Source: Sedimentisphaerales bacterium
GTDB lineage: Bacteria > Planctomycetota > Phycisphaerae > Sedimentisphaerales > Anaerobacaceae
Direction: 5' to 3'
NCBI GenBank assembly: GCA_963708075.1
Contig: OY970194.1
Location: 1,440,001 to 1,504,000, forward strand
Length of the DNA stretch: 64,000 bases
Shown piece after piece: positions 1-64,000 of the stretch. The notes below the pieces were generated by a model. That model worked only from the letters and a program-made list of their open reading frames with translations. It was not told the DNA's origin and searched no databases. Made by a program: the position numbers and the translations under genes. Numbering within the stretch: the first letter of the stretch is position 1; every line of letters begins with the position of its first letter.

Positions 1-151
1 CGATCTCATGGCGCTGGAGTCGCTCGGCCGGAGTCAGGGCCAGGTTGTCCCGAAGTGCCGAGATGTCAATGCCGTAATCGATCGCGTCTTGGACAGCGTC
101 CGGCGGTTCTGGATGTGCCTTGCCAGCCCGTTTCTTTCGTTTGCCGGCCAT
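1..151 (-). CDS. Small protein, truncated by window edge; resembles partners of nucleotidyltransferase-type toxin-antitoxin-like pairs
   Basis: My translation: MAGKRKKRAGKAHPEPPDAVQDAIDYGIDISALRDNLALTPAERLQRHEI...; ATG 2 nt after the tyrS stop; GID-x4-NL-x-LTP-x-ERL pattern. Confidence 0.55.
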   Translation of the reverse strand, partial: MAGKRKKRAGKAHPEPPDAVQDAIDYGIDISALRDNLALTPAERLQRHEI

Positions 152-153
152 GC

Positions 154-1366
<1,213 letters not shown>

Positions 1367-1403
1367 GGGCCCATCTCTCATAGGGGTTCTCTGAAAAGGT
1401 GGT

Positions 1404-1433
1404 ATTATAGGCGAACACCGGTCCGCCTGGCAA
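1404..1433 (-). promoter_or_regulatory. sigma70-like promoter for tyrS
   Basis: TTGCCA-N18-TATAAT on the minus strand, ~40 nt upstream of the ATG. Confidence 0.55.
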
Positions 1434-1534
1434 GGGGCTGTACGGCCAACTCAGGGCAAACGCCAAGTCGCTTGACATACGGGCTCTGCCGCGGAGCGAC
1501 TCTGTGTTTGCACCGGCGATGGCGGGGATATCCA

Positions 1535-1562
1535 TTGAAAAAGGCTCGGCGTTCGTTATACT
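1535..1562 (+). promoter_or_regulatory. sigma70-like promoter, probably giving a leaderless mRNA
   Basis: TTGAAA-N16-TATACT; ATG at 1569 lies 6 nt after the -10 box; no Shine-Dalgarno. Confidence 0.55.
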
Positions 1563-1568
1563 GCCGGC

Positions 1569-2024
1569 ATGGACGTCCGTGGTGCAAGAGTTTCAGATGC
1601 GAAAACGATCAGTACGCTGATCAACTACTACGCGGAGCATGACAAGATGCTCTTCCGGTCGCTGGCCGAGATCTACGAGAACCTCCAGACGTTCTCGGTG
1701 GTCGAGGAAAACGGCGCGGTGATCGGCTGCTGCGCGATGGAGGTGATCTGGTCGGACCTGGCGGAGATCAAGTCCCTTGCGGTGGACCCGGGCCACCGAA
1801 ATCGGGGCGTTGGGACGATCCTTGTCACGGCCGCGGTCGATCAGGCCCGCCATCTCGGCCTGCCACGGGTTTTCGCCCTTACCCTGGAGCCGGGCTTCTT
1901 CCAGAAGCTGGGGTTCACCATTGTCACTAAAGAGGCATTGCCGATGAAAGTCTGGAGCGACTGTGCCCGGTGTCCCAAGCAGCAGGAATGCGACGAAATC
2001 GCCATGGTCAAGTCCCTCACGTAG
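1569..2024 (+). CDS. GNAT N-acetyltransferase, short ArgA-like N-acetylglutamate synthase family
   Basis: LAEIKSLAV, RNRGVG acetyl-CoA motif, VFALT..FF.KLGF, LPMKVWSDCARCPK...CDEIAM. Confidence 0.8.
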   Translation: MDVRGARVSDAKTISTLINYYAEHDKMLFRSLAEIYENLQTFSVVEENGAVIGCCAMEVIWSDLAEIKSLAVDPGHRNRGVGTILVTAAVDQARHLGLPRVFALTLEPGFFQKLGFTIVTKEALPMKVWSDCARCPKQQECDEIAMVKSLT

Positions 2025-2027
2025 GAC

Positions 2028-2990
2028 TCAGCCGATTTGCCTTCTCTGGAAGAGGGCGACAGCCAGCGCCAGGATGGCCCCGGTGTAACAGAGGGCGTAT
2101 GAGCCGCTGATGAAGATGTAGCTCAGCGGCACCCGGCTGCCTTCGTAAATCGCATCGCTGATCCAGAAAACCTGCAGATTCGGCACGAGGAAACGCCCAA
2201 TCCTGGCCCAAAGATGTGTCTCCGCAAACCTGCCGAAGGCGTAGTCGCTGATCAGGCCCAGGAGGAAGATGCCTACACAGGCGGAGAGGGTCACCATGGT
2301 ATTGAATCGGGTGGAAACCGCCACGGCCAGGGCGGCAATGATCATCGCCGCCAGAAACAGCAGGATCGAGCCATAGATGTCGAGGGCGTGGAGGCCATTT
2401 TCCTTGGGGTTAAACTTCAGGTGCTCATCTATAAAGATGAAGAAGACCATGGCGGCGGTGGCGAGAATCGCCGCAATCACGATGGCCGTGGAGGTGAACT
2501 TCCAGTCGTACATGTAATTGAAGAAGGCGCTGAGCAACGCCGTCGCGACGACAATGATCCCGGCGGCGCCAAGGACGGTCCAGTCGTGCGTGTCCGAGGC
2601 TGTCTCCATGACCCCGTGCCGGATCGCCATCAGCAGGGCGACCGTGCAAATGTAGTGCGCCAGGGCCACGGCCACCATGACCCCGAGGAACTTGGCAATC
2701 AGGAATATCGGACGTTGCACGGGCTTGGTCAGCACCGTCATGATGGTTTTATTTTCCAATTCCACCGAAACCGCCCCGGATGCGGAAAAGATTGCCACGA
2801 ACAAGCTCGTCAAGAAGAGCGTAGAGAGCCCAATTTCACGTAAGAGTTTGTTGTCATCGTCCATCGTGTACATGGCTAACGATGGGCTGATCAGGAAGAG
2901 TAGCAGGGCGATAGAAATGATGACCGCGTAGACGGGTTGTCGCAGTGTCTCGATCAACGTGTTCTTTGCAATTGTCACCAGGGTACGCAT
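2028..2990 (-). CDS. ABC-2-type transporter permease
   Basis: IAKNTLIETLRQP start; ELENKTIMTVLTKPVQRPIFLIAKFLG motif; multiple TM segments. Confidence 0.85.
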   Translation of the reverse strand: MRTLVTIAKNTLIETLRQPVYAVIISIALLLFLISPSLAMYTMDDDNKLLREIGLSTLFLTSLFVAIFSASGAVSVELENKTIMTVLTKPVQRPIFLIAKFLGVMVAVALAHYICTVALLMAIRHGVMETASDTHDWTVLGAAGIIVVATALLSAFFNYMYDWKFTSTAIVIAAILATAAMVFFIFIDEHLKFNPKENGLHALDIYGSILLFLAAMIIAALAVAVSTRFNTMVTLSACVGIFLLGLISDYAFGRFAETHLWARIGRFLVPNLQVFWISDAIYEGSRVPLSYIFISGSYALCYTGAILALAVALFQRRQIG

Positions 2991-3094
2991 GATCTTGTAT
3001 CCGAGACCTCGATTGCTCCAGTGGCGGTCGCTTTCAGGACAGCACTGACGCGTATTTTTTTCATGGTTGTCGCTACACGACGACGATGTCAGGT

Positions 3095-3123
3095 GTTATA
3101 GTGCTGGCCTATCTCTTTGTAAA
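3095..3123 (-). promoter_or_regulatory. sigma70-like promoter for the divergent permease
   Basis: TTTACA-N17-TATAAC on the minus strand. Confidence 0.5.
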
Positions 3124-3194
3124 GGGCTTCGGTCCATTAGTAAGTAGATACTGGGTGGCTCGAATTTTGTTCGCAATCGGGAGTTGAATCGGCA

Positions 3195-5274
3195 ATGACA
3201 ACAACCTCAAAGCGTCCCGAACAGGTGGCCTGGGCGTCTTTGGTCTTGAGCCTGGTTTTCTTTGGCGTGACCTTCTTTCTCGGCCAATGGAGCGGCTTTT
3301 TCGCCGTTTCCGCCGTCGCCTGGCAACTGCTTGCCGCGGCGCTGATCTGGCTCGTCCTGGCGATCCAGTTCCATCAGCGAAGCCTGGCCGAGCAGGAAAA
3401 GCTCGACATGGGCCAGCTTGCCAGGGAGAAAGAATCTTCCACGATTTTCGAGGCGAAGGGGGATCAGCTTGCGTTGCTGGCGGCCGCCCAGCGACGACTG
3501 GAAGTCATCGAGAAATGGTTCCTCCCTATCTTCGCGGGCGTGATCGCCGTTTATGAAATCGGCATCGGCCTCTTTATTCTCCAGACCATTCCGGCGTGGG
3601 CCGACGCCAAAACGCAGCAGCCGCTGGTGGCTGCAATCATCGCGACCTCCGTCGCTTTCGTCAGTTTCCTGCTGTCGCGGTATGCCACGGGCATGGCGGT
3701 GGAGCCGCGATGGAAGCCGCTGCGGGCCGGCGGCAGTTACCTGCTTGGCGTGGCGGTCATCTGTTTTGCCCTCGCGTTGACCCTCGCCGGCGTGCATTTC
3801 CAGTTCTTCACCCCCGTTAGCGTCGTCGGCTTTGTGATCCCCGTTCTGCTGATCGTCCTCGGTATTGAGACGGCTCTCAACATCGTCCTCGATATTTATC
3901 GCCCGCGGCTTAAAGGCCAGTACAGCAGGGCAGCATTCGACAGTCGGCTGCTCGGCATCCTCAATGAGCCCGGCGGGGTATTCCGTAGCGTCGCGGCCGC
4001 CATCGACTATCAATTCGGCTTCAAAGTCTCGCAAACCTGGTTCTATAAGCTCCTGGAGAAGGCCGTCGTGCCGCTGATTCTCTTCTCGGCGATGACGTTG
4101 TACCTGGCCAGCAGCATCCTCGTAGTGGCGCCGAACGAACAGGCCGTCATCGAACGGCTCGGCAATCCGCTCGCCGGCAGTGGCGAGCCTCGCATCGTAG
4201 GGCCCGGCATGTGGCTCAAGTTCCCCTGGCCCATTGACATCGCCTACAAGCACCCGACGAAGCAGGTCATGGAACTGTATATCGGCTACGTGCCCAAGAC
4301 CGCCGAAAAGACCGGACTGGTCATACCCGAGAACCTCCCTGCTCTGGGGCCAGACACACTATAAGGAAGAATACAACCTGCTGGTGGCCAGCGAATATGC
4401 CGGTGAGCAGATGGAGGAAGGGGCCGTCCCGGTCAGTCTGGTCAAGGCCAATATCCCCGTCCAGTACAGGATCAAAGACCTCTACACCTACATTTATCGC
4501 CATAGTCAGCCGGACAGACTCCTGGAGGCTATCTGCTATCGCGAGTTGACCAAATTTGCCGCAAGCGCCAGTGTGGAGGCAGAGGACGCGGGAACGGCAG
4601 GAGCGAGAGTTGAAGTCAATCTCCTCGGCGCCGGCAGGACGCGGGCCAAGGAAGTGCTGGCAAAGAGAATCCAGGAGGCAGCCGATCAGCAGGGGCTGGG
4701 CATTGAGCTCATTTTCCTCGGTGTCCAGGGGATTCATCCCCCGCCGGAGGTCGCCCCGGATTACCAGGCTGTGGCGGCCGCCGTGCAGAAAAGACAAGCG
4801 CTGGTCCTGGAGGCACAGGCCGAACGGAACAGGACGCTCAGCACGCTGATCGGCTCGGTCGCAAGAGCCTACGAGGTGTCCAATCTCGCGGCGGAATATC
4901 AGAGGGCCCGTGAAGACGGCCGCACGGAAGACGCGGAAAAGCTCGGCACGCAGCTCGACACCGCTTTTGCAAACGCCAAGGGCGACATCTTCAGAATTCT
5001 GAGAGAGGCACAGAGTTACGCCTTTGCCAAAGCTGCGCTGGCTAAGGCGACGGCTGATCGCTTCACCGGCCAGCTCAAGGCCTACCGGGCCGCCCCGCGA
5101 ATCTACATGCGACAGCAGCGACTGGCGGTCCTCAAAGAGGCCCTGCGAGGCATTCGAAAGTACATTGTCGTCAGCGACCCGAATAATTCCGAGGTCGTTA
5201 TCGTGGATTTGCAGGATCAAGTCACACCCGACTTGTACAAACTTGGCGGTCTGCCGGAGAACAACGCACAATGA
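3195..5274 (+). CDS. HflK-like SPFH protein with large N-terminal multi-TM domain (indel ~4332)
   Basis: ORFs 3195..4364 and 4234..5274 join; VVAPNEQAVIERLG..GPG..LKFPWPID, VQYRIKD, GIHPPPEVA, AYRAAP. Confidence 0.85.
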
Positions 5275-6170
5275 GAAGACTAGTGATTCCCATCCTTATT
5301 GCCGTAATCTTCCTGATCCTGGCCATCTATCTCGTGGCGTTTCAGGTCCGACAGAGCGAGCTGGCCTTCGTGACAAGATTTGGCCAGCCTGTGCGATCGA
5401 TCACTACGCCGGGCCTCAAGCTCAAGCTGCCGACTCCTATCGAGCGGGTCCACAAGTTCGATTCACGGATGCGGCTGCTCGAAGCGGAGATCAGCGAAAC
5501 GACCACGCGGGGAAGAGTCCCCATCATCATCAACAGCTACGCCGTCTGGCGGATCACCGACCCGCTTCAGTTCAACAACAGTGTCGGCTCCATCGAAAGC
5601 GGCGAGAGCAAGCTGCGAAGCCAGATCAACGACACCCAGAACCGTGTCATCGGCCAGTACACCTTCGCGGAGTTCATCAACAGCGATCCCAACAAGATTC
5701 GGTTCGACGAGATCCAGGCAAAAATGCTTGTCGATCTCGCCCCCCGCGTCGCCAAGGAGTACGGCATCGAGGTCAAGACCCTCGGCATCAAACAGCTCAA
5801 GATCAGCCAGGACAATACGAAAGAGGTGTTTGAGAGAATGAAGGCCGAGCGGAAGAGACGCACGGAGGCGACGATCGCCCTGGGCACCGCCGAAGCCACA
5901 AAGATCCGAACAGACGCCGACGCGATCAAGACGGGATTGCTCGCCGCCGCGGAGGGTCGGGCCAAGGCCATCCAGGGCCGGGGCGACGCCGAAACCGCGA
6001 AGTACCTCGAGAAGATGGAGGAAGACCCCGACTTGGCCATGTTCCTGCGGAATCTGGATGCGCTGCGCACGATGATGGGAGAGCGTTCCACGCTGGTCAT
6101 TCCGACGGATTGTGAGCCGTTCAGCCTGCTGAAGAAGATGCCGTCGCTGAAGACAAATGAGCAGAAATAG
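5271..6170 (+). CDS. hflC: HflC-like SPFH protein
   Basis: Single N-terminal TM; VTRFGQP..PGLKLKLP, FDSR, WRITDP, VFERMKAER, FLRNLDAL. Confidence 0.85.
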   Translation: MRRLVIPILIAVIFLILAIYLVAFQVRQSELAFVTRFGQPVRSITTPGLKLKLPTPIERVHKFDSRMRLLEAEISETTTRGRVPIIINSYAVWRITDPLQFNNSVGSIESGESKLRSQINDTQNRVIGQYTFAEFINSDPNKIRFDEIQAKMLVDLAPRVAKEYGIEVKTLGIKQLKISQDNTKEVFERMKAERKRRTEATIALGTAEATKIRTDADAIKTGLLAAAEGRAKAIQGRGDAETAKYLEKMEEDPDLAMFLRNLDALRTMMGERSTLVIPTDCEPFSLLKKMPSLKTNEQK

Positions 6171-6204
6171 TCGTGTTCCTTGTTGAAAAGGTGTTTGCAG
6201 AACC

Positions 6205-7611
6205 ATGTCGCACGAACACAGACACGATCACGGGCACGAATATCATCATGGGCATGACCACGATGACAGGCACGAACACGATCACGGGCCTGAACACGAG
6301 CACGACCACACAGAGCCGACCGGCGAAGGGAAGCCCCGGCCCGAGGAGCTCGACGCCGCCGGCAGATCGCTCTCGGATGCGCTGCGAATCAGCTTTGCCA
6401 TCCTGAAGGTGATCATGGTCGTACTGGTCGTCGGTTTCCTCGCCTCCGGGTTCCGGACCGTAGAGACCGGGGAGCAGGGCGTTGTCCTGCGTTTTGGCCA
6501 GATCCAAAGGACCAAGGGGCCCGGCTGGGTGTGGGTCTTTCCCTACCCGATCGATGAGCTCATCCGGATTCCCGTCGACAAGCGGATCAATCTGCCGGTC
6601 CGAACATTCTGGTATAAGGAGACCCGGGAAGACATCGAGGGCGCAGGCGTGATTCCGCGAAATCTCCGGGCGGAGAGTCTGGACCCGCTGCAGGAAGGCT
6701 ACTGCCTGACCCGAAGCGAGGATCGCGAATCCGAGGCTATCCCGGCCGTCCAGCTTGGGCCGGCGGCGAACCGCACCCTGGCTCTTGCGCAGCAAAGCGA
6801 TGGAAGCGACTATAGCATCGTCCACACAAAATGGCAGATCAACTACCAGATTCAGAGCATCGATCAGTTCTTCCGAAACGTCTACGTCTCGGAGGTCAAG
6901 CCGGGCCAGGTCTACTTTGATGTGATGACGCAGAGCATCACGCCGATGCTTCGCAGCGTGATCGAAGACGCCATCGTCCGCGCGATGGTGCACTACACAA
7001 TCGATGAGGCCCTCCAGAGCATCGACACGATCCCCGGACGCGTCCAGCAGCTTGCTCAACAGAAATTGGACGACATCGGCAGCGGCATCGTCGTGAAATC
7101 GGTACTCCTGGAGAAGGCGGAATGGCCCAAACAGGTGGACCAGGCGTTTACAGAATCCATTGCCGCCAGTCAGAGGAGCCAGGGGGCCATCACCCAGGCC
7201 CGGACATACGCTGAGAACACGCTCAACGAGGTGGCCGGACTTGTGGCCAGGCAGTTGTACCAGACCCTTGTGGATGGCAACGATAGCGGCGAGCAGATCG
7301 ACGCCCTCTGGTCGCAGGTCGCCGGCGGAGCCAGGGACAGAATCGCGCAGGCCGAGGCCTATCGCACAACGGTCGTCGAAACCGCCAAGGCCAATGCCGA
7401 CTACCTCATGAGTCTGTTGCCGGAGTACCGAAAGCGACCCGAGCTCTTCGCTCAGGGGATTTACCTGGTGGCCATGGAAGAGGTGTTCGCCAACGCTGAC
7501 GAGAAATTCATCATCGAACTGTCCGAGGCGGCCAAAGAGCGACAGGTCAGAATCAACCTCAACCGGGACCAGGTCAAGCCGAAAAAACAGGGACAGTCAA
7601 CGACGAAATAA
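6205..7611 (+). CDS. HflK-like SPFH protein with His-rich N-terminus
   Basis: 15 His in first 35 aa, then TM, GFRTVETGEQGVVLRFG, GPGWVWVFPYPID, LLPEYRKRP. Confidence 0.85.
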   Translation: MSHEHRHDHGHEYHHGHDHDDRHEHDHGPEHEHDHTEPTGEGKPRPEELDAAGRSLSDALRISFAILKVIMVVLVVGFLASGFRTVETGEQGVVLRFGQIQRTKGPGWVWVFPYPIDELIRIPVDKRINLPVRTFWYKETREDIEGAGVIPRNLRAESLDPLQEGYCLTRSEDRESEAIPAVQLGPAANRTLALAQQSDGSDYSIVHTKWQINYQIQSIDQFFRNVYVSEVKPGQVYFDVMTQSITPMLRSVIEDAIVRAMVHYTIDEALQSIDTIPGRVQQLAQQKLDDIGSGIVVKSVLLEKAEWPKQVDQAFTESIAASQRSQGAITQARTYAENTLNEVAGLVARQLYQTLVDGNDSGEQIDALWSQVAGGARDRIAQAEAYRTTVVETAKANADYLMSLLPEYRKRPELFAQGIYLVAMEEVFANADEKFIIELSEAAKERQVRINLNRDQVKPKKQGQSTTK

Positions 7612-7667
7612 TGGGCGATCCGCGTCGCATCGCGGGCCTGATGGGAGTATCGCAAGAGAACTGAACT

Positions 7668-9596
7668 ATGGCTCACCAGCACCTGCACTTTCAAGAGGAT
7701 TTCAGCGCCGAGCAGACCCGCGGCAAGCAGCTTCGCGTCAGCATCGCGATGCTGGCCACGCTGGCCGGCGGCGTGCTGCTGATCAACAGCGGCATCGGGC
7801 GGCTCTTCTATGAGCCCGGAAGCTTCAACGTCGAGATCTTCGCCCTGCTCGGGGCCGTGCTTCTCGGGGCGCCGATCATCATCCATGCGATCAAGAGCCT
7901 CGCGAGGGGTGAATCGCACATGGATGAGCTGGCGGCGCTGGGCATTGTGGCTGCGTTCGCCACGGAAGAGTATGTCGCCGCCGGACTCATCGGCTTTTTC
8001 ATGCTGCTCAGCGAGCTTGTGGAGACGCGAACGGCGCTGGGCGCCCGAGCCTCCATCGAATCGCTGATCCGCCTGACCCCCATACGAGCCAACCTGCTCG
8101 AGCAGGACGGCAGCGAGAGGGAGGTCAAGGTCAGCGAGTTGAGGGCCGGGGATCGCATCCGCGTGCGTCCGGGTGACAACATTCCCGCCGACGGCGAGGT
8201 GGACGACGGCCTGAGCTCCGTCAACGAGGCGACGATCACAGGCGAGTCGTTGCCCGTCGACAAGGTGCCCGGCATGCAGGTCTTCGCCGGCACGAGCAAT
8301 CTTACCGGTGCTCTCGACATTCGCGTGACCAAGGCGGGCGGGGACACGACGCTGGGCAAGGTCCAGTCCCTGATCATCCAGGCCGAGCAGACCAAGATCC
8401 CCATCATGCGGATCATCGACCGCTACATCTCGTGGTATGTCCCGACCATCCTGATGATTGCCGCCATCGTCTGGGTCTTTACGCGGAACATCAACCAGTC
8501 CATCACGATCCTCGTAATTTCCTGTCCCTGCGCATTGATTCTTGCGACGCCCACGGCCATGGTGGCGGCCATTTCCGCCACGGCCCGGCTTGGTGTCCTC
8601 GTCAAGAACGTGGCCGATCTCGAGATCGCCGGCAGGATGACCGCCATGGTGTTCGACAAGACCGGCACCGTCACAACCGGCCGGCTGTATGTCACCCGGC
8701 TCACGCCCGCCGAAGGGGTCGAGCCCGGGGAACTTCTGGCGGAGGCCGCCGCGGCGGAACAGATGAGTAAGCACCCGGCCGCGCGGGCCCTGCAGGAAGT
8801 GGCGAAAGAGGCCGACCTGACGCTTCCCGCCACAAAGGACTTCAAAGAGACGCCCGGTAAAGGCGTCACGGCCACTGTCAACTCGTCGCGAATCCTCGTC
8901 GGCCGCGAGAGCTTCCTGAAGGAGAACGGCATCGATGTCTGCAATATCACCGATCCGCGTCTCCACGAGGAGGAGGGTTTCAGTACCCTGTATGTGGCGA
9001 AGGACTCGCGGTGCATCGGCTGGATCGGCCTGCAGGATAAAACTCGTCCCGAGGCGCAGCAAGCCATCGCGGAGCTGGCGGAGATGGGCATCAAGAGAGT
9101 GACGATGCTGACCGGCGACCGCAGCGAGGTGGCCAATCGCGTCGCCGCCGAGCTGGGCTGCACCGATTACAAAGCCCATTGCCTGCCCCAGGATAAGCTG
9201 GCCATTGTCGAGCAGATCAAGCGGGACGGGCACACCGTCGTGGTTATCGGCGACGGCATCAACGATGCCCCGGCGCTGGCGGCGGGGGATCTGGGCATCG
9301 CCATGGGCGCCGCCGGCAGCGACGTTGCGATCAACTCCGCGTCGATTGCCCTGATGAACGACGATCTGCGCCGTATCCCGTTCCTTGTCCAGGTGTCTCG
9401 CAAGACGCGACGGGTGATCAACCAGAACCTGGCGTTCGGCGTGGCGTTCATTATCATCGGTATCTCGATGTCGAAGTTCGTGCCGCCGGCTGTGGCCGCG
9501 TTCCTGCACTTTGCCAGCTCGCTGGTCGTCGTGTTCAACAGTGCCCGCCTGGTCCGCTTCGGCGAAGACCTCGACCGCGAGCCGCAGGAGGCGTAA
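7668..9596 (+). CDS. P1B-type heavy-metal-translocating ATPase
   Basis: TGES, SCPCALILATP, DKTGT, SKHP, TGD, GDGINDAP motifs; no N-terminal HMA domain. Confidence 0.95.
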   Translation: MAHQHLHFQEDFSAEQTRGKQLRVSIAMLATLAGGVLLINSGIGRLFYEPGSFNVEIFALLGAVLLGAPIIIHAIKSLARGESHMDELAALGIVAAFATEEYVAAGLIGFFMLLSELVETRTALGARASIESLIRLTPIRANLLEQDGSEREVKVSELRAGDRIRVRPGDNIPADGEVDDGLSSVNEATITGESLPVDKVPGMQVFAGTSNLTGALDIRVTKAGGDTTLGKVQSLIIQAEQTKIPIMRIIDRYISWYVPTILMIAAIVWVFTRNINQSITILVISCPCALILATPTAMVAAISATARLGVLVKNVADLEIAGRMTAMVFDKTGTVTTGRLYVTRLTPAEGVEPGELLAEAAAAEQMSKHPAARALQEVAKEADLTLPATKDFKETPGKGVTATVNSSRILVGRESFLKENGIDVCNITDPRLHEEEGFSTLYVAKDSRCIGWIGLQDKTRPEAQQAIAELAEMGIKRVTMLTGDRSEVANRVAAELGCTDYKAHCLPQDKLAIVEQIKRDGHTVVVIGDGINDAPALAAGDLGIAMGAAGSDVAINSASIALMNDDLRRIPFLVQVSRKTRRVINQNLAFGVAFIIIGISMSKFVPPAVAAFLHFASSLVVVFNSARLVRFGEDLDREPQEA

Positions 9597-9601
9597 AGAC
9601 G

Positions 9602-10843
9602 ATGGAAAGCTATGCCGTCGAGACAATCGGGTTGACCAAGGTTTTTTCCGACTGGTGGGGCCGGACCAGGGTCTATGCCGTTGACGACCTCAACCTGCAG
9701 ATTCGGCACAACGAGGTGTTCGGGCTGCTGGGTCCGAACGGCTCAGGCAAGACGACGACTATCAAGATGCTGCTGGGCCTGCTCCATCCGACGAAGGGTC
9801 ACGCATTGCTGCTCGGCGGCCACGGGACCGATCCGAAGATCAACGCCCACATCGGCTTTCTTCCCGAGGAGTCGTACCTGTACCGGTTCCTCAACGCCCG
9901 CGAGACGCTGGATTTCTATGGCCGGCTGTTCGGGCTGGCCCGCGAGGTGCGTCAGATGCGGATCGAGGCCCTGCTGGACATGGTGGGCCTGAAGGCCGTG
10001 GCAAGCCGGCCTGTGGGCACGTACTCCAAGGGCATGGCGAGGCGAATCGGCCTGGCGCAGGCCCTGATCAACGACCCGGACCTGCTGATCCTCGATGAGC
10101 CGACCACCGGCCTCGATCCAATCGGGACACGGCAGATCAAGGACCTCATTCTGAAATTGGCGGAGCGAGGCAAGACCATCCTGCTGTGCAGCCATCTGCT
10201 GGCCGACGTGGAAGACGTGTGTCATCGCATCGCCATCCTCTACGGCGGCAAAGTCCAGGCGCAAGGCCGCGTCAAAGACCTGCTCCAGAAGACGGACAAG
10301 CGGCAAATCGTCACAGACGCCATCAGCGACGCCGCCGTCGAGCGGATAAAGACCGTCCTGAATGGCGAGGGCGTTCAATTTGAGATCTCCTCGCCCATGG
10401 AGCGGCTCGAAACGTTCTTCATCCATACGGTCGCGGAGGCGCAACAGCAAGCCAAGCCGACGAGCGGCGCCGTCAGCACGACCCAGATCGGCGAGTTTCT
10501 CACCGCCGGCGCCCAAAAAGGGAACATTCTCGACAAGCTGGTCGGGGCGCCCGAGCCCGAGCCCACGACGGCGACCCCACAAATGGAGAAAGTGGCCGAG
10601 ACCGAAGTCCCCAAGCGAGAGCGGGACAAGGACGTGCTGCGGGAACTGACAAAATCAACGCCGGCCTCGACCGAGCAAACCGCGAAGACAGAGACGCCTC
10701 GAACGGAGCCTGTCGAGACGAAGGGCGGGGCCGATGCTCAGCGAGTGAAGAAGAAGGTGCTCGATGACCTGGTGGGCCGTCCGGCGCCTCAGGAACCGAA
10801 GGAACAGGGTGAACGGGAAGAGGGAGATTCCGGCCATGCGTAG
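9602..10843 (+). CDS. ABC transporter ATP-binding protein with long low-complexity C-terminal tail
   Basis: GPNGSGKT, YSKGM, LILDEPT, SH switch; ~130-aa E/K/P/T-rich tail. Confidence 0.95.
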   Translation: MESYAVETIGLTKVFSDWWGRTRVYAVDDLNLQIRHNEVFGLLGPNGSGKTTTIKMLLGLLHPTKGHALLLGGHGTDPKINAHIGFLPEESYLYRFLNARETLDFYGRLFGLAREVRQMRIEALLDMVGLKAVASRPVGTYSKGMARRIGLAQALINDPDLLILDEPTTGLDPIGTRQIKDLILKLAERGKTILLCSHLLADVEDVCHRIAILYGGKVQAQGRVKDLLQKTDKRQIVTDAISDAAVERIKTVLNGEGVQFEISSPMERLETFFIHTVAEAQQQAKPTSGAVSTTQIGEFLTAGAQKGNILDKLVGAPEPEPTTATPQMEKVAETEVPKRERDKDVLRELTKSTPASTEQTAKTETPRTEPVETKGGADAQRVKKKVLDDLVGRPAPQEPKEQGEREEGDSGHA

Positions 10844-12209
10844 AATCTGGGCCGTCGCGAGGAATACGATGCGCCAGGCCTTGCGCATGAAGGTCGCCGC
10901 CGTGTTTATCGTCCTGTTGCTGATTCTCCTGCCGATCCTGGGACTGACGGTCACGGGCGACGGCACGTTGAAGGGCCGGCTCCAGACGTTCGTGAGCTAC
11001 GGCTTTTCCCTCACAAGCCTGCTCCTGTCCTTCCTGACGCTCATCGTTTCCATCTACACGATCACCAGCGACATCGAGCATCGCCAGATTTATACCGTCG
11101 TCACGAAACCGATCCGCCGCTCGCATCTGATTGTGGGCAAGCTCCTCGGCGTCGTCACGCTGGATGTCGCCCTGCTGACGTTGTTCACCGGCATCATCTA
11201 CGGAGCGGCCATACTCATGCCGTGGTTTCTCAAGGCCTCGCCGCAGGAGTTGGAGGAGGTTGACAGGCAGTTTTACACGGCCAGGACAAGCCTCGTCCCG
11301 CCCGAGCTCGATGTCAGCAAGGAGGTGGATGCACACTACCAGAAACTGGTGAAGAACGACCAGTTGGACCAGGTCTACCCGAACTACACAAAGCCGGAGA
11401 TCATCAAGCTGATGACGAACCAGAAGCGGCTGGAGAAGCGGGCGGCGGCCGTCGGGCAAAGGCTTCTGTGGGAGTTCAAGAACGTGCGGCCCCTGGACCC
11501 GAACCAGAGCCTGTTCATCCGATTCAAGTACGATGTCTCCGTGACCCCGCCCGACGAGCAGGCATACGGCGACTGGTACATCGGCGACCTGCGTCAGCTC
11601 GGCACCGGGCCGGATATGGCGACGCCGATCTTTCGCACTACCCGCAAGGATGCCGTCCGCAGCTTCCGGGAGATCGAGGTTCCCGGAGCGGCCGTCACCC
11701 CCGACGGGTATCTGGCGGTGGGCTTCGTCAATCCACCCTTGAACGAGACTGTGGTTATCTTCCCGCTCGAGGACGGGCTCGAGGTGCTCTACAAGGCCGA
11801 TACTTTCACGGGCAACTTCATCCGTGCCGCGATTCTCATCCTGCTGCGGCTGATTTTCCTCGCCTGCCTGGGTGCCCTGGCGGGCAGCTTCCTGTCGTTC
11901 CCGGTGGCCATTCTGTTCTGCCTCGTGATCTTCCTGACAGGCACGGTCAGCGGTTTTGTCATGGAATCCTTCGGTGATCTCAGCAAGAACATCGGCGTCA
12001 TCTACACGTACACAGTGAAAGGACTGGTTCAACTATTACCGCAATTTGACAAGAACAACCCCACCACGTTTCTGGTTCCGGCTCGACTGATCAGTTGGAC
12101 GTATGTAGGTAAAGTGGCGTTGTTCATGGTCGGCTTACGGGCGTTCCTGTTGCTGCTTTTTGCCTTGATCATCTTCCGATTCCGTGAGCTGGCCAAGGTG
12201 GTTCTCTGA
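10836..12209 (+). CDS. ABC-2-type permease with large extracytoplasmic loop
   Basis: VARNTMRQALR; DIEHRQIYTVVTKPIRR..GKLLG; ATG overlaps the ATPase stop. Confidence 0.85.
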   Translation: MRRIWAVARNTMRQALRMKVAAVFIVLLLILLPILGLTVTGDGTLKGRLQTFVSYGFSLTSLLLSFLTLIVSIYTITSDIEHRQIYTVVTKPIRRSHLIVGKLLGVVTLDVALLTLFTGIIYGAAILMPWFLKASPQELEEVDRQFYTARTSLVPPELDVSKEVDAHYQKLVKNDQLDQVYPNYTKPEIIKLMTNQKRLEKRAAAVGQRLLWEFKNVRPLDPNQSLFIRFKYDVSVTPPDEQAYGDWYIGDLRQLGTGPDMATPIFRTTRKDAVRSFREIEVPGAAVTPDGYLAVGFVNPPLNETVVIFPLEDGLEVLYKADTFTGNFIRAAILILLRLIFLACLGALAGSFLSFPVAILFCLVIFLTGTVSGFVMESFGDLSKNIGVIYTYTVKGLVQLLPQFDKNNPTTFLVPARLISWTYVGKVALFMVGLRAFLLLLFALIIFRFRELAKVVL

Positions 12210-12227
12210 CGATTGCCGGTGTGAACG

Positions 12228-14066
12228 ATGCGTGGACGAGATTTTGCCATCCTGTTTGTCTGTGTAGTGATCGCCGGGGGCCTGCTGATCGCCGCCGGGA
12301 TGCAGCTTGACCACATCAACAGGCAGCGGGAAACGATGGGCCTCACGATCAATATCGCCACGGAGAACATGCCTCCCGCGATGGCTTTTGCGACTGTGGC
12401 GATGGGAGCCTTCCGGGGTCTGGTCGTCGATATCCTCTGGATGCGGGCCGACAAACTCAAAGAGGAAGGGCAGTTCTTCGACGCCAGGCAGCTTGCCGAG
12501 TGGATCACGATGCTGCAGCCGCGGTTCGCCTCCGTCTGGGAGTTTCACGCCTGGAACATGGCCTATAACATCTCCGTGGCCATTCCCGCCTCCCAGCCCG
12601 AACAACGATGGCGCTGGGTGAAGAACGGTTTCGAGCTGCTGCGCGACCAGGGAATCCCGCTGAATCCCAAGGCGATCCCGCTTTATCGTGAGCTCGGGCG
12701 GATTCTGCAGCACAAGATCGGCGGCATCTCGGACGACGCCCACGAGTACTACAAGCTACAGATGGTCGAGGCGTTGGAGCCGCTGCTGCAATCGCAGGAC
12801 AACGGGTTCGGCCGCGAGTCCAACGAGTTTTACGAGGCGATGATCCAGGCGCCGATGGCGTGGCCCCAGGTGGAGCGGGATCCAAACGTCGCACCCTTTA
12901 TTGAGGCCTTGCGGGTTGCAGATGAGGCGTTCGCCAAGGCCGACAGCAAGGAATTTGTGGCGAACTACCTGTCTTTGCGTCAGAACCCGCAACGGTTCAA
13001 GCCCGAGGCCATCAAGATCATCGATGCGTTCCGAGGCAGCCCGGCCCTCAAGAGGTTCGACATCTTTGCCAAGGCCTACCAGCTCCGGCGTGAGTGGAAG
13101 CTCGACCCGGAGCTGATGCAGGAAGTGAACAAGATGTACGGCCCAATCGATTTCAGCGATCCGAACCAGCATTTCCCCATGGACTGGCGGAATGCCGATA
13201 GTCATGCAATCTACTGGGCGGTCAAAGCGCTGCAGGTTCTGGCCCAGAAGGAAGGCCGCAAGATTGAGATAAACGAGACGAACACGGACCGCATCGTCGT
13301 GCACAGTCTCCAGAACCTCTTTCGCAACGGCAAGATCACGGTCCTTCAGGGGCCGGCCGAGCCTGTCGGCGAGCCAGGGATGACCGCTGAACCGGTGCAA
13401 CCTCAAACACGCAAGGACATTTTTCTGACGCCGGACCTGCGGATGTTCGACTCGTACGACAAGGCGGCCCGGACCATCATCAAAAAGCACGCGGACGCCG
13501 GCGCAAAGGAGTGGGGCCCATTGGAGTCTCTGCGAACCGGTCATCGCAATATGCTTAAGAACGCCGTCACGTCGTTCTATCAGGCGGGGATCAAAGGGTA
13601 TGCGTTGAGGATCTACAACGAGTTGCGCCAACTGTACCCCAATATCGAGGAGTTCCAGGGATCGCTCGATGAGTATGTGGCGATCCGCTTTCGAGAAGAG
13701 TTGGACGGCTTTGCTATTCAGGATGCCCAGGAGATGATGATCGCGACCTTGATGGAGGCGTACTTCCGTCTTGCCATTCACGAGGATAGTGAAGCGGCGG
13801 CCAGAGAGAAGCTCGCTCAGCAAGCGTACGACTACTACATAGTGAAATACGAAGACCCGAAGTTCAGGATTGACCTGCCGCCGATGCCCGTGTTACGCTA
13901 CATTGCCTTGGGTCAGTTCCTGAATAATGATATGTATCCCGCCTACATACGGGAGGGTTTGTTAGCCCGCATCAAGATCGAGCGGCCCGAGCTTTACAAG
14001 GAAATGGAGCAGACAGAAGAGGTGCTCCGGCTGCGAATGGAGCAGTCTCAGGAACCACAGGGATAG
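12228..14066 (+). CDS. Membrane-anchored helical/TPR-like protein (PilG-like, ABC-associated)
   Basis: N-terminal TM; GAFRGLVVDILWMRA..WITMLQPRF..WNMAYNISV..GIPLNP..LYRELG; family call is my recognition only. Confidence 0.6.
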   Translation: MRGRDFAILFVCVVIAGGLLIAAGMQLDHINRQRETMGLTINIATENMPPAMAFATVAMGAFRGLVVDILWMRADKLKEEGQFFDARQLAEWITMLQPRFASVWEFHAWNMAYNISVAIPASQPEQRWRWVKNGFELLRDQGIPLNPKAIPLYRELGRILQHKIGGISDDAHEYYKLQMVEALEPLLQSQDNGFGRESNEFYEAMIQAPMAWPQVERDPNVAPFIEALRVADEAFAKADSKEFVANYLSLRQNPQRFKPEAIKIIDAFRGSPALKRFDIFAKAYQLRREWKLDPELMQEVNKMYGPIDFSDPNQHFPMDWRNADSHAIYWAVKALQVLAQKEGRKIEINETNTDRIVVHSLQNLFRNGKITVLQGPAEPVGEPGMTAEPVQPQTRKDIFLTPDLRMFDSYDKAARTIIKKHADAGAKEWGPLESLRTGHRNMLKNAVTSFYQAGIKGYALRIYNELRQLYPNIEEFQGSLDEYVAIRFREELDGFAIQDAQEMMIATLMEAYFRLAIHEDSEAAAREKLAQQAYDYYIVKYEDPKFRIDLPPMPVLRYIALGQFLNNDMYPAYIREGLLARIKIERPELYKEMEQTEEVLRLRMEQSQEPQG

Positions 14067-14080
14067 AATCGAGTTCGGGC

Positions 14081-16300
14081 ATGGAAGAGGCAGTTCTGGA
14101 GAAGTTGACACCGTCGCAGAGGCGGGCTGTCTGTCATCGGGAAGGACCGCTGTTGGTTCTCGCGGGTCCGGGCAGCGGCAAGACACGCGTGATTACCCAT
14201 CGCATCGCGGCCCTGATCGACTGGGGCGTCCGACCATCCAATATTTGCGCTATCACCTTCACCAACAAAGCGGCACAGGAAATGCAAGAGCGTCACATTC
14301 AACTCGCATACCACCTAGGTCCACTGGTCCACAGGGATCTCGAGGATGCTCGTGAACAAGCCGTAACGGCGAAGGGTCGCGCGAGTGCATACATCAGCAC
14401 TTTCCACTCGCTTTGCGTGCGAATTCTCCGCATCTACGCCGACGCGGCCGGCGTCCATCCGAATTTCAGCATCTACGATGAATCCGACCAGACGAAGTGT
14501 GTCAAGAAGGCGATCAGCGACTGCGACCTTGACGTGACGAACTTCCCGCCCGGCCGAATCCTGGAAGCCATCTCGACCCTGAAGAACAAGCTCGTTGACG
14601 CCGATACCTTCCGGACCCAGGCCGAGGATTTCTTCTCGCAGACCCTTGTGCAGGTGTACGCCCGCTACCAGCAGATCCTTACGGATCGAAACGGGCTCGA
14701 CTTCGATGACCTGCTGATGAAAGCGGCGCTGCTGCTGGAGAACAACTCGGCCGTCTGCCGGGAGTTGTCGGAACGGTTCAAGTTCCTGCTCATTGACGAG
14801 TACCAGGACACGAACCACGCTCAATACAGACTCACCAAGGCTCTCGTGTCCTCCCACAACAACATCTGTGCCGTGGGCGATCCGGATCAGTCGATCTACC
14901 GCTGGCGCGGAGCCGATACCCGCAACATCCTGGCCTTCGAGAAGGACTGGCCCAACGCCACAGTGGTCAAACTGGAGGAGAATTTCCGGAGCACCGCCGA
15001 GGTCTTGCGCATCGCCGACCGGCTCATCGCCCGCAACCGGAATCGCAAGGAAAAGGTCCTTGTGCCCGTCAAATCGCACAAGGGCGAGGTCCGGATCGAC
15101 AACTATGAGGATGAGAACGCGGAGGCCGGCGCCGTCGCCCGGCAGGTCCAGAGACTTGTGGCCTCAGGCGTTTCAGGCACCGAGATCGCCGTGTTCTACC
15201 GCGTGAACGCAATGAGCCGTGCGATCGAAGAGGCCTTCATCCGCGAGAAGGTCCTTTACCAGGTGGTCCGCGGCGTCGAGTTCTACAATCGAAAGGAAAT
15301 CCGCGATGTTCTTGCTTATCTCAAAGTGATCGTGAACCCGGCGGATGAGGTCGCCCTGCAGCGGATCATCAACACGCCGGCGCGGGGGATCGGAAAAGTC
15401 ACCGTCGACCGAGCCAGTATGCACGCTGCCCGCAACCGGATGTCATTGTTCGATGCGATCAGGAACGTGGACCAGATCGCCGGCCTCTCCGGCGCCGTGA
15501 AAGCGAAGCTGGCCGCCTTCGTGCAGATGATCGATGGGCTCGCACAGAATACGGAGGGCAAGGTCGCGCCGTTGGTCGAGCGGGTGTTCAAGGTCTCGGG
15601 GCTGGAGAAGACGCTCAAGGGCGCGGGGCTCGAAGGCGAAGATGCCGTGGAGAACATCGAGCAGTTGATCAACACGGCCGCCGCCTACGACCAGCAGGCC
15701 CAGAGCCCCTCCCTGGTGGACTACCTGCAGCAGATCGCCCTCTTCAGCGACGCCGACGCTTACGATGCATCGGGCGAGCGGGTCGCCCTGATGACGCTCC
15801 ACGCCGCCAAAGGACTCGAATTCGAGAACGTCTTCATCATTGGATTGGAGCACGGAATTCTCCCGCATGAGCGGTCCGGCGAAGACGGCGACGACGTCGA
15901 AGAGGAGCGAAGGCTCCTGTTCGTCGGCGTCACACGGGCCAAGACGAATCTCTATATCAGCTACGCCAGGTATCGGACGGTCCGGGGCCAGACGCTGCGA
16001 ACGATTCCCTCGCAGTTCCTCTTCGAGCTTGGCCCCGGTCTGATGCATTCCTCTGTTGAGCAGGAAGACCGTCCCCAGGCGGAGCCGGCCTTCCCGAAAG
16101 CCAGGCCTGGCCCTTCCCCCTCCAACGGCACGAAGGCTCCCCAGTTTGTCCCCGGCCAACTCGTCCGGCACAAGACCTTTGGTCTCGGCCGGGTCAGAAA
16201 ATTCGTGGACATGGGGGCCAACAGCGTCGTCGTCATTTCTTTCAATAGTGGACAGACCAAATCCCTGCTGCTACAATACGCCGACCTTGTACGAGTGTAG
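14081..16300 (+). CDS. pcrA: UvrD/PcrA ATP-dependent DNA helicase
   Basis: AGPGSGKT, TFTNKAA, DEYQD, GDPDQSIY, TLHAAKGLEF, EERRL..VGVTRA; C-terminal Tudor-like domain. Confidence 0.93.
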   Translation: MEEAVLEKLTPSQRRAVCHREGPLLVLAGPGSGKTRVITHRIAALIDWGVRPSNICAITFTNKAAQEMQERHIQLAYHLGPLVHRDLEDAREQAVTAKGRASAYISTFHSLCVRILRIYADAAGVHPNFSIYDESDQTKCVKKAISDCDLDVTNFPPGRILEAISTLKNKLVDADTFRTQAEDFFSQTLVQVYARYQQILTDRNGLDFDDLLMKAALLLENNSAVCRELSERFKFLLIDEYQDTNHAQYRLTKALVSSHNNICAVGDPDQSIYRWRGADTRNILAFEKDWPNATVVKLEENFRSTAEVLRIADRLIARNRNRKEKVLVPVKSHKGEVRIDNYEDENAEAGAVARQVQRLVASGVSGTEIAVFYRVNAMSRAIEEAFIREKVLYQVVRGVEFYNRKEIRDVLAYLKVIVNPADEVALQRIINTPARGIGKVTVDRASMHAARNRMSLFDAIRNVDQIAGLSGAVKAKLAAFVQMIDGLAQNTEGKVAPLVERVFKVSGLEKTLKGAGLEGEDAVENIEQLINTAAAYDQQAQSPSLVDYLQQIALFSDADAYDASGERVALMTLHAAKGLEFENVFIIGLEHGILPHERSGEDGDDVEEERRLLFVGVTRAKTNLYISYARYRTVRGQTLRTIPSQFLFELGPGLMHSSVEQEDRPQAEPAFPKARPGPSPSNGTKAPQFVPGQLVRHKTFGLGRVRKFVDMGANSVVVISFNSGQTKSLLLQYADLVRV

Positions 16301-16411
16301 GTAACGGATTATCCAGGCTGCGTGAGATGCACAAGCCGCATCGCAAGAACGAGTGGTCGGGACAGGAGGACTGTTGGGTCGCCCATACATTTCTTGGAAA
16401 GGGAGAATGCT

Positions 16412-17867
16412 ATGTCACGACATATCGATCGTAGGGAGTTTCTGCAGATTACCGCCGGGGGAATGGCCTATTTCGCCGGCTCAAGCCTGTTCGCCGCGAA
16501 CGCCCGGGCTGCCGGTTCGCCGCTGATCAGCCCAGGTTGTCGCCGAAGCAAGGTCAAGGTAGCCCGGATCTACATGGGCACTAAAAGTGGCCTGTGGCCG
16601 AAGCCCAAGCTGAATTTCCAGGAAGAGAACCGCTTTCTACGGAAAGCAATTTGCCAAGCTCGGCAACAATCTTGCCGATGTCGATTTCGCCGTCGATGAG
16701 TTGGTCACTTCCATGGAGCAGGCACAACAGATCAAAGGCAGACTCCAAGGCGTGGACGGGATTCTCATTATTCACCTGAGCATGGGCATCGGCGGGATGC
16801 TGAATGAGATTCTTAGCGTCGGCAAACCGACGGCGGTCTTCGCCATACCGTACTCCGGGCATGAGTGGGCCTCCTTTGGCGATATCCAGAAACAACCGGC
16901 CGGCGCCAAGCTGGAGTGTTTCCTCACGAGCGATTATTCCCAGCTTGCCGTGGCGATCCGGCCCTTCCGCGCCATTCACCACCTGCGAGAAGCAAAGATC
17001 CTCAACGTAACCACGCGGTCGTTCACGGACTATGCCGATCAGATGAAAGCCAGATTCGGCACCGAGATGAAACAGATCAGCCTCGACACCGTGGTCAAGG
17101 CGTATGATGCCATCTCTGATGACGATGCCCGGGCGGAGACCGAGCGGTGGATCAAAGGCGCCGAGGCGGTGATTGAGCCTCCCCGCAATGACATATACAA
17201 ATCCTGCCGGCTCGCCCTGGCTTTCGAGAACATGCTGGCCGAGGAGGATGCGACGGTCCTGACGGTCGACTGCTACGGCACGATGTGGGACAAGACGATC
17301 AAGCTGCCCGGGTATCCTTGCGTGGGCTTCTGCCGGCTCAACGACATGGGTCTGGGCGGAATTTGCGAGTCGGACATGCGATCCGCTATGACGCATATCA
17401 TCCTGCAGGGCCTGACCGGCAAGCCTGGGTTCATCAGCGATCCAACGGTCGATGAATCCAACAACAGTATCATTCTGGCCCACTGCATGAGTTCGCGGAA
17501 GATGGACGGTCCGAACGGCCCGGTATCGCCCTACAAGCTGCGCACGGTCCACGAGCGGGAGGAAGGTGTTACGCCCCAAAGCGAGATGCGAAAGGGTGAG
17601 AAAGTGACGCAGGCGATCCTGATCGGAACGGACCTGGTGTTATACTTCACGGGCGAGATTATCGCCGCCCCGGTAGGCGTCGAATTCGACCGCGGCTGTC
17701 GGACCAAGATCACGGTAAAAGTAGACGGTGATGTCACGACGCTGTGGAAGAACTGGTCGAACGGGCTCCACCGCCAGACAGTCTACGGCGATGTCACCAA
17801 GGACCTCCAGCGATTCTGCCGATACGAGGGGATCAAGCTCGTCGACGAGGCAGCCCAACAGGCGTGA
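16412..17867 (+). CDS. Tat-signal L-fucose/L-arabinose isomerase-like protein (indel ~16635)
   Basis: DRREFLQ twin-arginine signal; GICESD..AMT, GFISDP, ILAHC, GCRTK, GLHR...YGD. Confidence 0.7.
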
Positions 17868-17903
17868 CACCGTCGGTCAGTGTCAATTGTAGAGAGGGTA
17901 GGA

Positions 17904-19247
17904 ATGGGTGCTAAATCGTGTAGCAGGCGGGACTTACTGAAGGTCGCCGGCACTGGAATCACATGTCTGGTTACGGTGCCTTACATCTGCAGCGCTGAGC
18001 AGCAGGGGGATATTCTCGGCCAGGCGGATGAGCGTATCACGCGGCATCGTAAAGGCACCGCTGTTTTGAGCCTCAGAGGACCTGACGGTCAGGCGTTTCC
18101 ACCTGGCGTGCGGCTGGAGATCAGCCAGACTCGGCACCGGTTCCTCTTCGGCTGCAACATCTTCAAGCTGGGCCGCTGCCGGACCGAAGCGGATAATGCC
18201 GCGTACGAAAAGCAGTTTGCCGAGCTTCTGAACTACGCGACGCTGCCGTTCTATTGGTGGACGTATGAGGCTCGGAAGGGCCAGCCGATGGATGATCGCA
18301 CGGATGAGATCGTACGCTGGTGCAAGGCTCATGATGTCACTACTAAGGGCCATCCGCTGGCCTGGAACTACGTCGATCCCCGGTGGCTGGCGGGCACGCC
18401 GGAAGACGTGATGCGGCTGCAATTTGAGCGAGTCGGCCGCTGTGTAGAGCGATTCAAGGGCGATATCGACATCTGGGATGTCGTCAATGAGGCCACCCAT
18501 TATGACCGCGAGGAGTTGAAAAAGCGGGCCCCAAAGCTGACCGAGGCTATCGCCAAGATCGGGATCGGCGAGTACGTCCGCAGGGCCTTCGTGGTCGCAC
18601 GCAAGGCGAGTCCGCAAGCCACGCTCCTCATCAACGACTACCGCACCGACCGCGACTATCAGGACAAAGTCATCAAGGAACTCGTCGATAAGGAGGGCAA
18701 GCCGCTCTACGACGTTATCGGCATCCAGTCGCACATGCACGGCGGTCCCTGGCGCACCGCACAGACGTGGGACGTGTGTGAACGCTTTGCTAAGTACGGC
18801 AAACCACTGCATTTCACGGAGACCACGGTCGTTTCGGGACCGAAGAAGGACTCCGCATGGGCGACAACGCCTGAAGGGGAGCAGCAACAGGCCAAGGCTG
18901 TGACCGAGTTCTACACTGTACTCTTCTCGCATCCGGCTGTTGAAGCCATTACGTGGTGGGATTTCAGCGACCAGAATGCCTGGCAGGCAGCGCCGGCCGG
19001 CTTGGTGCGTGACGACATGACGCCCAAACCGGCGTACGAGCAATTGCACGAGCTGATCAAAGGGAAATGGTGGACAAAGACTGACGTGGAAACAGGCGCT
19101 GATGGTCAGGCAACGCTCCTGGGCTTCTATGGGCAGTACCGGGTGGGCGCCACGCTGGGCGGTCGCCGACTCGCAGGGAAATTCTCTCTGGACAAGAGCA
19201 TGGGCACGCCTCTGAGCGTACAGATGACCGAGAACGTGATGAGTTGA
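17904..19247 (+). CDS. GH10-family glycoside hydrolase (xylanase-like), Tat signal
   Basis: SRRDLLK; KGHPLAW, WDVVNE (acid/base), GIQSH, HFTE (nucleophile), ITWWD. Confidence 0.9.
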   Translation: MGAKSCSRRDLLKVAGTGITCLVTVPYICSAEQQGDILGQADERITRHRKGTAVLSLRGPDGQAFPPGVRLEISQTRHRFLFGCNIFKLGRCRTEADNAAYEKQFAELLNYATLPFYWWTYEARKGQPMDDRTDEIVRWCKAHDVTTKGHPLAWNYVDPRWLAGTPEDVMRLQFERVGRCVERFKGDIDIWDVVNEATHYDREELKKRAPKLTEAIAKIGIGEYVRRAFVVARKASPQATLLINDYRTDRDYQDKVIKELVDKEGKPLYDVIGIQSHMHGGPWRTAQTWDVCERFAKYGKPLHFTETTVVSGPKKDSAWATTPEGEQQQAKAVTEFYTVLFSHPAVEAITWWDFSDQNAWQAAPAGLVRDDMTPKPAYEQLHELIKGKWWTKTDVETGADGQATLLGFYGQYRVGATLGGRRLAGKFSLDKSMGTPLSVQMTENVMS

Positions 19248-19264
19248 TGGGGAGGGATTCAGGG

Positions 19265-20352
19265 ATGAATTACGCAGTAGTCATGGCCGGAGGGACCGGG
19301 AAAAGGCTATGGCCGCTCAGCCGGAAAAAGCGCCCAAGCAGGTGCTCAAGCTGCTGGACGGGCAGACGCTCCTGAATCGATGTGTGGAGCGGCTCTTTCC
19401 CATTTTCGACGCCCGCAACATCATTGTCCTGACCAACATCGAGTATGTGGACATCGTTCGGGAAAACCTGCCTGGCCTTCCGCTAAACAACGTCATTGCC
19501 GAGCCGACAGTGCGGGATACCGCCGGGGCCATTGGCCTGGCCGCCACAATTCTCGCCAAGTACGACCCGGAGGCATCCATGGCCGTCGTGACGGCGGACC
19601 AATTGCTCGAACCGCCCGAGGTCCTGCAACAGGCCCTGATGGATGCGTTCGAGTTTCTGTCGCGCGATCCGGAAGCCCTGGTCACGTTCGGCATCAAGCC
19701 GACGTTTCCCAGCACGCAGTTGGGATACATCAAGTGTGCCGGTCCCCGGGCATGCCCGAAATGCAAGAACGTCGTGTACTCCGTGGAGGCCTTCAGGGAG
19801 AAACCCGACCTGCAAACCGCACAAAGGTACGTGGAAAGCGGCGAGTACTCCTGGAACTCCGGGATGTTCGTTTGGAAAGCCAGGACCATCCTGGCCAACC
19901 TGCAGAGGTTCCTCCCTGAATCTGCGGAGCTGCTTCGACGCATTGCGGATGCATGGGACACCCCTCAGCAGGAAAAAGCACTGCAGGAATGGTTCTTCAA
20001 GCTACCCAACATCAGCATTGATTTTGCCGTGATGGAGAAAGCCGATAAGGTCCACGCCATTCAGCTCAATTGCCAGTGGCTGGACATGGGCTCGTTCGCG
20101 GCGCTTGCCGATGTCATCAAGTCGGATGAAAACGGCAACGTCGTCGTCGCCGGGGCCAGCGAGGTGCTGGATTGCCGCAACAGCATTATCGTAACCGAGG
20201 ACAAGGGCCATCTCATCGCGGCCATCGGGCTTCAGGACCTTGTGATCGCCCATACCCCGGATGCCACGCTCGTTTGCCACGTCAGCCAAACGGAGCAGCT
20301 TAAGATGCTGCTGGAACGTATTGAGCAGCATGGTCTCGCGAAATTTTTGTAG
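19265..20352 (+). CDS. manC: Mannose-1-phosphate guanylyltransferase (indel ~19333)
   Basis: MNYAVVMAGGTGKRLWPLSR read from 19265, joining PKQ; EP..RDTA, FREKP, WNSGMF, SIDFAVMEK. Confidence 0.92.
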
Positions 20353-20362
20353 TATCCCCGAC

Positions 20363-20788
20363 ATGAGATTTCTTGCCATAGATTATGGGACGAGACGAAC
20401 GGGTTTGGCCGTCTGCGATGCCGCGGAGACGATGGCTTTTCCCCTCAATGTGATCCACGGCCACAAGAATCTGGTCGAGCGGATTGAACAGATTGTTGCG
20501 TCCGAGCATATTGATGCCATCGTGCTCGGCCTGCCTTTGAACATGGATGGCTCTCGTGGCCCGCAGGCTCAACAGGTCCTGGCGTTCGCCGAGCGGCTCA
20601 AGCAGCGGATCGGGATTGCGATTCATCTCCAAGACGAGCGGCTGAGCAGTTTTGAGGCCGAGGAGAAGCTCCAGGCCACCGGCCTGAGTAAAGCGAAGCA
20701 GCGGGAACGGCTTGACGCCGTCGCTGCCGCCGAGATCCTTCAGGGGTTCCTGGAGGAGCGGAAGGGGGGCTCGAGTGGCCGGTCCTGA
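20363..20788 (+). CDS. ruvX: YqgF/RuvX pre-16S rRNA nuclease
   Basis: LAIDYGTRRTGLAVCD, VLGLPLNMDG, DERLSS, DAVAAAEILQ. Confidence 0.93.
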   Translation: MRFLAIDYGTRRTGLAVCDAAETMAFPLNVIHGHKNLVERIEQIVASEHIDAIVLGLPLNMDGSRGPQAQQVLAFAERLKQRIGIAIHLQDERLSSFEAEEKLQATGLSKAKQRERLDAVAAAEILQGFLEERKGGSSGRS

Positions 20789-21012
20789 ACTTGTCGTACC
20801 TGCAACTCGCCCGGATGGCCCCAGACACGTTTTTCGGCTCAAAAGGGCAAAAGTCCCGGGTTTTCGGCCCTTGGGGACCTGCCGGCTTTTTTTCGCCTCT
20901 CGCCGGGAAAAAGCTTGCCAAGAGGCCGCGGGCATGGTTTATTAGGGGATTCTTAATTTGAGAATTCGAGAAGCCTCGCTGTGAGGCCAAACAGGAAGGG
21001 TCTGCTGGACGT

Positions 21013-21279
21013 ATGTTAACAAAAGAGAACAAAGGTAGCATAATTAAAGAGTTTGAATCGCACGAGGGAGATACAGGGTCGCCGGAGGTGCAGATCGCGC
21101 TGCTGACAAGGCGCATCAACGACCTGACGGAACACTTCAAGACGCATCGCAAGGATCATTCCTCCCGTCGAGGCTTGCTCAAGATGGTTGGCACACGATC
21201 CGCGTTGCTCAAGTACATCCGCAATAAGGACTTGAAGCAGTATCAGGCGGTCATTTCCCGTCTCGGACTGCGGAAGTAG
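21013..21279 (+). CDS. rpsO: 30S ribosomal protein S15
   Basis: [34 protein letters not shown]. Confidence 0.98.
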
Positions 21280-21400
21280 CGGATCGGCCGGCGGTCGTGT
21301 CCCGCTGGAGATACATCCCAGGTACGGATTTCATTGGTGGACACCAGGCACGGAATGGTTTCCCGGTCGTGCGCATACACGTAAACCAGCGAGGTACTAC

Positions 21401-23602
21401 ATGAATAACGTTTACACGATTTCCAGAGAAATTGGCGGCCGAACACTTTCCATCGAAACGGGCAGGATGGCCCGGCAGGCGGACGGCGCCGTCGTCGTCA
21501 GGTACGGCGATACCATCGTTCTTGTCACCGCGGTCGTCGCTCCACCACGCCAGGAAAGCATTGATTTCTTTCCTTTGAGTGTCGAGTATCGGGAGAAGCA
21601 CAGCGCCGCCGGCAAGTTCCCTGGCGGATTCATCAAGCGGGAGGGCAGACCCTCTACGAAAGAGACCCTCACGGCGAGAATGATTGACAGGCCGCTCCGC
21701 CCGCTGTTCCCGGACGGCTATTTCCAGGAGGTGCAGGTGATCGCCTCCGTGCTCAGCGCGGATCGCGAGAATGATCCCGATATCCCTGCCATGATCGGCG
21801 CCAGTGCGGCGCTGTCGATCAGCAAAATCCCATTCATCGGGCCCATCGGCGCCTGCCGCCTGGGCAGGGTCAACGGCGAGTTCCTCATCAATCCGACCCA
21901 TACTCAGATGGAAACCAGCGACATCAACGTGCTTGTCGGCGGCCGAAAGGAAGCCATCAACATGCTCGAGGTCGGCGCCAAGGAACTGTCGGAGGATGTC
22001 GTCGCCGAGGCCATCGCCAAGGCCCATGAGGGCGTGCAGCAGATCATCGAGATGATCGAGGAGCTGCAGCAGAAGGTTGGCGTACCGAAAGAAGCCCCTG
22101 TCGTCGAGATCGACAAGGAACTCTATGGGAAGGTGAAGGCGGAGGTTGGCGGGCGACTGCGCGAGCTGAAGGGCATCGCCGGCAAACAGGAGCGAAATAC
22201 AGCGGTTAACACATTCTTCGATGAGATTCGAGCCCGGTACGTTGAGGCCGCTGAGGCGGGGGCCGACGCACCCAAGGTCGATCCCGCGATGCTCAAGCGT
22301 ATCCTGAGCGAGATTGAGAGCGAAGTAGTCCGGAAGATGATTCTGGACGAGGGCATCCGGCCTGATGGAAGGTCATACACGCAGGTACGCCCGATCGAAT
22401 GCGAAGTGGGCTTGCTGCCCAGAACGCACGGCTCGGCCCTGTTTACCCGGGGCGAAACCCAGGCCTTGGTCACCGCGACCCTGGGCACGATCCGCGACGC
22501 CCAGATCATCGACGGCCTGCTGGATGAGTATGCCCAGAGCTTCACGTTGCACTACAACTTCCCGCCGTTCGCGGTGGGAGAGGTCAAGCCCGTCCGCGGG
22601 CCCGGCCGACGGGAGATCGGCCACGGGGCGCTGGCGGAGAAGGCCTTGGAGTGGATGCGACCCCCGGAAGGGGAGTTCGCGTATACGGTGCGTCTCGTCT
22701 CCGACATTACCGAATCGAATGGATCCAGCTCCATGGCGTCAGTCTGCGGAGGCTCGTTGGCCCTGATGGACGCCGGCGTTCCCATCGCAAGGACTGTGGC
22801 GGGCATTTCCATCGGGATGGTTAGCGATGACAGTGGCCGGCACGTGCTCCTCACGGATATCCTCGGCGAGGAGGACCACCTCGGCGATATGGATTTCAAG
22901 GTGGCCGGTACAACGGCCGGCATCACGGCAATCCAACTCGACATCAAGGCGGCGGGGCTTGCCCACAATGTTATGATGGAAGCCCTGGCCCAGGCAAAGA
23001 CCGCGAGACTTGAGATCATCCAGAACATGGAACGCGTGATTAGTGCTCCGCGGGCCGAGTTGAGCCAGTATGCACCGAAGCTCGTTACCATCGAAATCGA
23101 TCCGGAGTACATCGGCAAGGTTATTGGCCCCGGCGGCAAGATGATCAAGAGCCTGCAGGAGCAGACCGAGACGAACATCGAGATCGAAGAAGACGGTACG
23201 ATCTACATCAGTTGCGTCGGTGGCGACGGGCACCTGCGAGCCAAAGAGATGATCGAGGCCATGACGCGGCCGCCGGAGATTGGCAAGCTCTACAAGGAGT
23301 CGAAGGTCGTCTCCGCCAAGGATTTCGGCGTCTTCGTCGAGTTTGTCCCGGGCGTCGAAGGCCTGTGCCATATCAGCGAGCTCAGCGAAGGGTACATCAA
23401 GCACGTCGATGAAGTCTGCAAAGTCGGCGATGTGATCCCCGTCAAGCTGCTCTCCGTTGATGAGCAGGGCCGGTACAAGCTGTCCCGCAAGGCGGCCCTG
23501 GCCGAGATGGGCATCAAGGAAGAGAGGAAGCCAAGGCCCGCTGGTGAAGGAAGGCCATCAGGTGAAGGAAGGTCGTCAGGAAGAAGGCCGCCGCGGCACT
23601 GA
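21401..23602 (+). CDS. pnp: Polyribonucleotide nucleotidyltransferase
   Basis: DFFPL, FIKREGRP, RREIGHG, ESNGSSSMAS, GDMDFKVAG, KH and S1 domains; follows rpsO. Confidence 0.98.
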   Translation: MNNVYTISREIGGRTLSIETGRMARQADGAVVVRYGDTIVLVTAVVAPPRQESIDFFPLSVEYREKHSAAGKFPGGFIKREGRPSTKETLTARMIDRPLRPLFPDGYFQEVQVIASVLSADRENDPDIPAMIGASAALSISKIPFIGPIGACRLGRVNGEFLINPTHTQMETSDINVLVGGRKEAINMLEVGAKELSEDVVAEAIAKAHEGVQQIIEMIEELQQKVGVPKEAPVVEIDKELYGKVKAEVGGRLRELKGIAGKQERNTAVNTFFDEIRARYVEAAEAGADAPKVDPAMLKRILSEIESEVVRKMILDEGIRPDGRSYTQVRPIECEVGLLPRTHGSALFTRGETQALVTATLGTIRDAQIIDGLLDEYAQSFTLHYNFPPFAVGEVKPVRGPGRREIGHGALAEKALEWMRPPEGEFAYTVRLVSDITESNGSSSMASVCGGSLALMDAGVPIARTVAGISIGMVSDDSGRHVLLTDILGEEDHLGDMDFKVAGTTAGITAIQLDIKAAGLAHNVMMEALAQAKTARLEIIQNMERVISAPRAELSQYAPKLVTIEIDPEYIGKVIGPGGKMIKSLQEQTETNIEIEEDGTIYISCVGGDGHLRAKEMIEAMTRPPEIGKLYKESKVVSAKDFGVFVEFVPGVEGLCHISELSEGYIKHVDEVCKVGDVIPVKLLSVDEQGRYKLSRKAALAEMGIKEERKPRPAGEGRPSGEGRSSGRRPPRH

Positions 23603-23740
23603 TCCTGACGCATCGATAGATTGACTTACGCATGGAAAGCCGAAACTCAAGGCACTGCGGCTCGACAAACGGGACGCTGTTCCTTGAGATTTCGGCTCTA
23701 TGTTTTTGGTATCGGGGGGATATAGCCGGATGGCAGACGC

Positions 23741-24598
23741 GTGAGTGATTTCATCACAGGACTGTGTGTTGCTTGCCTCGTAGTGGTGCCGGTCGCCGCG
23801 GTGTTGTTTCACAGGAAGGCCCGGCAGGTGCGCGACCTCAACGCCCGGAAGATGGATGTCGATGAGGAGCTTACCCGGCTCACCGGCGAGCTCGCCCACG
23901 AGATCAGGAACCCACTGTCCACCATCAAGATCAACCTCAAGCTGACGGAAGAGGCGTTGGCGGAAGTGGCCTCGGCGGAGTCAGGCAACGCGCTGTCGGA
24001 CCCTCATCGGCAAAGGCTCGCCAACTCGCTGCGGAAGATCACGGTGATTCAGAAGGAGATGGATCGTCTCGAGCAGATCCTGGACGGCTTCCTCCGATAC
24101 GTCCGCCGGCCGGACCTGCAGCTTGCGACCACGGATTTGAACGAGTTGGTCAGTGATATGATCGACTTCTATTCGCCCCAGGCACACAGTCACGCCTTGA
24201 CGGTCCGGCACGGTTTCTGCGCCGAGCCGCTGGTGTGCAGGGTCGACCCAGGCGCGTTGAAACAAGTGCTATTGAATCTCTTCATCAATGCCCAGCAGGC
24301 AATGGACCATGGCGGCGAGCTGCTGATCCGCACGTTGCGCCGCCCCGGTTCCGCCGTCCTCCAGATCAGCGACACCGGCAAAGGCATTCCGCCGGACAGA
24401 CTGCCCACGATCTTCCGGCCGTACTCCTCCTCCCGTTCGGGTGGCACGGGCCTGGGACTCGCTACAGCCAGGAAGATCATCGAAGCTCATCACGGGACAA
24501 TCGCGGTCCACAGCGAACTGGGCAAAGGCACCTCTTTTACAGTCGAGCTGCCGCTGATCGATACTGACGCCGGCACAAGCGAATCGACCGAGAACTGA
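23741..24598 (+). CDS. Sensor histidine kinase with single TM and no periplasmic sensor
   Basis: LAHEIRNPL H-box, LNLFINAQQAM, DTGKGI, GTGLGL. Confidence 0.92.
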   Translation: MSDFITGLCVACLVVVPVAAVLFHRKARQVRDLNARKMDVDEELTRLTGELAHEIRNPLSTIKINLKLTEEALAEVASAESGNALSDPHRQRLANSLRKITVIQKEMDRLEQILDGFLRYVRRPDLQLATTDLNELVSDMIDFYSPQAHSHALTVRHGFCAEPLVCRVDPGALKQVLLNLFINAQQAMDHGGELLIRTLRRPGSAVLQISDTGKGIPPDRLPTIFRPYSSSRSGGTGLGLATARKIIEAHHGTIAVHSELGKGTSFTVELPLIDTDAGTSESTEN

Positions 24599-24634
24599 AG
24601 CGAAGCGTGCTCTTTCCAGGTTTTCGTGGCTGGC

Positions 24635-25288
24635 CTATCCCTGAATTCCCATCGGTATGGCAGCGGCTTTTTCGTTGGCTTCGCGGAGGACCTGTGCATT
24701 GTGACTGGCTTGCTGCTCCAGCAGGCATTGCTGTAAGAGCGACAGAGACTCTTCATGCCGTCCGAGCAGGCCGAGGGCCGTGGCCATGTTGGCTCGGTAT
24801 TTCTTGTTGTCCGGCTGGAGGCCCGCCGCCTGCGTGAAACGTTGGAGTGCGTTCGCGTACTCTCTGCGGATCATCAGGCACATTCCCAGGTTGTTCAGCA
24901 ACACGGGATCCTCCGGCCGGATCTGAAGCGCCGCGGTCAACACCAGAACCGCTTCGTTGGCTCGCCCCTGACGCATCAGCAACTCCGCCAGATGGTTGTA
25001 TGCCGGCATGAACTGCGGATACTCCTGGATGCACCGTTTCAGGACGAACTCGCATTGCCGGTCCTTGCCCTGCGTCGCAAGGATGCCTGCCATCGTGAAA
25101 AGAGTCTTCTGCGTGGGAGGGCGATCCTGTCGCATCTCGAACTCAGGAGGCGGGTCTTTCATTTTGGACGTGTACCTTGCATCGTACCGCTGCTGTCCCT
25201 CGCAGCCGCCAAGCATCATCCCCGCCAAGTACACCAGAGCCGCCAGGAATCCGGATACCTCCCGACCAGTAGACCGCCAATCGATCAT
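24635..25288 (-). CDS. TadD-like TPR lipoprotein (putative pilotin)
   Basis: MLGGC lipobox, TPR repeats (LNNLGMCL); end of the tad operon. Confidence 0.7.
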   Translation of the reverse strand: MIDWRSTGREVSGFLAALVYLAGMMLGGCEGQQRYDARYTSKMKDPPPEFEMRQDRPPTQKTLFTMAGILATQGKDRQCEFVLKRCIQEYPQFMPAYNHLAELLMRQGRANEAVLVLTAALQIRPEDPVLLNNLGMCLMIRREYANALQRFTQAAGLQPDNKKYRANMATALGLLGRHEESLSLLQQCLLEQQASHNAQVLREANEKAAAIPMGIQG

Positions 25289-25779
25289 TCTGTGATTCTC
25301 CCGGTGCCCGACGTTCTCCTCGTCGTGTACCTCTTGTCGGTGGATTCAATGAGAATCATGACCACGCGCTCCGAAGGCAAGCCCGTCCCGCCTGGCATTC
25401 CATCGGAAATGCTCATCTGGTCGGCGCTGACGCCGGCCTGCTTGAGTTGCTGAACGGCCTGGGCCACTCTCGCGTCGTACAACTCCGCAGGGGTATCTCC
25501 CCGCCGGATGTTCAGCGAACCCGGGTGCTTCGCAAAGTGCCTGGCCAGCACGGCGAGATCTCGCTGTCCAAGCTTGTTGAGCGTCTCGCCGTCCTGAACG
25601 AAGTGGTACGGATACAGGGTGTGTTGCGCGACGATCGCATTCTCCAGCTCGATGTTGTTGAGCACGTTGACCAGCTCCATGTCAAGCTTCTTCCCCGCCT
25701 CCTGCTTGCTGACCCGCTCCTCGCATCCAACCAGGAGACTGCACACAACACACATTGTCACGACATCTGCGAACTTCAT
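25285..25779 (-). CDS. Tad-associated lipoprotein (CpaD/RcpB-like position)
   Basis: LLVGC lipobox; YPYHF..LNKLG..L pattern; lies between tadC and tadD. Confidence 0.55.
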   Translation of the reverse strand: MKFADVVTMCVVCSLLVGCEERVSKQEAGKKLDMELVNVLNNIELENAIVAQHTLYPYHFVQDGETLNKLGQRDLAVLARHFAKHPGSLNIRRGDTPAELYDARVAQAVQQLKQAGVSADQMSISDGMPGGTGLPSERVVMILIESTDKRYTTRRTSGTGRITE

Positions 25780-25827
25780 GAAATGTCCTCCTTGCACCCA
25801 ACGTAATTACACTGGCCTGACCGGTCC

Positions 25828-26775
25828 TTAGCCCTGGAACAGCAGGGTACGCGCGATTTTGACGACGGCGGGTCCCACGGTTACCATGATCACCGCCGGA
25901 AAGATGAACAGCACCATCGGGATAATCAACTTCACCGCCATCCTCTCGGCTCCCTCCTCCGCCATCAATCTTCGTTCGTCCCGCATGGAGGCGGCGAATT
26001 CGCGAAGGGCTACCGCCACGCTCGTGCCGAACCGTTCGCTTTGCACCAGGATGGCGGCCAGAGAGGAGAGCTGATCGGCCCCCGTACGCATGGCCATGTT
26101 CCGCATGGCGTCGGTCCTGCTGGCGCCCAGATGAATCTCGAAGTTGCTCAGGTCCATCGCGGTGGCCAGGACCGGACTGACATGGTGCACCTCACCGGCC
26201 ACCATGTTCCACGCCATGTCCAATCCGATTCCCGAGGAAACACAGATTTCCAGGAGATCCACCACGTCGGGCAGGTAATGGCGAATCTCCTCCCGGCGCT
26301 TCTTCTCCTTGGTCAGCACGATTAGATTGGGCACGAAGAATGGGGCGATGCCGCCGAGAGAGATCATCCACATTTTTTGAATCATGCTCTTGTCGGTGGG
26401 CATCACCAGGATCGCCGTGCCCACAAGTCCGCCGAGAAACAGCAGGATCTTGATTCCGGTGTACACGGCCGGGGCGTTGCGGCCCAGGTACCCGGCGCGG
26501 ATCAACTGCTCCCACAGGTTCGTGCTGGCATGGCCGTGGGAGACGAAGTTGCCGACCTGCTCGAGCAGGCGCAGGAGCCGGGATTTCCTTACGGCCTCGC
26601 TCGCTGCGGCGTGGCCCGCCATCGCCAGTCTCCTGCGCACTACGCTTTTGTGCTGCTCGCGAAAAAAGAGGATGGCGCTGCCGATGAAGATCACCGAAAC
26701 GAAGCAGAGCAGCGCGACAAGCATTTCCGGCCTGCCGCCGTATACGTCGATATACCTGACAATGTCTTTTAGCAT
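25828..26775 (-). CDS. tadC: Tad pilus inner-membrane platform protein
   Basis: LPDVVDLLEICVSSGIGLD, QSERFGTS, KLIIPMVLFIFP. Confidence 0.92.
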   Translation of the reverse strand: MLKDIVRYIDVYGGRPEMLVALLCFVSVIFIGSAILFFREQHKSVVRRRLAMAGHAAASEAVRKSRLLRLLEQVGNFVSHGHASTNLWEQLIRAGYLGRNAPAVYTGIKILLFLGGLVGTAILVMPTDKSMIQKMWMISLGGIAPFFVPNLIVLTKEKKRREEIRHYLPDVVDLLEICVSSGIGLDMAWNMVAGEVHHVSPVLATAMDLSNFEIHLGASRTDAMRNMAMRTGADQLSSLAAILVQSERFGTSVAVALREFAASMRDERRLMAEEGAERMAVKLIIPMVLFIFPAVIMVTVGPAVVKIARTLLFQG

Positions 26776-26793
26776 CGTGTGCCGGGCCTCAAA

Positions 26794-27771
26794 TCAATAC
26801 CGTAACACCGAGAGCCTTCTCATCAACCAGACGCCAAACAAAACGCTTACGACCGTGGCCACCAGCATGTAGCGGCCGGTCCACTCTTTGTAGAAGATCT
26901 GCATGTATGTTGGGGCCACGATGTTCAGGATAATGAACAGCAGGAATGGCAAAGCAACGAGAATGCGCTTGCTCAACTGGGTCTGCGCCGTAAGCACACG
27001 GACCCGGCGGTGCAGCCGCATGCGGGATCGCATCACGGAGGCCAGGGTATCCATCAGTTCCGCGAGGTTGCCGCCACTGTTCATCTGGATCCCCACGGCC
27101 GTGGCGAACAACTTCAGGTCCACGTTGTCGCATGTGGCCGCCACTCGCTGGATGGAGTCCTGCAGATCCAGCCCAAGAGACTGCTCCTGGCAGACCTCGC
27201 CGAAGATGCTGCCGAGCGGGTCGCCCACTTCCTCCGCAATCAACTGAAAAGCGCCGATGAGCGGGTGGCCTGCGCGAAGAGCCCTTGCGGCAATCCCGAG
27301 GGAGTCGACAAATTGCCGCTCGAACAGGGAGACCCGCGTGGCAATCCGCCGTTCCGTCATTATCCAGAAGATCGAGATTACCACGGCCGCCCCGGCCAGG
27401 CCGACCCACGTACCCATGCCCGTCATGACCGCTGTTGCCACGGCCAGAGACGCCACAGCCAGCACGCCGAGAAAGACCATAGGCGCCGGGATCTTCCATC
27501 CGGCATCGGCCCTCAATTTCTCAAGCCGGGAAAACAGGGTCTTCTTCTCCGCCCGATCCGTCTCGCTCCGATCCTTGTACTCCTCGCGCCAGAGTTGCAG
27601 TGCCTGTGACCTCTGGGTATCCGCATCGCCGATGCCCAGCCGTTTCCGCACCTGCCTCTGCCGTCTCACATACTGGATAAACCACAGGGCTACGCAGATA
27701 CTCCACGTAGAGAGAACCAGCACGAAAACCGATGTCATCAAGATCGTGTTGAACAGTTCCTGAGTATTCAT
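26794..27771 (-). CDS. tadB: Tad pilus inner-membrane platform protein
   Basis: ARALRAGH, GGNLAE, VRVLTAQ. Confidence 0.92.
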   Translation of the reverse strand: MNTQELFNTILMTSVFVLVLSTWSICVALWFIQYVRRQRQVRKRLGIGDADTQRSQALQLWREEYKDRSETDRAEKKTLFSRLEKLRADAGWKIPAPMVFLGVLAVASLAVATAVMTGMGTWVGLAGAAVVISIFWIMTERRIATRVSLFERQFVDSLGIAARALRAGHPLIGAFQLIAEEVGDPLGSIFGEVCQEQSLGLDLQDSIQRVAATCDNVDLKLFATAVGIQMNSGGNLAELMDTLASVMRSRMRLHRRVRVLTAQTQLSKRILVALPFLLFIILNIVAPTYMQIFYKEWTGRYMLVATVVSVLFGVWLMRRLSVLRY

Positions 27772-27845
27772 AGGTCAATTCCCATGTCGCAACCAGTCCA
27801 AGCGGAATCCCTGGCGTTTCCGTGCCCTCGCCGGCGAATCGCTGC

Positions 27846-29261
27846 TCACCGGCGCCAGAGTCTGTGGGTCCGGACCTCCTCACCGGCATGCGTCGCCTCG
27901 CTCGTCCGCGTTGGCTCGCGTTTGGGCAGGACTCGATGCTGGAACATTTCGGGCGACATTTCCACGCCCTGGGCCTTGAATCTGGGTAAGAGCCGGGGCC
28001 GCACGCCGCACACCTCGAACTCCCCGTACGCATTACCGTTCTCATCCACTCCCTGCTGGTTGTAGTGGAAGAGGTCGTGGAGGCAGATCGTATCCCCCTC
28101 CATGCCGGTGATCTCCCCGATCTGCACGATCTTGCGTGCCCCGCCGGCCAGCCGGCCCACGTGGATCTGTACGTTCAGCGCGGAACTGATTTGTTCCCGG
28201 ATCGCGCGCACAGGGTAATTGATGCCGGCCATGCTCACCATGTTCTCGAGCCTGCGCAGCGCGTCCCTCGGACTGTTGGCGTGCACCGTGGTCATGGAGC
28301 CCTCGTGGCCGGTGTTCATGGCCTGGAGCATGTCGAGCGTTTCGTCGCCGCGGACTTCGCCGATGATGATGCGGTCCGGCCGCATACGCAGGCTGTTCCG
28401 CAGCAGGTCGCGCTGAGTGATTTCGCCCTTGCCTTCGATGTTCGGCGGCCGCGTCTCCAGCCGCACCACGTGCTCCCGCTGAAGTTGCAGTTCCGCCGCG
28501 TCCTCGATCGAAACCACTCGCTCGCCCGCCGGAATCCACTTGGACAGGGCATTCAGCAGGGTGGTCTTGCCCGTCCCCGTGCCGCCTGAAATAAGGATGT
28601 TCATCTTGCACTGGACACAGGCCTCGATGAACAAGGCCATCTCGTCACGCAAAGCGTCCCCCTCGATCATCCGTTCCATATCCAGCGGATTCGTGCCGAA
28701 ACGCCGGATGCTCAGGGCGGGCCCGTCCAGCGCCAGCGGCGGCACAATCGCATTGACGCGTGAGCCGTCGGGCAGGCGGGCGTCGAGCATCGGGGTACTC
28801 TCGTCCACTCGACGTCCTACGTTGTCCGCGATCCGCCGGATCACGCGTATAAGGTGATCGTCATCGAGGAACGTGGCATCCGTCGGCTCCAGCCTGCCGT
28901 TGCGCTCGATGTAGACCTTTTTCGGGCCGTTCACGAGAATATCGCTGATGCACGGATCCCGGAGGAACTCATCGAGCGGCCCGTAGCCGAACACCTCGTC
29001 CATGACCTCCCGGATCAGTTGCTGTTTCTCCGGCGCGGAGAGGGGAAACTTCTCCTCCGTGAGCAACACATTGACGCGCTCGGCGCACTGGGAATGCAGC
29101 TGATCGAGCGAGAGCCGCCGGGCTTCGCTCAGATCGAGCACCTGCAGCAGCTTGCGATGCACTTTCGCCTTGATGTGCAACGTCGTCGTATCCGTGTGAC
29201 TGTGGCCGTTCGCCGCCGGGTCTTCCATTTGTTTCTTGAGCACGTTCGGGCCCTCTCTCAT
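27846..29261 (-). CDS. cpaF: Tad pilus assembly ATPase CpaF/TadA
   Basis: [48 protein letters not shown]. Confidence 0.95.
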
Positions 29262-29275
29262 TACGTGTTTGCGTT

Positions 29276-30418
29276 TTACGTCCCCGTATGGATTCTCAAG
29301 GCCAGTTTGTGAAGGTCGCGCCGCAGTCCTGATCTTTGGGCGACGCCGGCCAGCGGCTGGCCCTGGTTCATGCTCTTGATCACTTTTCGCCAATCGCTCC
29401 GGACGCTGCACATGGACTTCATGCCGATCGCGTCCCTGCCTTCTCGGAGCCTCAGCAGGGGGCCTCGCCGGTTCACCCTGTTCGCCACGGGGAGGATTTT
29501 GTCCGGGGCCATTCCCTGGCTTCGCAGGAAGGCGATGGTCGATTTGGCGAACGAGATGTCCCTGACGTTCAGTTGAAAGACGAGGACGACCGTGTGGCTG
29601 ATATTTGCCAGATCGGCCGCCATGCGCTGGGGCAGGCGGGGAGCGTCGATCACGATGTAGCGGTAGGGTTCGCGGCACGCCTCAACGGCTTTGCCAAGGT
29701 TCTCCCATTGCATGGGCAACGATGTATCCACGGAGGCAACGGCCGGACTGAGCAGGACATCGAAACCATCCATGAAGCCGATGGCGCCGGTCTGGATCAA
29801 GTGGCTGTCGATGGCGTCTCCGCGGCTGAGGACATGAGCAATCCCGTAGCTGCCGGAGAGACCAAGGTGGGCGGCCACCGATCCATAGTGCTGGTCCAGG
29901 TCGATGATGAGCACGGACTGCCCGCAGAGCAGCCGCAGCTCGTTGACGAGATTAATCGCCACCGTCGTTGCCCCGCAGCCGCCGCTGCAGGAGAAGACCG
30001 AGATCACGTCCCCGAGCCGGACCGGCGTCTGCGGCTCCCAGGACAACAGACGCTCCAGGATGTTGTCCAGCTCCACTGTGATGTTCTGCTTGCGCAGGAA
30101 ATGCCGGGCGCCGGCCTGCATTGCCTGGAGAATCAGCCCTTCGCTGGAATCCGTGGACAGCACCATGAAGCGGATCTTCGGGTGGGCGGCGATCACCTTG
30201 CTCAGGTCGAACAGGGTCCGCTCAGGGTCGTGATCGATATCGACCATGGCCACGCCGACGTGGCCGTTGGCGCCCGGCCTGGCCAGTCGCACCATCAGCT
30301 CCGTGACGCTTCGGCAGGCGTCGGGGACTCTGTCTCCGCAGCGTGACGCCATCACCGACTGGATCGTCGCCAGGGTCGTCTTGTCCCTTGTCACCATCAA
30401 CACATCGCCGGTGCTCAT
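29276..30418 (-). CDS. cpaE: CpaE/TadZ receiver-like plus MinD-like ATPase
   Basis: AMQAGARHFL receiver; SCSGGCGATT degenerate P-loop; IIDLD; VIDAPR. Confidence 0.85.
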   Translation of the reverse strand: MSTGDVLMVTRDKTTLATIQSVMASRCGDRVPDACRSVTELMVRLARPGANGHVGVAMVDIDHDPERTLFDLSKVIAAHPKIRFMVLSTDSSEGLILQAMQAGARHFLRKQNITVELDNILERLLSWEPQTPVRLGDVISVFSCSGGCGATTVAINLVNELRLLCGQSVLIIDLDQHYGSVAAHLGLSGSYGIAHVLSRGDAIDSHLIQTGAIGFMDGFDVLLSPAVASVDTSLPMQWENLGKAVEACREPYRYIVIDAPRLPQRMAADLANISHTVVLVFQLNVRDISFAKSTIAFLRSQGMAPDKILPVANRVNRRGPLLRLREGRDAIGMKSMCSVRSDWRKVIKSMNQGQPLAGVAQRSGLRRDLHKLALRIHTGT

Positions 30419-30434
30419 CGCCAGATTCCTCGTG

Positions 30435-31973
30435 TCACCTCATCCTCGTCTCGGCCGTCTGCTGTTCGTATGAATCCCAGGCGCCGGGACCTACGAGCTG
30501 ATCTATCCCCATTTCCCGCAGCCACTCGACGGACGCTGGATCGAGCTTCGCCGGTTCGCTGCCTTCCAGGCGACCCTCCAGGTATAGTTCCCAATCGTTC
30601 GGCGGCGTGTAGGTCGCTCCGGGCAGCGGGGGGGCCTGGGCCGTCGACATCGGCTCCACGAGTGATGCCGTGATGAGAATGACCAGCTCTGTTTCCTGGT
30701 TCTTGTACCGCACCGAGCGGAAGAGCGGGCCGAGGACGGGCAGATCGCCGAGGCCGGGAATGCGTGAATTGGTCGTGGTGTCGCTGTACTGAATCAGCCC
30801 GGCCATGGCAAACGACTGGCCGCTCTGGAGCTCCAGCGTCGCCTCGCCCCGCCGTGTGATCAGCGCGGGGACCGAGAAGCCTTGGATGACCAGCGCCCCG
30901 ACGTCGGTCAGCTCACTGACCTCCTGCACCGCATACAGGCGGATGCCACCGTCACCCAACACAATCGGCCGGAACCGCAGCCGGACACCGAACTCCTTGT
31001 ACTGAATTGTGACGGCAGCGGACGCTGCGCCGCTGAGGCTTCCCTGCACGACGGGGATCGGAAACTCGCCGCCTGCCAGGAAATTCGCCTCTTCACCGCT
31101 CAGGGCAACCAGGGTCGGGTTCGCCAGAAGCCGCATGTACTGGTTCTCCGCCAACGCCTGCAGGAAGACCTCCAGGTCGGAGTTCGGGAAGCCCGCGAAG
31201 AGCGTGACAAGCGGGCTGGCGCCGATGCCTCCCTCGGGAGTCACGAACGCCAGGTCGTCACCGGCGAGTTGGTTGCCGGCGGCTCCGATGTTGATGCCCG
31301 GTACGATGGGACCTCCCGTGGAGGAGCCGACCCGCTGGCCGAAGAAGAAGTCACCATCCGTCTGGAATCCGTTGATGCCCAGCGTCTTCAGAGCGGCACG
31401 GCTGACTTCGGCAACCCGGACCTGCAATTGCACCTGCTGGATGCCCGCGACGCTCGTCATGTCCACGTACGTGGTCTTCTTCTGGTCGAGGTAGCGGTGG
31501 AGCTGCTCCGCCTGGTCCGCGCTTCGCAGCAGTCCCCGCACGATGAGGACCTCGCCCGAGTCACTGACCTGCAGTGAAGCTGTGGGAAACAGCGTCTGCA
31601 GGCCCTCGCGGTAGCTCTCCACGTCGATAGTGACTATCAGGCGGCGCTGCCAGGTCTGGCGCTCATCCTCACTCCAGAAGATCAGGTCCGTCGAGCCGAC
31701 CTTGAGGCCCTGGACAAGAACCTGCTCAGGCGTGAGCACCTGGATGCCTGCGATCGTCGGGTCCGTCACGGCCACGCGTGACGTCCGCCACGGTGCCTTG
31801 ATGGGTGTCGAGCGGCCGAGCACAACCGTGATCGTCTCCGCATTTGGATCCGTCGTCGCGTCGTTCGGATCAGTTTGTGCCACCACGGCGCCGACGGTCT
31901 CAAACAGCAGGACAACGGCAGCCAACCATGTCAAAAACAGACTGGACCTCGTTCTTCTCCCTGAAGCGGGCAT
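30435..31973 (-). CDS. cpaC: Tad secretin CpaC/RcpA
   Basis: QVQLQVRVAEVSR, SGEEANFLAGGEFPIP, YKEFGV, IPGLGDLPVLGPLFRS, ETELVI. Confidence 0.93.
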   Translation of the reverse strand: MPASGRRTRSSLFLTWLAAVVLLFETVGAVVAQTDPNDATTDPNAETITVVLGRSTPIKAPWRTSRVAVTDPTIAGIQVLTPEQVLVQGLKVGSTDLIFWSEDERQTWQRRLIVTIDVESYREGLQTLFPTASLQVSDSGEVLIVRGLLRSADQAEQLHRYLDQKKTTYVDMTSVAGIQQVQLQVRVAEVSRAALKTLGINGFQTDGDFFFGQRVGSSTGGPIVPGINIGAAGNQLAGDDLAFVTPEGGIGASPLVTLFAGFPNSDLEVFLQALAENQYMRLLANPTLVALSGEEANFLAGGEFPIPVVQGSLSGAASAAVTIQYKEFGVRLRFRPIVLGDGGIRLYAVQEVSELTDVGALVIQGFSVPALITRRGEATLELQSGQSFAMAGLIQYSDTTTNSRIPGLGDLPVLGPLFRSVRYKNQETELVILITASLVEPMSTAQAPPLPGATYTPPNDWELYLEGRLEGSEPAKLDPASVEWLREMGIDQLVGPGAWDSYEQQTAETRMR

Positions 31974-32056
31974 AAGTCACCCCTCCATGAATAAAATCGT
32001 GTCGTGAAGGCGGCAGGCATGGGCGTCCACGATGCTCTACCCGCCCATACGGTCCT

Positions 32057-32993
32057 TCACTGGTTTCTCCCAATCTTCTCATCCTGTGGCGGGAATTCTT
32101 CCACCCCAACCTCTGCCCCGCGGATCACTTTGACAATCCAAGGCGGTTTCGGCGGGGCCGGCGCAACCATATTCGCATCGTCCGGCTCCACGTAGGCGAG
32201 AACCGTCTCGGCCGGCTCGCTGGGGACAGGCTCGTCCGGCACCAGGCCAAGGGCCCTGCGCAGACGCTCGTCCGTGACGAGCGGCCCCTGCGGATCGGAC
32301 TGCTCCTGTTCTTCACGCGGACTACGGATCGTCAGGGTGATCGTGCCGCGTTCGCCGACCATCTGCAGGATTCCCGCCTGCTCATACGTGGCCAGCAGGT
32401 TGACCTTGACCATCCCGGTCGTGCCGGCGCCGGAAGGCGGGACTTTGATTTTCGCCCACTCCTGCACGTTCGACGCCGGATCTTCGGGCTCATCTCCCAG
32501 GCTCCAAACCTGTATCGCCGTGAACAGGGTCCCCGAGACGGACTTGGTCTCCGAGGAGCCACCGTCGCGCAGCGTAGCGAACACCTGGACGTGGCAACCT
32601 CCATGGAGCAAGCCGCCACTGACAGAGCGCGACGGCACGGTTACCGTGGCTACAGTCATGCCGGGCGGAAGCATGTACATCTTTTCCGTCAGGCTCCCGC
32701 GCCGCCAGGGAGGATTCGGTGAGGACCTGGCCCTTCATGAGGGGAACGAGCAAGTACCGCCCTATGGCCTGAGTCGGGTCAATCAGGCATCCGCGGGGCA
32801 AAGCGGGCATCGGGACCGGCTCTCGCCTGACGCTCTCGGCCGTCAGGCAGGTCGCAGCCGGCAGATCGCTCTGCACTACGAGAACCTGCGCCATTGCGGC
32901 CCCGGGCCGAATCTTCAAGCCCTTTACGACCAGGGCCGCCGAGCCTGCCGCCAATACACCCAAGACCGTCAGTATGACAACTGCCAATTTCAT
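32057..32993 (-). CDS. cpaB: CpaB/RcpC SAF-domain protein (indel ~32698)
   Basis: N-terminal TM and SAF-like region (VLVVQSDLPAA..AIGR..KGQVL) join LPPGM..GGLL..GTITLTIRS. Confidence 0.75.
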
Positions 32994-33039
32994 ACGTACT
33001 CGCTTGCTAAAACTGAGTTTGCTGAGACTGCCTCCATCG

Positions 33040-33468
33040 CTATGTCGTGCCGCCTTCCCGCGCCATCGTAACGGTGGCTCTGAGCGTATCCGGCGCGGGA
33101 AACAGCAGTGGCGCGTTGACGATGAGCAGATTGGCTGTAGGCACAGAGATGGTCACCGTCACACCCATCCGGCCTTCCGGGTCCCCCGGAATCGCCACTC
33201 TCGTGACGTTCACGGTTGGACCGTCGTCATCCAAATGCACTGCCGCCAGCATCGAGTTGATGGTCAGGCGTGCATCGGCCTCCGCCGTGCCGTAGGGCAG
33301 CGTGGCGATCCTGGCGCCCTGACGCGCCGCGTTGGTGACCATCTGTGCGTGGAGGAACAGCCAGCCATATTCGATCGCCCCGAGCGTCAACATCAAGAGG
33401 ACCGGGAAAATGATCGCTGCTTCCACCACCATTGTGCCTCGATATTTCTGATCTGCTATCTTGTTCAT
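33040..33468 (-). CDS. tadE: TadE-like minor pilin
   Basis: RG/TMVVEAAIIFP prepilin site; IEYG; NAARQGAR. Confidence 0.9.
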   Translation of the reverse strand: MNKIADQKYRGTMVVEAAIIFPVLLMLTLGAIEYGWLFLHAQMVTNAARQGARIATLPYGTAEADARLTINSMLAAVHLDDDGPTVNVTRVAIPGDPEGRMGVTVTISVPTANLLIVNAPLLFPAPDTLRATVTMAREGGTT

Positions 33469-34040
33469 AAGTGCACCATGAAGGCGGCCAGACAGACGCC
33501 GAGAAAGATGGCGATCCCATAAGGAATCGTGACCTCCTCGCTCTGTCCACCTGCCTGCTCCTGTCGGTCTGCCGTCAGCAGACTCCACGTCTTGCGTCCA
33601 CCTGCCAGGACTGCGGCAGATACATACAATGAGGTTGTTACATTACGTAGTATGACTCTCCGCTCGTCGTGGCAAAGCATCCTCAGCACGGCCACGACCC
33701 CCCCGACGATGCACACGCAGCAGAGGGCTATGATGCCTTCTCTCAGGCCGAGCCAGGCGCCGATGGCTCCCATCATCTTCGCATCCCCGGCGCCGCCCCG
33801 ACCCAGCACAAAGAGAAGGAAGTAGGGGAGCATCAGCAGCGCCCATGCGGCTATAGCCTGGCCGAGTCCGGCAAACCCGCCGGAGAATGCCGCGTAGATC
33901 ATGCCTCCCGCGGCGACGGGCAACGTGAGCCAGTTCGGGATGCGCCCGCTCCGCATGTCCATCGCGGCAGCGACGAGTGAGGCGCCAAGGACGGCGCCCC
34001 ACTCGTACGTATGCGTGCCGAAATCCATCAACATGTTCAT
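33465..34040 (-). CDS. cpaA: A24 prepilin peptidase CpaA/TadV
   Basis: DMRSGRIPNWL, GGAGDAK, IPYGIAI. Confidence 0.9.
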   Translation of the reverse strand: MNMLMDFGTHTYEWGAVLGASLVAAAMDMRSGRIPNWLTLPVAAGGMIYAAFSGGFAGLGQAIAAWALLMLPYFLLFVLGRGGAGDAKMMGAIGAWLGLREGIIALCCVCIVGGVVAVLRMLCHDERRVILRNVTTSLYVSAAVLAGGRKTWSLLTADRQEQAGGQSEEVTIPYGIAIFLGVCLAAFMVHL

Positions 34041-34068
34041 GCGATTCCCGGGAAAACAAGGTGATACG

Positions 34069-34239
34069 CTACGGAATCGACTGCATGCCCGTCTCCAGGC
34101 CCGTAAAGGCCCGTGTCACATGGCCGCCGATCAGGAGGACCAGACCAATCGCTGCGACCGCAATCAGGCCGACCATGATCGCCCACTCCACCGTCTCCGT
34201 TCCGCGTTCGTCTCTGAAGAATCTGAGTACCCTTTTCAT
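34069..34239 (-). CDS. flp: Flp major pilin (56 aa, not in the ORF track)
   Basis: My translation MKRVLRFFRDERG/TETVEWAIMVGLIAVAAIGLVLLIGGHVTRAFTGLETGMQSIP; strong SD AAGGAG upstream. Confidence 0.92.
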   Translation of the reverse strand: MKRVLRFFRDERGTETVEWAIMVGLIAVAAIGLVLLIGGHVTRAFTGLETGMQSIP

Positions 34240-34499
34240 TGTTCTCTCCTTTTCCTTGACAAAGATTGATCAATAGACCTCGAAGAGCTTTTCGCCCCCC
34301 ACGATAAACGATTTGCGCAAAGAGTTCGCGAACATGTCATAGAGATTTGGAACCCCGCCCCAATTGCCAGATCACAATATGGTTCTCCTTAACCAACGCG
34401 TGATCTACGATTTCTCTCACACCCTCCGTGCTCGACCCCCATGATGTGGTGCTCACTCATTCATTGTCTGAGCCGGAGAAACCTACTGTTCGAATACAG

Positions 34500-34528
34500 G
34501 TGTTACCAGCACCAGAAACTCCTGTCAA
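34500..34528 (-). promoter_or_regulatory. Possible promoter for the flp/tad operon
   Basis: TTGACA-N17-TAACAC with TG extended -10; A/T tract upstream. Confidence 0.4.
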
Positions 34529-34613
34529 GCAGCTTTTTTTGTTTTTTCGAAAAAATTTTGCACGGGCCGCATGGGTGCGGGAAATGCTGCCGCAGACTAA
34601 GTAAAACCCTTAC

Positions 34614-34642
34614 TTGACATAGTATGGTGACATTCATAGTGT
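34614..34642 (+). promoter_or_regulatory. Possible promoter for tadG
   Basis: TTGACA-N17-TAGTGT. Confidence 0.45.
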
Positions 34643-34755
34643 CGGAAGGCAGACGGTCGTGCGAGTATTCGCTGCGGCTTCGAGGCACGCGCCACAGCAG
34701 CACAATCGGGGGACAGATCGGGGACATATCGAGTCGGAACACAAGGAGGTGAGCC

Positions 34756-36201
34756 ATGGAGCGATGCCATAGAAGCCTTATGCAGCGAGTCATGAAGCCA
34801 ACGGGTCGGGATTCCGGTGCGCAATATTCCAGGGATGCGGTACGGTCACGCGCGAGGCGCCGGGGAGTTGCCCTGGTCTGGACCGCCATCTTCCTGCTGG
34901 CTCTCGTCGGGATCGTGGGCCTGAGCCTCGATTGGGGCAAGGCGATGTTCAACCTCCATCAACTGCAGAACGCGGCGGATGCCGCCGCCCTGGCGGGCGC
35001 GCAATTCGTCAAGTTCGATCTGGACGGGGCGCGCTGGCACGCGAGAGCCATCAGCGCTGAGAATTATGCCGACAACGTCTCCGTATTCCTGCGGGACAAT
35101 CCCGGCAACGACCCGAATCTCGACGTGGTCGTCGGCTACTGGATAAGACAGACGCGAACGTTCACAGCCTTCGATCCCGCCAACCCCGGACCGACGAATG
35201 CGGTGAAGGTGGTGGATCGCCGCACGGAGGAACTCCCGGACGGCCCGCTGCCTCTGGTCTTCGGGTCTGTGTTTGGCAAGGATACCGTGCGGGCGTCGCG
35301 ACGCGCCATCGCCTGGTCCGTCGGCTCGACGGGCGCGGGTCTGATCTGCCTGGTGCCCGATGAAACCGGACTGAAAATTCAGGGCGATGCGGTTATCAAT
35401 GTCCAGGGCGGCGATGTGCAGATTGATTCCAGAAGCGAGCAAGCGGGGGTCTCCGTGGGCAGCACGTTCACGCTCAAGGCCGACGAGGTCAACGTCGTCG
35501 GCTGGGTCGATCCGTGCGACCGCTGGATGGACGCGGGCATCACTGGTGAGTTCTCCGTGAATACAGCCCCCGTCGTCCAACCGATCGGCGATCCGTTGAA
35601 AGACTTGCTCGCACCGGATGTGAGTGCAATGAGGCTGGATCCGAATGAGGTATCCGTCAATGGAGAGTCCATCACATTGCGCCCGGGGTACTATCCCAAC
35701 GGGATTCGGATGACCAGCGGCAACATCCATCTCGAACCGGGGATCTATGCCGTCGGCGGGGGGACCCGCCTGAACCCTGAGCGCGGCCTGATCCTTAGCG
35801 GTGGGACAATCGAGGGCAATGGCATCATGTTTTACATCACCAAGTCGCTGTCGCCGTTGCTGATCGACGGCAGGGTCAACATCGGCGGCAACGCCTTGGT
35901 ACGTCTCACGGCCCCCACGGAAGGTATCTATGAAGGCATGAGCTTCTTCCAGGACCGTGCCAACACCCGCGACGCCTTGGTCATCGGGACCGCCGATTCA
36001 TTCCAGGTGGATGGCGTGCTGTACTTCCCCAAGTGCGGAGACAGTCCTCGCGGCGAGGGGCTGGAGATCGGGGGCACCGGCCTCGATCTCGGCGTGCAGT
36101 TGATCACGTGGAAACTCTACGTACGTGGGAATTCCGATGTAACGATCAACTACAACGGCGAGAACTTCATCCGGGGCTACCGATCCATCCTGGTTGAGTA
36201 G
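34756..36201 (+). CDS. TadG-like tip pilin with Gly-rich beta-strand C-terminal domain
   Basis: RRRG/VALVW, LSLDWG, LQNAADAAALAGA; LRPGYY/LEPGIY repeats; start codon uncertain. Confidence 0.85.
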   Translation: MERCHRSLMQRVMKPTGRDSGAQYSRDAVRSRARRRGVALVWTAIFLLALVGIVGLSLDWGKAMFNLHQLQNAADAAALAGAQFVKFDLDGARWHARAISAENYADNVSVFLRDNPGNDPNLDVVVGYWIRQTRTFTAFDPANPGPTNAVKVVDRRTEELPDGPLPLVFGSVFGKDTVRASRRAIAWSVGSTGAGLICLVPDETGLKIQGDAVINVQGGDVQIDSRSEQAGVSVGSTFTLKADEVNVVGWVDPCDRWMDAGITGEFSVNTAPVVQPIGDPLKDLLAPDVSAMRLDPNEVSVNGESITLRPGYYPNGIRMTSGNIHLEPGIYAVGGGTRLNPERGLILSGGTIEGNGIMFYITKSLSPLLIDGRVNIGGNALVRLTAPTEGIYEGMSFFQDRANTRDALVIGTADSFQVDGVLYFPKCGDSPRGEGLEIGGTGLDLGVQLITWKLYVRGNSDVTINYNGENFIRGYRSILVE

Positions 36202-36211
36202 GGCAGCAACA

Positions 36212-36943
36212 GTGCTGAATTGGTTGGGGAAGAGAATATGGCCAAGAAATATACCCTTCTCAGGTTCTCAGAGGAGGCAGGTCTTTGAGATTCTGCGCGA
36301 GGTAGGGCTGGAGCCTGCCGAATTCTCATGGTCTGAGAGGGAGGAGGCGGGGGGCAGTATCGTCGTCTCGCGGCTGGATTATCGCGGCGGGCCATATTCC
36401 TTTCAGTTCTCGTGGTATGAGCTAAGCTCGTGGTGCATTCTCTGTCCCGGCCGCTACAGGTCGATGGAATACGAGCACCCGATGAACTGGAAGGAGCAGG
36501 AGGCATCATTGCGGGCCTGGGCCCAATGCCTCAAGCGGGAACTCGAATCGCCTGACCCGTGGATGGAAATGGCCAAGTACAAGATCGCCCTCAATGGCGA
36601 GCCGTCCGAAGCAGTGTTGAATGAGCCGATCTCGGCATATGAGGCGGACCATATCGGGGAGCGGCTGCTTCAGTTGGCGGAACAAATCGAGCAGGATTTG
36701 CGGCTCGGCGACAAGGAGGCGACGCTGGTCCGCGGCAGGCTCGGCTACCTGGCGGAAGCCGCCAGGAGGCAAAAGAGCAGGGACTGGCTCTACACGGCAC
36801 TCGGTGTGTGCATCACCATCGCCATGGGGTTGGGGCTGGACAATGACGCCATGCGAGTGTTGTGGCAGCAAATTGGCAGCCAACTCGGCAGCGTCATCCG
36901 CATTCCGCCCGCCGGCAGGAACACACTCTTGAAATCGAAATAG
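36212..36943 (+). CDS. Hypothetical protein
   Basis: Long ORF directly after tadG with gene-like codon use; no motif recognised; start uncertain. Confidence 0.6.
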   Translation: MLNWLGKRIWPRNIPFSGSQRRQVFEILREVGLEPAEFSWSEREEAGGSIVVSRLDYRGGPYSFQFSWYELSSWCILCPGRYRSMEYEHPMNWKEQEASLRAWAQCLKRELESPDPWMEMAKYKIALNGEPSEAVLNEPISAYEADHIGERLLQLAEQIEQDLRLGDKEATLVRGRLGYLAEAARRQKSRDWLYTALGVCITIAMGLGLDNDAMRVLWQQIGSQLGSVIRIPPAGRNTLLKSK

Positions 36944-37047
36944 CCCTGATCATGCCGCAGAACACCATCGGCAGGCTCCGCTGCCACCCATCCCCAATCC
37001 CCTGAAATCTTCACAGGCAGCCCTTTGAGTATCCCTGCAAATACGTC

Positions 37048-37076
37048 TTGATATGCCGGGCGGTCTTCTATACAAT
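37048..37076 (+). promoter_or_regulatory. Near-consensus sigma70 promoter
   Basis: TTGATA-N17-TACAAT. Confidence 0.65.
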
Positions 37077-37083
37077 TCTGTCA

Positions 37084-37187
37084 TCAGTTCCGGGGATGAG
37101 GAGGAGGCGCATCGGGTGTCTGGTACCCGGTATTGGCCGGCCGTCTGGCATCCGCAGCGACTCCTGCACTAGTGAGGCCCGGAATGA
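37084..37187 (+). ncRNA. Candidate structured leader or small RNA (long imperfect hairpin)
   Basis: Nested pairings TTCCGGG/CCCGGAA, AGGAG/CTCCT, CGGGTGTC/GGCATCCG (G-U pairs), starting at the predicted TSS. Confidence 0.4.
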
Positions 37188-37214
37188 AATACCGCAATGT
37201 GATTGAGCAGTCAT

Positions 37215-38583
37215 ATGTCAGAATACAGACCGGTTGTGATGGTCGTGGATGATGAGCGGGACCATGCCGATGGCATCGTGGAGGCCCTCGGCAGGCTGGC
37301 GGTCAAGGCGCTGGCCGTCTACACGGGGGAAGACGCCGTCGAGGTACTCCAGAATCAGCAGGTGGACGTCGTCGTAACCGATTTGAAGCTGGAAGGGCGG
37401 GTGGACGGGCTGGACGTGCTGCGGCAGGCCCGCCAGAACGCCAATTCCACCGAGGTGATCCTGATCACCGCCTACGCAACGATTGAGAACTGTAAGGAGG
37501 CGATCCGGCAGGGGGCCTATGACTACCTTGTCAAGCCCCTCGATATCGATCAGCTCAGGACCCTGGTGGAGCAGGCGAGCCGAAAGGCGGTCGCCGCCCA
37601 TGTCCAGCGGACGGGAGGGCACGAAGAGCACCACCCCTTCGTATTCGACGGCATCAAGGGCGCCAGCACCGCCATGCAGGGCATCTTCGAGATCGTCCGC
37701 AGGGTGGCCCCCACGAATATCTCCGTTTTGATCGAGGGGCCTTCCGGGACGGGCAAGGAACTGCTGGCCCGCGCGATTCACGGCAATTCCCTTCGCCGCA
37801 ACAAGCCTTTCAAGCCGGTCAATTGTGCCGGCTTGACGGAGACGCTCCTGGAGAGCGAGCTGTTCGGGCACGTGAAGGGGGCCTTCACAGGGGCCAACAC
37901 CGACCGCAAGGGCCTGTTCGAGATCGCGGACGAAGGAACGCTCTTTCTCGATGAGATCGGGGATATGCCGCTGACCATGCAGGCGAAGCTGCTCCGTGTG
38001 ATTGAGGACGGCGTCGTCGTGCCGGTCGGCTCGAACAAGCCGACGGTCGTCGATGTCCGGATCATCAGCGCGACCAACCAAAACCTCCGAAAGCTGATCG
38101 AGCAGAACAAATTCCGCGAGGACCTTTACTTCCGCATCCGCGGCGTCGATGTCTCCCTGCCGCCTCTGCGGGAAAGGCCCGAGGACATCCCGCTCCTGGC
38201 CCGGCATTTCCTCGAAGAAGCTGTGGACGAGAACCGGCTCAAAAGTGGCGGGAATCACGGAGCCCGCGATGCGAATCCTCGCCGGCTACGAGTGGCCCGG
38301 GAATATCCGGCAACTCAAGAACACGATCCGCACGATGGTCGTCATGTGCGACCACGACAAGATCGACATCCCGGACCTGCCGCCGGAGATTGCCCCACGG
38401 CGGCAACTGACCGGTGCAAGCAGTCCGCCGGCCAGCCTCGCGGGCGTCTCGCTCAATGACCTCGAACGCAAGGCCATCATGGATACCCTCGCCCGGACCG
38501 AAGGCAATCGGGAAAAGGCCGCCAAAATCCTCGGGATCGGCGAACGGACCCTCTACCGCAAAATCCGGGAGTACAATCTGTAA
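37215..38583 (+). CDS. NtrC-family sigma-54-dependent response regulator (indel ~38243)
   Basis: Receiver VVDD..VTD..KP; GPSGTGKE, ESELFGH, GAFTGA, FLDEIG; WPGNIRQL and Fis-type HTH in the shifted frame. Confidence 0.95.
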
Positions 38584-38635
38584 CAGCAGTGGCCCATCTC
38601 AAAGGTTAGAGGCTTTAACAGAATGAGCCTTGTTA

Positions 38636-38701
38636 TGTCACCCCCGCGCAGGCGGGGGATCGTTCGAAAGGGACTGGATTCCCGCCTTCGCGGGAATGAC
38701 A
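38636..38701. repeat. REP-like palindromic element (GTCATTCCCGCGAAGGCGGGAATC type)
   Basis: TGTCACCCCCGCGCAGGCGGGGGATC...GATTCCCGCCTTCGCGGGAATGACA inverted pair between convergent genes. Confidence 0.85.
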
Positions 38702-38746
38702 TGTGGGCAGCCTTGTCATATCTTCATTGTGCCATTGATTCTTATG

Positions 38747-39394
38747 CTATTCGGCGTCGGGGCGCGTCTTCTGACGCCACGCGGGCATCTGCTCGGGCGT
38801 GATCTTGGCCCACAGACCAGCCTTGGCCGCCCGGGCGCTGGCCTCCAGTTGCTTGTATTTGTGATAATAGCTGTGCCGGAATCGCAGGTCCGCGTACACG
38901 TAACCGCCGAGCAGGAGTTCTTCGTTCAGGAATCGCCCGTCCGGCAATTCCACATAGGCGAGGAGCCGGTCGTATTTGTCCCGGGTGCCGGCCCGCTCAT
39001 CGAGATAGATCGTCACGACCTTGTGAAGAGCCAGGTCGGTGGCAAACCGTGTGGCTTCCTCCGCGAAATACATCGGCCTCTTCCTTGCGTCGCCCATCTC
39101 CGGCGCGTCGATTCCCAGAAGCCTGACCTTCGTGATCCGGCCTCCGCCATCGGGGATGTCGAGGTGCAGCGTATCGCCGTCCACCACGCGAACGACGGCG
39201 AATGCATTGCGGTCGTACCGGGCGGAATCGGCAGCGATCGTCTCCTGGCGGGAGGAGGGGGACCGCGACCATTCCGATCCGATATAGCCCCGGTCGAGGC
39301 CAATGAGAAGAGCCGCCACGGTCATAAGGAAGCCGATCACGGCGGCTCGTTTTCGCCTGCTCAGTGCGTACGTCCTTTTTCGCCGGCGAGCCAC
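38747..39394 (-). CDS. Thermonuclease (SNase-like), membrane-anchored
   Basis: VVDGDT, VRLLGIDAPE, RDKYDRLLAYV, GLW. Confidence 0.92.
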   Translation of the reverse strand: MARRRKRTYALSRRKRAAVIGFLMTVAALLIGLDRGYIGSEWSRSPSSRQETIAADSARYDRNAFAVVRVVDGDTLHLDIPDGGGRITKVRLLGIDAPEMGDARKRPMYFAEEATRFATDLALHKVVTIYLDERAGTRDKYDRLLAYVELPDGRFLNEELLLGGYVYADLRFRHSYYHKYKQLEASARAAKAGLWAKITPEQMPAWRQKTRPDAE

Positions 39395-39409
39395 GGGTCA
39401 GAAACTCCG

Positions 39410-40648
39410 TCAGACGGCCGCGCGCTGCCGGGCCGGCCTGTCCAACTGGAACGCCAGGCAGACGGCCTCGAGCGCCTTCTCGACCTGGCTGATATCCACG
39501 GCGCAACTGATGCGAATCTCGCTCGTGGTGATCGAATCGATGTTGACTTCCGCCTTGGCCAGCGCCCCGAACAGCTTCTCGGCCACGCCGTACTGCGACC
39601 GCATCCCCACCCCGATCACCGACACCAGGGCGATGTTATCGCGGACGAAGAGGCCCTCGCATCGCAGCTCCGCCCTCAGCTCTTCGGCCACCTGCTTGGC
39701 GGTCGCAAGATCGGTCTTGTTCACCATGAAGGACAAGTTGGCCTTCTCAGAGCTGATCTCCGTTTGCATGATATCGTGAACGACGACCTTGGCCGCCGCC
39801 AATCGAGCGAACACCGTCGCGGCGGTGCCCGGGACATTCGGGATGCCGGCCAAGCCGATTTTTGCCATATCTTTCTGTATCGTTGCACCGGACACTAATA
39901 CGCCTTCCATCTGCGGCACCTCACGAGTTATGATGGTTCCCGGATTGTCACCTGTAATGTTTCTCACGCGAATCTTGACGTCGTATCGTTTGCCGAAGGC
40001 CACGGCCCGCGTGTGCATCACGCCGGACCCGAGGCTGGCCATCTCCAGCATCTCATCGTAGCTGATCTGATCCAGCACGACGGCCTTCTTGTAGAGTCCC
40101 GGGTCCGCCGTGTAGATGCCATCCACGTCTGTGAAGATCTCGCACTCCTCGGCTTTCAGGGCCGCCGCCAGCGCCACCGCACTGGTATCGGCGCCGCCCC
40201 GGCCAAGGGTCGTAACGTTTCCATACTGATCGATGCCCTGGAAGCCGGTGACGATCACGACTCGGCCCTTATCCAGCTCGTAGCGGATGAATTCCGAGTC
40301 GATGCTCATGATCTGCGCCTTGCTGTAGACGCCGTCCGTCATCATGCGGATCTGGCCGCCGGTGAAGCTGATCGCCTTGTATCCCATCGCTTCGAGCGCC
40401 ATGGCGAACAGCGAGACGGTTTGCTGCTCGCCCGTGCTCAACAGTTGGTCCAGCTCCCGCTTGGGGGGATTCGGGTTCAGCTCCAGCGCGTCGCGCATGA
40501 GCTCTTCCGTCTGGTGGCCGCGGGCGGAGGCCACGACGACCACCTGGCAGCCGGCCTGCATCCGCTCGATCACCCGCTTGGCCGCACGCCGGATCTTCTC
40601 GGCATTCGCCACCGACGTGCCGCCGAATTTCTGAACAATGATTGCCAT
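39410..40648 (-). CDS. lysC: Aspartate kinase
   Basis: VQKFGGTSV, TTLGRGGADT, TDVDGIYTADP, two ACT domains, TSEIRIS. Confidence 0.96.
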   Translation of the reverse strand: MAIIVQKFGGTSVANAEKIRRAAKRVIERMQAGCQVVVVASARGHQTEELMRDALELNPNPPKRELDQLLSTGEQQTVSLFAMALEAMGYKAISFTGGQIRMMTDGVYSKAQIMSIDSEFIRYELDKGRVVIVTGFQGIDQYGNVTTLGRGGADTSAVALAAALKAEECEIFTDVDGIYTADPGLYKKAVVLDQISYDEMLEMASLGSGVMHTRAVAFGKRYDVKIRVRNITGDNPGTIITREVPQMEGVLVSGATIQKDMAKIGLAGIPNVPGTAATVFARLAAAKVVVHDIMQTEISSEKANLSFMVNKTDLATAKQVAEELRAELRCEGLFVRDNIALVSVIGVGMRSQYGVAEKLFGALAKAEVNIDSITTSEIRISCAVDISQVEKALEAVCLAFQLDRPARQRAAV

Positions 40649-40735
40649 AGGTCAACCCACCACATTCTCTCTCGTTTATGAATGAACTCTTGCAGGTACC
40701 CCTGATCTGTATTCTGCGAAAACTCAGTTATGATT

Positions 40736-41924
40736 TCAACTCTTGAGGAAATATTCCATCAAGTCGCATCCATTCTCAATCCGGAATCCGGATTTGGCGG
40801 CGTTCGACTCGCCGAAACCCAAATGCAGATGACTGGTTACGCCAGGACCGGCTATCGCGAACGGCACCGGAGTGGCCGAGTGCGCGCCGCCTTGTACCGG
40901 CGTCGGATGGTCCGGCAGCACCAGGATACGCCAACTCTCGTATCGCTCGAGAGCCTGCAGCACCGGGCCAACAATGTGCTTGTCCACCTCCTCGATCGCT
41001 TTGGTCTTCATCGCGAGGTTGCCTTCGTGGGCGGCCTCGTCCGGCGCCTCGATGTGGATGAATACCAGATCGTACTCCTCCAGGGCCTTGATTGCCGCCT
41101 GCCCTTTGCCCGCGTAATTGGTATCGACGAATCCTGTCGCCCCGGGCACCTCGATCAGGTCGAACCCGACGAGTTTGGCCAACCCCCGGACCAGGTCTAC
41201 GGCGGTAATCACCGCGCCCTTGAGAACCGAAACGCTTGCGAAAGCTGTCCAGGCGGGTCTGCTTGCCCTGACCCCATAGCCAGATCGAGCTGACCTGATT
41301 CTCCCCGAGGTCTTGCCTGACTCTATTGATCTCGTGGCCGGCGAACAGCTCCTGCGACTGATTGATCAACTGGATCAGCACATCGGCTCCCTTGCCCCGC
41401 GGGAGAATCTTCTCCACCGGCGTGCCGATGCAGTCGTGGGGCGGGTACGTGCGAACGTCGAACTCGATATCCCGGAACACCAGCAGATGCCTGTAGCTGA
41501 CGCCCGTGTGCAGGGAGATGCGATCGTCATGAATCTGCTTACTTAGATCGGCGACCAGGCCTTTGGCCTCTTCCGTCGAGATATGCCCGGCGCTGTGGTC
41601 GGCCATCTTGCCGTCGGCGATCGTCACCATGTTGCATCGGAACACCCAGTCGTGCAGGCCGAGCGGAATTCCCTGGGCCGCCGCTTCGATCGGGGCCCGG
41701 CCGCTATAGTATCGCTGCGGATCGTACCCCAGCAGGCTCATCTGGGCGACGTCGCTGCCCGGCTCCATCCCCTGCGGCACCGTGCGCACCACGCCCTGAC
41801 GGCCCTCGCTGCTGATGCGATCCATATTGGGAGTCTCGGCCGCCTCTAGCGGCGTCCTGCCTCCGAGCAGCTCCTGCGGATCATCCGCCGCGCCGTCGGG
41901 CACTATGATCACGTACTTCGTCAT
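40736..41924 (-). CDS. apgM: Cofactor-independent phosphoglycerate mutase family (proposed homoserine kinase subfamily; indel ~41222)
   Basis: PDGAAD, TPLEAAETP, PGSDVA, GRAPIEA, HIEAPDEAAH, PDHPTP; lies between hom and lysC. Confidence 0.88.
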
Positions 41925-41929
41925 CGGTA

Positions 41930-43253
41930 CTACGCGTCCTTGTCCTGCGGGATATCCACGATCCGAACACAGACCGGCTTGCCGCTGATTATGTCCAGCC
42001 GGGACAATTCCTTCAGGGCCGCCGTCATGTTCTTCTCCTGGGTCTTATGGGTGGTAATGACAACCGGGACTGTATTGTCCGGGCCGGTTCCTTCGTGCTG
42101 AAGGGCGCCGGAGATGCTGATCTGGTGATCGCCGAGAATCTTGCCGTACTGGGCCACCACACCCGGCTTGTCCCTGGCCATCACGCGGATATAGAACCGG
42201 CTTATGGATTCGTCGATTTTCTCGATCAGAGGCGCGGTTTCACTTCGCGGCTTCATCCTCAGGTGCTCAAACGTGGTCTTGGAATTGCCGAGCGCCACGT
42301 CGATGATATCGGCGACCACCGCACTGGCGGTCGGCATCATGCCCGCCCCCCGGCCATAGTAGAGCGTCTCACCGACCGCATTGCCGAATATGCTGATCGC
42401 GTTGAACGAGCCATCGACGCGCGCCAGCGGAGTATCGGCCCCGATGAAGGACGGATGGACCCGCAGCGCGATCCTGCCCTGGTCGTTCCTCTGGCCAATG
42501 GCCAGCAGCTTCAGGCAGTAGCCCATCTCCCGGCCGTAGCGGATGTCCTCCCGGGCAATCCGATCTATGCCTTCGACGAAGATATCTTCGAGAGCGATTT
42601 CGTATCCGAAGGCGATGGAGGCCAGAATCGCCAGCTTGTGGGCCGTGTCGCCGCCGGAGATGTCGAGCGTCGGATCCGCCTCAGCAAAACCATGCTTCTG
42701 GGCCTTGGCCAGCGCCTGGGCGAATTTCTCATCCTTCAAGCTCATGCTGGAGAGGATGTAGTTGCAGGTCCCATTGACGATCCCGAACATGGCGGTGATC
42801 CGGTTGGCCGCCATTCCCGTTCGGATCGCCGCGATGATGGGGATTCCGCCGGCACAACTGGCTTCGAAGGCGATGCACCGGCCGTTCTCGCGCAACGCGG
42901 TAGAGCTCCGGGCCGTGCGTCGCGAGCAAAGCCTTATTGGCCGTGACCACATCTTTGCCCGCGCGGAGCATCTTGAGCTGAACCTCCTTCGCGATGCCCG
43001 TTCCGCCCACCAGCTCGACACCTACACTGATGCTCTTATCACCGACAAGCCGCCCGAGATCGTTGGTGAGCACCCCGGCAGGCAGTTGCACCGGTCGCGG
43101 CCGCTCGGTATCGACGTCCACGACGCAGGCCAGCTCCAGGCGCACGCCCATTTTCGACGCGATGGCGTCGGCGTCCTCCAGGATCAGCTTCGCCACGCCG
43201 CTGCCGACCGTCCCAAACCCAACTACCCCTACTCGTACCCGCTTTTCTTCCAC
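41930..43253 (-). CDS. hom: Homoserine dehydrogenase (indel ~42897)
   Basis: GFGTVGSG, VVTANKA, FEASCAGGIP, NGTCNYIL, AEADP, GAG..PTASAV, C-terminal ACT domain. Confidence 0.95.
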
Positions 43254-43528
43254 AAAACACCTGCCACTTCCCACTCCGGCAGCGGTGCTTCCGCTGCCTT
43301 AATAAATAGCCCTTTATAAAAAACAATTAACCCTGGCAGGTCAAGCGAAAACCCGCCGGGCTACGCAAGATTCAACGCCCCGGCACGGTCCGGGGCCGGT
43401 TCGCCCAAGTCGTTGCACATGGGTCATCCCAGTCTTATCGGCAGATTTCGGGCCCTCCAACATGTGCGGAGGCCGGTTCCTGCCAGTCCTTCGCAGCGAA
43501 CGAGTCGACACGCTGTACTTGTGTCAAT

Positions 43529-43609
43529 GGGTGGCATCGTCAAGGCTGGAGGCCTTGGCGATGGCGAATGGGCAAACCATCGGCAAGCTCGCGCTTGCCG
43601 CTGCCACCC
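43529..43609. repeat. REP-like palindromic element (GGGTGGCA...TGCCACCC type)
   Basis: Terminal inverted repeat GGGTGGCA/TGCCACCC with internal hairpins CAAGGC/GCCTTG and CGGCAAGC/GCTTGCCG. Confidence 0.7.
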
Positions 43610-43808
43610 GCCTCACAGGAGACTTGGTGGCGAGACGTCTTCCATACAGGCAATGGAGGGAGCCGCTATACAGGTCGGGCGAGGATTTTCGGACATGGGT
43701 GCGCAGTGGCCCTTGATGGGCGGATGCAGATAGGCTATTCTTACCCGGCATACGACAGCGTCTATGGTAGGACGCACGGTTGAGTGACTCAAGGATAGGA
43801 GAATTGGG

Positions 43809-45041
43809 ATGAACACGAGAGGGGTAGCGATTCTGCTGGCGGTGGTAGCGTGCGCAGGGTGCAAGACGACGGCGCCGGGACCGGAGAAACAGACGTTCGC
43901 CGGCGACATGGCGTTTCTGCAAAAGCACACGGAGGTCGTGGTTCTCAAAGACAGTACCGGCAAGAGCCAGGTCGCCGTGCTGCCTCAGATGCAGGGACGA
44001 GTTATGACGAGCACGGCGGAAGGGCCCGGCGGCTACAGCTTCGGCTGGATCAACCGCGAGCTGGTGTCCTCCGACAAGACCGTCGAGCACATCAATGTCT
44101 TCGGCGGCGAGGACCGCTTCTGGATCGGGCCCGAGGGCGGCCAGTTCTCCGTCTTCTTCAAGAAGGGCGTCCCGTTCGATCTCGAGCATTGGTTCACGCC
44201 CGCCGCGGTCGATACCGAGTCGTGGGAGTTGGTGTCGAAAACCGCCCGCTCGGCGAACCTGCGAAAGACCATGCGCCTGCAGAACTACTCCGACACCGTG
44301 TTCGATGTCCGCGTCGATCGCGAGGTGCGCGTCCTCAACCGTGGTGAGGCCCTCGAAGCACTCGGTCTAAGTGCCGGCCCGAAGGTCAACGTCGTGGCGT
44401 ACGAATCGAACAACAAGATGACAAACGCGGGGAAGGAGGCTTCGGCGCACCAGAGGGGCCTGCTGTCGATCTGGATCCTCGGGATGTTCACGCCGTCGCC
44501 CGAGACCACGATCGTCGTTCCGTTCAACATGGGACCGGAGGACAAGCTCGGACCCGCTGTCAATGACTCCTATTTCGGCAAAGTGCCCGCGAACCGCCTC
44601 GTCGTCAAGGACGGCATCCTGTTCTTCAGCGGCGATGGGCAGTACCGCAGCAAGATCGGCCTGTCGCCGATGCGGGCGAAGAACGTCCTCGGCAGCTACG
44701 ACGCCGCCAACAAGGCCCTGACCATCGTCCAGTACAACAAGCCCAGGGACGTGCTTGACTACGTGAATTCGATGTGGCAGCTTCAGGATGCGCCATACCG
44801 CGGCGATACCGTCAACTCGTATAACGACGGCCCGCCCGCTCCCGGCGCCAAACCGATGGGTCCGTTCTATGAGCTGGAGACGTCCTCTCCGGCGGCCGCT
44901 CTCGCCCCGGGCCAGAGCATCCTCCATACGCATCGGACATTCCACTTCAAGGGCTCTGAGGACGATCTGGACGCTATCGCGCGAAAGGTGCTCGGCGTAA
45001 GCATCAAAGAAATTGAATCGGCGCTGCCCAGAGGGGTTTAA
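43809..45041 (+). CDS. Conserved lipoprotein, DUF6786-like
   Basis: ACAGC lipobox; QGRVMTS, SFGWIN, FGGEDRFWIGPEGGQFS, YNDGP, GPFYELETSSPAA. Confidence 0.7.
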   Translation: MNTRGVAILLAVVACAGCKTTAPGPEKQTFAGDMAFLQKHTEVVVLKDSTGKSQVAVLPQMQGRVMTSTAEGPGGYSFGWINRELVSSDKTVEHINVFGGEDRFWIGPEGGQFSVFFKKGVPFDLEHWFTPAAVDTESWELVSKTARSANLRKTMRLQNYSDTVFDVRVDREVRVLNRGEALEALGLSAGPKVNVVAYESNNKMTNAGKEASAHQRGLLSIWILGMFTPSPETTIVVPFNMGPEDKLGPAVNDSYFGKVPANRLVVKDGILFFSGDGQYRSKIGLSPMRAKNVLGSYDAANKALTIVQYNKPRDVLDYVNSMWQLQDAPYRGDTVNSYNDGPPAPGAKPMGPFYELETSSPAAALAPGQSILHTHRTFHFKGSEDDLDAIARKVLGVSIKEIESALPRGV

Positions 45042-45120
45042 GAAAGCCGAAAGAACTGGTATGCTACGGCCTTTGGCCGTCAATGGGATTGACAGTAAGA
45101 ACCTCTAAGGGCGCCGAGTA

Positions 45121-46551
45121 ATGCATCAAGGTAGGACCGTTGCACGGACGTGGGTGGTAGTTGTTCTATTGGTTGTCTGGCTCTGCGACGCAAGTCTCGC
45201 GGCTCTGGCAGGGCGGATCGGGAAGATCGTGGAGCCGCAGGCAGGCGGCGATTACTCGATCCAGGTGGTCAAGGCGGACTCGGGCGCCACGATCTATAGC
45301 TACAACGCGACGAAGCCGCTGATCCCGGCCTCCAACATGAAGCTGATCACCACGGCCGCCGCTCTGAAGTATCTCGGCCCCAACTTCGAGTACGAAACGC
45401 GAGTGGCGTTGTACGACGATACGCTGGTCGTCATCGGCAGCGGCGATCCGCTCCTCGGAGACAAGGACACCGATGACAAGCATGGCCGCCAAGCCGGCTG
45501 GATCTTGGAAAAGATCGCGCAAGCCCTGCAGACGCGGGGCGTCAGAGAGGTCAATGACATCGTCGTTGATACAAGCGTCTTCGATAATCAGCGAGTCCAC
45601 CCGAGTTGGCCGGCGAGGGACTACAACAAGTGGTACGCCTGTGAAATCAGTGGCCTGAACTACAACGACAATTGCATCGAGATGACCACGAGCAACGCAG
45701 GCGGCAACATCGCAATCGAGATCGACCCGCCGACACGGTTCGTCGAGACCATCAACCAGGTGGAGGCGATATCGCGCGGCGATGAGGCGGTGGGGTCGTA
45801 TCGAACTCAGCAGCCGAACCGGATCATTGTCTTTGGCAAGTGCAGGACCAAACAGGGCCCGTTCAAGGTGGCCATCGAGCAGCCCGCCGGCTTTTTCGGC
45901 TTCCTGCTGACCGAGCATCTTCAACGCTCGGGCATCGTCGTGAGGGGCAAGGTGATGGAGAAGTCCCTCGACGCAAACGCCAGGCTCAAGCCGCTTGTCG
46001 AGTTCAGCACGCCCATCAGCGACGTGCTCTGGCGCGCCAACACGGACAGTCTGGGCCTGGCCGCGGAGGCGTTGATCAAGACCATCGACGCACAGAACAA
46101 CGCGGACAAGAAGCTGGGCAGTTGGCCCGGCGGCCGGGAACTGGTCCACCGATACCTGACCGGTCTGGGCGTCCCTGAGGCCGAGATCAATCTCGACGAC
46201 GGCAGCGGACTCAGCCGCGAGAACCGCTTGACCGTGAATGCTATCACCAAAGTCCTTCTCAACCTCTACAGGAGCGGCAACTGGGAGCTCTTCAAGGCCT
46301 CGCTGGCGGTAGGGGGCGAGCAGGGCACCATCGACAGATACTTCAGCGAGCCGAAATACCGCGGCAAGGTCCTCGGCAAGACCGGCTACATCAGTGGCGT
46401 GCGCGCCTTCTCCGGCATCTGTCACACCCAGAGCGGACCCTACCTCTTCGCCATCCTCAGCAACGGCTCGAAGGGCCTGAGCCGCGACGCCATCAACGAC
46501 GTCGCCAAAGCCATCATCGACGAATACGGCAGCGAAACCAAAGCCAAGTGA
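45121..46551 (+). CDS. dacB: D-Ala-D-Ala carboxypeptidase/endopeptidase (PBP4, S13 family)
   Basis: PASNMK (SxxK), GSGDP, DGSGLSR, KTG; signal peptide. Confidence 0.92.
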   Translation: MHQGRTVARTWVVVVLLVVWLCDASLAALAGRIGKIVEPQAGGDYSIQVVKADSGATIYSYNATKPLIPASNMKLITTAAALKYLGPNFEYETRVALYDDTLVVIGSGDPLLGDKDTDDKHGRQAGWILEKIAQALQTRGVREVNDIVVDTSVFDNQRVHPSWPARDYNKWYACEISGLNYNDNCIEMTTSNAGGNIAIEIDPPTRFVETINQVEAISRGDEAVGSYRTQQPNRIIVFGKCRTKQGPFKVAIEQPAGFFGFLLTEHLQRSGIVVRGKVMEKSLDANARLKPLVEFSTPISDVLWRANTDSLGLAAEALIKTIDAQNNADKKLGSWPGGRELVHRYLTGLGVPEAEINLDDGSGLSRENRLTVNAITKVLLNLYRSGNWELFKASLAVGGEQGTIDRYFSEPKYRGKVLGKTGYISGVRAFSGICHTQSGPYLFAILSNGSKGLSRDAINDVAKAIIDEYGSETKAK

Positions 46552-46561
46552 CCCGCTCGTG

Positions 46562-48163
46562 CTACGGGCGGATGTACACTTGCAGGCGGTCGGCGTATGT
46601 CTCTCTGTGCCAGTTCGGCGGGACGGATTGCCGCAGGGGGTCTTCGAGGAAGGAGAAATAGGAGGGCTCGATGCCTGCGATGACGGCGGCGGGGGGACGG
46701 GCGGCTATCAATTCGTTCAGGGTCTTGGGGCCGACGGTGTGAGTGATTTGCCGTTGCTCAGGTGACAGCCGGTCGGCGATGCGGTAGACGATGGAGCCGG
46801 CAGCGAACTCGGGGTAAATGTCGCAACCGCCTTCGAGGGCGTAAAGGGGGCCCAAGGTCAGGACGAGGCGGGGCTCCGGGATTCTTGCGGCGATTTCGTG
46901 TGAGGTCCTGTGCAACCGGATCGGCGCCCAACTCTCGGGAACGAGTACGGCAAGGCCGCGGTACAGAATGATCGGAGATGCAAGGACGGCGGCGATTACG
47001 CCGATGCCGACGAGCCAGGCGGCGAGCTTATAACGACCTCTGCCCTCCTGTTTCTCGGCCCCGCGCAAAAGACCGACCAGCGGGTAAGCAAGGGCGATGA
47101 CAATGAAGGGCACAGGGATCGCCAGATACTGTTGCCACATCGTCGGCGGGACGTAGGCGATCACAAAGAACACGAGCGGAAGCAGGGCGGCGAACATTGC
47201 CTTCCGCTTTTCCTGTGCGTCCAGGTTCGACGGGTGCCGCAGCGTGGCCCAGAGCAGATAACCGATCAGGACCAGCAGGACAAGGTACCCGGCAGTGCCG
47301 AGGGACACGAATGTCAGCGTGAACTTGTCGAGGGTCCGTCCGATTTCGTGCAGCCATTGGCCGTACAGTGTGGGGATCCGTATGAGGTTCAGCCGAAAGG
47401 CGTTGGGCGCTTGTGCAACAATCCAGATGGGCCAGATCATCGCGACGAGAGCGGCTGCCGGAAATGGCAGGGCGGTCACGATGCGATTCTTGAGCGAGCC
47501 TCCTGCCATCCACAGGACCGCCGCCAGAAACAGTAGCTCCACCAAGACGGTCGTCGCTCGCATAAACGTGGCGATCGTCAGCAGGGCACCCATCAAGGCT
47601 ATTCGCCAGAAATGCTGTCTGGCCTGGAAGTCGGTCGTCACGAACAGCCACAGGGATAGAACGACGCAGAGGATCACGATATCGTGGTTCCACGCGTAGC
47701 CGAGGGCGTAATCCACGAGCGGGTTGAAAAGGAACAGCGTTGCAGCCGCTGCGCCAAAGAGCAACCCTTGCAGGCGGCGTGTACGGAAGAGGGATCGATA
47801 GATCGCCACGATGCCGAGCACCGTGAGGATGTCACAGAGGACCGACAGCAGCCTGCCCACGAGCAGGTAATGCGTTGTGCCAAGGAACCGGTAAAGGATG
47901 GATAGGAGCAGGGGATGGTAGGGCAGTTGCGAGGGGTAGCAGAAATCCCGGTAGATCATCTGTCCCTTGGCGAGCAGCACGCCGGCCGTGCAATACATCT
48001 GCTCGTCGCGCCCGACCTCCTTGATCATACTATTAGAGAGTATGGTTATGCAGAATATCACCATTACGGCAACGACCAGCGGCCGGACAATGGGCTGCCA
48101 AGCCGGGGCCTTTGAGACGGGCCGACTTTCCACTTTCTTCGACTTACCATTCCGCGAGTTCAC
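46562..48163 (-). CDS. Polytopic GT-C-like glycosyltransferase (ArnT/PMT-like)
   Basis: RDE..Y after first TM, G..IYRDF..P motif, about 11 TM segments, soluble C-terminal domain. Confidence 0.7.
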   Translation of the reverse strand: MNSRNGKSKKVESRPVSKAPAWQPIVRPLVVAVMVIFCITILSNSMIKEVGRDEQMYCTAGVLLAKGQMIYRDFCYPSQLPYHPLLLSILYRFLGTTHYLLVGRLLSVLCDILTVLGIVAIYRSLFRTRRLQGLLFGAAAATLFLFNPLVDYALGYAWNHDIVILCVVLSLWLFVTTDFQARQHFWRIALMGALLTIATFMRATTVLVELLFLAAVLWMAGGSLKNRIVTALPFPAAALVAMIWPIWIVAQAPNAFRLNLIRIPTLYGQWLHEIGRTLDKFTLTFVSLGTAGYLVLLVLIGYLLWATLRHPSNLDAQEKRKAMFAALLPLVFFVIAYVPPTMWQQYLAIPVPFIVIALAYPLVGLLRGAEKQEGRGRYKLAAWLVGIGVIAAVLASPIILYRGLAVLVPESWAPIRLHRTSHEIAARIPEPRLVLTLGPLYALEGGCDIYPEFAAGSIVYRIADRLSPEQRQITHTVGPKTLNELIAARPPAAVIAGIEPSYFSFLEDPLRQSVPPNWHRETYADRLQVYIRP

Positions 48164-49148
48164 CTACCAACTCCTCAACCAGGTCCTTCATAGTGACAAT
48201 CCCTACCGGCACTTCCTGCCTGGCCCGCGCCCGGGTTACCAGGACGATCTTCTGCTCCTCCCGCCGCATGACATCGATGGCATCGACGATGGGAGTATCG
48301 GCGTCCAACCGGCGAAGCGGCCGGACGAATCCCTCGATGTTCTCGAACTGCGTATCCGAGCCCAGCGCGTCGTAGATGTCGATAAAACCGACGATATTCG
48401 CCGGTGTTTTCCGCCAGACCAGCAGGCGAGTGAGGGCCTGCTGGCCCAGCTCGTTCAACAACGCCGTCCGGTCGCTGCGAATGTCCACGGACTGGACCCG
48501 ATCCAGGGGGACCATGACAGCGCCGAGCCGAAGACCCGGGATGTTCACGATCCGGTCCATCAACTCCATCTGAACACGGCTGAGCAGTCCCTCCTCCTGC
48601 GTCTCCTGCAGCAGCGCCTCGACCTCGCGTCGCTGCCCGGCCGGCATTGTCGCTTCGTCCGGGATCGACGCGTGGATCAGCCGCGCAAACAACCTGGGCA
48701 TCCACCGGAGCAGAGGCACGGCTCCGGACCACTTGAGGACCTGATAGTTCACGTACAGCAGGGGTGACACAAGCGAGGTCAGCGCATCGGCGCGATACAG
48801 AAAGATGTTCTTTGGAAGCAACTGCGAGAAGACGAACAGCAGCGGAGCCATCACGACCGTCGTATAGAACTCCGCCGGCTGTTCCGGCACGATGTCGAGG
48901 AAGAAGCCTGTGATCAGGCTGGTCGCACTGTACTCCACCAGGGTTGCGCCGATGAGCAGGGAGAGCAACAGGCCGGAGCTGTCCTCCATCACCTTTGCCA
49001 GCAGGACCGCGGACCACCGTCGTCTCTCGACGCCCAGCCGCAATCGCAACCGGCTGAGGCGGTAAATCCCCGTCTCGGCTCCTTCAAAGAAGCCGGCGAG
49101 GACCACCAGCAGGAGGGCTGCCAGGACTGTGAATAACCTGCTATCCAT
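48144..49148 (-). CDS. CNNM (DUF21)-CBS domain protein
   Basis: GFFEGAETG, QLLPKNIF, CBS pair ending GIVTMKDLVEELVGE. Confidence 0.88.
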   Translation of the reverse strand: MDSRLFTVLAALLLVVLAGFFEGAETGIYRLSRLRLRLGVERRRWSAVLLAKVMEDSSGLLLSLLIGATLVEYSATSLITGFFLDIVPEQPAEFYTTVVMAPLLFVFSQLLPKNIFLYRADALTSLVSPLLYVNYQVLKWSGAVPLLRWMPRLFARLIHASIPDEATMPAGQRREVEALLQETQEEGLLSRVQMELMDRIVNIPGLRLGAVMVPLDRVQSVDIRSDRTALLNELGQQALTRLLVWRKTPANIVGFIDIYDALGSDTQFENIEGFVRPLRRLDADTPIVDAIDVMRREEQKIVLVTRARARQEVPVGIVTMKDLVEELVGELAEW

Positions 49149-50413
49149 GGCTCGGAATTGGCTCCACGGTGAGAATCACGGTCTCGATCCTGTGCTTGCG
49201 CACGCGATCCACAGTGAATTTGAGGTTTCCCAGGTAGGCGACATCGCCTTTTCGGGGCACGCGTCCCAGCAATGTCGTCACCAGGCCGCCGATCGTGGAC
49301 TGGCGGGTTTCCTCCAGGTCGATCCCGAGGACGTCCGCCCAGTCATGGATGGCCAGATCGCCCGCCAGTTGGTACTCGAAGGGACCCAACTGTTTGATCG
49401 GCTCGACGCCGGCGGCCACGTCCATCCGTCCGACGAGTTCCTCGGCGATATCCTCCAACTGCACAATGCCGGCGATGCCGCCGTATTCGTCCACGACCAC
49501 CGACGTATCAGTCCGGGTCTTTCGGAAGAACTCCAGCAGCGACTCCACCGTCTTTTGCTCGGGCACGAAATGGACCGCCCGCTTAAGCTGATCCAGCGAC
49601 ACCGCAGGCTTGAGGAACAGGTTCTCGCAGATGAATGAGTCCGACGACGTTATCCACGTTCCGCACATAAACGGGAGCCTTCGTGAGATGGCGGGTCAGC
49701 ATCAGCTTGCGAGCCGTATCGGGCGAATCCGCAACATTGCATGCGACCATATCGACCCGCGGTCGCATCATGTGTCGGACCTTGAGCGATCCAAGATCGA
49801 CCACTTCGGCCAGGAGCCTGTTCTCATGGGGCGTGAGCAGACCGCGCCGGCGGCTGAGCTCGACCAGGGATCGGAACTCCTCCAGCGTCATGGCCCGGCC
49901 CTGGGGGCGTGCCGAAAGAACAGACGCAGCACAGGCTCCAGGACAAGGACCCGAAAGAACAGGGCGATCGGCCCGAACACCTGGACGACAAAAAAGACCG
50001 GCACTGCCGCGGCGATGGCCAGCGGCCGGGCGTTCAAGTAGACAAAGGACTTCGGGAGGATTTCGCCGAACAGCACGAGCAGAATGAACGTCGCGAACGC
50101 CAGGGCGGTCGCCGCACCCCAGCCCCACGCATGGCCCGCGTGCAGGACCAGGACACTCGCAATGGCGTAGTAGAGGACATTCACTGCCATGTTGCCCAGC
50201 AGGAGGCAGTTCAGGAGATGCCCCGGCTTGCGGAGAAGGCTGGCGACGAGCTTCTCGAGCCTGTGCGCCGAGGCGTTGAGCTGCTTGATCTCCCGGCGGG
50301 TCAGGCTGAAGAAAGCGGTTCTCGGACCCGGCGAAAAAAGCGGAGCAGGCGAGCAGGATAAGCATCACAAGGACGCGGCCGAGGTTCTCGTACACCTGCG
50401 CTGTCATCAACAA
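49141..50413 (-). CDS. CNNM-CBS-CorC (hemolysin/TlyC family) protein (indels ~50320, ~49905, ~49625)
   Basis: SAFFAGSE, FGEILPK, MRPRVDM, VVDEYGG..LEDIAEELVG, STIGG, spread over three frames. Confidence 0.88.
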
Positions 50414-50419
50414 CCCCGC

Positions 50420-51241
50420 CTAACTCTTAGGCAGTTCGACTGTGAAAGTGCTCCCTTTGCCAGGTTCCGATTCGACGCTGATGGTGCCGCCATGAGCGTC
50501 GACGATTCGTCGGCAAAATGCCAGCCCTACGCCCGAGCCGGAGCCGGCGGTGGGGCGGTCCGGCCCGGATTTCGTGGTGAAAAACGGCCGGAAGATGTTC
50601 TTGAGGTTCTCCGGAGTGATGCCGTCGCCAGTGTCGCGGACCGTGATATCCATCCAGTCGTCCCTATCCGATGCCTCGACCCGGAGGAAGCCTCCCCGGC
50701 CCAGCATGGCATCGCGGGCGTTCAGCACCAGGTTCATGAGCACCTGCTGCATCTGCACGGGGACACAGTGCAACCGGAGGTCTTCGGGGACGTGGGTTTC
50801 GACAGTGATGCCATCCTTTGTGAAGTCCCGGCACAGGCCGGTAAACACCTCCTCCACGAGGGTCTTGACGTTAACCTCTTCCCGCTGCTGTCTTTGGCCG
50901 TTGGCCATTCCGAGCAGGCTCTCCATGATCTTGGCCGCCCGCTGGCAGTTCCGCACGGTCCGGCCGAGGACTTTCTCAACGAGGGCCTTGTCATCGGGGT
51001 TCTGTGTGGCCAGGGCGGCGTAGGAGGACAATGGCGTGAGCAGGTTATTGATCTCGTGGGCGATCATGGCGGTGGCCGAGCCGAGGTTGGCCAGGGTCTG
51101 GAGCTGCAAGTTCTGCGACTTCAACGCCTCGTTTTCCTGCTCCTTCCGGGCCAAAACCTGGTGCAGGGACAGGCGTTTTTCAATGATGCTTGTCAACGGC
51201 CCACTCCTTTTATACAATCGAGCGTTGGGTATCCGTACCAA
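50420..51241 (-). CDS. Soluble histidine kinase lacking a sensor domain
   Basis: IAHEINNLL, NLVLNARDAM, DTGDGI, PFFTTK, GSGVGL; no TM. Confidence 0.9.
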   Translation of the reverse strand: MVRIPNARLYKRSGPLTSIIEKRLSLHQVLARKEQENEALKSQNLQLQTLANLGSATAMIAHEINNLLTPLSSYAALATQNPDDKALVEKVLGRTVRNCQRAAKIMESLLGMANGQRQQREEVNVKTLVEEVFTGLCRDFTKDGITVETHVPEDLRLHCVPVQMQQVLMNLVLNARDAMLGRGGFLRVEASDRDDWMDITVRDTGDGITPENLKNIFRPFFTTKSGPDRPTAGSGSGVGLAFCRRIVDAHGGTISVESEPGKGSTFTVELPKS

Positions 51242-51317
51242 GAATATTATCTAACGGAAGTGATTATCGTACAAGTACCTATATCGACAGCCGATTGGTT
51301 TTTTCTGAAGTGCTCGC

Positions 51318-51581
51318 ATGACGGAGCAAACGATTCTGGAAGAGCTTCTCGCCCTGCTGGAGGCGAACCGCGTGAAGATCCGCAGCGAGCCGCTCGGCGG
51401 CCGGGGGGGCGGATTGGCCATGATGAGAGGCGAGAACATCTTCTTCGTGGACACCGAGGCGCCCAGTGCCGAGGTTGCCACGCTCTGTGCGGAGGCAGTC
51501 GTGAAGGTGACGGACATTGAGACGATCTATCTGCGGCCAGAGGTCCGCCAGTTTATCGAGAGCCATATGCGATCTGTGTAA
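51318..51581 (+). CDS. Small conserved hypothetical protein
   Basis: IRSEPLGGRGGGL..DIETIYLRPEVRQFI; gene-like codon use. Confidence 0.7.
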   Translation: MTEQTILEELLALLEANRVKIRSEPLGGRGGGLAMMRGENIFFVDTEAPSAEVATLCAEAVVKVTDIETIYLRPEVRQFIESHMRSV

Positions 51582-51680
51582 CTGGAGTGTTTCGGAAACA
51601 GCGGAAAGATGGATGGGGATATGGGAGACAACCGCAACGACCAATCGCCGTTTGGACTGAATTGGCTGGGAGCATTGCTG

Positions 51681-52181
51681 ATGAGCCGAGAGAAATATGA
51701 TGCACGGCCGGAGAAGCCGCCGGTAATCCTTGTTGTGGACGACAACCTGCCGAACCTGGAACTGATTCAGGCCTACCTGGAGGACATCGAGTGCCAGATC
51801 GTGTCCGCCCACGACGGGGTGGAAGCGCTGAATATGGTGGCGAGGAAGAAGCCGGACTTGATCCTGCTCGACGTCATGATGCCCAAGATGAGTGGCTTTG
51901 AGGTCTGCCGAAGGCTCAAGAGCGACCCGCAGACCGGCGACATTCCCATCATCATGGTTACTGCCCTCAACGAGTTCGGGGACATAGAGCGAGGGATCGA
52001 CTCGGGTACCGACGATTTCGTCAGCAAGCCGGTAAATCGGCTGGAGCTGCTCACGCGTGTGCGAACCATGCTCAAGCTCAAGCATCTCACCGACAAGCTC
52101 CAGCGAACCATCGCCTACCTGAGCGAGGTCGAGAAGAACGCCCAGTCCGCAGTCTCCTCGCCGCCGGCTGAGTCCCAGTAG
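51681..52181 (+). CDS. Single-domain response regulator with short C-terminal coil
   Basis: ILVVDD, LLDVMMP, IIMVTA, FVSKP. Confidence 0.92.
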   Translation: MSREKYDARPEKPPVILVVDDNLPNLELIQAYLEDIECQIVSAHDGVEALNMVARKKPDLILLDVMMPKMSGFEVCRRLKSDPQTGDIPIIMVTALNEFGDIERGIDSGTDDFVSKPVNRLELLTRVRTMLKLKHLTDKLQRTIAYLSEVEKNAQSAVSSPPAESQ

Positions 52182-52474
52182 GGCACCCGGGTGGGGGGAG
52201 AGGTCGCATAATGCATCGTCGAGCGGCGCGGTGCCGGCAGGGAACATTGTGTGCCTTGGACCATGGCATAATGTCCCTATAAGCGATCTGTCGCCGAATA
52301 ACCACGCCTGCAGAGCCCGAATAGCCGCTACAGCACACACAGACGCCATCCTGTGTCCCCCCGCCGGACCGATTGTCGGACAGACTCCGCAGTCCAGCTT
52401 AACCGCTCCGCGAAATTGGACGATACGTTCACCAGCACGTTGGTTTCGCATTATCATGATTACCGGAGTGAGGG

Positions 52475-54070
52475 ATGAGCGGTTTACTGGAAATCTTCGG
52501 CAGGGCGATCACGGTTGATGTATCGGATCTGATCTGGCACTGGCTCAACGAGCAGCGACAGGATCCCGAGGAGTCGGTGCGCAGCCGTCATCTGAACCAA
52601 ATTATCGACCTTATGGGCGAGAGCAGGCTGGAAGAAGCGAACGAGCAGTTGCGGCTGTACCTGTTCGAGAATCCTGCCTGCAATTTCGGCCGCATGGCCG
52701 CTGCCGCCATGTGCCTTCGGGAGTGCCGTCTCAAGGAGGCCATGGAGGAGCTCCAGTCCGTGTACATGCGCCAGCCCCACAACACCATGGCGCTGTATGT
52801 CCTGGGTCACTGCCTCGAACGGCTCGGGCATCAGGCACAGGCTGTCGAGTTCTACCAGGACTGCCTCAAATTCAAGGACTACCTGCAACTGCCCGCCCAG
52901 CGGCTTGGCGCCATCTATTTCAAGGAAGGCCGCCTCGATGAGGCCATCGACCAGTACGAGCCGATGAAGCGGCATTATCCCGACGATATCTCGACGCTGG
53001 TGACCCTGGGACATCTCTATATCGCCGCTCACCGCTACACCAAGGCAGTCGAGACGTTCAATACGGCGATTCTGATCCATCCCGACAACTTCATGTCGCA
53101 GGATGAGTCCATCGACGCTCTGATCGAAAATGGCGAGTTTCAGGAAGCCCTGGATCAGTTGGATGTCCTGCTGACGGACCAGCCGGAACGGCCCGAGCTG
53201 ATCGCCAAGCAGGCGGACATCCTGTCGATGCTAGGCAACACCAGCGACGCGATCACCCAGTACCAGCAGGCCCTGCGCCTCTGCCCGGATTTCCTCGAGG
53301 CGACGATCAAGCTGGGCACGAACTACCTGCGGATGCACGCCGAGCAGCTCGCCGCCCAGCAGTTCAACCGGGCCGTCGAAATCAACGACAAGATCGTCGA
53401 GGCCTACACGGGCCTGGCGGTGGCACAGAAACTGGCCGGCAAGGCTTCAGAGGCCATGCACACCCTTTCGCTGGCCTGCGCGATCCAGCCGAACAGCTCG
53501 TTCCTGTTCACCGAAACGGCCAAGCTCGTCCTCAAAGCGGCCCTGGAGGCGAACCTGCTCTCGGCGCCGGAGGATGGCCGGAGCATGGAACAGGTCGTCC
53601 TCGGCGCCCATGCGAGGCATCTTGAACAATCCCCGAACAATCCCGACCTGCATTACCGGCTGGGCATTCTGTGCATGAACGCCGGGCAATTGCAGCACGC
53701 CGTCGACTGCTTCAACGCCGCCTTGGAGATCAATCCGACCTTTGCCCGTGCCGCCACCAAGCTTGCCGTATGCCTCTTCGAGACCGGACACCAGGAAGAG
53801 GCCCTCGGCCTCATCATGCCTGCCGGCCAATACGATCCCCAGACCCTCGACCTGTACTATAAGACGGCCTTGCTCTATAGCAACCGCGTCAAGTTCGCGT
53901 CGTCCATCATTAACCTGCAGCGGCAGATCGAGCGCAATCTCGGCCCGGACACCGACCCAACCATGAACATCTCCATCATCCTGCAGAATCTCGGCCTGTC
54001 CGATACAGTCGGCGTGATGTGGGAGAACCTCTGCCAGACGGCTGGTCACGCGACCGCTCCAAACGTCTGA
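52475..54070 (+). CDS. Tetratricopeptide repeat protein
   Basis: Many TPR-like repeats (ALYVLGHCL, LVTLGHLY, LHYRLGIL..ALEINP). Confidence 0.88.
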   Translation: MSGLLEIFGRAITVDVSDLIWHWLNEQRQDPEESVRSRHLNQIIDLMGESRLEEANEQLRLYLFENPACNFGRMAAAAMCLRECRLKEAMEELQSVYMRQPHNTMALYVLGHCLERLGHQAQAVEFYQDCLKFKDYLQLPAQRLGAIYFKEGRLDEAIDQYEPMKRHYPDDISTLVTLGHLYIAAHRYTKAVETFNTAILIHPDNFMSQDESIDALIENGEFQEALDQLDVLLTDQPERPELIAKQADILSMLGNTSDAITQYQQALRLCPDFLEATIKLGTNYLRMHAEQLAAQQFNRAVEINDKIVEAYTGLAVAQKLAGKASEAMHTLSLACAIQPNSSFLFTETAKLVLKAALEANLLSAPEDGRSMEQVVLGAHARHLEQSPNNPDLHYRLGILCMNAGQLQHAVDCFNAALEINPTFARAATKLAVCLFETGHQEEALGLIMPAGQYDPQTLDLYYKTALLYSNRVKFASSIINLQRQIERNLGPDTDPTMNISIILQNLGLSDTVGVMWENLCQTAGHATAPNV

Positions 54071-54302
54071 GGGCAGGCAAAAACCCATCCAAAGGCCGAT
54101 TTGACGCTATTCTGCAAGGAATAGCCGAATGAAACATAACATATCTTATAGGACCTTCAAAATGGTGTGATTTCAGCGGTACGCCACCGGGCTTGCTCCT
54201 GAAATCCACCTCCCGTTGACAGTCTCCCACACTGGCTATTAGGATGGCAGACACATCGATAAAGCTCGCCATATGGTGCGCTAGTCCGCGGGAGAACCTG
54301 AG

Positions 54303-54857
54303 ATGAGTCCAAGTACACAGAGATTTGCGGTACGGTGGTCGTGGCTGACCTGGGTCGTCACTCTGGCGGTGAGTAACGTCGTTGCAGTTATCGCAATTTT
54401 GATCTTGCGGGCGGCGAGAGACGCCGGACCGCCTGGCGGCGTGCTCCGTGTATTGGTGACTGCGGCGGCGTTCATGCCTCTCGTCATTTTCGGGGTTTTG
54501 GCGTTCTTCGCACCGCGGGCATTCGAGGTCAATTCAGACGCCGTTGTGGTCAAGCGGCTCGGTAAGGATGTGGTCGTTCCGCTGGAGAGCATCCGCGAGA
54601 TTCGCCGGGTGGAATCCGGGGAGGCTCGTTTCATGTGGCGGCTTTGTGGGTGCGGCGGATTTCTCGGGTGGTTCGGCTTGTTCTACAGTCGCGCCCTGGG
54701 CGAGTTCTGGGCCTACGCGGGCAACCAGGAAGACTTGGTGCTTCTAACACAGACGGACGGCACGAAGATCGTGATCTCACCGTACCCCAGGGACGCTTTC
54801 CTTGAAGCCATTTGGGAAACCGAAGCCGGTCGTCGTCTGCGGCAGGACCGTCGGTAA
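54303..54857 (+). CDS. Membrane protein with bacterial PH-like domain
   Basis: Two TMs, then RLCGCGGFLGWFGLF..G.F.AYA and IVISP. Confidence 0.7.
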   Translation: MSPSTQRFAVRWSWLTWVVTLAVSNVVAVIAILILRAARDAGPPGGVLRVLVTAAAFMPLVIFGVLAFFAPRAFEVNSDAVVVKRLGKDVVVPLESIREIRRVESGEARFMWRLCGCGGFLGWFGLFYSRALGEFWAYAGNQEDLVLLTQTDGTKIVISPYPRDAFLEAIWETEAGRRLRQDRR

Positions 54858-55114
54858 GCGTTCCGGCTTTAACGCCTGGCTGCGTCCGGCCTCGTCAAGA
54901 TGCAATACGACGAGATGAGGCCATCCCCAATGCCGGCGGGTCCGACACTGGCGCCCGTCGGTGTGCGTATTTGCGATCCATGTGCACGGTCCGATAATAT
55001 GCGACTGGCAGGGGGCTTAGATTCGACGATTAACCCGGGTAACGGGCACCCCTACTCACCAGTTCCTCCCCCGCGGCAAACGCACACCACGAGGAAAGCA
55101 GGTCGGAGGCTGCC

Positions 55115-55807
55115 TCAGAATATGGTGGACTGCTCCGACGGGTCTCGCAGGCCGATGGGCTTGCCGAGAATTTCATAATGGAGGATGGCTTTCCTGAGAG
55201 CGTCGGGGTCGCTGGGGTCGATGACCGAGGCGGGATCATAGCCGGCCACGGCCTCACGTTGAACCTCGAGACCCTCCGTGCCTGCCTCGATGGGCTGTAG
55301 TGGACCGAGTGCCACACCTGCCAGGTCGCCGGTCACTGGTGCGAAGTCAGGCATAGTTACTTCGCGTCTCGGTTCAGCCGGCGTCATCGCGGCTTTGCGT
55401 CCCGCAGCGGAGTCCGGCGCTGACTCGGTCCGCTCATAGACCATGACTGACTCACCGCCCTTGCCGGAACGAACGGTGATTTTGCCGGGCGGACGCTCCT
55501 GCACCTGCTCTCGCTGGCGGGCCCTTTCCTCCAGCCGCTGCCGCATGCGCTCCGCGTCTTCACCGCTGCGTCCCTCCATGGCCCGTTGCAGTTCCTCCGC
55601 CTTTCGTGCCAGCCGCTGTTGCCACGACTCACGTTGCTGCCCAGCCGGACCGCCCACTTGAGTCTGCGATGACTTTCTCTTGCCGGCGGCCTTGATCAAC
55701 GATGCAAACAGCCAGAGAACCGCCATGACAACGAGGATCAGGAAATTGACCATCTCGTCCGAGTCGATCTGGGCGACGATATGCAATTGTGCTAACAGAG
55801 AGTTCAC
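55115..55807 (-). CDS. YqfB-like membrane protein following floA
   Basis: N-terminal TM, charged linker, C-terminal LRKAILHYEILGKP. Confidence 0.7.
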   Translation of the reverse strand: MNSLLAQLHIVAQIDSDEMVNFLILVVMAVLWLFASLIKAAGKRKSSQTQVGGPAGQQRESWQQRLARKAEELQRAMEGRSGEDAERMRQRLEERARQREQVQERPPGKITVRSGKGGESVMVYERTESAPDSAAGRKAAMTPAEPRREVTMPDFAPVTGDLAGVALGPLQPIEAGTEGLEVQREAVAGYDPASVIDPSDPDALRKAILHYEILGKPIGLRDPSEQSTIF

Positions 55808-55846
55808 GGGTCACTCATCTCCTTCTCGTCGCGTGTGGCGCACGCT

Positions 55847-55949
55847 TGTCATCCTGAGCCGCAGGCGAAGGATCTGGGCGGCAAATAGGACATTTCAACA
55901 CGTACACAAGCCCGATCCTTCACGCCGCTGCGCTCCGTTCAGGATGACA
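55847..55949. repeat. REP-like palindromic element (GTCATCCTGAGC...GAAGGATC type)
   Basis: TGTCATCCTGAGC..GCGAAGGATC...GATCCTTC..TTCAGGATGACA inverted arms. Confidence 0.85.
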
Positions 55950-55996
55950 AATCTGACACACGGACTCACATAGAGAACTACTCAGCCTGCGGGCGG

Positions 55997-57001
55997 TTAC
56001 TCCGTCTTCTTCGGCTTTGCGATGGACTCTCGCATCTGGGTGTCGGCCCCGATATTCTTGAGCCGATAGTAATCCATGATGCCCAGATTGCCCGCGCGGA
56101 AGGCCTCGGAGATAGCCAGGGGCACCTTGGCCTCATTCTCGACGACCAGCGCCCGCATTTCCTGCTCGCGTGCGACGGCCATGGCTCGCCGTTTCTCCGC
56201 CTCGGCCTTAGCCCGCCGCATGTCGGCCTCCGCCTGCGCCACCTGAAGCTGGGCGCCGACGTTCTCACCGACGTCCACGTCGGCAATGTCGATCGAAAGA
56301 ATCTCGAACGCCGTACCGGCATCCAGACCCTTGCCCAGCACGGACTTGGAAATCCTATCCGGGTTTTCCAGCACCTGCTTGTACGTGACCGAGCTGCCGA
56401 TGGTCGTTACGATGCCCTCGCCGACGCGTGCGATAATCGTCTCCTCCGTAGCACCGCCAACCAGCCTCTGGATATTCGTCCGGACGGTCACGCGGGCCTT
56501 GGCCCGGAGCTGAATGCCGTCCTGAGCCACGGCGTCCACGGTTTCCTTGCCTTTTTTCGGGTCGGGACAGTCAATCACTTTTGGATTCACGCTGGTCTGG
56601 ATGGCGTCGAGGATATCACGTCCGGCCAGGTCGATGGCGGTTGCTGTCTTCAACGGCAGGTTGATGTTGGCGCGGTCGGCCGCAATCAGCGCCCGCACCA
56701 CGTTCGGCACGCGGCCCCCGGCCAAGTAGTGACTTTCCAGGTCCTGCGTCGTCAACTGCAGGCCGGCCTGCACCGCCGTGATCTTGCTCAGCACGATCGT
56801 CCTGCGGTCCACCTTGCGAAGCCACATGCCGACCAGCTCGGACAGCCTGACGTCGGCCCGAGAGAAATACGCCTGCAGCCACAATCGGGCAAACCCGATC
56901 ACGACCAGCCCGACAACCAGCAAAACGATCAGGAAGAGGATTCCCAGCCCGACGATCAGCGGATTGCCTCCCTGCAGCAACACTCCTGTTAAACCTAACA
57001 T
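55997..57001 (-). CDS. floA: Flotillin-like protein FloA (YqfA)
   Basis: [51 protein letters not shown]. Confidence 0.95.
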
Positions 57002-57016
57002 TGTTCAGTCCTTTCA

Positions 57017-57511
57017 CTAAGCCTCGTCTACAACCCGTACAGTCACCTGCATATCCTCGACGCGGATTACTTTGACTACTTTGTCCTTCTCTACATATCC
57101 GCCTTCGGCCACGCATTCAACTCTTCGTCCGTCGAAACTGCACATTCCGACGGGGCGCATCGTCGTCAGTACCCGGCCTGTCCGGCCAAGGAGCTCCTTC
57201 ATCTCGGCCGTATCCAGGATGGCATCGCCACGCTCACGCACCGGTGGCGCCAGAAGCGCCCGCCGTCCAAACCGCGTCCTCGGGAAAACCTTGTACGCGA
57301 CGGCTACGATGGAAGGCACCATGATCAACCCGGCGATGAGGCCGATCCATCCCGCCGCGGCGCTGTGGTGAAAGAAGATCCACACCCCGCCCACCAGACA
57401 CGTCAGCGCACAGATGCTCAACAGCCCGGCGCTTGGGACAAACACCTCTGCAATGATCAGTCCCGCACAGGCTATATAGAGGAAAACAGCGAGTAGCAGC
57501 CACCAGTCCAC
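57017..57511 (-). CDS. Short NfeD-family protein
   Basis: AEVFVPSAG, three TMs, OB-fold G...T.MRPVG; GTG start. Confidence 0.85.
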   Translation of the reverse strand: MDWWLLLAVFLYIACAGLIIAEVFVPSAGLLSICALTCLVGGVWIFFHHSAAAGWIGLIAGLIMVPSIVAVAYKVFPRTRFGRRALLAPPVRERGDAILDTAEMKELLGRTGRVLTTMRPVGMCSFDGRRVECVAEGGYVEKDKVVKVIRVEDMQVTVRVVDEA

Positions 57512-57576
57512 AGACGCATCCTTTGCATAATCAAGCCAAATATCCCTACATCAACCACACTACCCCCCTATCTACT

Positions 57577-59136
57577 CTACGTTTCGTCGCCCGATTGGGC
57601 CTTTTTGACGACGACCCGGCTGCCATGAATTTCGATAATCTGGACCTCCGTCCCCCTGCCGAGGAAGTCCCCGGCGGCCACGACGTCCACGATGGCGTCG
57701 CCGAAGCGGGCCTTGCCTGCCGGCCGCAGGGTTGAGAGCACCTCGCCGATATCGCCAACCTGTACGCCCATGGAGGCGCTTTCCGGCGGGCTCGTCATGC
57801 TGATTCGTGCTCCGCTCCTGCCGGTAGCTGCTACGGCAGGCGAGAGAATCAGCCCGCTCAGGAACGGAATTTTGGGCAGGTATCGCGAGAGCAACCACGC
57901 TAGAACCACAAACCCCGCGAATCCGGCCGCCAGCCCGATTATGCCGGAGGATAGGCTCTGCCAATCCCCTACCGTGTCCGGCCAGGGAATCTCGTCCGGC
58001 GCGTTGCGGATCAGCATCCCGAACAAACCGATCACCACGCAAATGATGCCGAGGAACCCCGCCACTCCGAACCCCGGTAGCACGAAGATCTCCACCAGCA
58101 GCAGCCCAAGCCCGATGAATAGCAGAATGATCTCCACCCAGTTCGCCATCCCGACGAGGTACTTGCTGCCCAGGATCAGGGCAAAGCAGACGACCGCCAC
58201 CAGCCCCGGAAGTCCGAACCCCGGCGTGCTGAACTCAATGTACGCTCCCAGCAGAGCCAGCATGAACAGGATGCCCATCACGATGGGCGAGTTGAGCCAA
58301 CTGACCATCAGCTCCGACCAACTCGGCTCGAGCACCTTCGGCGCCTCGACGAAGACCACATTATCCCGTTTCTCGAGGAAGACCAGCGCTCCATTCAGGT
58401 CTTTCACAACTGCCCTGGCGACGCCGTATTCCAGGGCCCGCGTCGCGGTCAACGTCAACAGCTCGTCGCTGCCGTTGATCATCTCGGCCTTTTCCACCTC
58501 GTACTGGTTCGGGTCCTTGGGCAGGCCGTCCTTTTCGAAGAACTCGTACTGCCCTGTCTTCAGGTTCAGCACGCGGTAGACCTCGATCTGCATGCTGACC
58601 ATGGCCTTGAGGAGCAGCGCGGGGTAGCCGTTGGCCTCCGCCGCCCGCTGGAACGCTGCCCGGACGAAACTCTCCGCCTTCTCCCGCTCGACGCCCTCCA
58701 GCTTGCCGCCCATCGTGATCGGCGCCGCATCGCCGATGGTCGTATTCTCCAGCATGATGACGTCCTGGCAGGAGACGCCGATCAGGGCCCCGGCGGAGAT
58801 CGCCTCAGTGGTGACATACGCAATGGTATGACCGCGGGGAGCGACTTGCTGGATCAGGTATTTTGCGATCGAATCCGCGGCGTCGACCATCCCGCCATAG
58901 GTTTCGATCTGATATACGAGGTAATCCGCCCCCGCTCTCAGGGCGATCTCGCTGCGTCGTTTCATCGAGTAGAACAGGGCCTGATCAATCATGCCCTTGC
59001 ATGGAATCACCACCGCCTTGGCGTCTCGCGCTGGACGGGTCGGGGCATCCGACGTATTCAGGCCGGCGGCTCTCACCCACCCCCAGGCGGCCAAGCCCAA
59101 AACGACGACAAAGATCACTCGCAATGCCTTCTTCAT
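57577..59136 (-). CDS. Long NfeD protein with ClpP-like protease domain
   Basis: ETYGG, AISAG (Ser), REK (Lys), LLTLT, TPGFG, LPGFG, LRPAGKA. Confidence 0.9.
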   Translation of the reverse strand: MKKALRVIFVVVLGLAAWGWVRAAGLNTSDAPTRPARDAKAVVIPCKGMIDQALFYSMKRRSEIALRAGADYLVYQIETYGGMVDAADSIAKYLIQQVAPRGHTIAYVTTEAISAGALIGVSCQDVIMLENTTIGDAAPITMGGKLEGVEREKAESFVRAAFQRAAEANGYPALLLKAMVSMQIEVYRVLNLKTGQYEFFEKDGLPKDPNQYEVEKAEMINGSDELLTLTATRALEYGVARAVVKDLNGALVFLEKRDNVVFVEAPKVLEPSWSELMVSWLNSPIVMGILFMLALLGAYIEFSTPGFGLPGLVAVVCFALILGSKYLVGMANWVEIILLFIGLGLLLVEIFVLPGFGVAGFLGIICVVIGLFGMLIRNAPDEIPWPDTVGDWQSLSSGIIGLAAGFAGFVVLAWLLSRYLPKIPFLSGLILSPAVAATGRSGARISMTSPPESASMGVQVGDIGEVLSTLRPAGKARFGDAIVDVVAAGDFLGRGTEVQIIEIHGSRVVVKKAQSGDET

Positions 59137-59321
59137 GGCCACGATTCTACTGCCCCGCCACATCCTTGGCAATAAAATGCCACTTCTTGTGCCGCCGGCG
59201 CCCTGGTATAATATTGTCATGATCGGCCTTGCGCAGGGCTAAACTTCTTCGTCCCCGACGCGTATAATAGGCCAACGCTCTTCGCACGTGCGTGATTCAA
59301 CGAAGGTTTGATGGAGTCTAT

Positions 59322-59741
59322 ATGGCTGGGCATCTGCAGTATATCGCGTTCATCTCCATGCCGGGCACCGGTGAATGGATGGTGATCCTTTTCATTGGCC
59401 TGCTTATCTTCGGCAGACGCCTGCCCGAGGTCGCACGCAATCTCGGAAAGACCGTCAACGAGTTCAAGAGGGGCCTGCGCGACTTCCAGGAGAGCGCCGA
59501 TGAGGTCGTCAGCGACGTCAATAAAATCAAGAGCGATGTCGTGAACGACGTTGCCGCGGAGGTCAAAGAGGCTTCCGGCGTGGACGGCACCTACGACGAT
59601 TCGCATGGCTACCAATACAGCGAGGGCGAAACCGTCAGCGACGCCGGCAAGACCGAGAGCGAGACTGTAACCGAACCCACGGAAACCGCCGGCCCGAGCG
59701 ACCAGAACTCCGGCGTTGAGAACATCGAGCCGATGAAATAG
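59322..59741 (+). CDS. tatA: Twin-arginine translocase TatA/E subunit
   Basis: GEW..LLIFGRRLPEVARNLGK..EFKRG; acidic tail. Confidence 0.9.
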   Translation: MAGHLQYIAFISMPGTGEWMVILFIGLLIFGRRLPEVARNLGKTVNEFKRGLRDFQESADEVVSDVNKIKSDVVNDVAAEVKEASGVDGTYDDSHGYQYSEGETVSDAGKTESETVTEPTETAGPSDQNSGVENIEPMK

Positions 59742-59756
59742 CCCGCGATTCTCCCG

Positions 59757-60512
59757 CTACTTCATTTTGCGGATGCGGACCTCGGTATCCTTCGTGTCTT
59801 TCAGCAGATTGACCAGCTCGTTCGGGTCCGTGTCACCATAGTGGTACGGGTAGAGGACTTTCGGCTTGAATGCCCTGGCCGCATCAGCCACCATCGCCGG
59901 CGTCATCGTGTAGGGCAGATTCATCGGCAGGAAGGCGATGTCGATCTTTTCAAGCTTCTTCATTTCCGGCGTGTTCTCCGTGTCCCCCGCCACATACACC
60001 CGCGTCTCGCCAAATGTCACGATATAGCCGTTGCCGACGCCCTTGGGGTGGAACGGCTGCCGGTCCGGCCGCTTCTGCACGATATTGTATGCCGGAATCG
60101 CCTCAACCTTGAGACCCTGGACCGTCTGCACGTCGCCATTCTTCATCACGATCCCGTCCGGCACCTTGTCCGCACACGCCTTGGTCACCACCACCTTCGT
60201 GTTCTCGCCGCGAACTGCGCTCACAGCCTTCGGGTCCAGATGGTCCTGATGCTCGTGCGTGATCAGCACGAGGTCGGCTTTCGGCAGCTTCGTGTAATCC
60301 GCCAGCCGCGTCCACGGGTCCACGTGCACCACCTTGCCGCCATAATCGAACATCAGTGTCGCATGCCCGATGAACGTGATCTTCAACTCCCCTGTCTTCG
60401 TCGCAATGGTGTCTATCTCGAACATCTTCTCCCCCTGTCCTCTTTCTGCCGCTCCTGCAGCAACGATCAACAGCGCCGCCACAATTCCGAATGCCGCTAT
60501 CTTTTTCATCAT
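59757..60512 (-). CDS. Exported metallo-beta-lactamase-fold hydrolase
   Basis: Signal peptide; GHAT, THEHQDH, AGDT, PYHY. Confidence 0.9.
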   Translation of the reverse strand: MMKKIAAFGIVAALLIVAAGAAERGQGEKMFEIDTIATKTGELKITFIGHATLMFDYGGKVVHVDPWTRLADYTKLPKADLVLITHEHQDHLDPKAVSAVRGENTKVVVTKACADKVPDGIVMKNGDVQTVQGLKVEAIPAYNIVQKRPDRQPFHPKGVGNGYIVTFGETRVYVAGDTENTPEMKKLEKIDIAFLPMNLPYTMTPAMVADAARAFKPKVLYPYHYGDTDPNELVNLLKDTKDTEVRIRKMK

Positions 60513-60712
60513 AAACTCCTTTCGATGTCCCCCAGAATCGAATCCACGGATATTTCCTATATCCTAAGCCCGGAGCCGAGGATCGGCAATAGGTTTGCCG
60601 ATTTTGACGCGCCTGTCGCACATTCACGCGGAGGATGTGCTGGCATCCGGGCAGTTCGCGTTGTAGCATAGCGACCATGATGCACAAGGGCCCAGTTTTT
60701 GAAAGGAACACT

Positions 60713-61579
60713 GTGGTGAAGGGACAAAGCCTGTCGTTGTGTCTTCTGCTTTTGGTCGTGGCGATTGCCGGATGCAATGCGGTCAACTCTTCGACAACGG
60801 AGGCTGCGCCGGAGGGCTATGTCCTCGCTTGGGCCGATGAGTTCAACAAGCCCGGCCCGCCGGATCCGACCAACTGGACCTTTGAGCGAGGCTTCGTGCG
60901 CAACGAGGAACTGCAATGGTACCAGCCGGAGAACGCGTCATGCAAGGACGGGATGCTGGTGATCGAGGCCCGGCGCGAGCGCCTGACGAATCCTTCCTAT
61001 GACCCGAACAATCGTAGCTGGAGACGCAGCAGGCAATATGCCGAATACACATCGGCTTGTCTCATCACGAAGGGACTGCACAACTGGACCTATGGGCGTT
61101 TCGAGATGCGAGGGCGGATCGACACGCGGCCGGGGATGTGGCCCGCCTTTTGGACACTCGGCTCGGCTCGTTCCTGGCCCGGCTGCGGTGAAATCGACAT
61201 CATGGAGTACTACCGTGGGATGCTGCTGGCCAACGCCTGCTGGGCCGGCCAAAGAAGAGGCGCAACGGTCTGGGACGATCTCAAGAAGCCAATCACCGAG
61301 TTCGCCGATCCAAATTGGTCGTCCAAGTTCCACACCTGGCGGATGGACTGGGACCAGAACCAGATCCAGCTCTACGTCGATGGCGAGCTTCTGAACAGCA
61401 TCGATTTGACCAGGACCATCAATGGGACTGGGGACAAAGCCAACCCCTTCCACGAGCCGCACTACATCCTGCTCAATCTCGCCATCGGCGGCGCCAACGG
61501 CGGCGACCCGTCCCAAACCCCCTTCCCCGCCCGTTTCGAAATCGACTACGTCCGCGTTTATCAGAAGCTGTCCCAGTGA
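60713..61579 (+). CDS. GH16-family glycoside hydrolase lipoprotein (laminarinase-like)
   Basis: IAGC lipobox; WADEF, RNEELQWY, WPAFW, GEIDIME catalytic motif. Confidence 0.92.
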   Translation: MVKGQSLSLCLLLLVVAIAGCNAVNSSTTEAAPEGYVLAWADEFNKPGPPDPTNWTFERGFVRNEELQWYQPENASCKDGMLVIEARRERLTNPSYDPNNRSWRRSRQYAEYTSACLITKGLHNWTYGRFEMRGRIDTRPGMWPAFWTLGSARSWPGCGEIDIMEYYRGMLLANACWAGQRRGATVWDDLKKPITEFADPNWSSKFHTWRMDWDQNQIQLYVDGELLNSIDLTRTINGTGDKANPFHEPHYILLNLAIGGANGGDPSQTPFPARFEIDYVRVYQKLSQ

Positions 61580-61595
61580 CGGAGCCGGTCACGCC

Positions 61596-63659
61596 TCAAC
61601 GCAGGATGGCTTTGCGGATGCTGAAGCAGTCGTTGCCGGAGAAGAGGAGGTGGCAGGTTCGGCCGTCTTCGCTCATCCATTTTGCCGGAAAGGTGCTCGT
61701 TTCGCCGGGGCCGGTGTCCCAGGTCTCGGTGTAGAATACGGTGCGCCAAGGGCTCCAAGGTTCAGGGGCCTCGTAGATCCCGAAGCCGCCCTGGTATCGC
61801 GGGCCACGCTCATCCGTGCTTTGCGGGAGGATTTGGCACCAGAGGTAACGCTTCAGGCCGGCATTGTAGGTGATGCCGGAGCGGTAACATCGGCCGGGGT
61901 TGACGAACACGGCGCCGCGATCCTGGATACTGCCGGTCCATAGAGGCCGGCCTTCGGTGTCGAGGCCCTTGAAGAACTCCCGGGCCCCCCGCTCGCGAAT
62001 TCTGTCCTTCGGCACGCGGGCCAGAACCATTCGGTCGGCAGGCGTGTAGGCGCTGTCACTGTCGTGCGAGTAGATGTACACGTAGTTGTCCCTCGCACCA
62101 TCGTAATTCCTGCCGAAATTCAGGAACGTCGGGGCGCCGAAGCTGGTCTCAAATCTCCAATCGCACCAGCTCCAGCTCGCGCCGTGGTCATCCGACCAGG
62201 CGAGTTGAGAATTACCGACATTCCGCACCAGCATATAGAGGATACCATTCACGCAGAGCATGCCGCTGGCTTTGGGCCCGGCCTTGTCGTCGCCAACCTC
62301 CTCGGCGGTCTTGCTGCGAATGTTGATACCCTCGAAGCTCTCCGGCCCGCCGACAATCCTGGCGAGGCCCAGGCTGAGCTTCTTATCTGACTTCGGCTCA
62401 AAGCCCCAGCCGTCACCGTAGGCGGTGTACTGGTTGTCGTCATCGGCCCAGGTGATCGGCCAGTTGTCGCTGCCCTCCGCTTTGCGAATGATCGTATCGA
62501 CCAGGGTCCACTCAATGCCCTTGATGGCCTCACTTGGCGGGTACGGGGCGCCGGGCCATGTGTCACGGTCCTTCACCGATTGTGCGATGGGCGAGAGAAA
62601 CGGCTCGATGGGCCCATAATGGGGATTTCGCTTCTCGCTCATCGACTTGCCTGCGCGCGAGGCGACGATATCCAAAGAAGGGATGACCACAATCAGACTG
62701 TCGTACAGGCCCCACGACCAATAGGCGTCGCGCGGGACGTTCTTCATTGTGCCGTCGGCGTTGTTCCACCAAAGCAGGCCGTAATGGTCGGAGGCATTGC
62801 CGTAATCCTCCGACTTGACCACGGGCAGGCCCCGCACGCCATATGGCACGGCGCGCACGGCATCGACGAACCAGGACGGGAGAATCTGCTTGTCTGCCCA
62901 GCGGCCCTGACGCAGGTACAGGTAGCCGATCCGGGCCATCGCATCGACATTGGCGCTGATGCCGGAGCCGAACTCCCGGCGAGGAATGCCGCTGATCTCT
63001 TTGGGCCGGTAGGAATTTGGCCGCCACTTGAGGTCCTCGCGGCCGATTCCAATCGGCGAGAAGACCCGCTCGAACATCAACTCCTGCAAGTCCCGGCCGT
63101 ACGCCAGCGTGACGCACTCCGCCAGCCAGTTCGGGCCGCCGTCGCTGTACGACCACTTCGTGCCGGGCTCGAAGAGCAGCTCCGTGTAGCCGCCGGCCTT
63201 GTCGAAGCCGGCCGTCTGCGTCGCCAGGTGGAACAGCGTGATCTTCCCCAGCCGGCCCTTGTCCTTGTTCGCCGGTGGCAAGACACCGAACTCCAAATGG
63301 TATTTGGCCGCAGGCTCGTGGAGACCCGCGAATTTGCCGTCAGCCAGGGCCAGTCCGACAGCGGTGACACCAATCGCCTTCGTTGAGGATTTGAGATCGT
63401 AGGTCCGCGCCGGGTCGCCCCACTGCATCACAACCTTGCCATGGCGAACGACCATGCCGGAGCCTTCTCCGCCCAAGGCATAATCCCGTGCCTGCACGAG
63501 CATCACCGCATCCATGGCGACCTGTCCGGGCGTCGTCGTTTGCCACTGCTCGCCGGGATATGTGAGTGCCCTCTCGCCCTGCCCCGCCACGATCCCGCAG
63601 ATTGCAGCGACAGCGAGAAGTCCGAGTTCTGCCCTGCCCCACATGCTTTTCTCCACCAT
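61596..63659 (-). CDS. Beta-lactamase-like serine hydrolase fused to a DUF4185-like beta-propeller domain
   Basis: SSTK (SxxK), PGTKWSYSD, YGLLWW; second domain SDNWPITWADD..YGDGWGF..APEPWSPW. Confidence 0.8.
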   Translation of the reverse strand: MVEKSMWGRAELGLLAVAAICGIVAGQGERALTYPGEQWQTTTPGQVAMDAVMLVQARDYALGGEGSGMVVRHGKVVMQWGDPARTYDLKSSTKAIGVTAVGLALADGKFAGLHEPAAKYHLEFGVLPPANKDKGRLGKITLFHLATQTAGFDKAGGYTELLFEPGTKWSYSDGGPNWLAECVTLAYGRDLQELMFERVFSPIGIGREDLKWRPNSYRPKEISGIPRREFGSGISANVDAMARIGYLYLRQGRWADKQILPSWFVDAVRAVPYGVRGLPVVKSEDYGNASDHYGLLWWNNADGTMKNVPRDAYWSWGLYDSLIVVIPSLDIVASRAGKSMSEKRNPHYGPIEPFLSPIAQSVKDRDTWPGAPYPPSEAIKGIEWTLVDTIIRKAEGSDNWPITWADDDNQYTAYGDGWGFEPKSDKKLSLGLARIVGGPESFEGINIRSKTAEEVGDDKAGPKASGMLCVNGILYMLVRNVGNSQLAWSDDHGASWSWCDWRFETSFGAPTFLNFGRNYDGARDNYVYIYSHDSDSAYTPADRMVLARVPKDRIRERGAREFFKGLDTEGRPLWTGSIQDRGAVFVNPGRCYRSGITYNAGLKRYLWCQILPQSTDERGPRYQGGFGIYEAPEPWSPWRTVFYTETWDTGPGETSTFPAKWMSEDGRTCHLLFSGNDCFSIRKAILR

Positions 63660-63781
63660 GGTGCACCCCGAAAAAGCAAACATGCCGAAATTTCTTTCGG
63701 CATGTCGATCCTTGAATACGGAAATGCAGAAGGGCCGAGTCCGTGAGGACCGGTCCGGCAAGCCAGGCGGAACTACCCGGC

Positions 63782-64000
63782 CTACTTGCCGCCGCCAGCT
63801 TTGGCACCGGCTGCCTTGGCGCCGGTCGCCGCCGCGGGAGCGGCAGGAGCCGCCGGAGCGCCCGGAGCTGCTGCTCCAGGGGCTGCCTCGGCCGCCTCAG
63901 CTTTAGCCTTCTTGCCGGCCGCGCTCTTACGATGGGCTACTTTCGGCAGGTGCAGCGCGGAGGTCTCGTCCGTCCAGCGTTCCTCCTCTTTGAGAACGTC
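63782..64000 (-). CDS. PVC-superphylum small basic protein, 5'-truncated, with Ala/Pro/Lys-rich tail
   Basis: My translation ..DVLKEEERWTDETSALHLPKVAHRKSAAGKKAKAEAAEAAPGAAAPGAPAAPAAPAAATGAKAAGAKAGGGK; W...S...LPKV matches my recollection of the family. Confidence 0.75.
   Translation of the reverse strand, partial: DVLKEEERWTDETSALHLPKVAHRKSAAGKKAKAEAAEAAPGAAAPGAPAAPAAPAAATGAKAAGAKAGGGK

Follow-up and report, generated by a model that had tools for sequence, protein, structure and literature searches.

The window, a 64,000-nucleotide (nt) stretch of a Sedimentisphaerales genome, carries an operon of eight genes: perm2, K1, C, K2, a P1B ATPase, an ABC ATPase, perm1 and X. Three of these encode SPFH proteins, all with Pfam Band_7 matches. 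K1 (3195–5274, plus strand) combines a CDF-fold membrane domain without a metal site (approximately residues 1–245), a further transmembrane (TM) helix, an HflK-type SPFH domain and a coiled coil, and its frame is broken near 4332. C (5271–6170, plus strand) is a 299-aa HflC-type protein with one N-terminal TM helix, and K2 (6205–7611, plus strand) is a 468-aa HflK-type protein in which a variable His-rich N-terminal tail precedes one TM helix. Downstream on the same strand lie a 642-aa P1B ATPase lacking an N-terminal metal-binding domain (7668–9596; CPC in M4, DKTGT, TGES and a His in M6, in HFASS), a 413-aa ABC ATPase (9602–10843; Walker A/B, a signature-like YSKG and an H-loop), the 457-aa ABC-2-type permease perm1 (10836–12209; a hydrophilic loop of approximately 190 aa by hydropathy, and weak Pfam ABC2 matches) and X (12228–14066), a 612-aa, N-terminally anchored, all-helical, TPR-like protein in no named family. 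The eighth gene, perm2 (2028–2990, minus strand), encodes a 320-aa ABC-2-type permease (Pfam ABC2_membrane_2, 28.2 bits). From K1 to X the spacings are −4, 34, 56, 5, −8 and 18 nt, and Pfam finds ABC_tran and ABC-2 permease domains among the ABC genes. The tight packing and the divergent second permease pointed out in an initial annotation are thus borne out, with coordinates and spacing in agreement and perm2 directly adjoining K1.

The intergenic region shared by perm2 and K1 holds a putative sigma-70-like promoter for perm2 (3095–3123, minus strand; TTTACA, 17 nt, TATAAC), which we read by eye, as we did its recurrence in several relatives; the motif is not among the hits of a consensus promoter scanner. 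An upstream Zur box, which we also considered, is the less likely reading: TGTTATA makes a better −10 element of the perm2 promoter, and inspection by eye of 20 intergenic regions revealed no conserved palindrome.

The membrane part of K1, recorded previously as ‘multi-TM’, is predicted to adopt the six-helix CDF membrane fold. Structural comparison, using a model of a same-genus K1 that is 72% identical to the one in the window, aligned 175 residues of the segment 10–244 to SLC30A10 with Z 16.5 and an r.m.s.d. of 2.5 Å, and gave Z 15.2 against ZnT3; profile–profile comparison with hhalign matched K1 to CDF proteins at 96.8% probability. A Foldseek search with the whole K1 model returned SPFH matches only, and an Atlas search with the membrane part gave no usable match. 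Site A, which in CDF transporters is formed by H/D-x3-D in TM2 and H-x3-D in TM5, reads Q/A/Y/V in the window rather than H/D/H/D, and is lost in 42 of 45 aligned relatives, with HD–HD retained in only 3. K1 would be a natural pseudo-transporter. In the window it reads as two open reading frames (3195–4364 and 4234–5274), which a profile joins at positions 372/373. The relatives are mostly one open frame of 650–710 aa, and one base is absent at 4332 in a single contig, of depth 4, from an independent run. The tyrS gene at 209–1381 is likewise in two frames. Together, these observations make an indel in the assembly likely, and we conclude that K1 is probably split by one extra base, an assembly error; a genuine pseudogene is an unlikely explanation on the same grounds. 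The description of the first gene as an HflK-like, multi-TM protein was thus right about the SPFH domain and the polytopic membrane part, but the gene is not a single open reading frame here, and its membrane part has a CDF fold.

All three SPFH proteins share the SPFH (Band 7) domain and long coiled coil of HflK and HflC. C lies on the HflC side of an SPFH tree and passes the TIGR01932 cut-off by 0.4 bit (134.8 against 134.4), whereas K2 (107) and the C-terminal piece of K1 (71.5) both fall under the TIGR01933 cut-off of 159.4. C and K2 have a single N-terminal membrane anchor; K1, being polytopic, does not. Because the K2 tail precedes the first TM helix, it is predicted to be cytoplasmic. 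We discarded the idea that it is an essential part: at least four His occur in the tails of 38 of 92 K2 proteins, and a His tail is missing from the other 54. The genome has a separate, standard hflK–hflC pair, 36% and 29% identical to E. coli HflK and HflC, and a single M41 (ftsH) match, at C1:2886032, 1.4 Mb away. The window itself is indeed free of ftsH, as first noted, but as an argument for an unusual client this carries no weight, because E. coli hflKC also has no ftsH within 10 kb on either side. The FtsH contact has been placed at HflK Arg191 (PMC12048511); position 191 is Ala in the E. coli copy that we translated, and the two numberings are not matched.

The pump scores 565.7 bits against TIGR01525 (cut-off 346.25) and has the DKTGT, TGES and M4 xPC motifs of a P1B ATPase. 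P1B-1 pumps (CopA) carry M5/M6 ligands YN and MxxSS, and P1B-2 pumps (ZntA/CadA) K and DG; the pump in the window, with QN and HFASS, has neither pattern, and the motifs do not fix its metal. Pumps from trio-bearing genomes, 48 in all, form one clade (SH-aLRT 100) against 9 other P1B pumps, separate from E. coli CopA, ZntA and a Listeria CadA-like pump. Among pumps from extended loci, 25 of 29 retain CPC and 27 of 29 the M6 His; for pumps from core loci, the figures are 9 of 13 and 9 of 12, respectively.

Across phyla, the same C and K2 stand behind a metal transporter in three architectures: a dead CDF–HflK with a separate pump (the window and most loci), an intact CDF–HflK in a cluster without a pump (L090, L095 and L099), and a P1B–HflK fusion (L102). 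Two of the three genomes with an intact CDF–HflK (both 90% complete) yielded no match to the pump query. The intact-CDF relatives without a pump and the pump–HflK fusion suggest that the client of the cage has repeatedly been a metal transporter. The architectures may have arisen in parallel and not as one series, because the fused pump falls just outside the module pump clade and the intact-CDF K1 proteins, placed by their SPFH part, branch apart from the dead-CDF K1 clade. Complex prediction for the pump with K1 residues 1–312 scored 0.10 and 0.09 (mark 0.32), and we use it neither for nor against an association.

The operon is conserved across genomes, as a neighbourhood survey established: the full set of eight genes is clustered in 17 of 20 order-level loci, perm2 adjoins K1 in all 20, and K1 is present in 27 of 28 sampled Phycisphaerae. 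Such near-universality points to a housekeeping function rather than to a mobile resistance island. The operon is composed of two separable modules that were joined once: module A (K1, C, K2 and the P1B ATPase) and module B (the ABC ATPase, both permeases and X). Module A occurs alone in Proteobacteria, and the four-gene core is found on proteobacterial plasmids, once next to a zinc ABC importer and a PCu(A)C chaperone. Module B stands alone in many Planctomycetota, with the SPFH trio at none of 20 such loci and perm2 directly next to the ABC gene in several; X is the more widespread, with homologues in 228 of 301 genomes of the phylum against 73 of 301 with K1-type fusions, and one genome has both modules on separate contigs (L097 and L205). 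A single insertion would explain why module A sits exactly between perm2 and the ABC gene. Proteins of the extended type make up a single clade for each of K1, C and K2 (support 95, 98 and 98). The pump lies upstream in 10 of 40 loci and away in 5, while the trio and module B stay linked. Two observations count against placing the pump in the cage: in five loci of the same class the trio remains with module B and the pump is elsewhere, four of these pumps lacking CPC (VPA, VPA, TPG and CPS), and at one further locus (L076) the trio is alone.

X has no Pfam match, TPR included. It is modelled as a helical solenoid, and its best structural matches, most of them TPR proteins, reach Z 11–12, under the trust level of the tool for helical repeats; two short homologues have weak TPR_17 matches, fold searches gave no specific match, and an Atlas search returned unnamed clusters only. 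The initial reading of X as an anchored TPR protein therefore stands for the anchor and the helical, TPR-like model, but not for membership of a Pfam TPR family. None of 12 module B homologues received a name from NCBIfam, and there are weak matches to GldA and GldF. Homologues of module B lie in a pilus cluster of Ca. Manganitrophus (prepilin, ABC, permease, X, PilZ, STN and PilM) and beside a secretin and PilM at L190; pilus genes occur at only these 2 of 21 stand-alone loci examined, and the genome of the window has 69 open reading frames with a prepilin motif. Pilus-associated ABC modules are known in Myxococcus (PilGHI) and Geobacter (XapABCD). In gene content these, and GldA/GldF, resemble module B with its ABC ATPase, ABC-2-type permeases and anchored protein of TPR-like form; unlike the PilGHI and Xap setting, the operon in the window contains no pilus gene. 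Literature searches found nothing on pilG/pilH/pilI with TPR, or on ‘iron responsive element’ with a Planctomycete ABC transporter.

The core of the operon cannot be called undescribed, as first proposed, because it matches the published PA2439–PA2434 locus of Pseudomonas aeruginosa (HflK-like, HflC, SPFH, hmtA), in which three SPFH genes likewise precede a P1B ATPase. A P. aeruginosa HflC protein is 67% identical to C of the core module, against 23% for E. coli HflC, and falls with the core clade at a support of 100. The published gene list has no ABC module (PMC4542158), unlike the window, and we liken the pump to HmtA by gene position, the only pumps of that type in our tree being those of the plasmid core modules. 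Loss of znuA raises expression of PA2434–2439 by 5.6- to 14.4-fold (PMC4542158), the encoded proteins increase under zinc depletion (PMC11761036), and binding of Zur to the PA2439 promoter requires zinc (PMC8531726). PaFlo5-7 of strain PA14, for which the available portion of PMC13086221 describes a triple deletion and lists no metal test, is probably this locus, by gene counts and not by sequence. Neither a CDF-fold domain nor a cage for the pump appears in the accessible portions of this literature (PMC4542158, PMC11761036, PMC8531726 and PMC13086221). Searches for CDF with SPFH and HflK returned nothing, and none of the matches listed for SPFH, P1B ATPase and HflK concerned this operon type.

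We favour, at roughly 50%, a putative cage of K1, C and K2 built around the co-encoded pump rather than FtsH, with the pump likely exporting zinc or a similar divalent metal into the chamber. The trio would form an HflK/HflC-like periplasmic cage in which C alternates with K-type subunits, and K1 and K2 may share the K positions. The CDF-fold domain of K1 would no longer transport, being the membrane dock left after the P1B pump took over transport, and the His tail of K2, where present, could serve as a cytoplasmic metal trap in place of the missing N-terminal domain of the pump. The pump would move metal from the cytoplasm into the periplasmic chamber, which may keep it concentrated and so allow periplasmic or secreted proteins to be loaded at times of metal scarcity. 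A pump that discharges into a closed compartment of the periplasm could mimic uptake, which bears on the claim that HmtA is an importer, and would account for induction under zinc shortage. More broadly, gene fusion and transporter swapping would name a client for bacterial SPFH cages apart from FtsH, and the core exists in an organism for which a probable triple mutant is published. Module B would be a separately evolved exporter module, recruited once and co-expressed; its physical presence in the cage is a tentative proposal that we rather doubt. The original idea of an SPFH cage enclosing both a pump and an exporter thus gains from the trio–transporter link across phyla, the distinct pump clade and the separate hflKC pair, but its second half suffers from an ABC exporter that often stands alone. 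We consider unlikely the fullest version, a single eight-protein machine in which a cage docked by a dead CDF encloses the P1B pump together with an ABC exporter of the pilus type, and exported proteins are metal-loaded in the same closed chamber.

The cage might instead serve uptake, gathering periplasmic Zn or Cu and feeding an inward HmtA-type pump, a reading that we hold to be improbable. Reviews describe HmtA as a Zn/Cu importer, opposite in direction to our preferred reading, and cite raised cell metal and sensitivity on its overexpression, although one of them itself calls import unconfirmed (PMC10393844, PMC8456098). Also against our reading, hmtA mRNA was not repressed by zinc (PMC8531726), and the review that calls import unconfirmed states that Zur does not bind for hmtA. 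Uptake would suit the zinc-shortage induction and Zur binding of the locus, and the plasmid core beside a zinc importer. It is harder to square with the predicted cytoplasmic position of the K2 tail and with the transporter found in the pump’s place, a CDF; this family exports from the cytoplasm.

Rather improbable, too, is a takeover of the cage by module B in this lineage, whereby the ABC exporter and X would reside in it for the export or maturation of, for example, a pilin, leaving the pump as an accessory. The single clades of extended K1, C and K2, the continued linkage of trio and module B when the pump is displaced, the homologues in type IV pilus clusters and the 69 reading frames with a prepilin motif all fit this. 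However, module B works without the trio at every stand-alone locus, X is far more widespread than the K1-type fusions, the two modules can occupy different contigs, one insertion accounts for their arrangement, and pilus genes are rare beside module B. A second FtsH cage controlling the turnover of metal transporters, with the pump as substrate and not resident, is quite improbable. In its favour, hflKC can be remote from ftsH, C clears the HflC equivalog cut-off by a narrow margin, and FtsH, of which the genome has one, is a zinc protease. Against it, a pair closer to E. coli HflK/HflC already exists, and a transporter covalently fused to a cage subunit is more readily understood as a resident than as a supplied substrate. 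Moreover, the available part of PMC13086221 reports tobramycin sensitivity for an hflKC mutant and does not list it for the PaFlo5-7 mutant.

Several known systems share parts of the proposed arrangement. The E. coli HflK/HflC cage around FtsH (PDB 7VHP, 7VHQ, 7WI3 and 9CZ2; PMC12048511) has the same SPFH fold and K/C division, and its 24 alternating subunits are our template for the trio, which differs in its three subunit types, the polytopic CDF-fold domain on K1, its separate clades and its linkage to metal transporters. CDF/ZnT/SLC30 transporters (PDB 9KVX and 9JJ1) share the membrane fold of K1 residues 1–245, but follow it with a cytoplasmic domain, where K1 has an SPFH subunit and has lost site A. 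In the mycobacterial PacL1–CtpC platforms (10.1101/2021.10.01.462712), a His-motif scaffold stabilizes a co-encoded P1B pump in membrane microdomains, as we propose here; PacL1, however, is a small DUF1490 protein whose platforms form without flotillin, whereas the scaffold in the window is built of SPFH proteins.

The eight-gene operon (2028..14066) is real and conserved. The initial annotation placed all the genes correctly, seven on the plus strand plus a permease transcribed divergently; the intergenic gaps are −4, 34, 56, 5, −8 and 18 nt. Family scans recover the SPFH trio, the two ABC-2 permeases (perm1 and the divergent perm2) and the ABC ATPase, and the P1B ATPase scores over the TIGR01525 cut-off. 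The scans return no family match for the anchored helical protein X, whose nearest named relatives come from Sedimentisphaerales or Phycisphaerae. The SPFH trio consists of K1, an HflK-type protein with a CDF-fold membrane domain, C, of HflC type, and K2, a second HflK-type protein; with the pump it forms module A, and the ABC proteins and X form module B. An ArgA-like acetyltransferase gene (1569-2024) and a PcrA/UvrD helicase gene (14081-16300, starting 14 nt past X) border the operon in most order-level loci. In the window, K1 (3195..5274, +) is split over two frames. We treat this break as an assembly error because one open frame of 650–710 aa is usual in relatives, the K1 profile unites both halves at 372/373, one contig from an independent run has one base fewer at 4332, and tyrS (209-1381 and 829-1179, −) is likewise split, with a tRNA-synt_1b match in each frame that points to indel errors in the assembly of the window.

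K1 is matched in 41 of 41 relatives (in one through the SPFH part only) and is present in 27/28 class members sampled. Synteny holds at order level: among the loci of 20 of 40 relatives, picked to cover families, 17 carry all eight genes, two stop at a contig edge and one has X elsewhere. A phylum set of 40 additional loci, drawn half from strong and half from weak members of 77 matches, is more varied: all eight genes are found in 19 (with the pump shifted upstream of perm2 in 10), the trio and module B with the pump elsewhere in five, the trio and pump only in nine, the trio alone in one, the trio with an intact CDF and no pump in three (one close to a contig edge), and a pump–HflK fusion in one; one lacks perm2 and one is cut off. 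Centring on X gave 80 loci, 46 of them with 9 kb of upstream sequence, and 45 of these near, non-independent relatives carry the whole run.

The membrane domain of K1 resembles a metal transporter. Residues 10–244 of a same-genus K1 structure model (mean pLDDT 85) match SLC30A10 at Z 16.5 (r.m.s.d. 2.5 Å, 175 residues) and ZnT3 at Z 15.2, against a ferritin-like background of Z 11; profile comparison of K1 with CDF gives 96.8%. Pfam Cation_efflux matches only 3 of 45 K1 relatives. These three keep the CDF metal site A as HD-HD. The site is gone from the remaining 42, from the window K1 and from four plasmid copies, the most distant rows being aligned less surely. Of the three intact-CDF genomes, all 90–92% complete, two gave no match to the pump query and one gave only a distant P1B ATPase; at that completeness a pump may have been missed.

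The window pump has no N-terminal metal domain and retains CPC, QN and HFASS. In a quick, midpoint-rooted tree, with a truncated ORF, a near-duplicate and KdpB removed beforehand, 48 pumps of trio-bearing genomes form one clade (SH-aLRT 100) against nine others. A P1B ATPase fused to HflK and followed by HflC and HflK (L102:5042-9880) places just outside it; open frames of 979–1013 aa with an SPFH match in genomes G146, G149 and G190 may carry the same fusion. CPC is lost in four unlinked copies of the module clade (L210, L211, L213 and L226), where it reads CPS, VPA or TPG with DKTGT intact; three also have M6 His replaced by Gln. The substrate of these copies may not be a transition metal.

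In Klebsiella aerogenes, Paraburkholderia and Rhizobium, module A occurs by itself, on plasmids. Module B is far commoner than K1-type fusions: of 301 phylum genomes, 228 have an X match and 73 a fusion, counted as a match beginning before profile position 170, and many of the genomes so counted also contributed to the alignment. Among 20 loci around X, chosen mainly in genomes that lack K1, perm1 adjoins X in all, ABC in 19, perm2 in 10 and the trio in none; perm2, where found, mostly adjoins ABC, the spot filled by module A in the window. Extended-type K1, C and K2, from loci with both modules, each form one clade, so the two modules probably came together a single time and have stayed linked. 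Homologues of module B, which we take to resemble PilGHI, lie inside type IV pilus clusters in Ca. Manganitrophus and at L190. The Ca. Manganitrophus plasmid copy (L236:8301-24771, CP114554.1) is in a pilus-like cluster beside a TonB-dependent receptor and a PepSY protein. In four loci of one family (L188, L189, L191, L207) module B is compact and its X is 270 aa long; in L188 and L189 the module precedes an 810-aa membrane protein. Elsewhere in the window are a Tad/Flp pilus cluster (24635-36201: TPR protein, two T2SSF proteins, AAA_31 protein, secretin, RcpC/CpaB, A24 peptidase, TadE/G-like protein) and another scaffold operon (55997-59220, −), with long NfeD, short NfeD and FloA flotillin in series.

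Beside the anatomy, linkage, clades and swapping of the transporter at the first position, which are directly observed, we propose, at even odds (about 0.5), that the trio is a cage with the pump as its resident. C would alternate with K1 or K2, the pump would sit inside and export zinc or a similar ion into the chamber, and extracytoplasmic proteins would be loaded there when metal is scarce. Export is the favoured direction because the pump's place can be taken by CDFs, which carry metal out of the cytoplasm. Against this cage-export reading stand a dispensable His tail and lineages in which the pump has departed and decayed while the trio and ABC are retained. That module B has taken the cage over is doubtful. 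That the trio is a second FtsH cage seems improbable. The genome has, as the initial annotation suggested checking, a distinct hflK–hflC pair, 2.6 Mb away, and a single M41 protease, 1.4 Mb from the operon. The annotation's argument from the lack of FtsH nearby is uninformative, because in E. coli, too, the 10 kb to the left and to the right of hflK–hflC contain no ftsH.

Uptake instead of export is unlikely. A published importer claim and the absence of hmtA repression also count against cage-export. HmtA of P. aeruginosa is described as an importer (PMC10393844, PMC8456098), import is called unconfirmed and Zur is said not to bind for hmtA (PMC10393844), and Zur binding at the PA2439 promoter is zinc-dependent with hmtA mRNA not repressed (PMC8531726). 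Other studies describe PA2434-2439, the locus including hmtA, as induced in a znuA mutant (PMC4542158), and its proteins as up under zinc depletion, significantly only for PA2438 and PA2439 (PMC11761036). Deletion of a three-SPFH operon gave about 20% less biofilm (PMC13086221); the main text contains neither 'ATPase' nor 'hmtA', and its supplements may bear on locus identity. HflK/HflC cage architecture (PMC12048511) and flotillin-independent pump platforms (10.1101/2021.10.01.462712) are also described. The literature covered, largely outside subscription journals, proposes no cage for the pump and notes no CDF domain. The machine, put forward as a candidate undescribed one, is not wholly so: the core, module A alone, was already known though unexplained, and the CDF pseudo-transporter subunit and the recruited ABC module are new. 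Because a P. aeruginosa HflC, as named in its source, groups with core-module C proteins, module A is indirectly tied to PA2434-2439.
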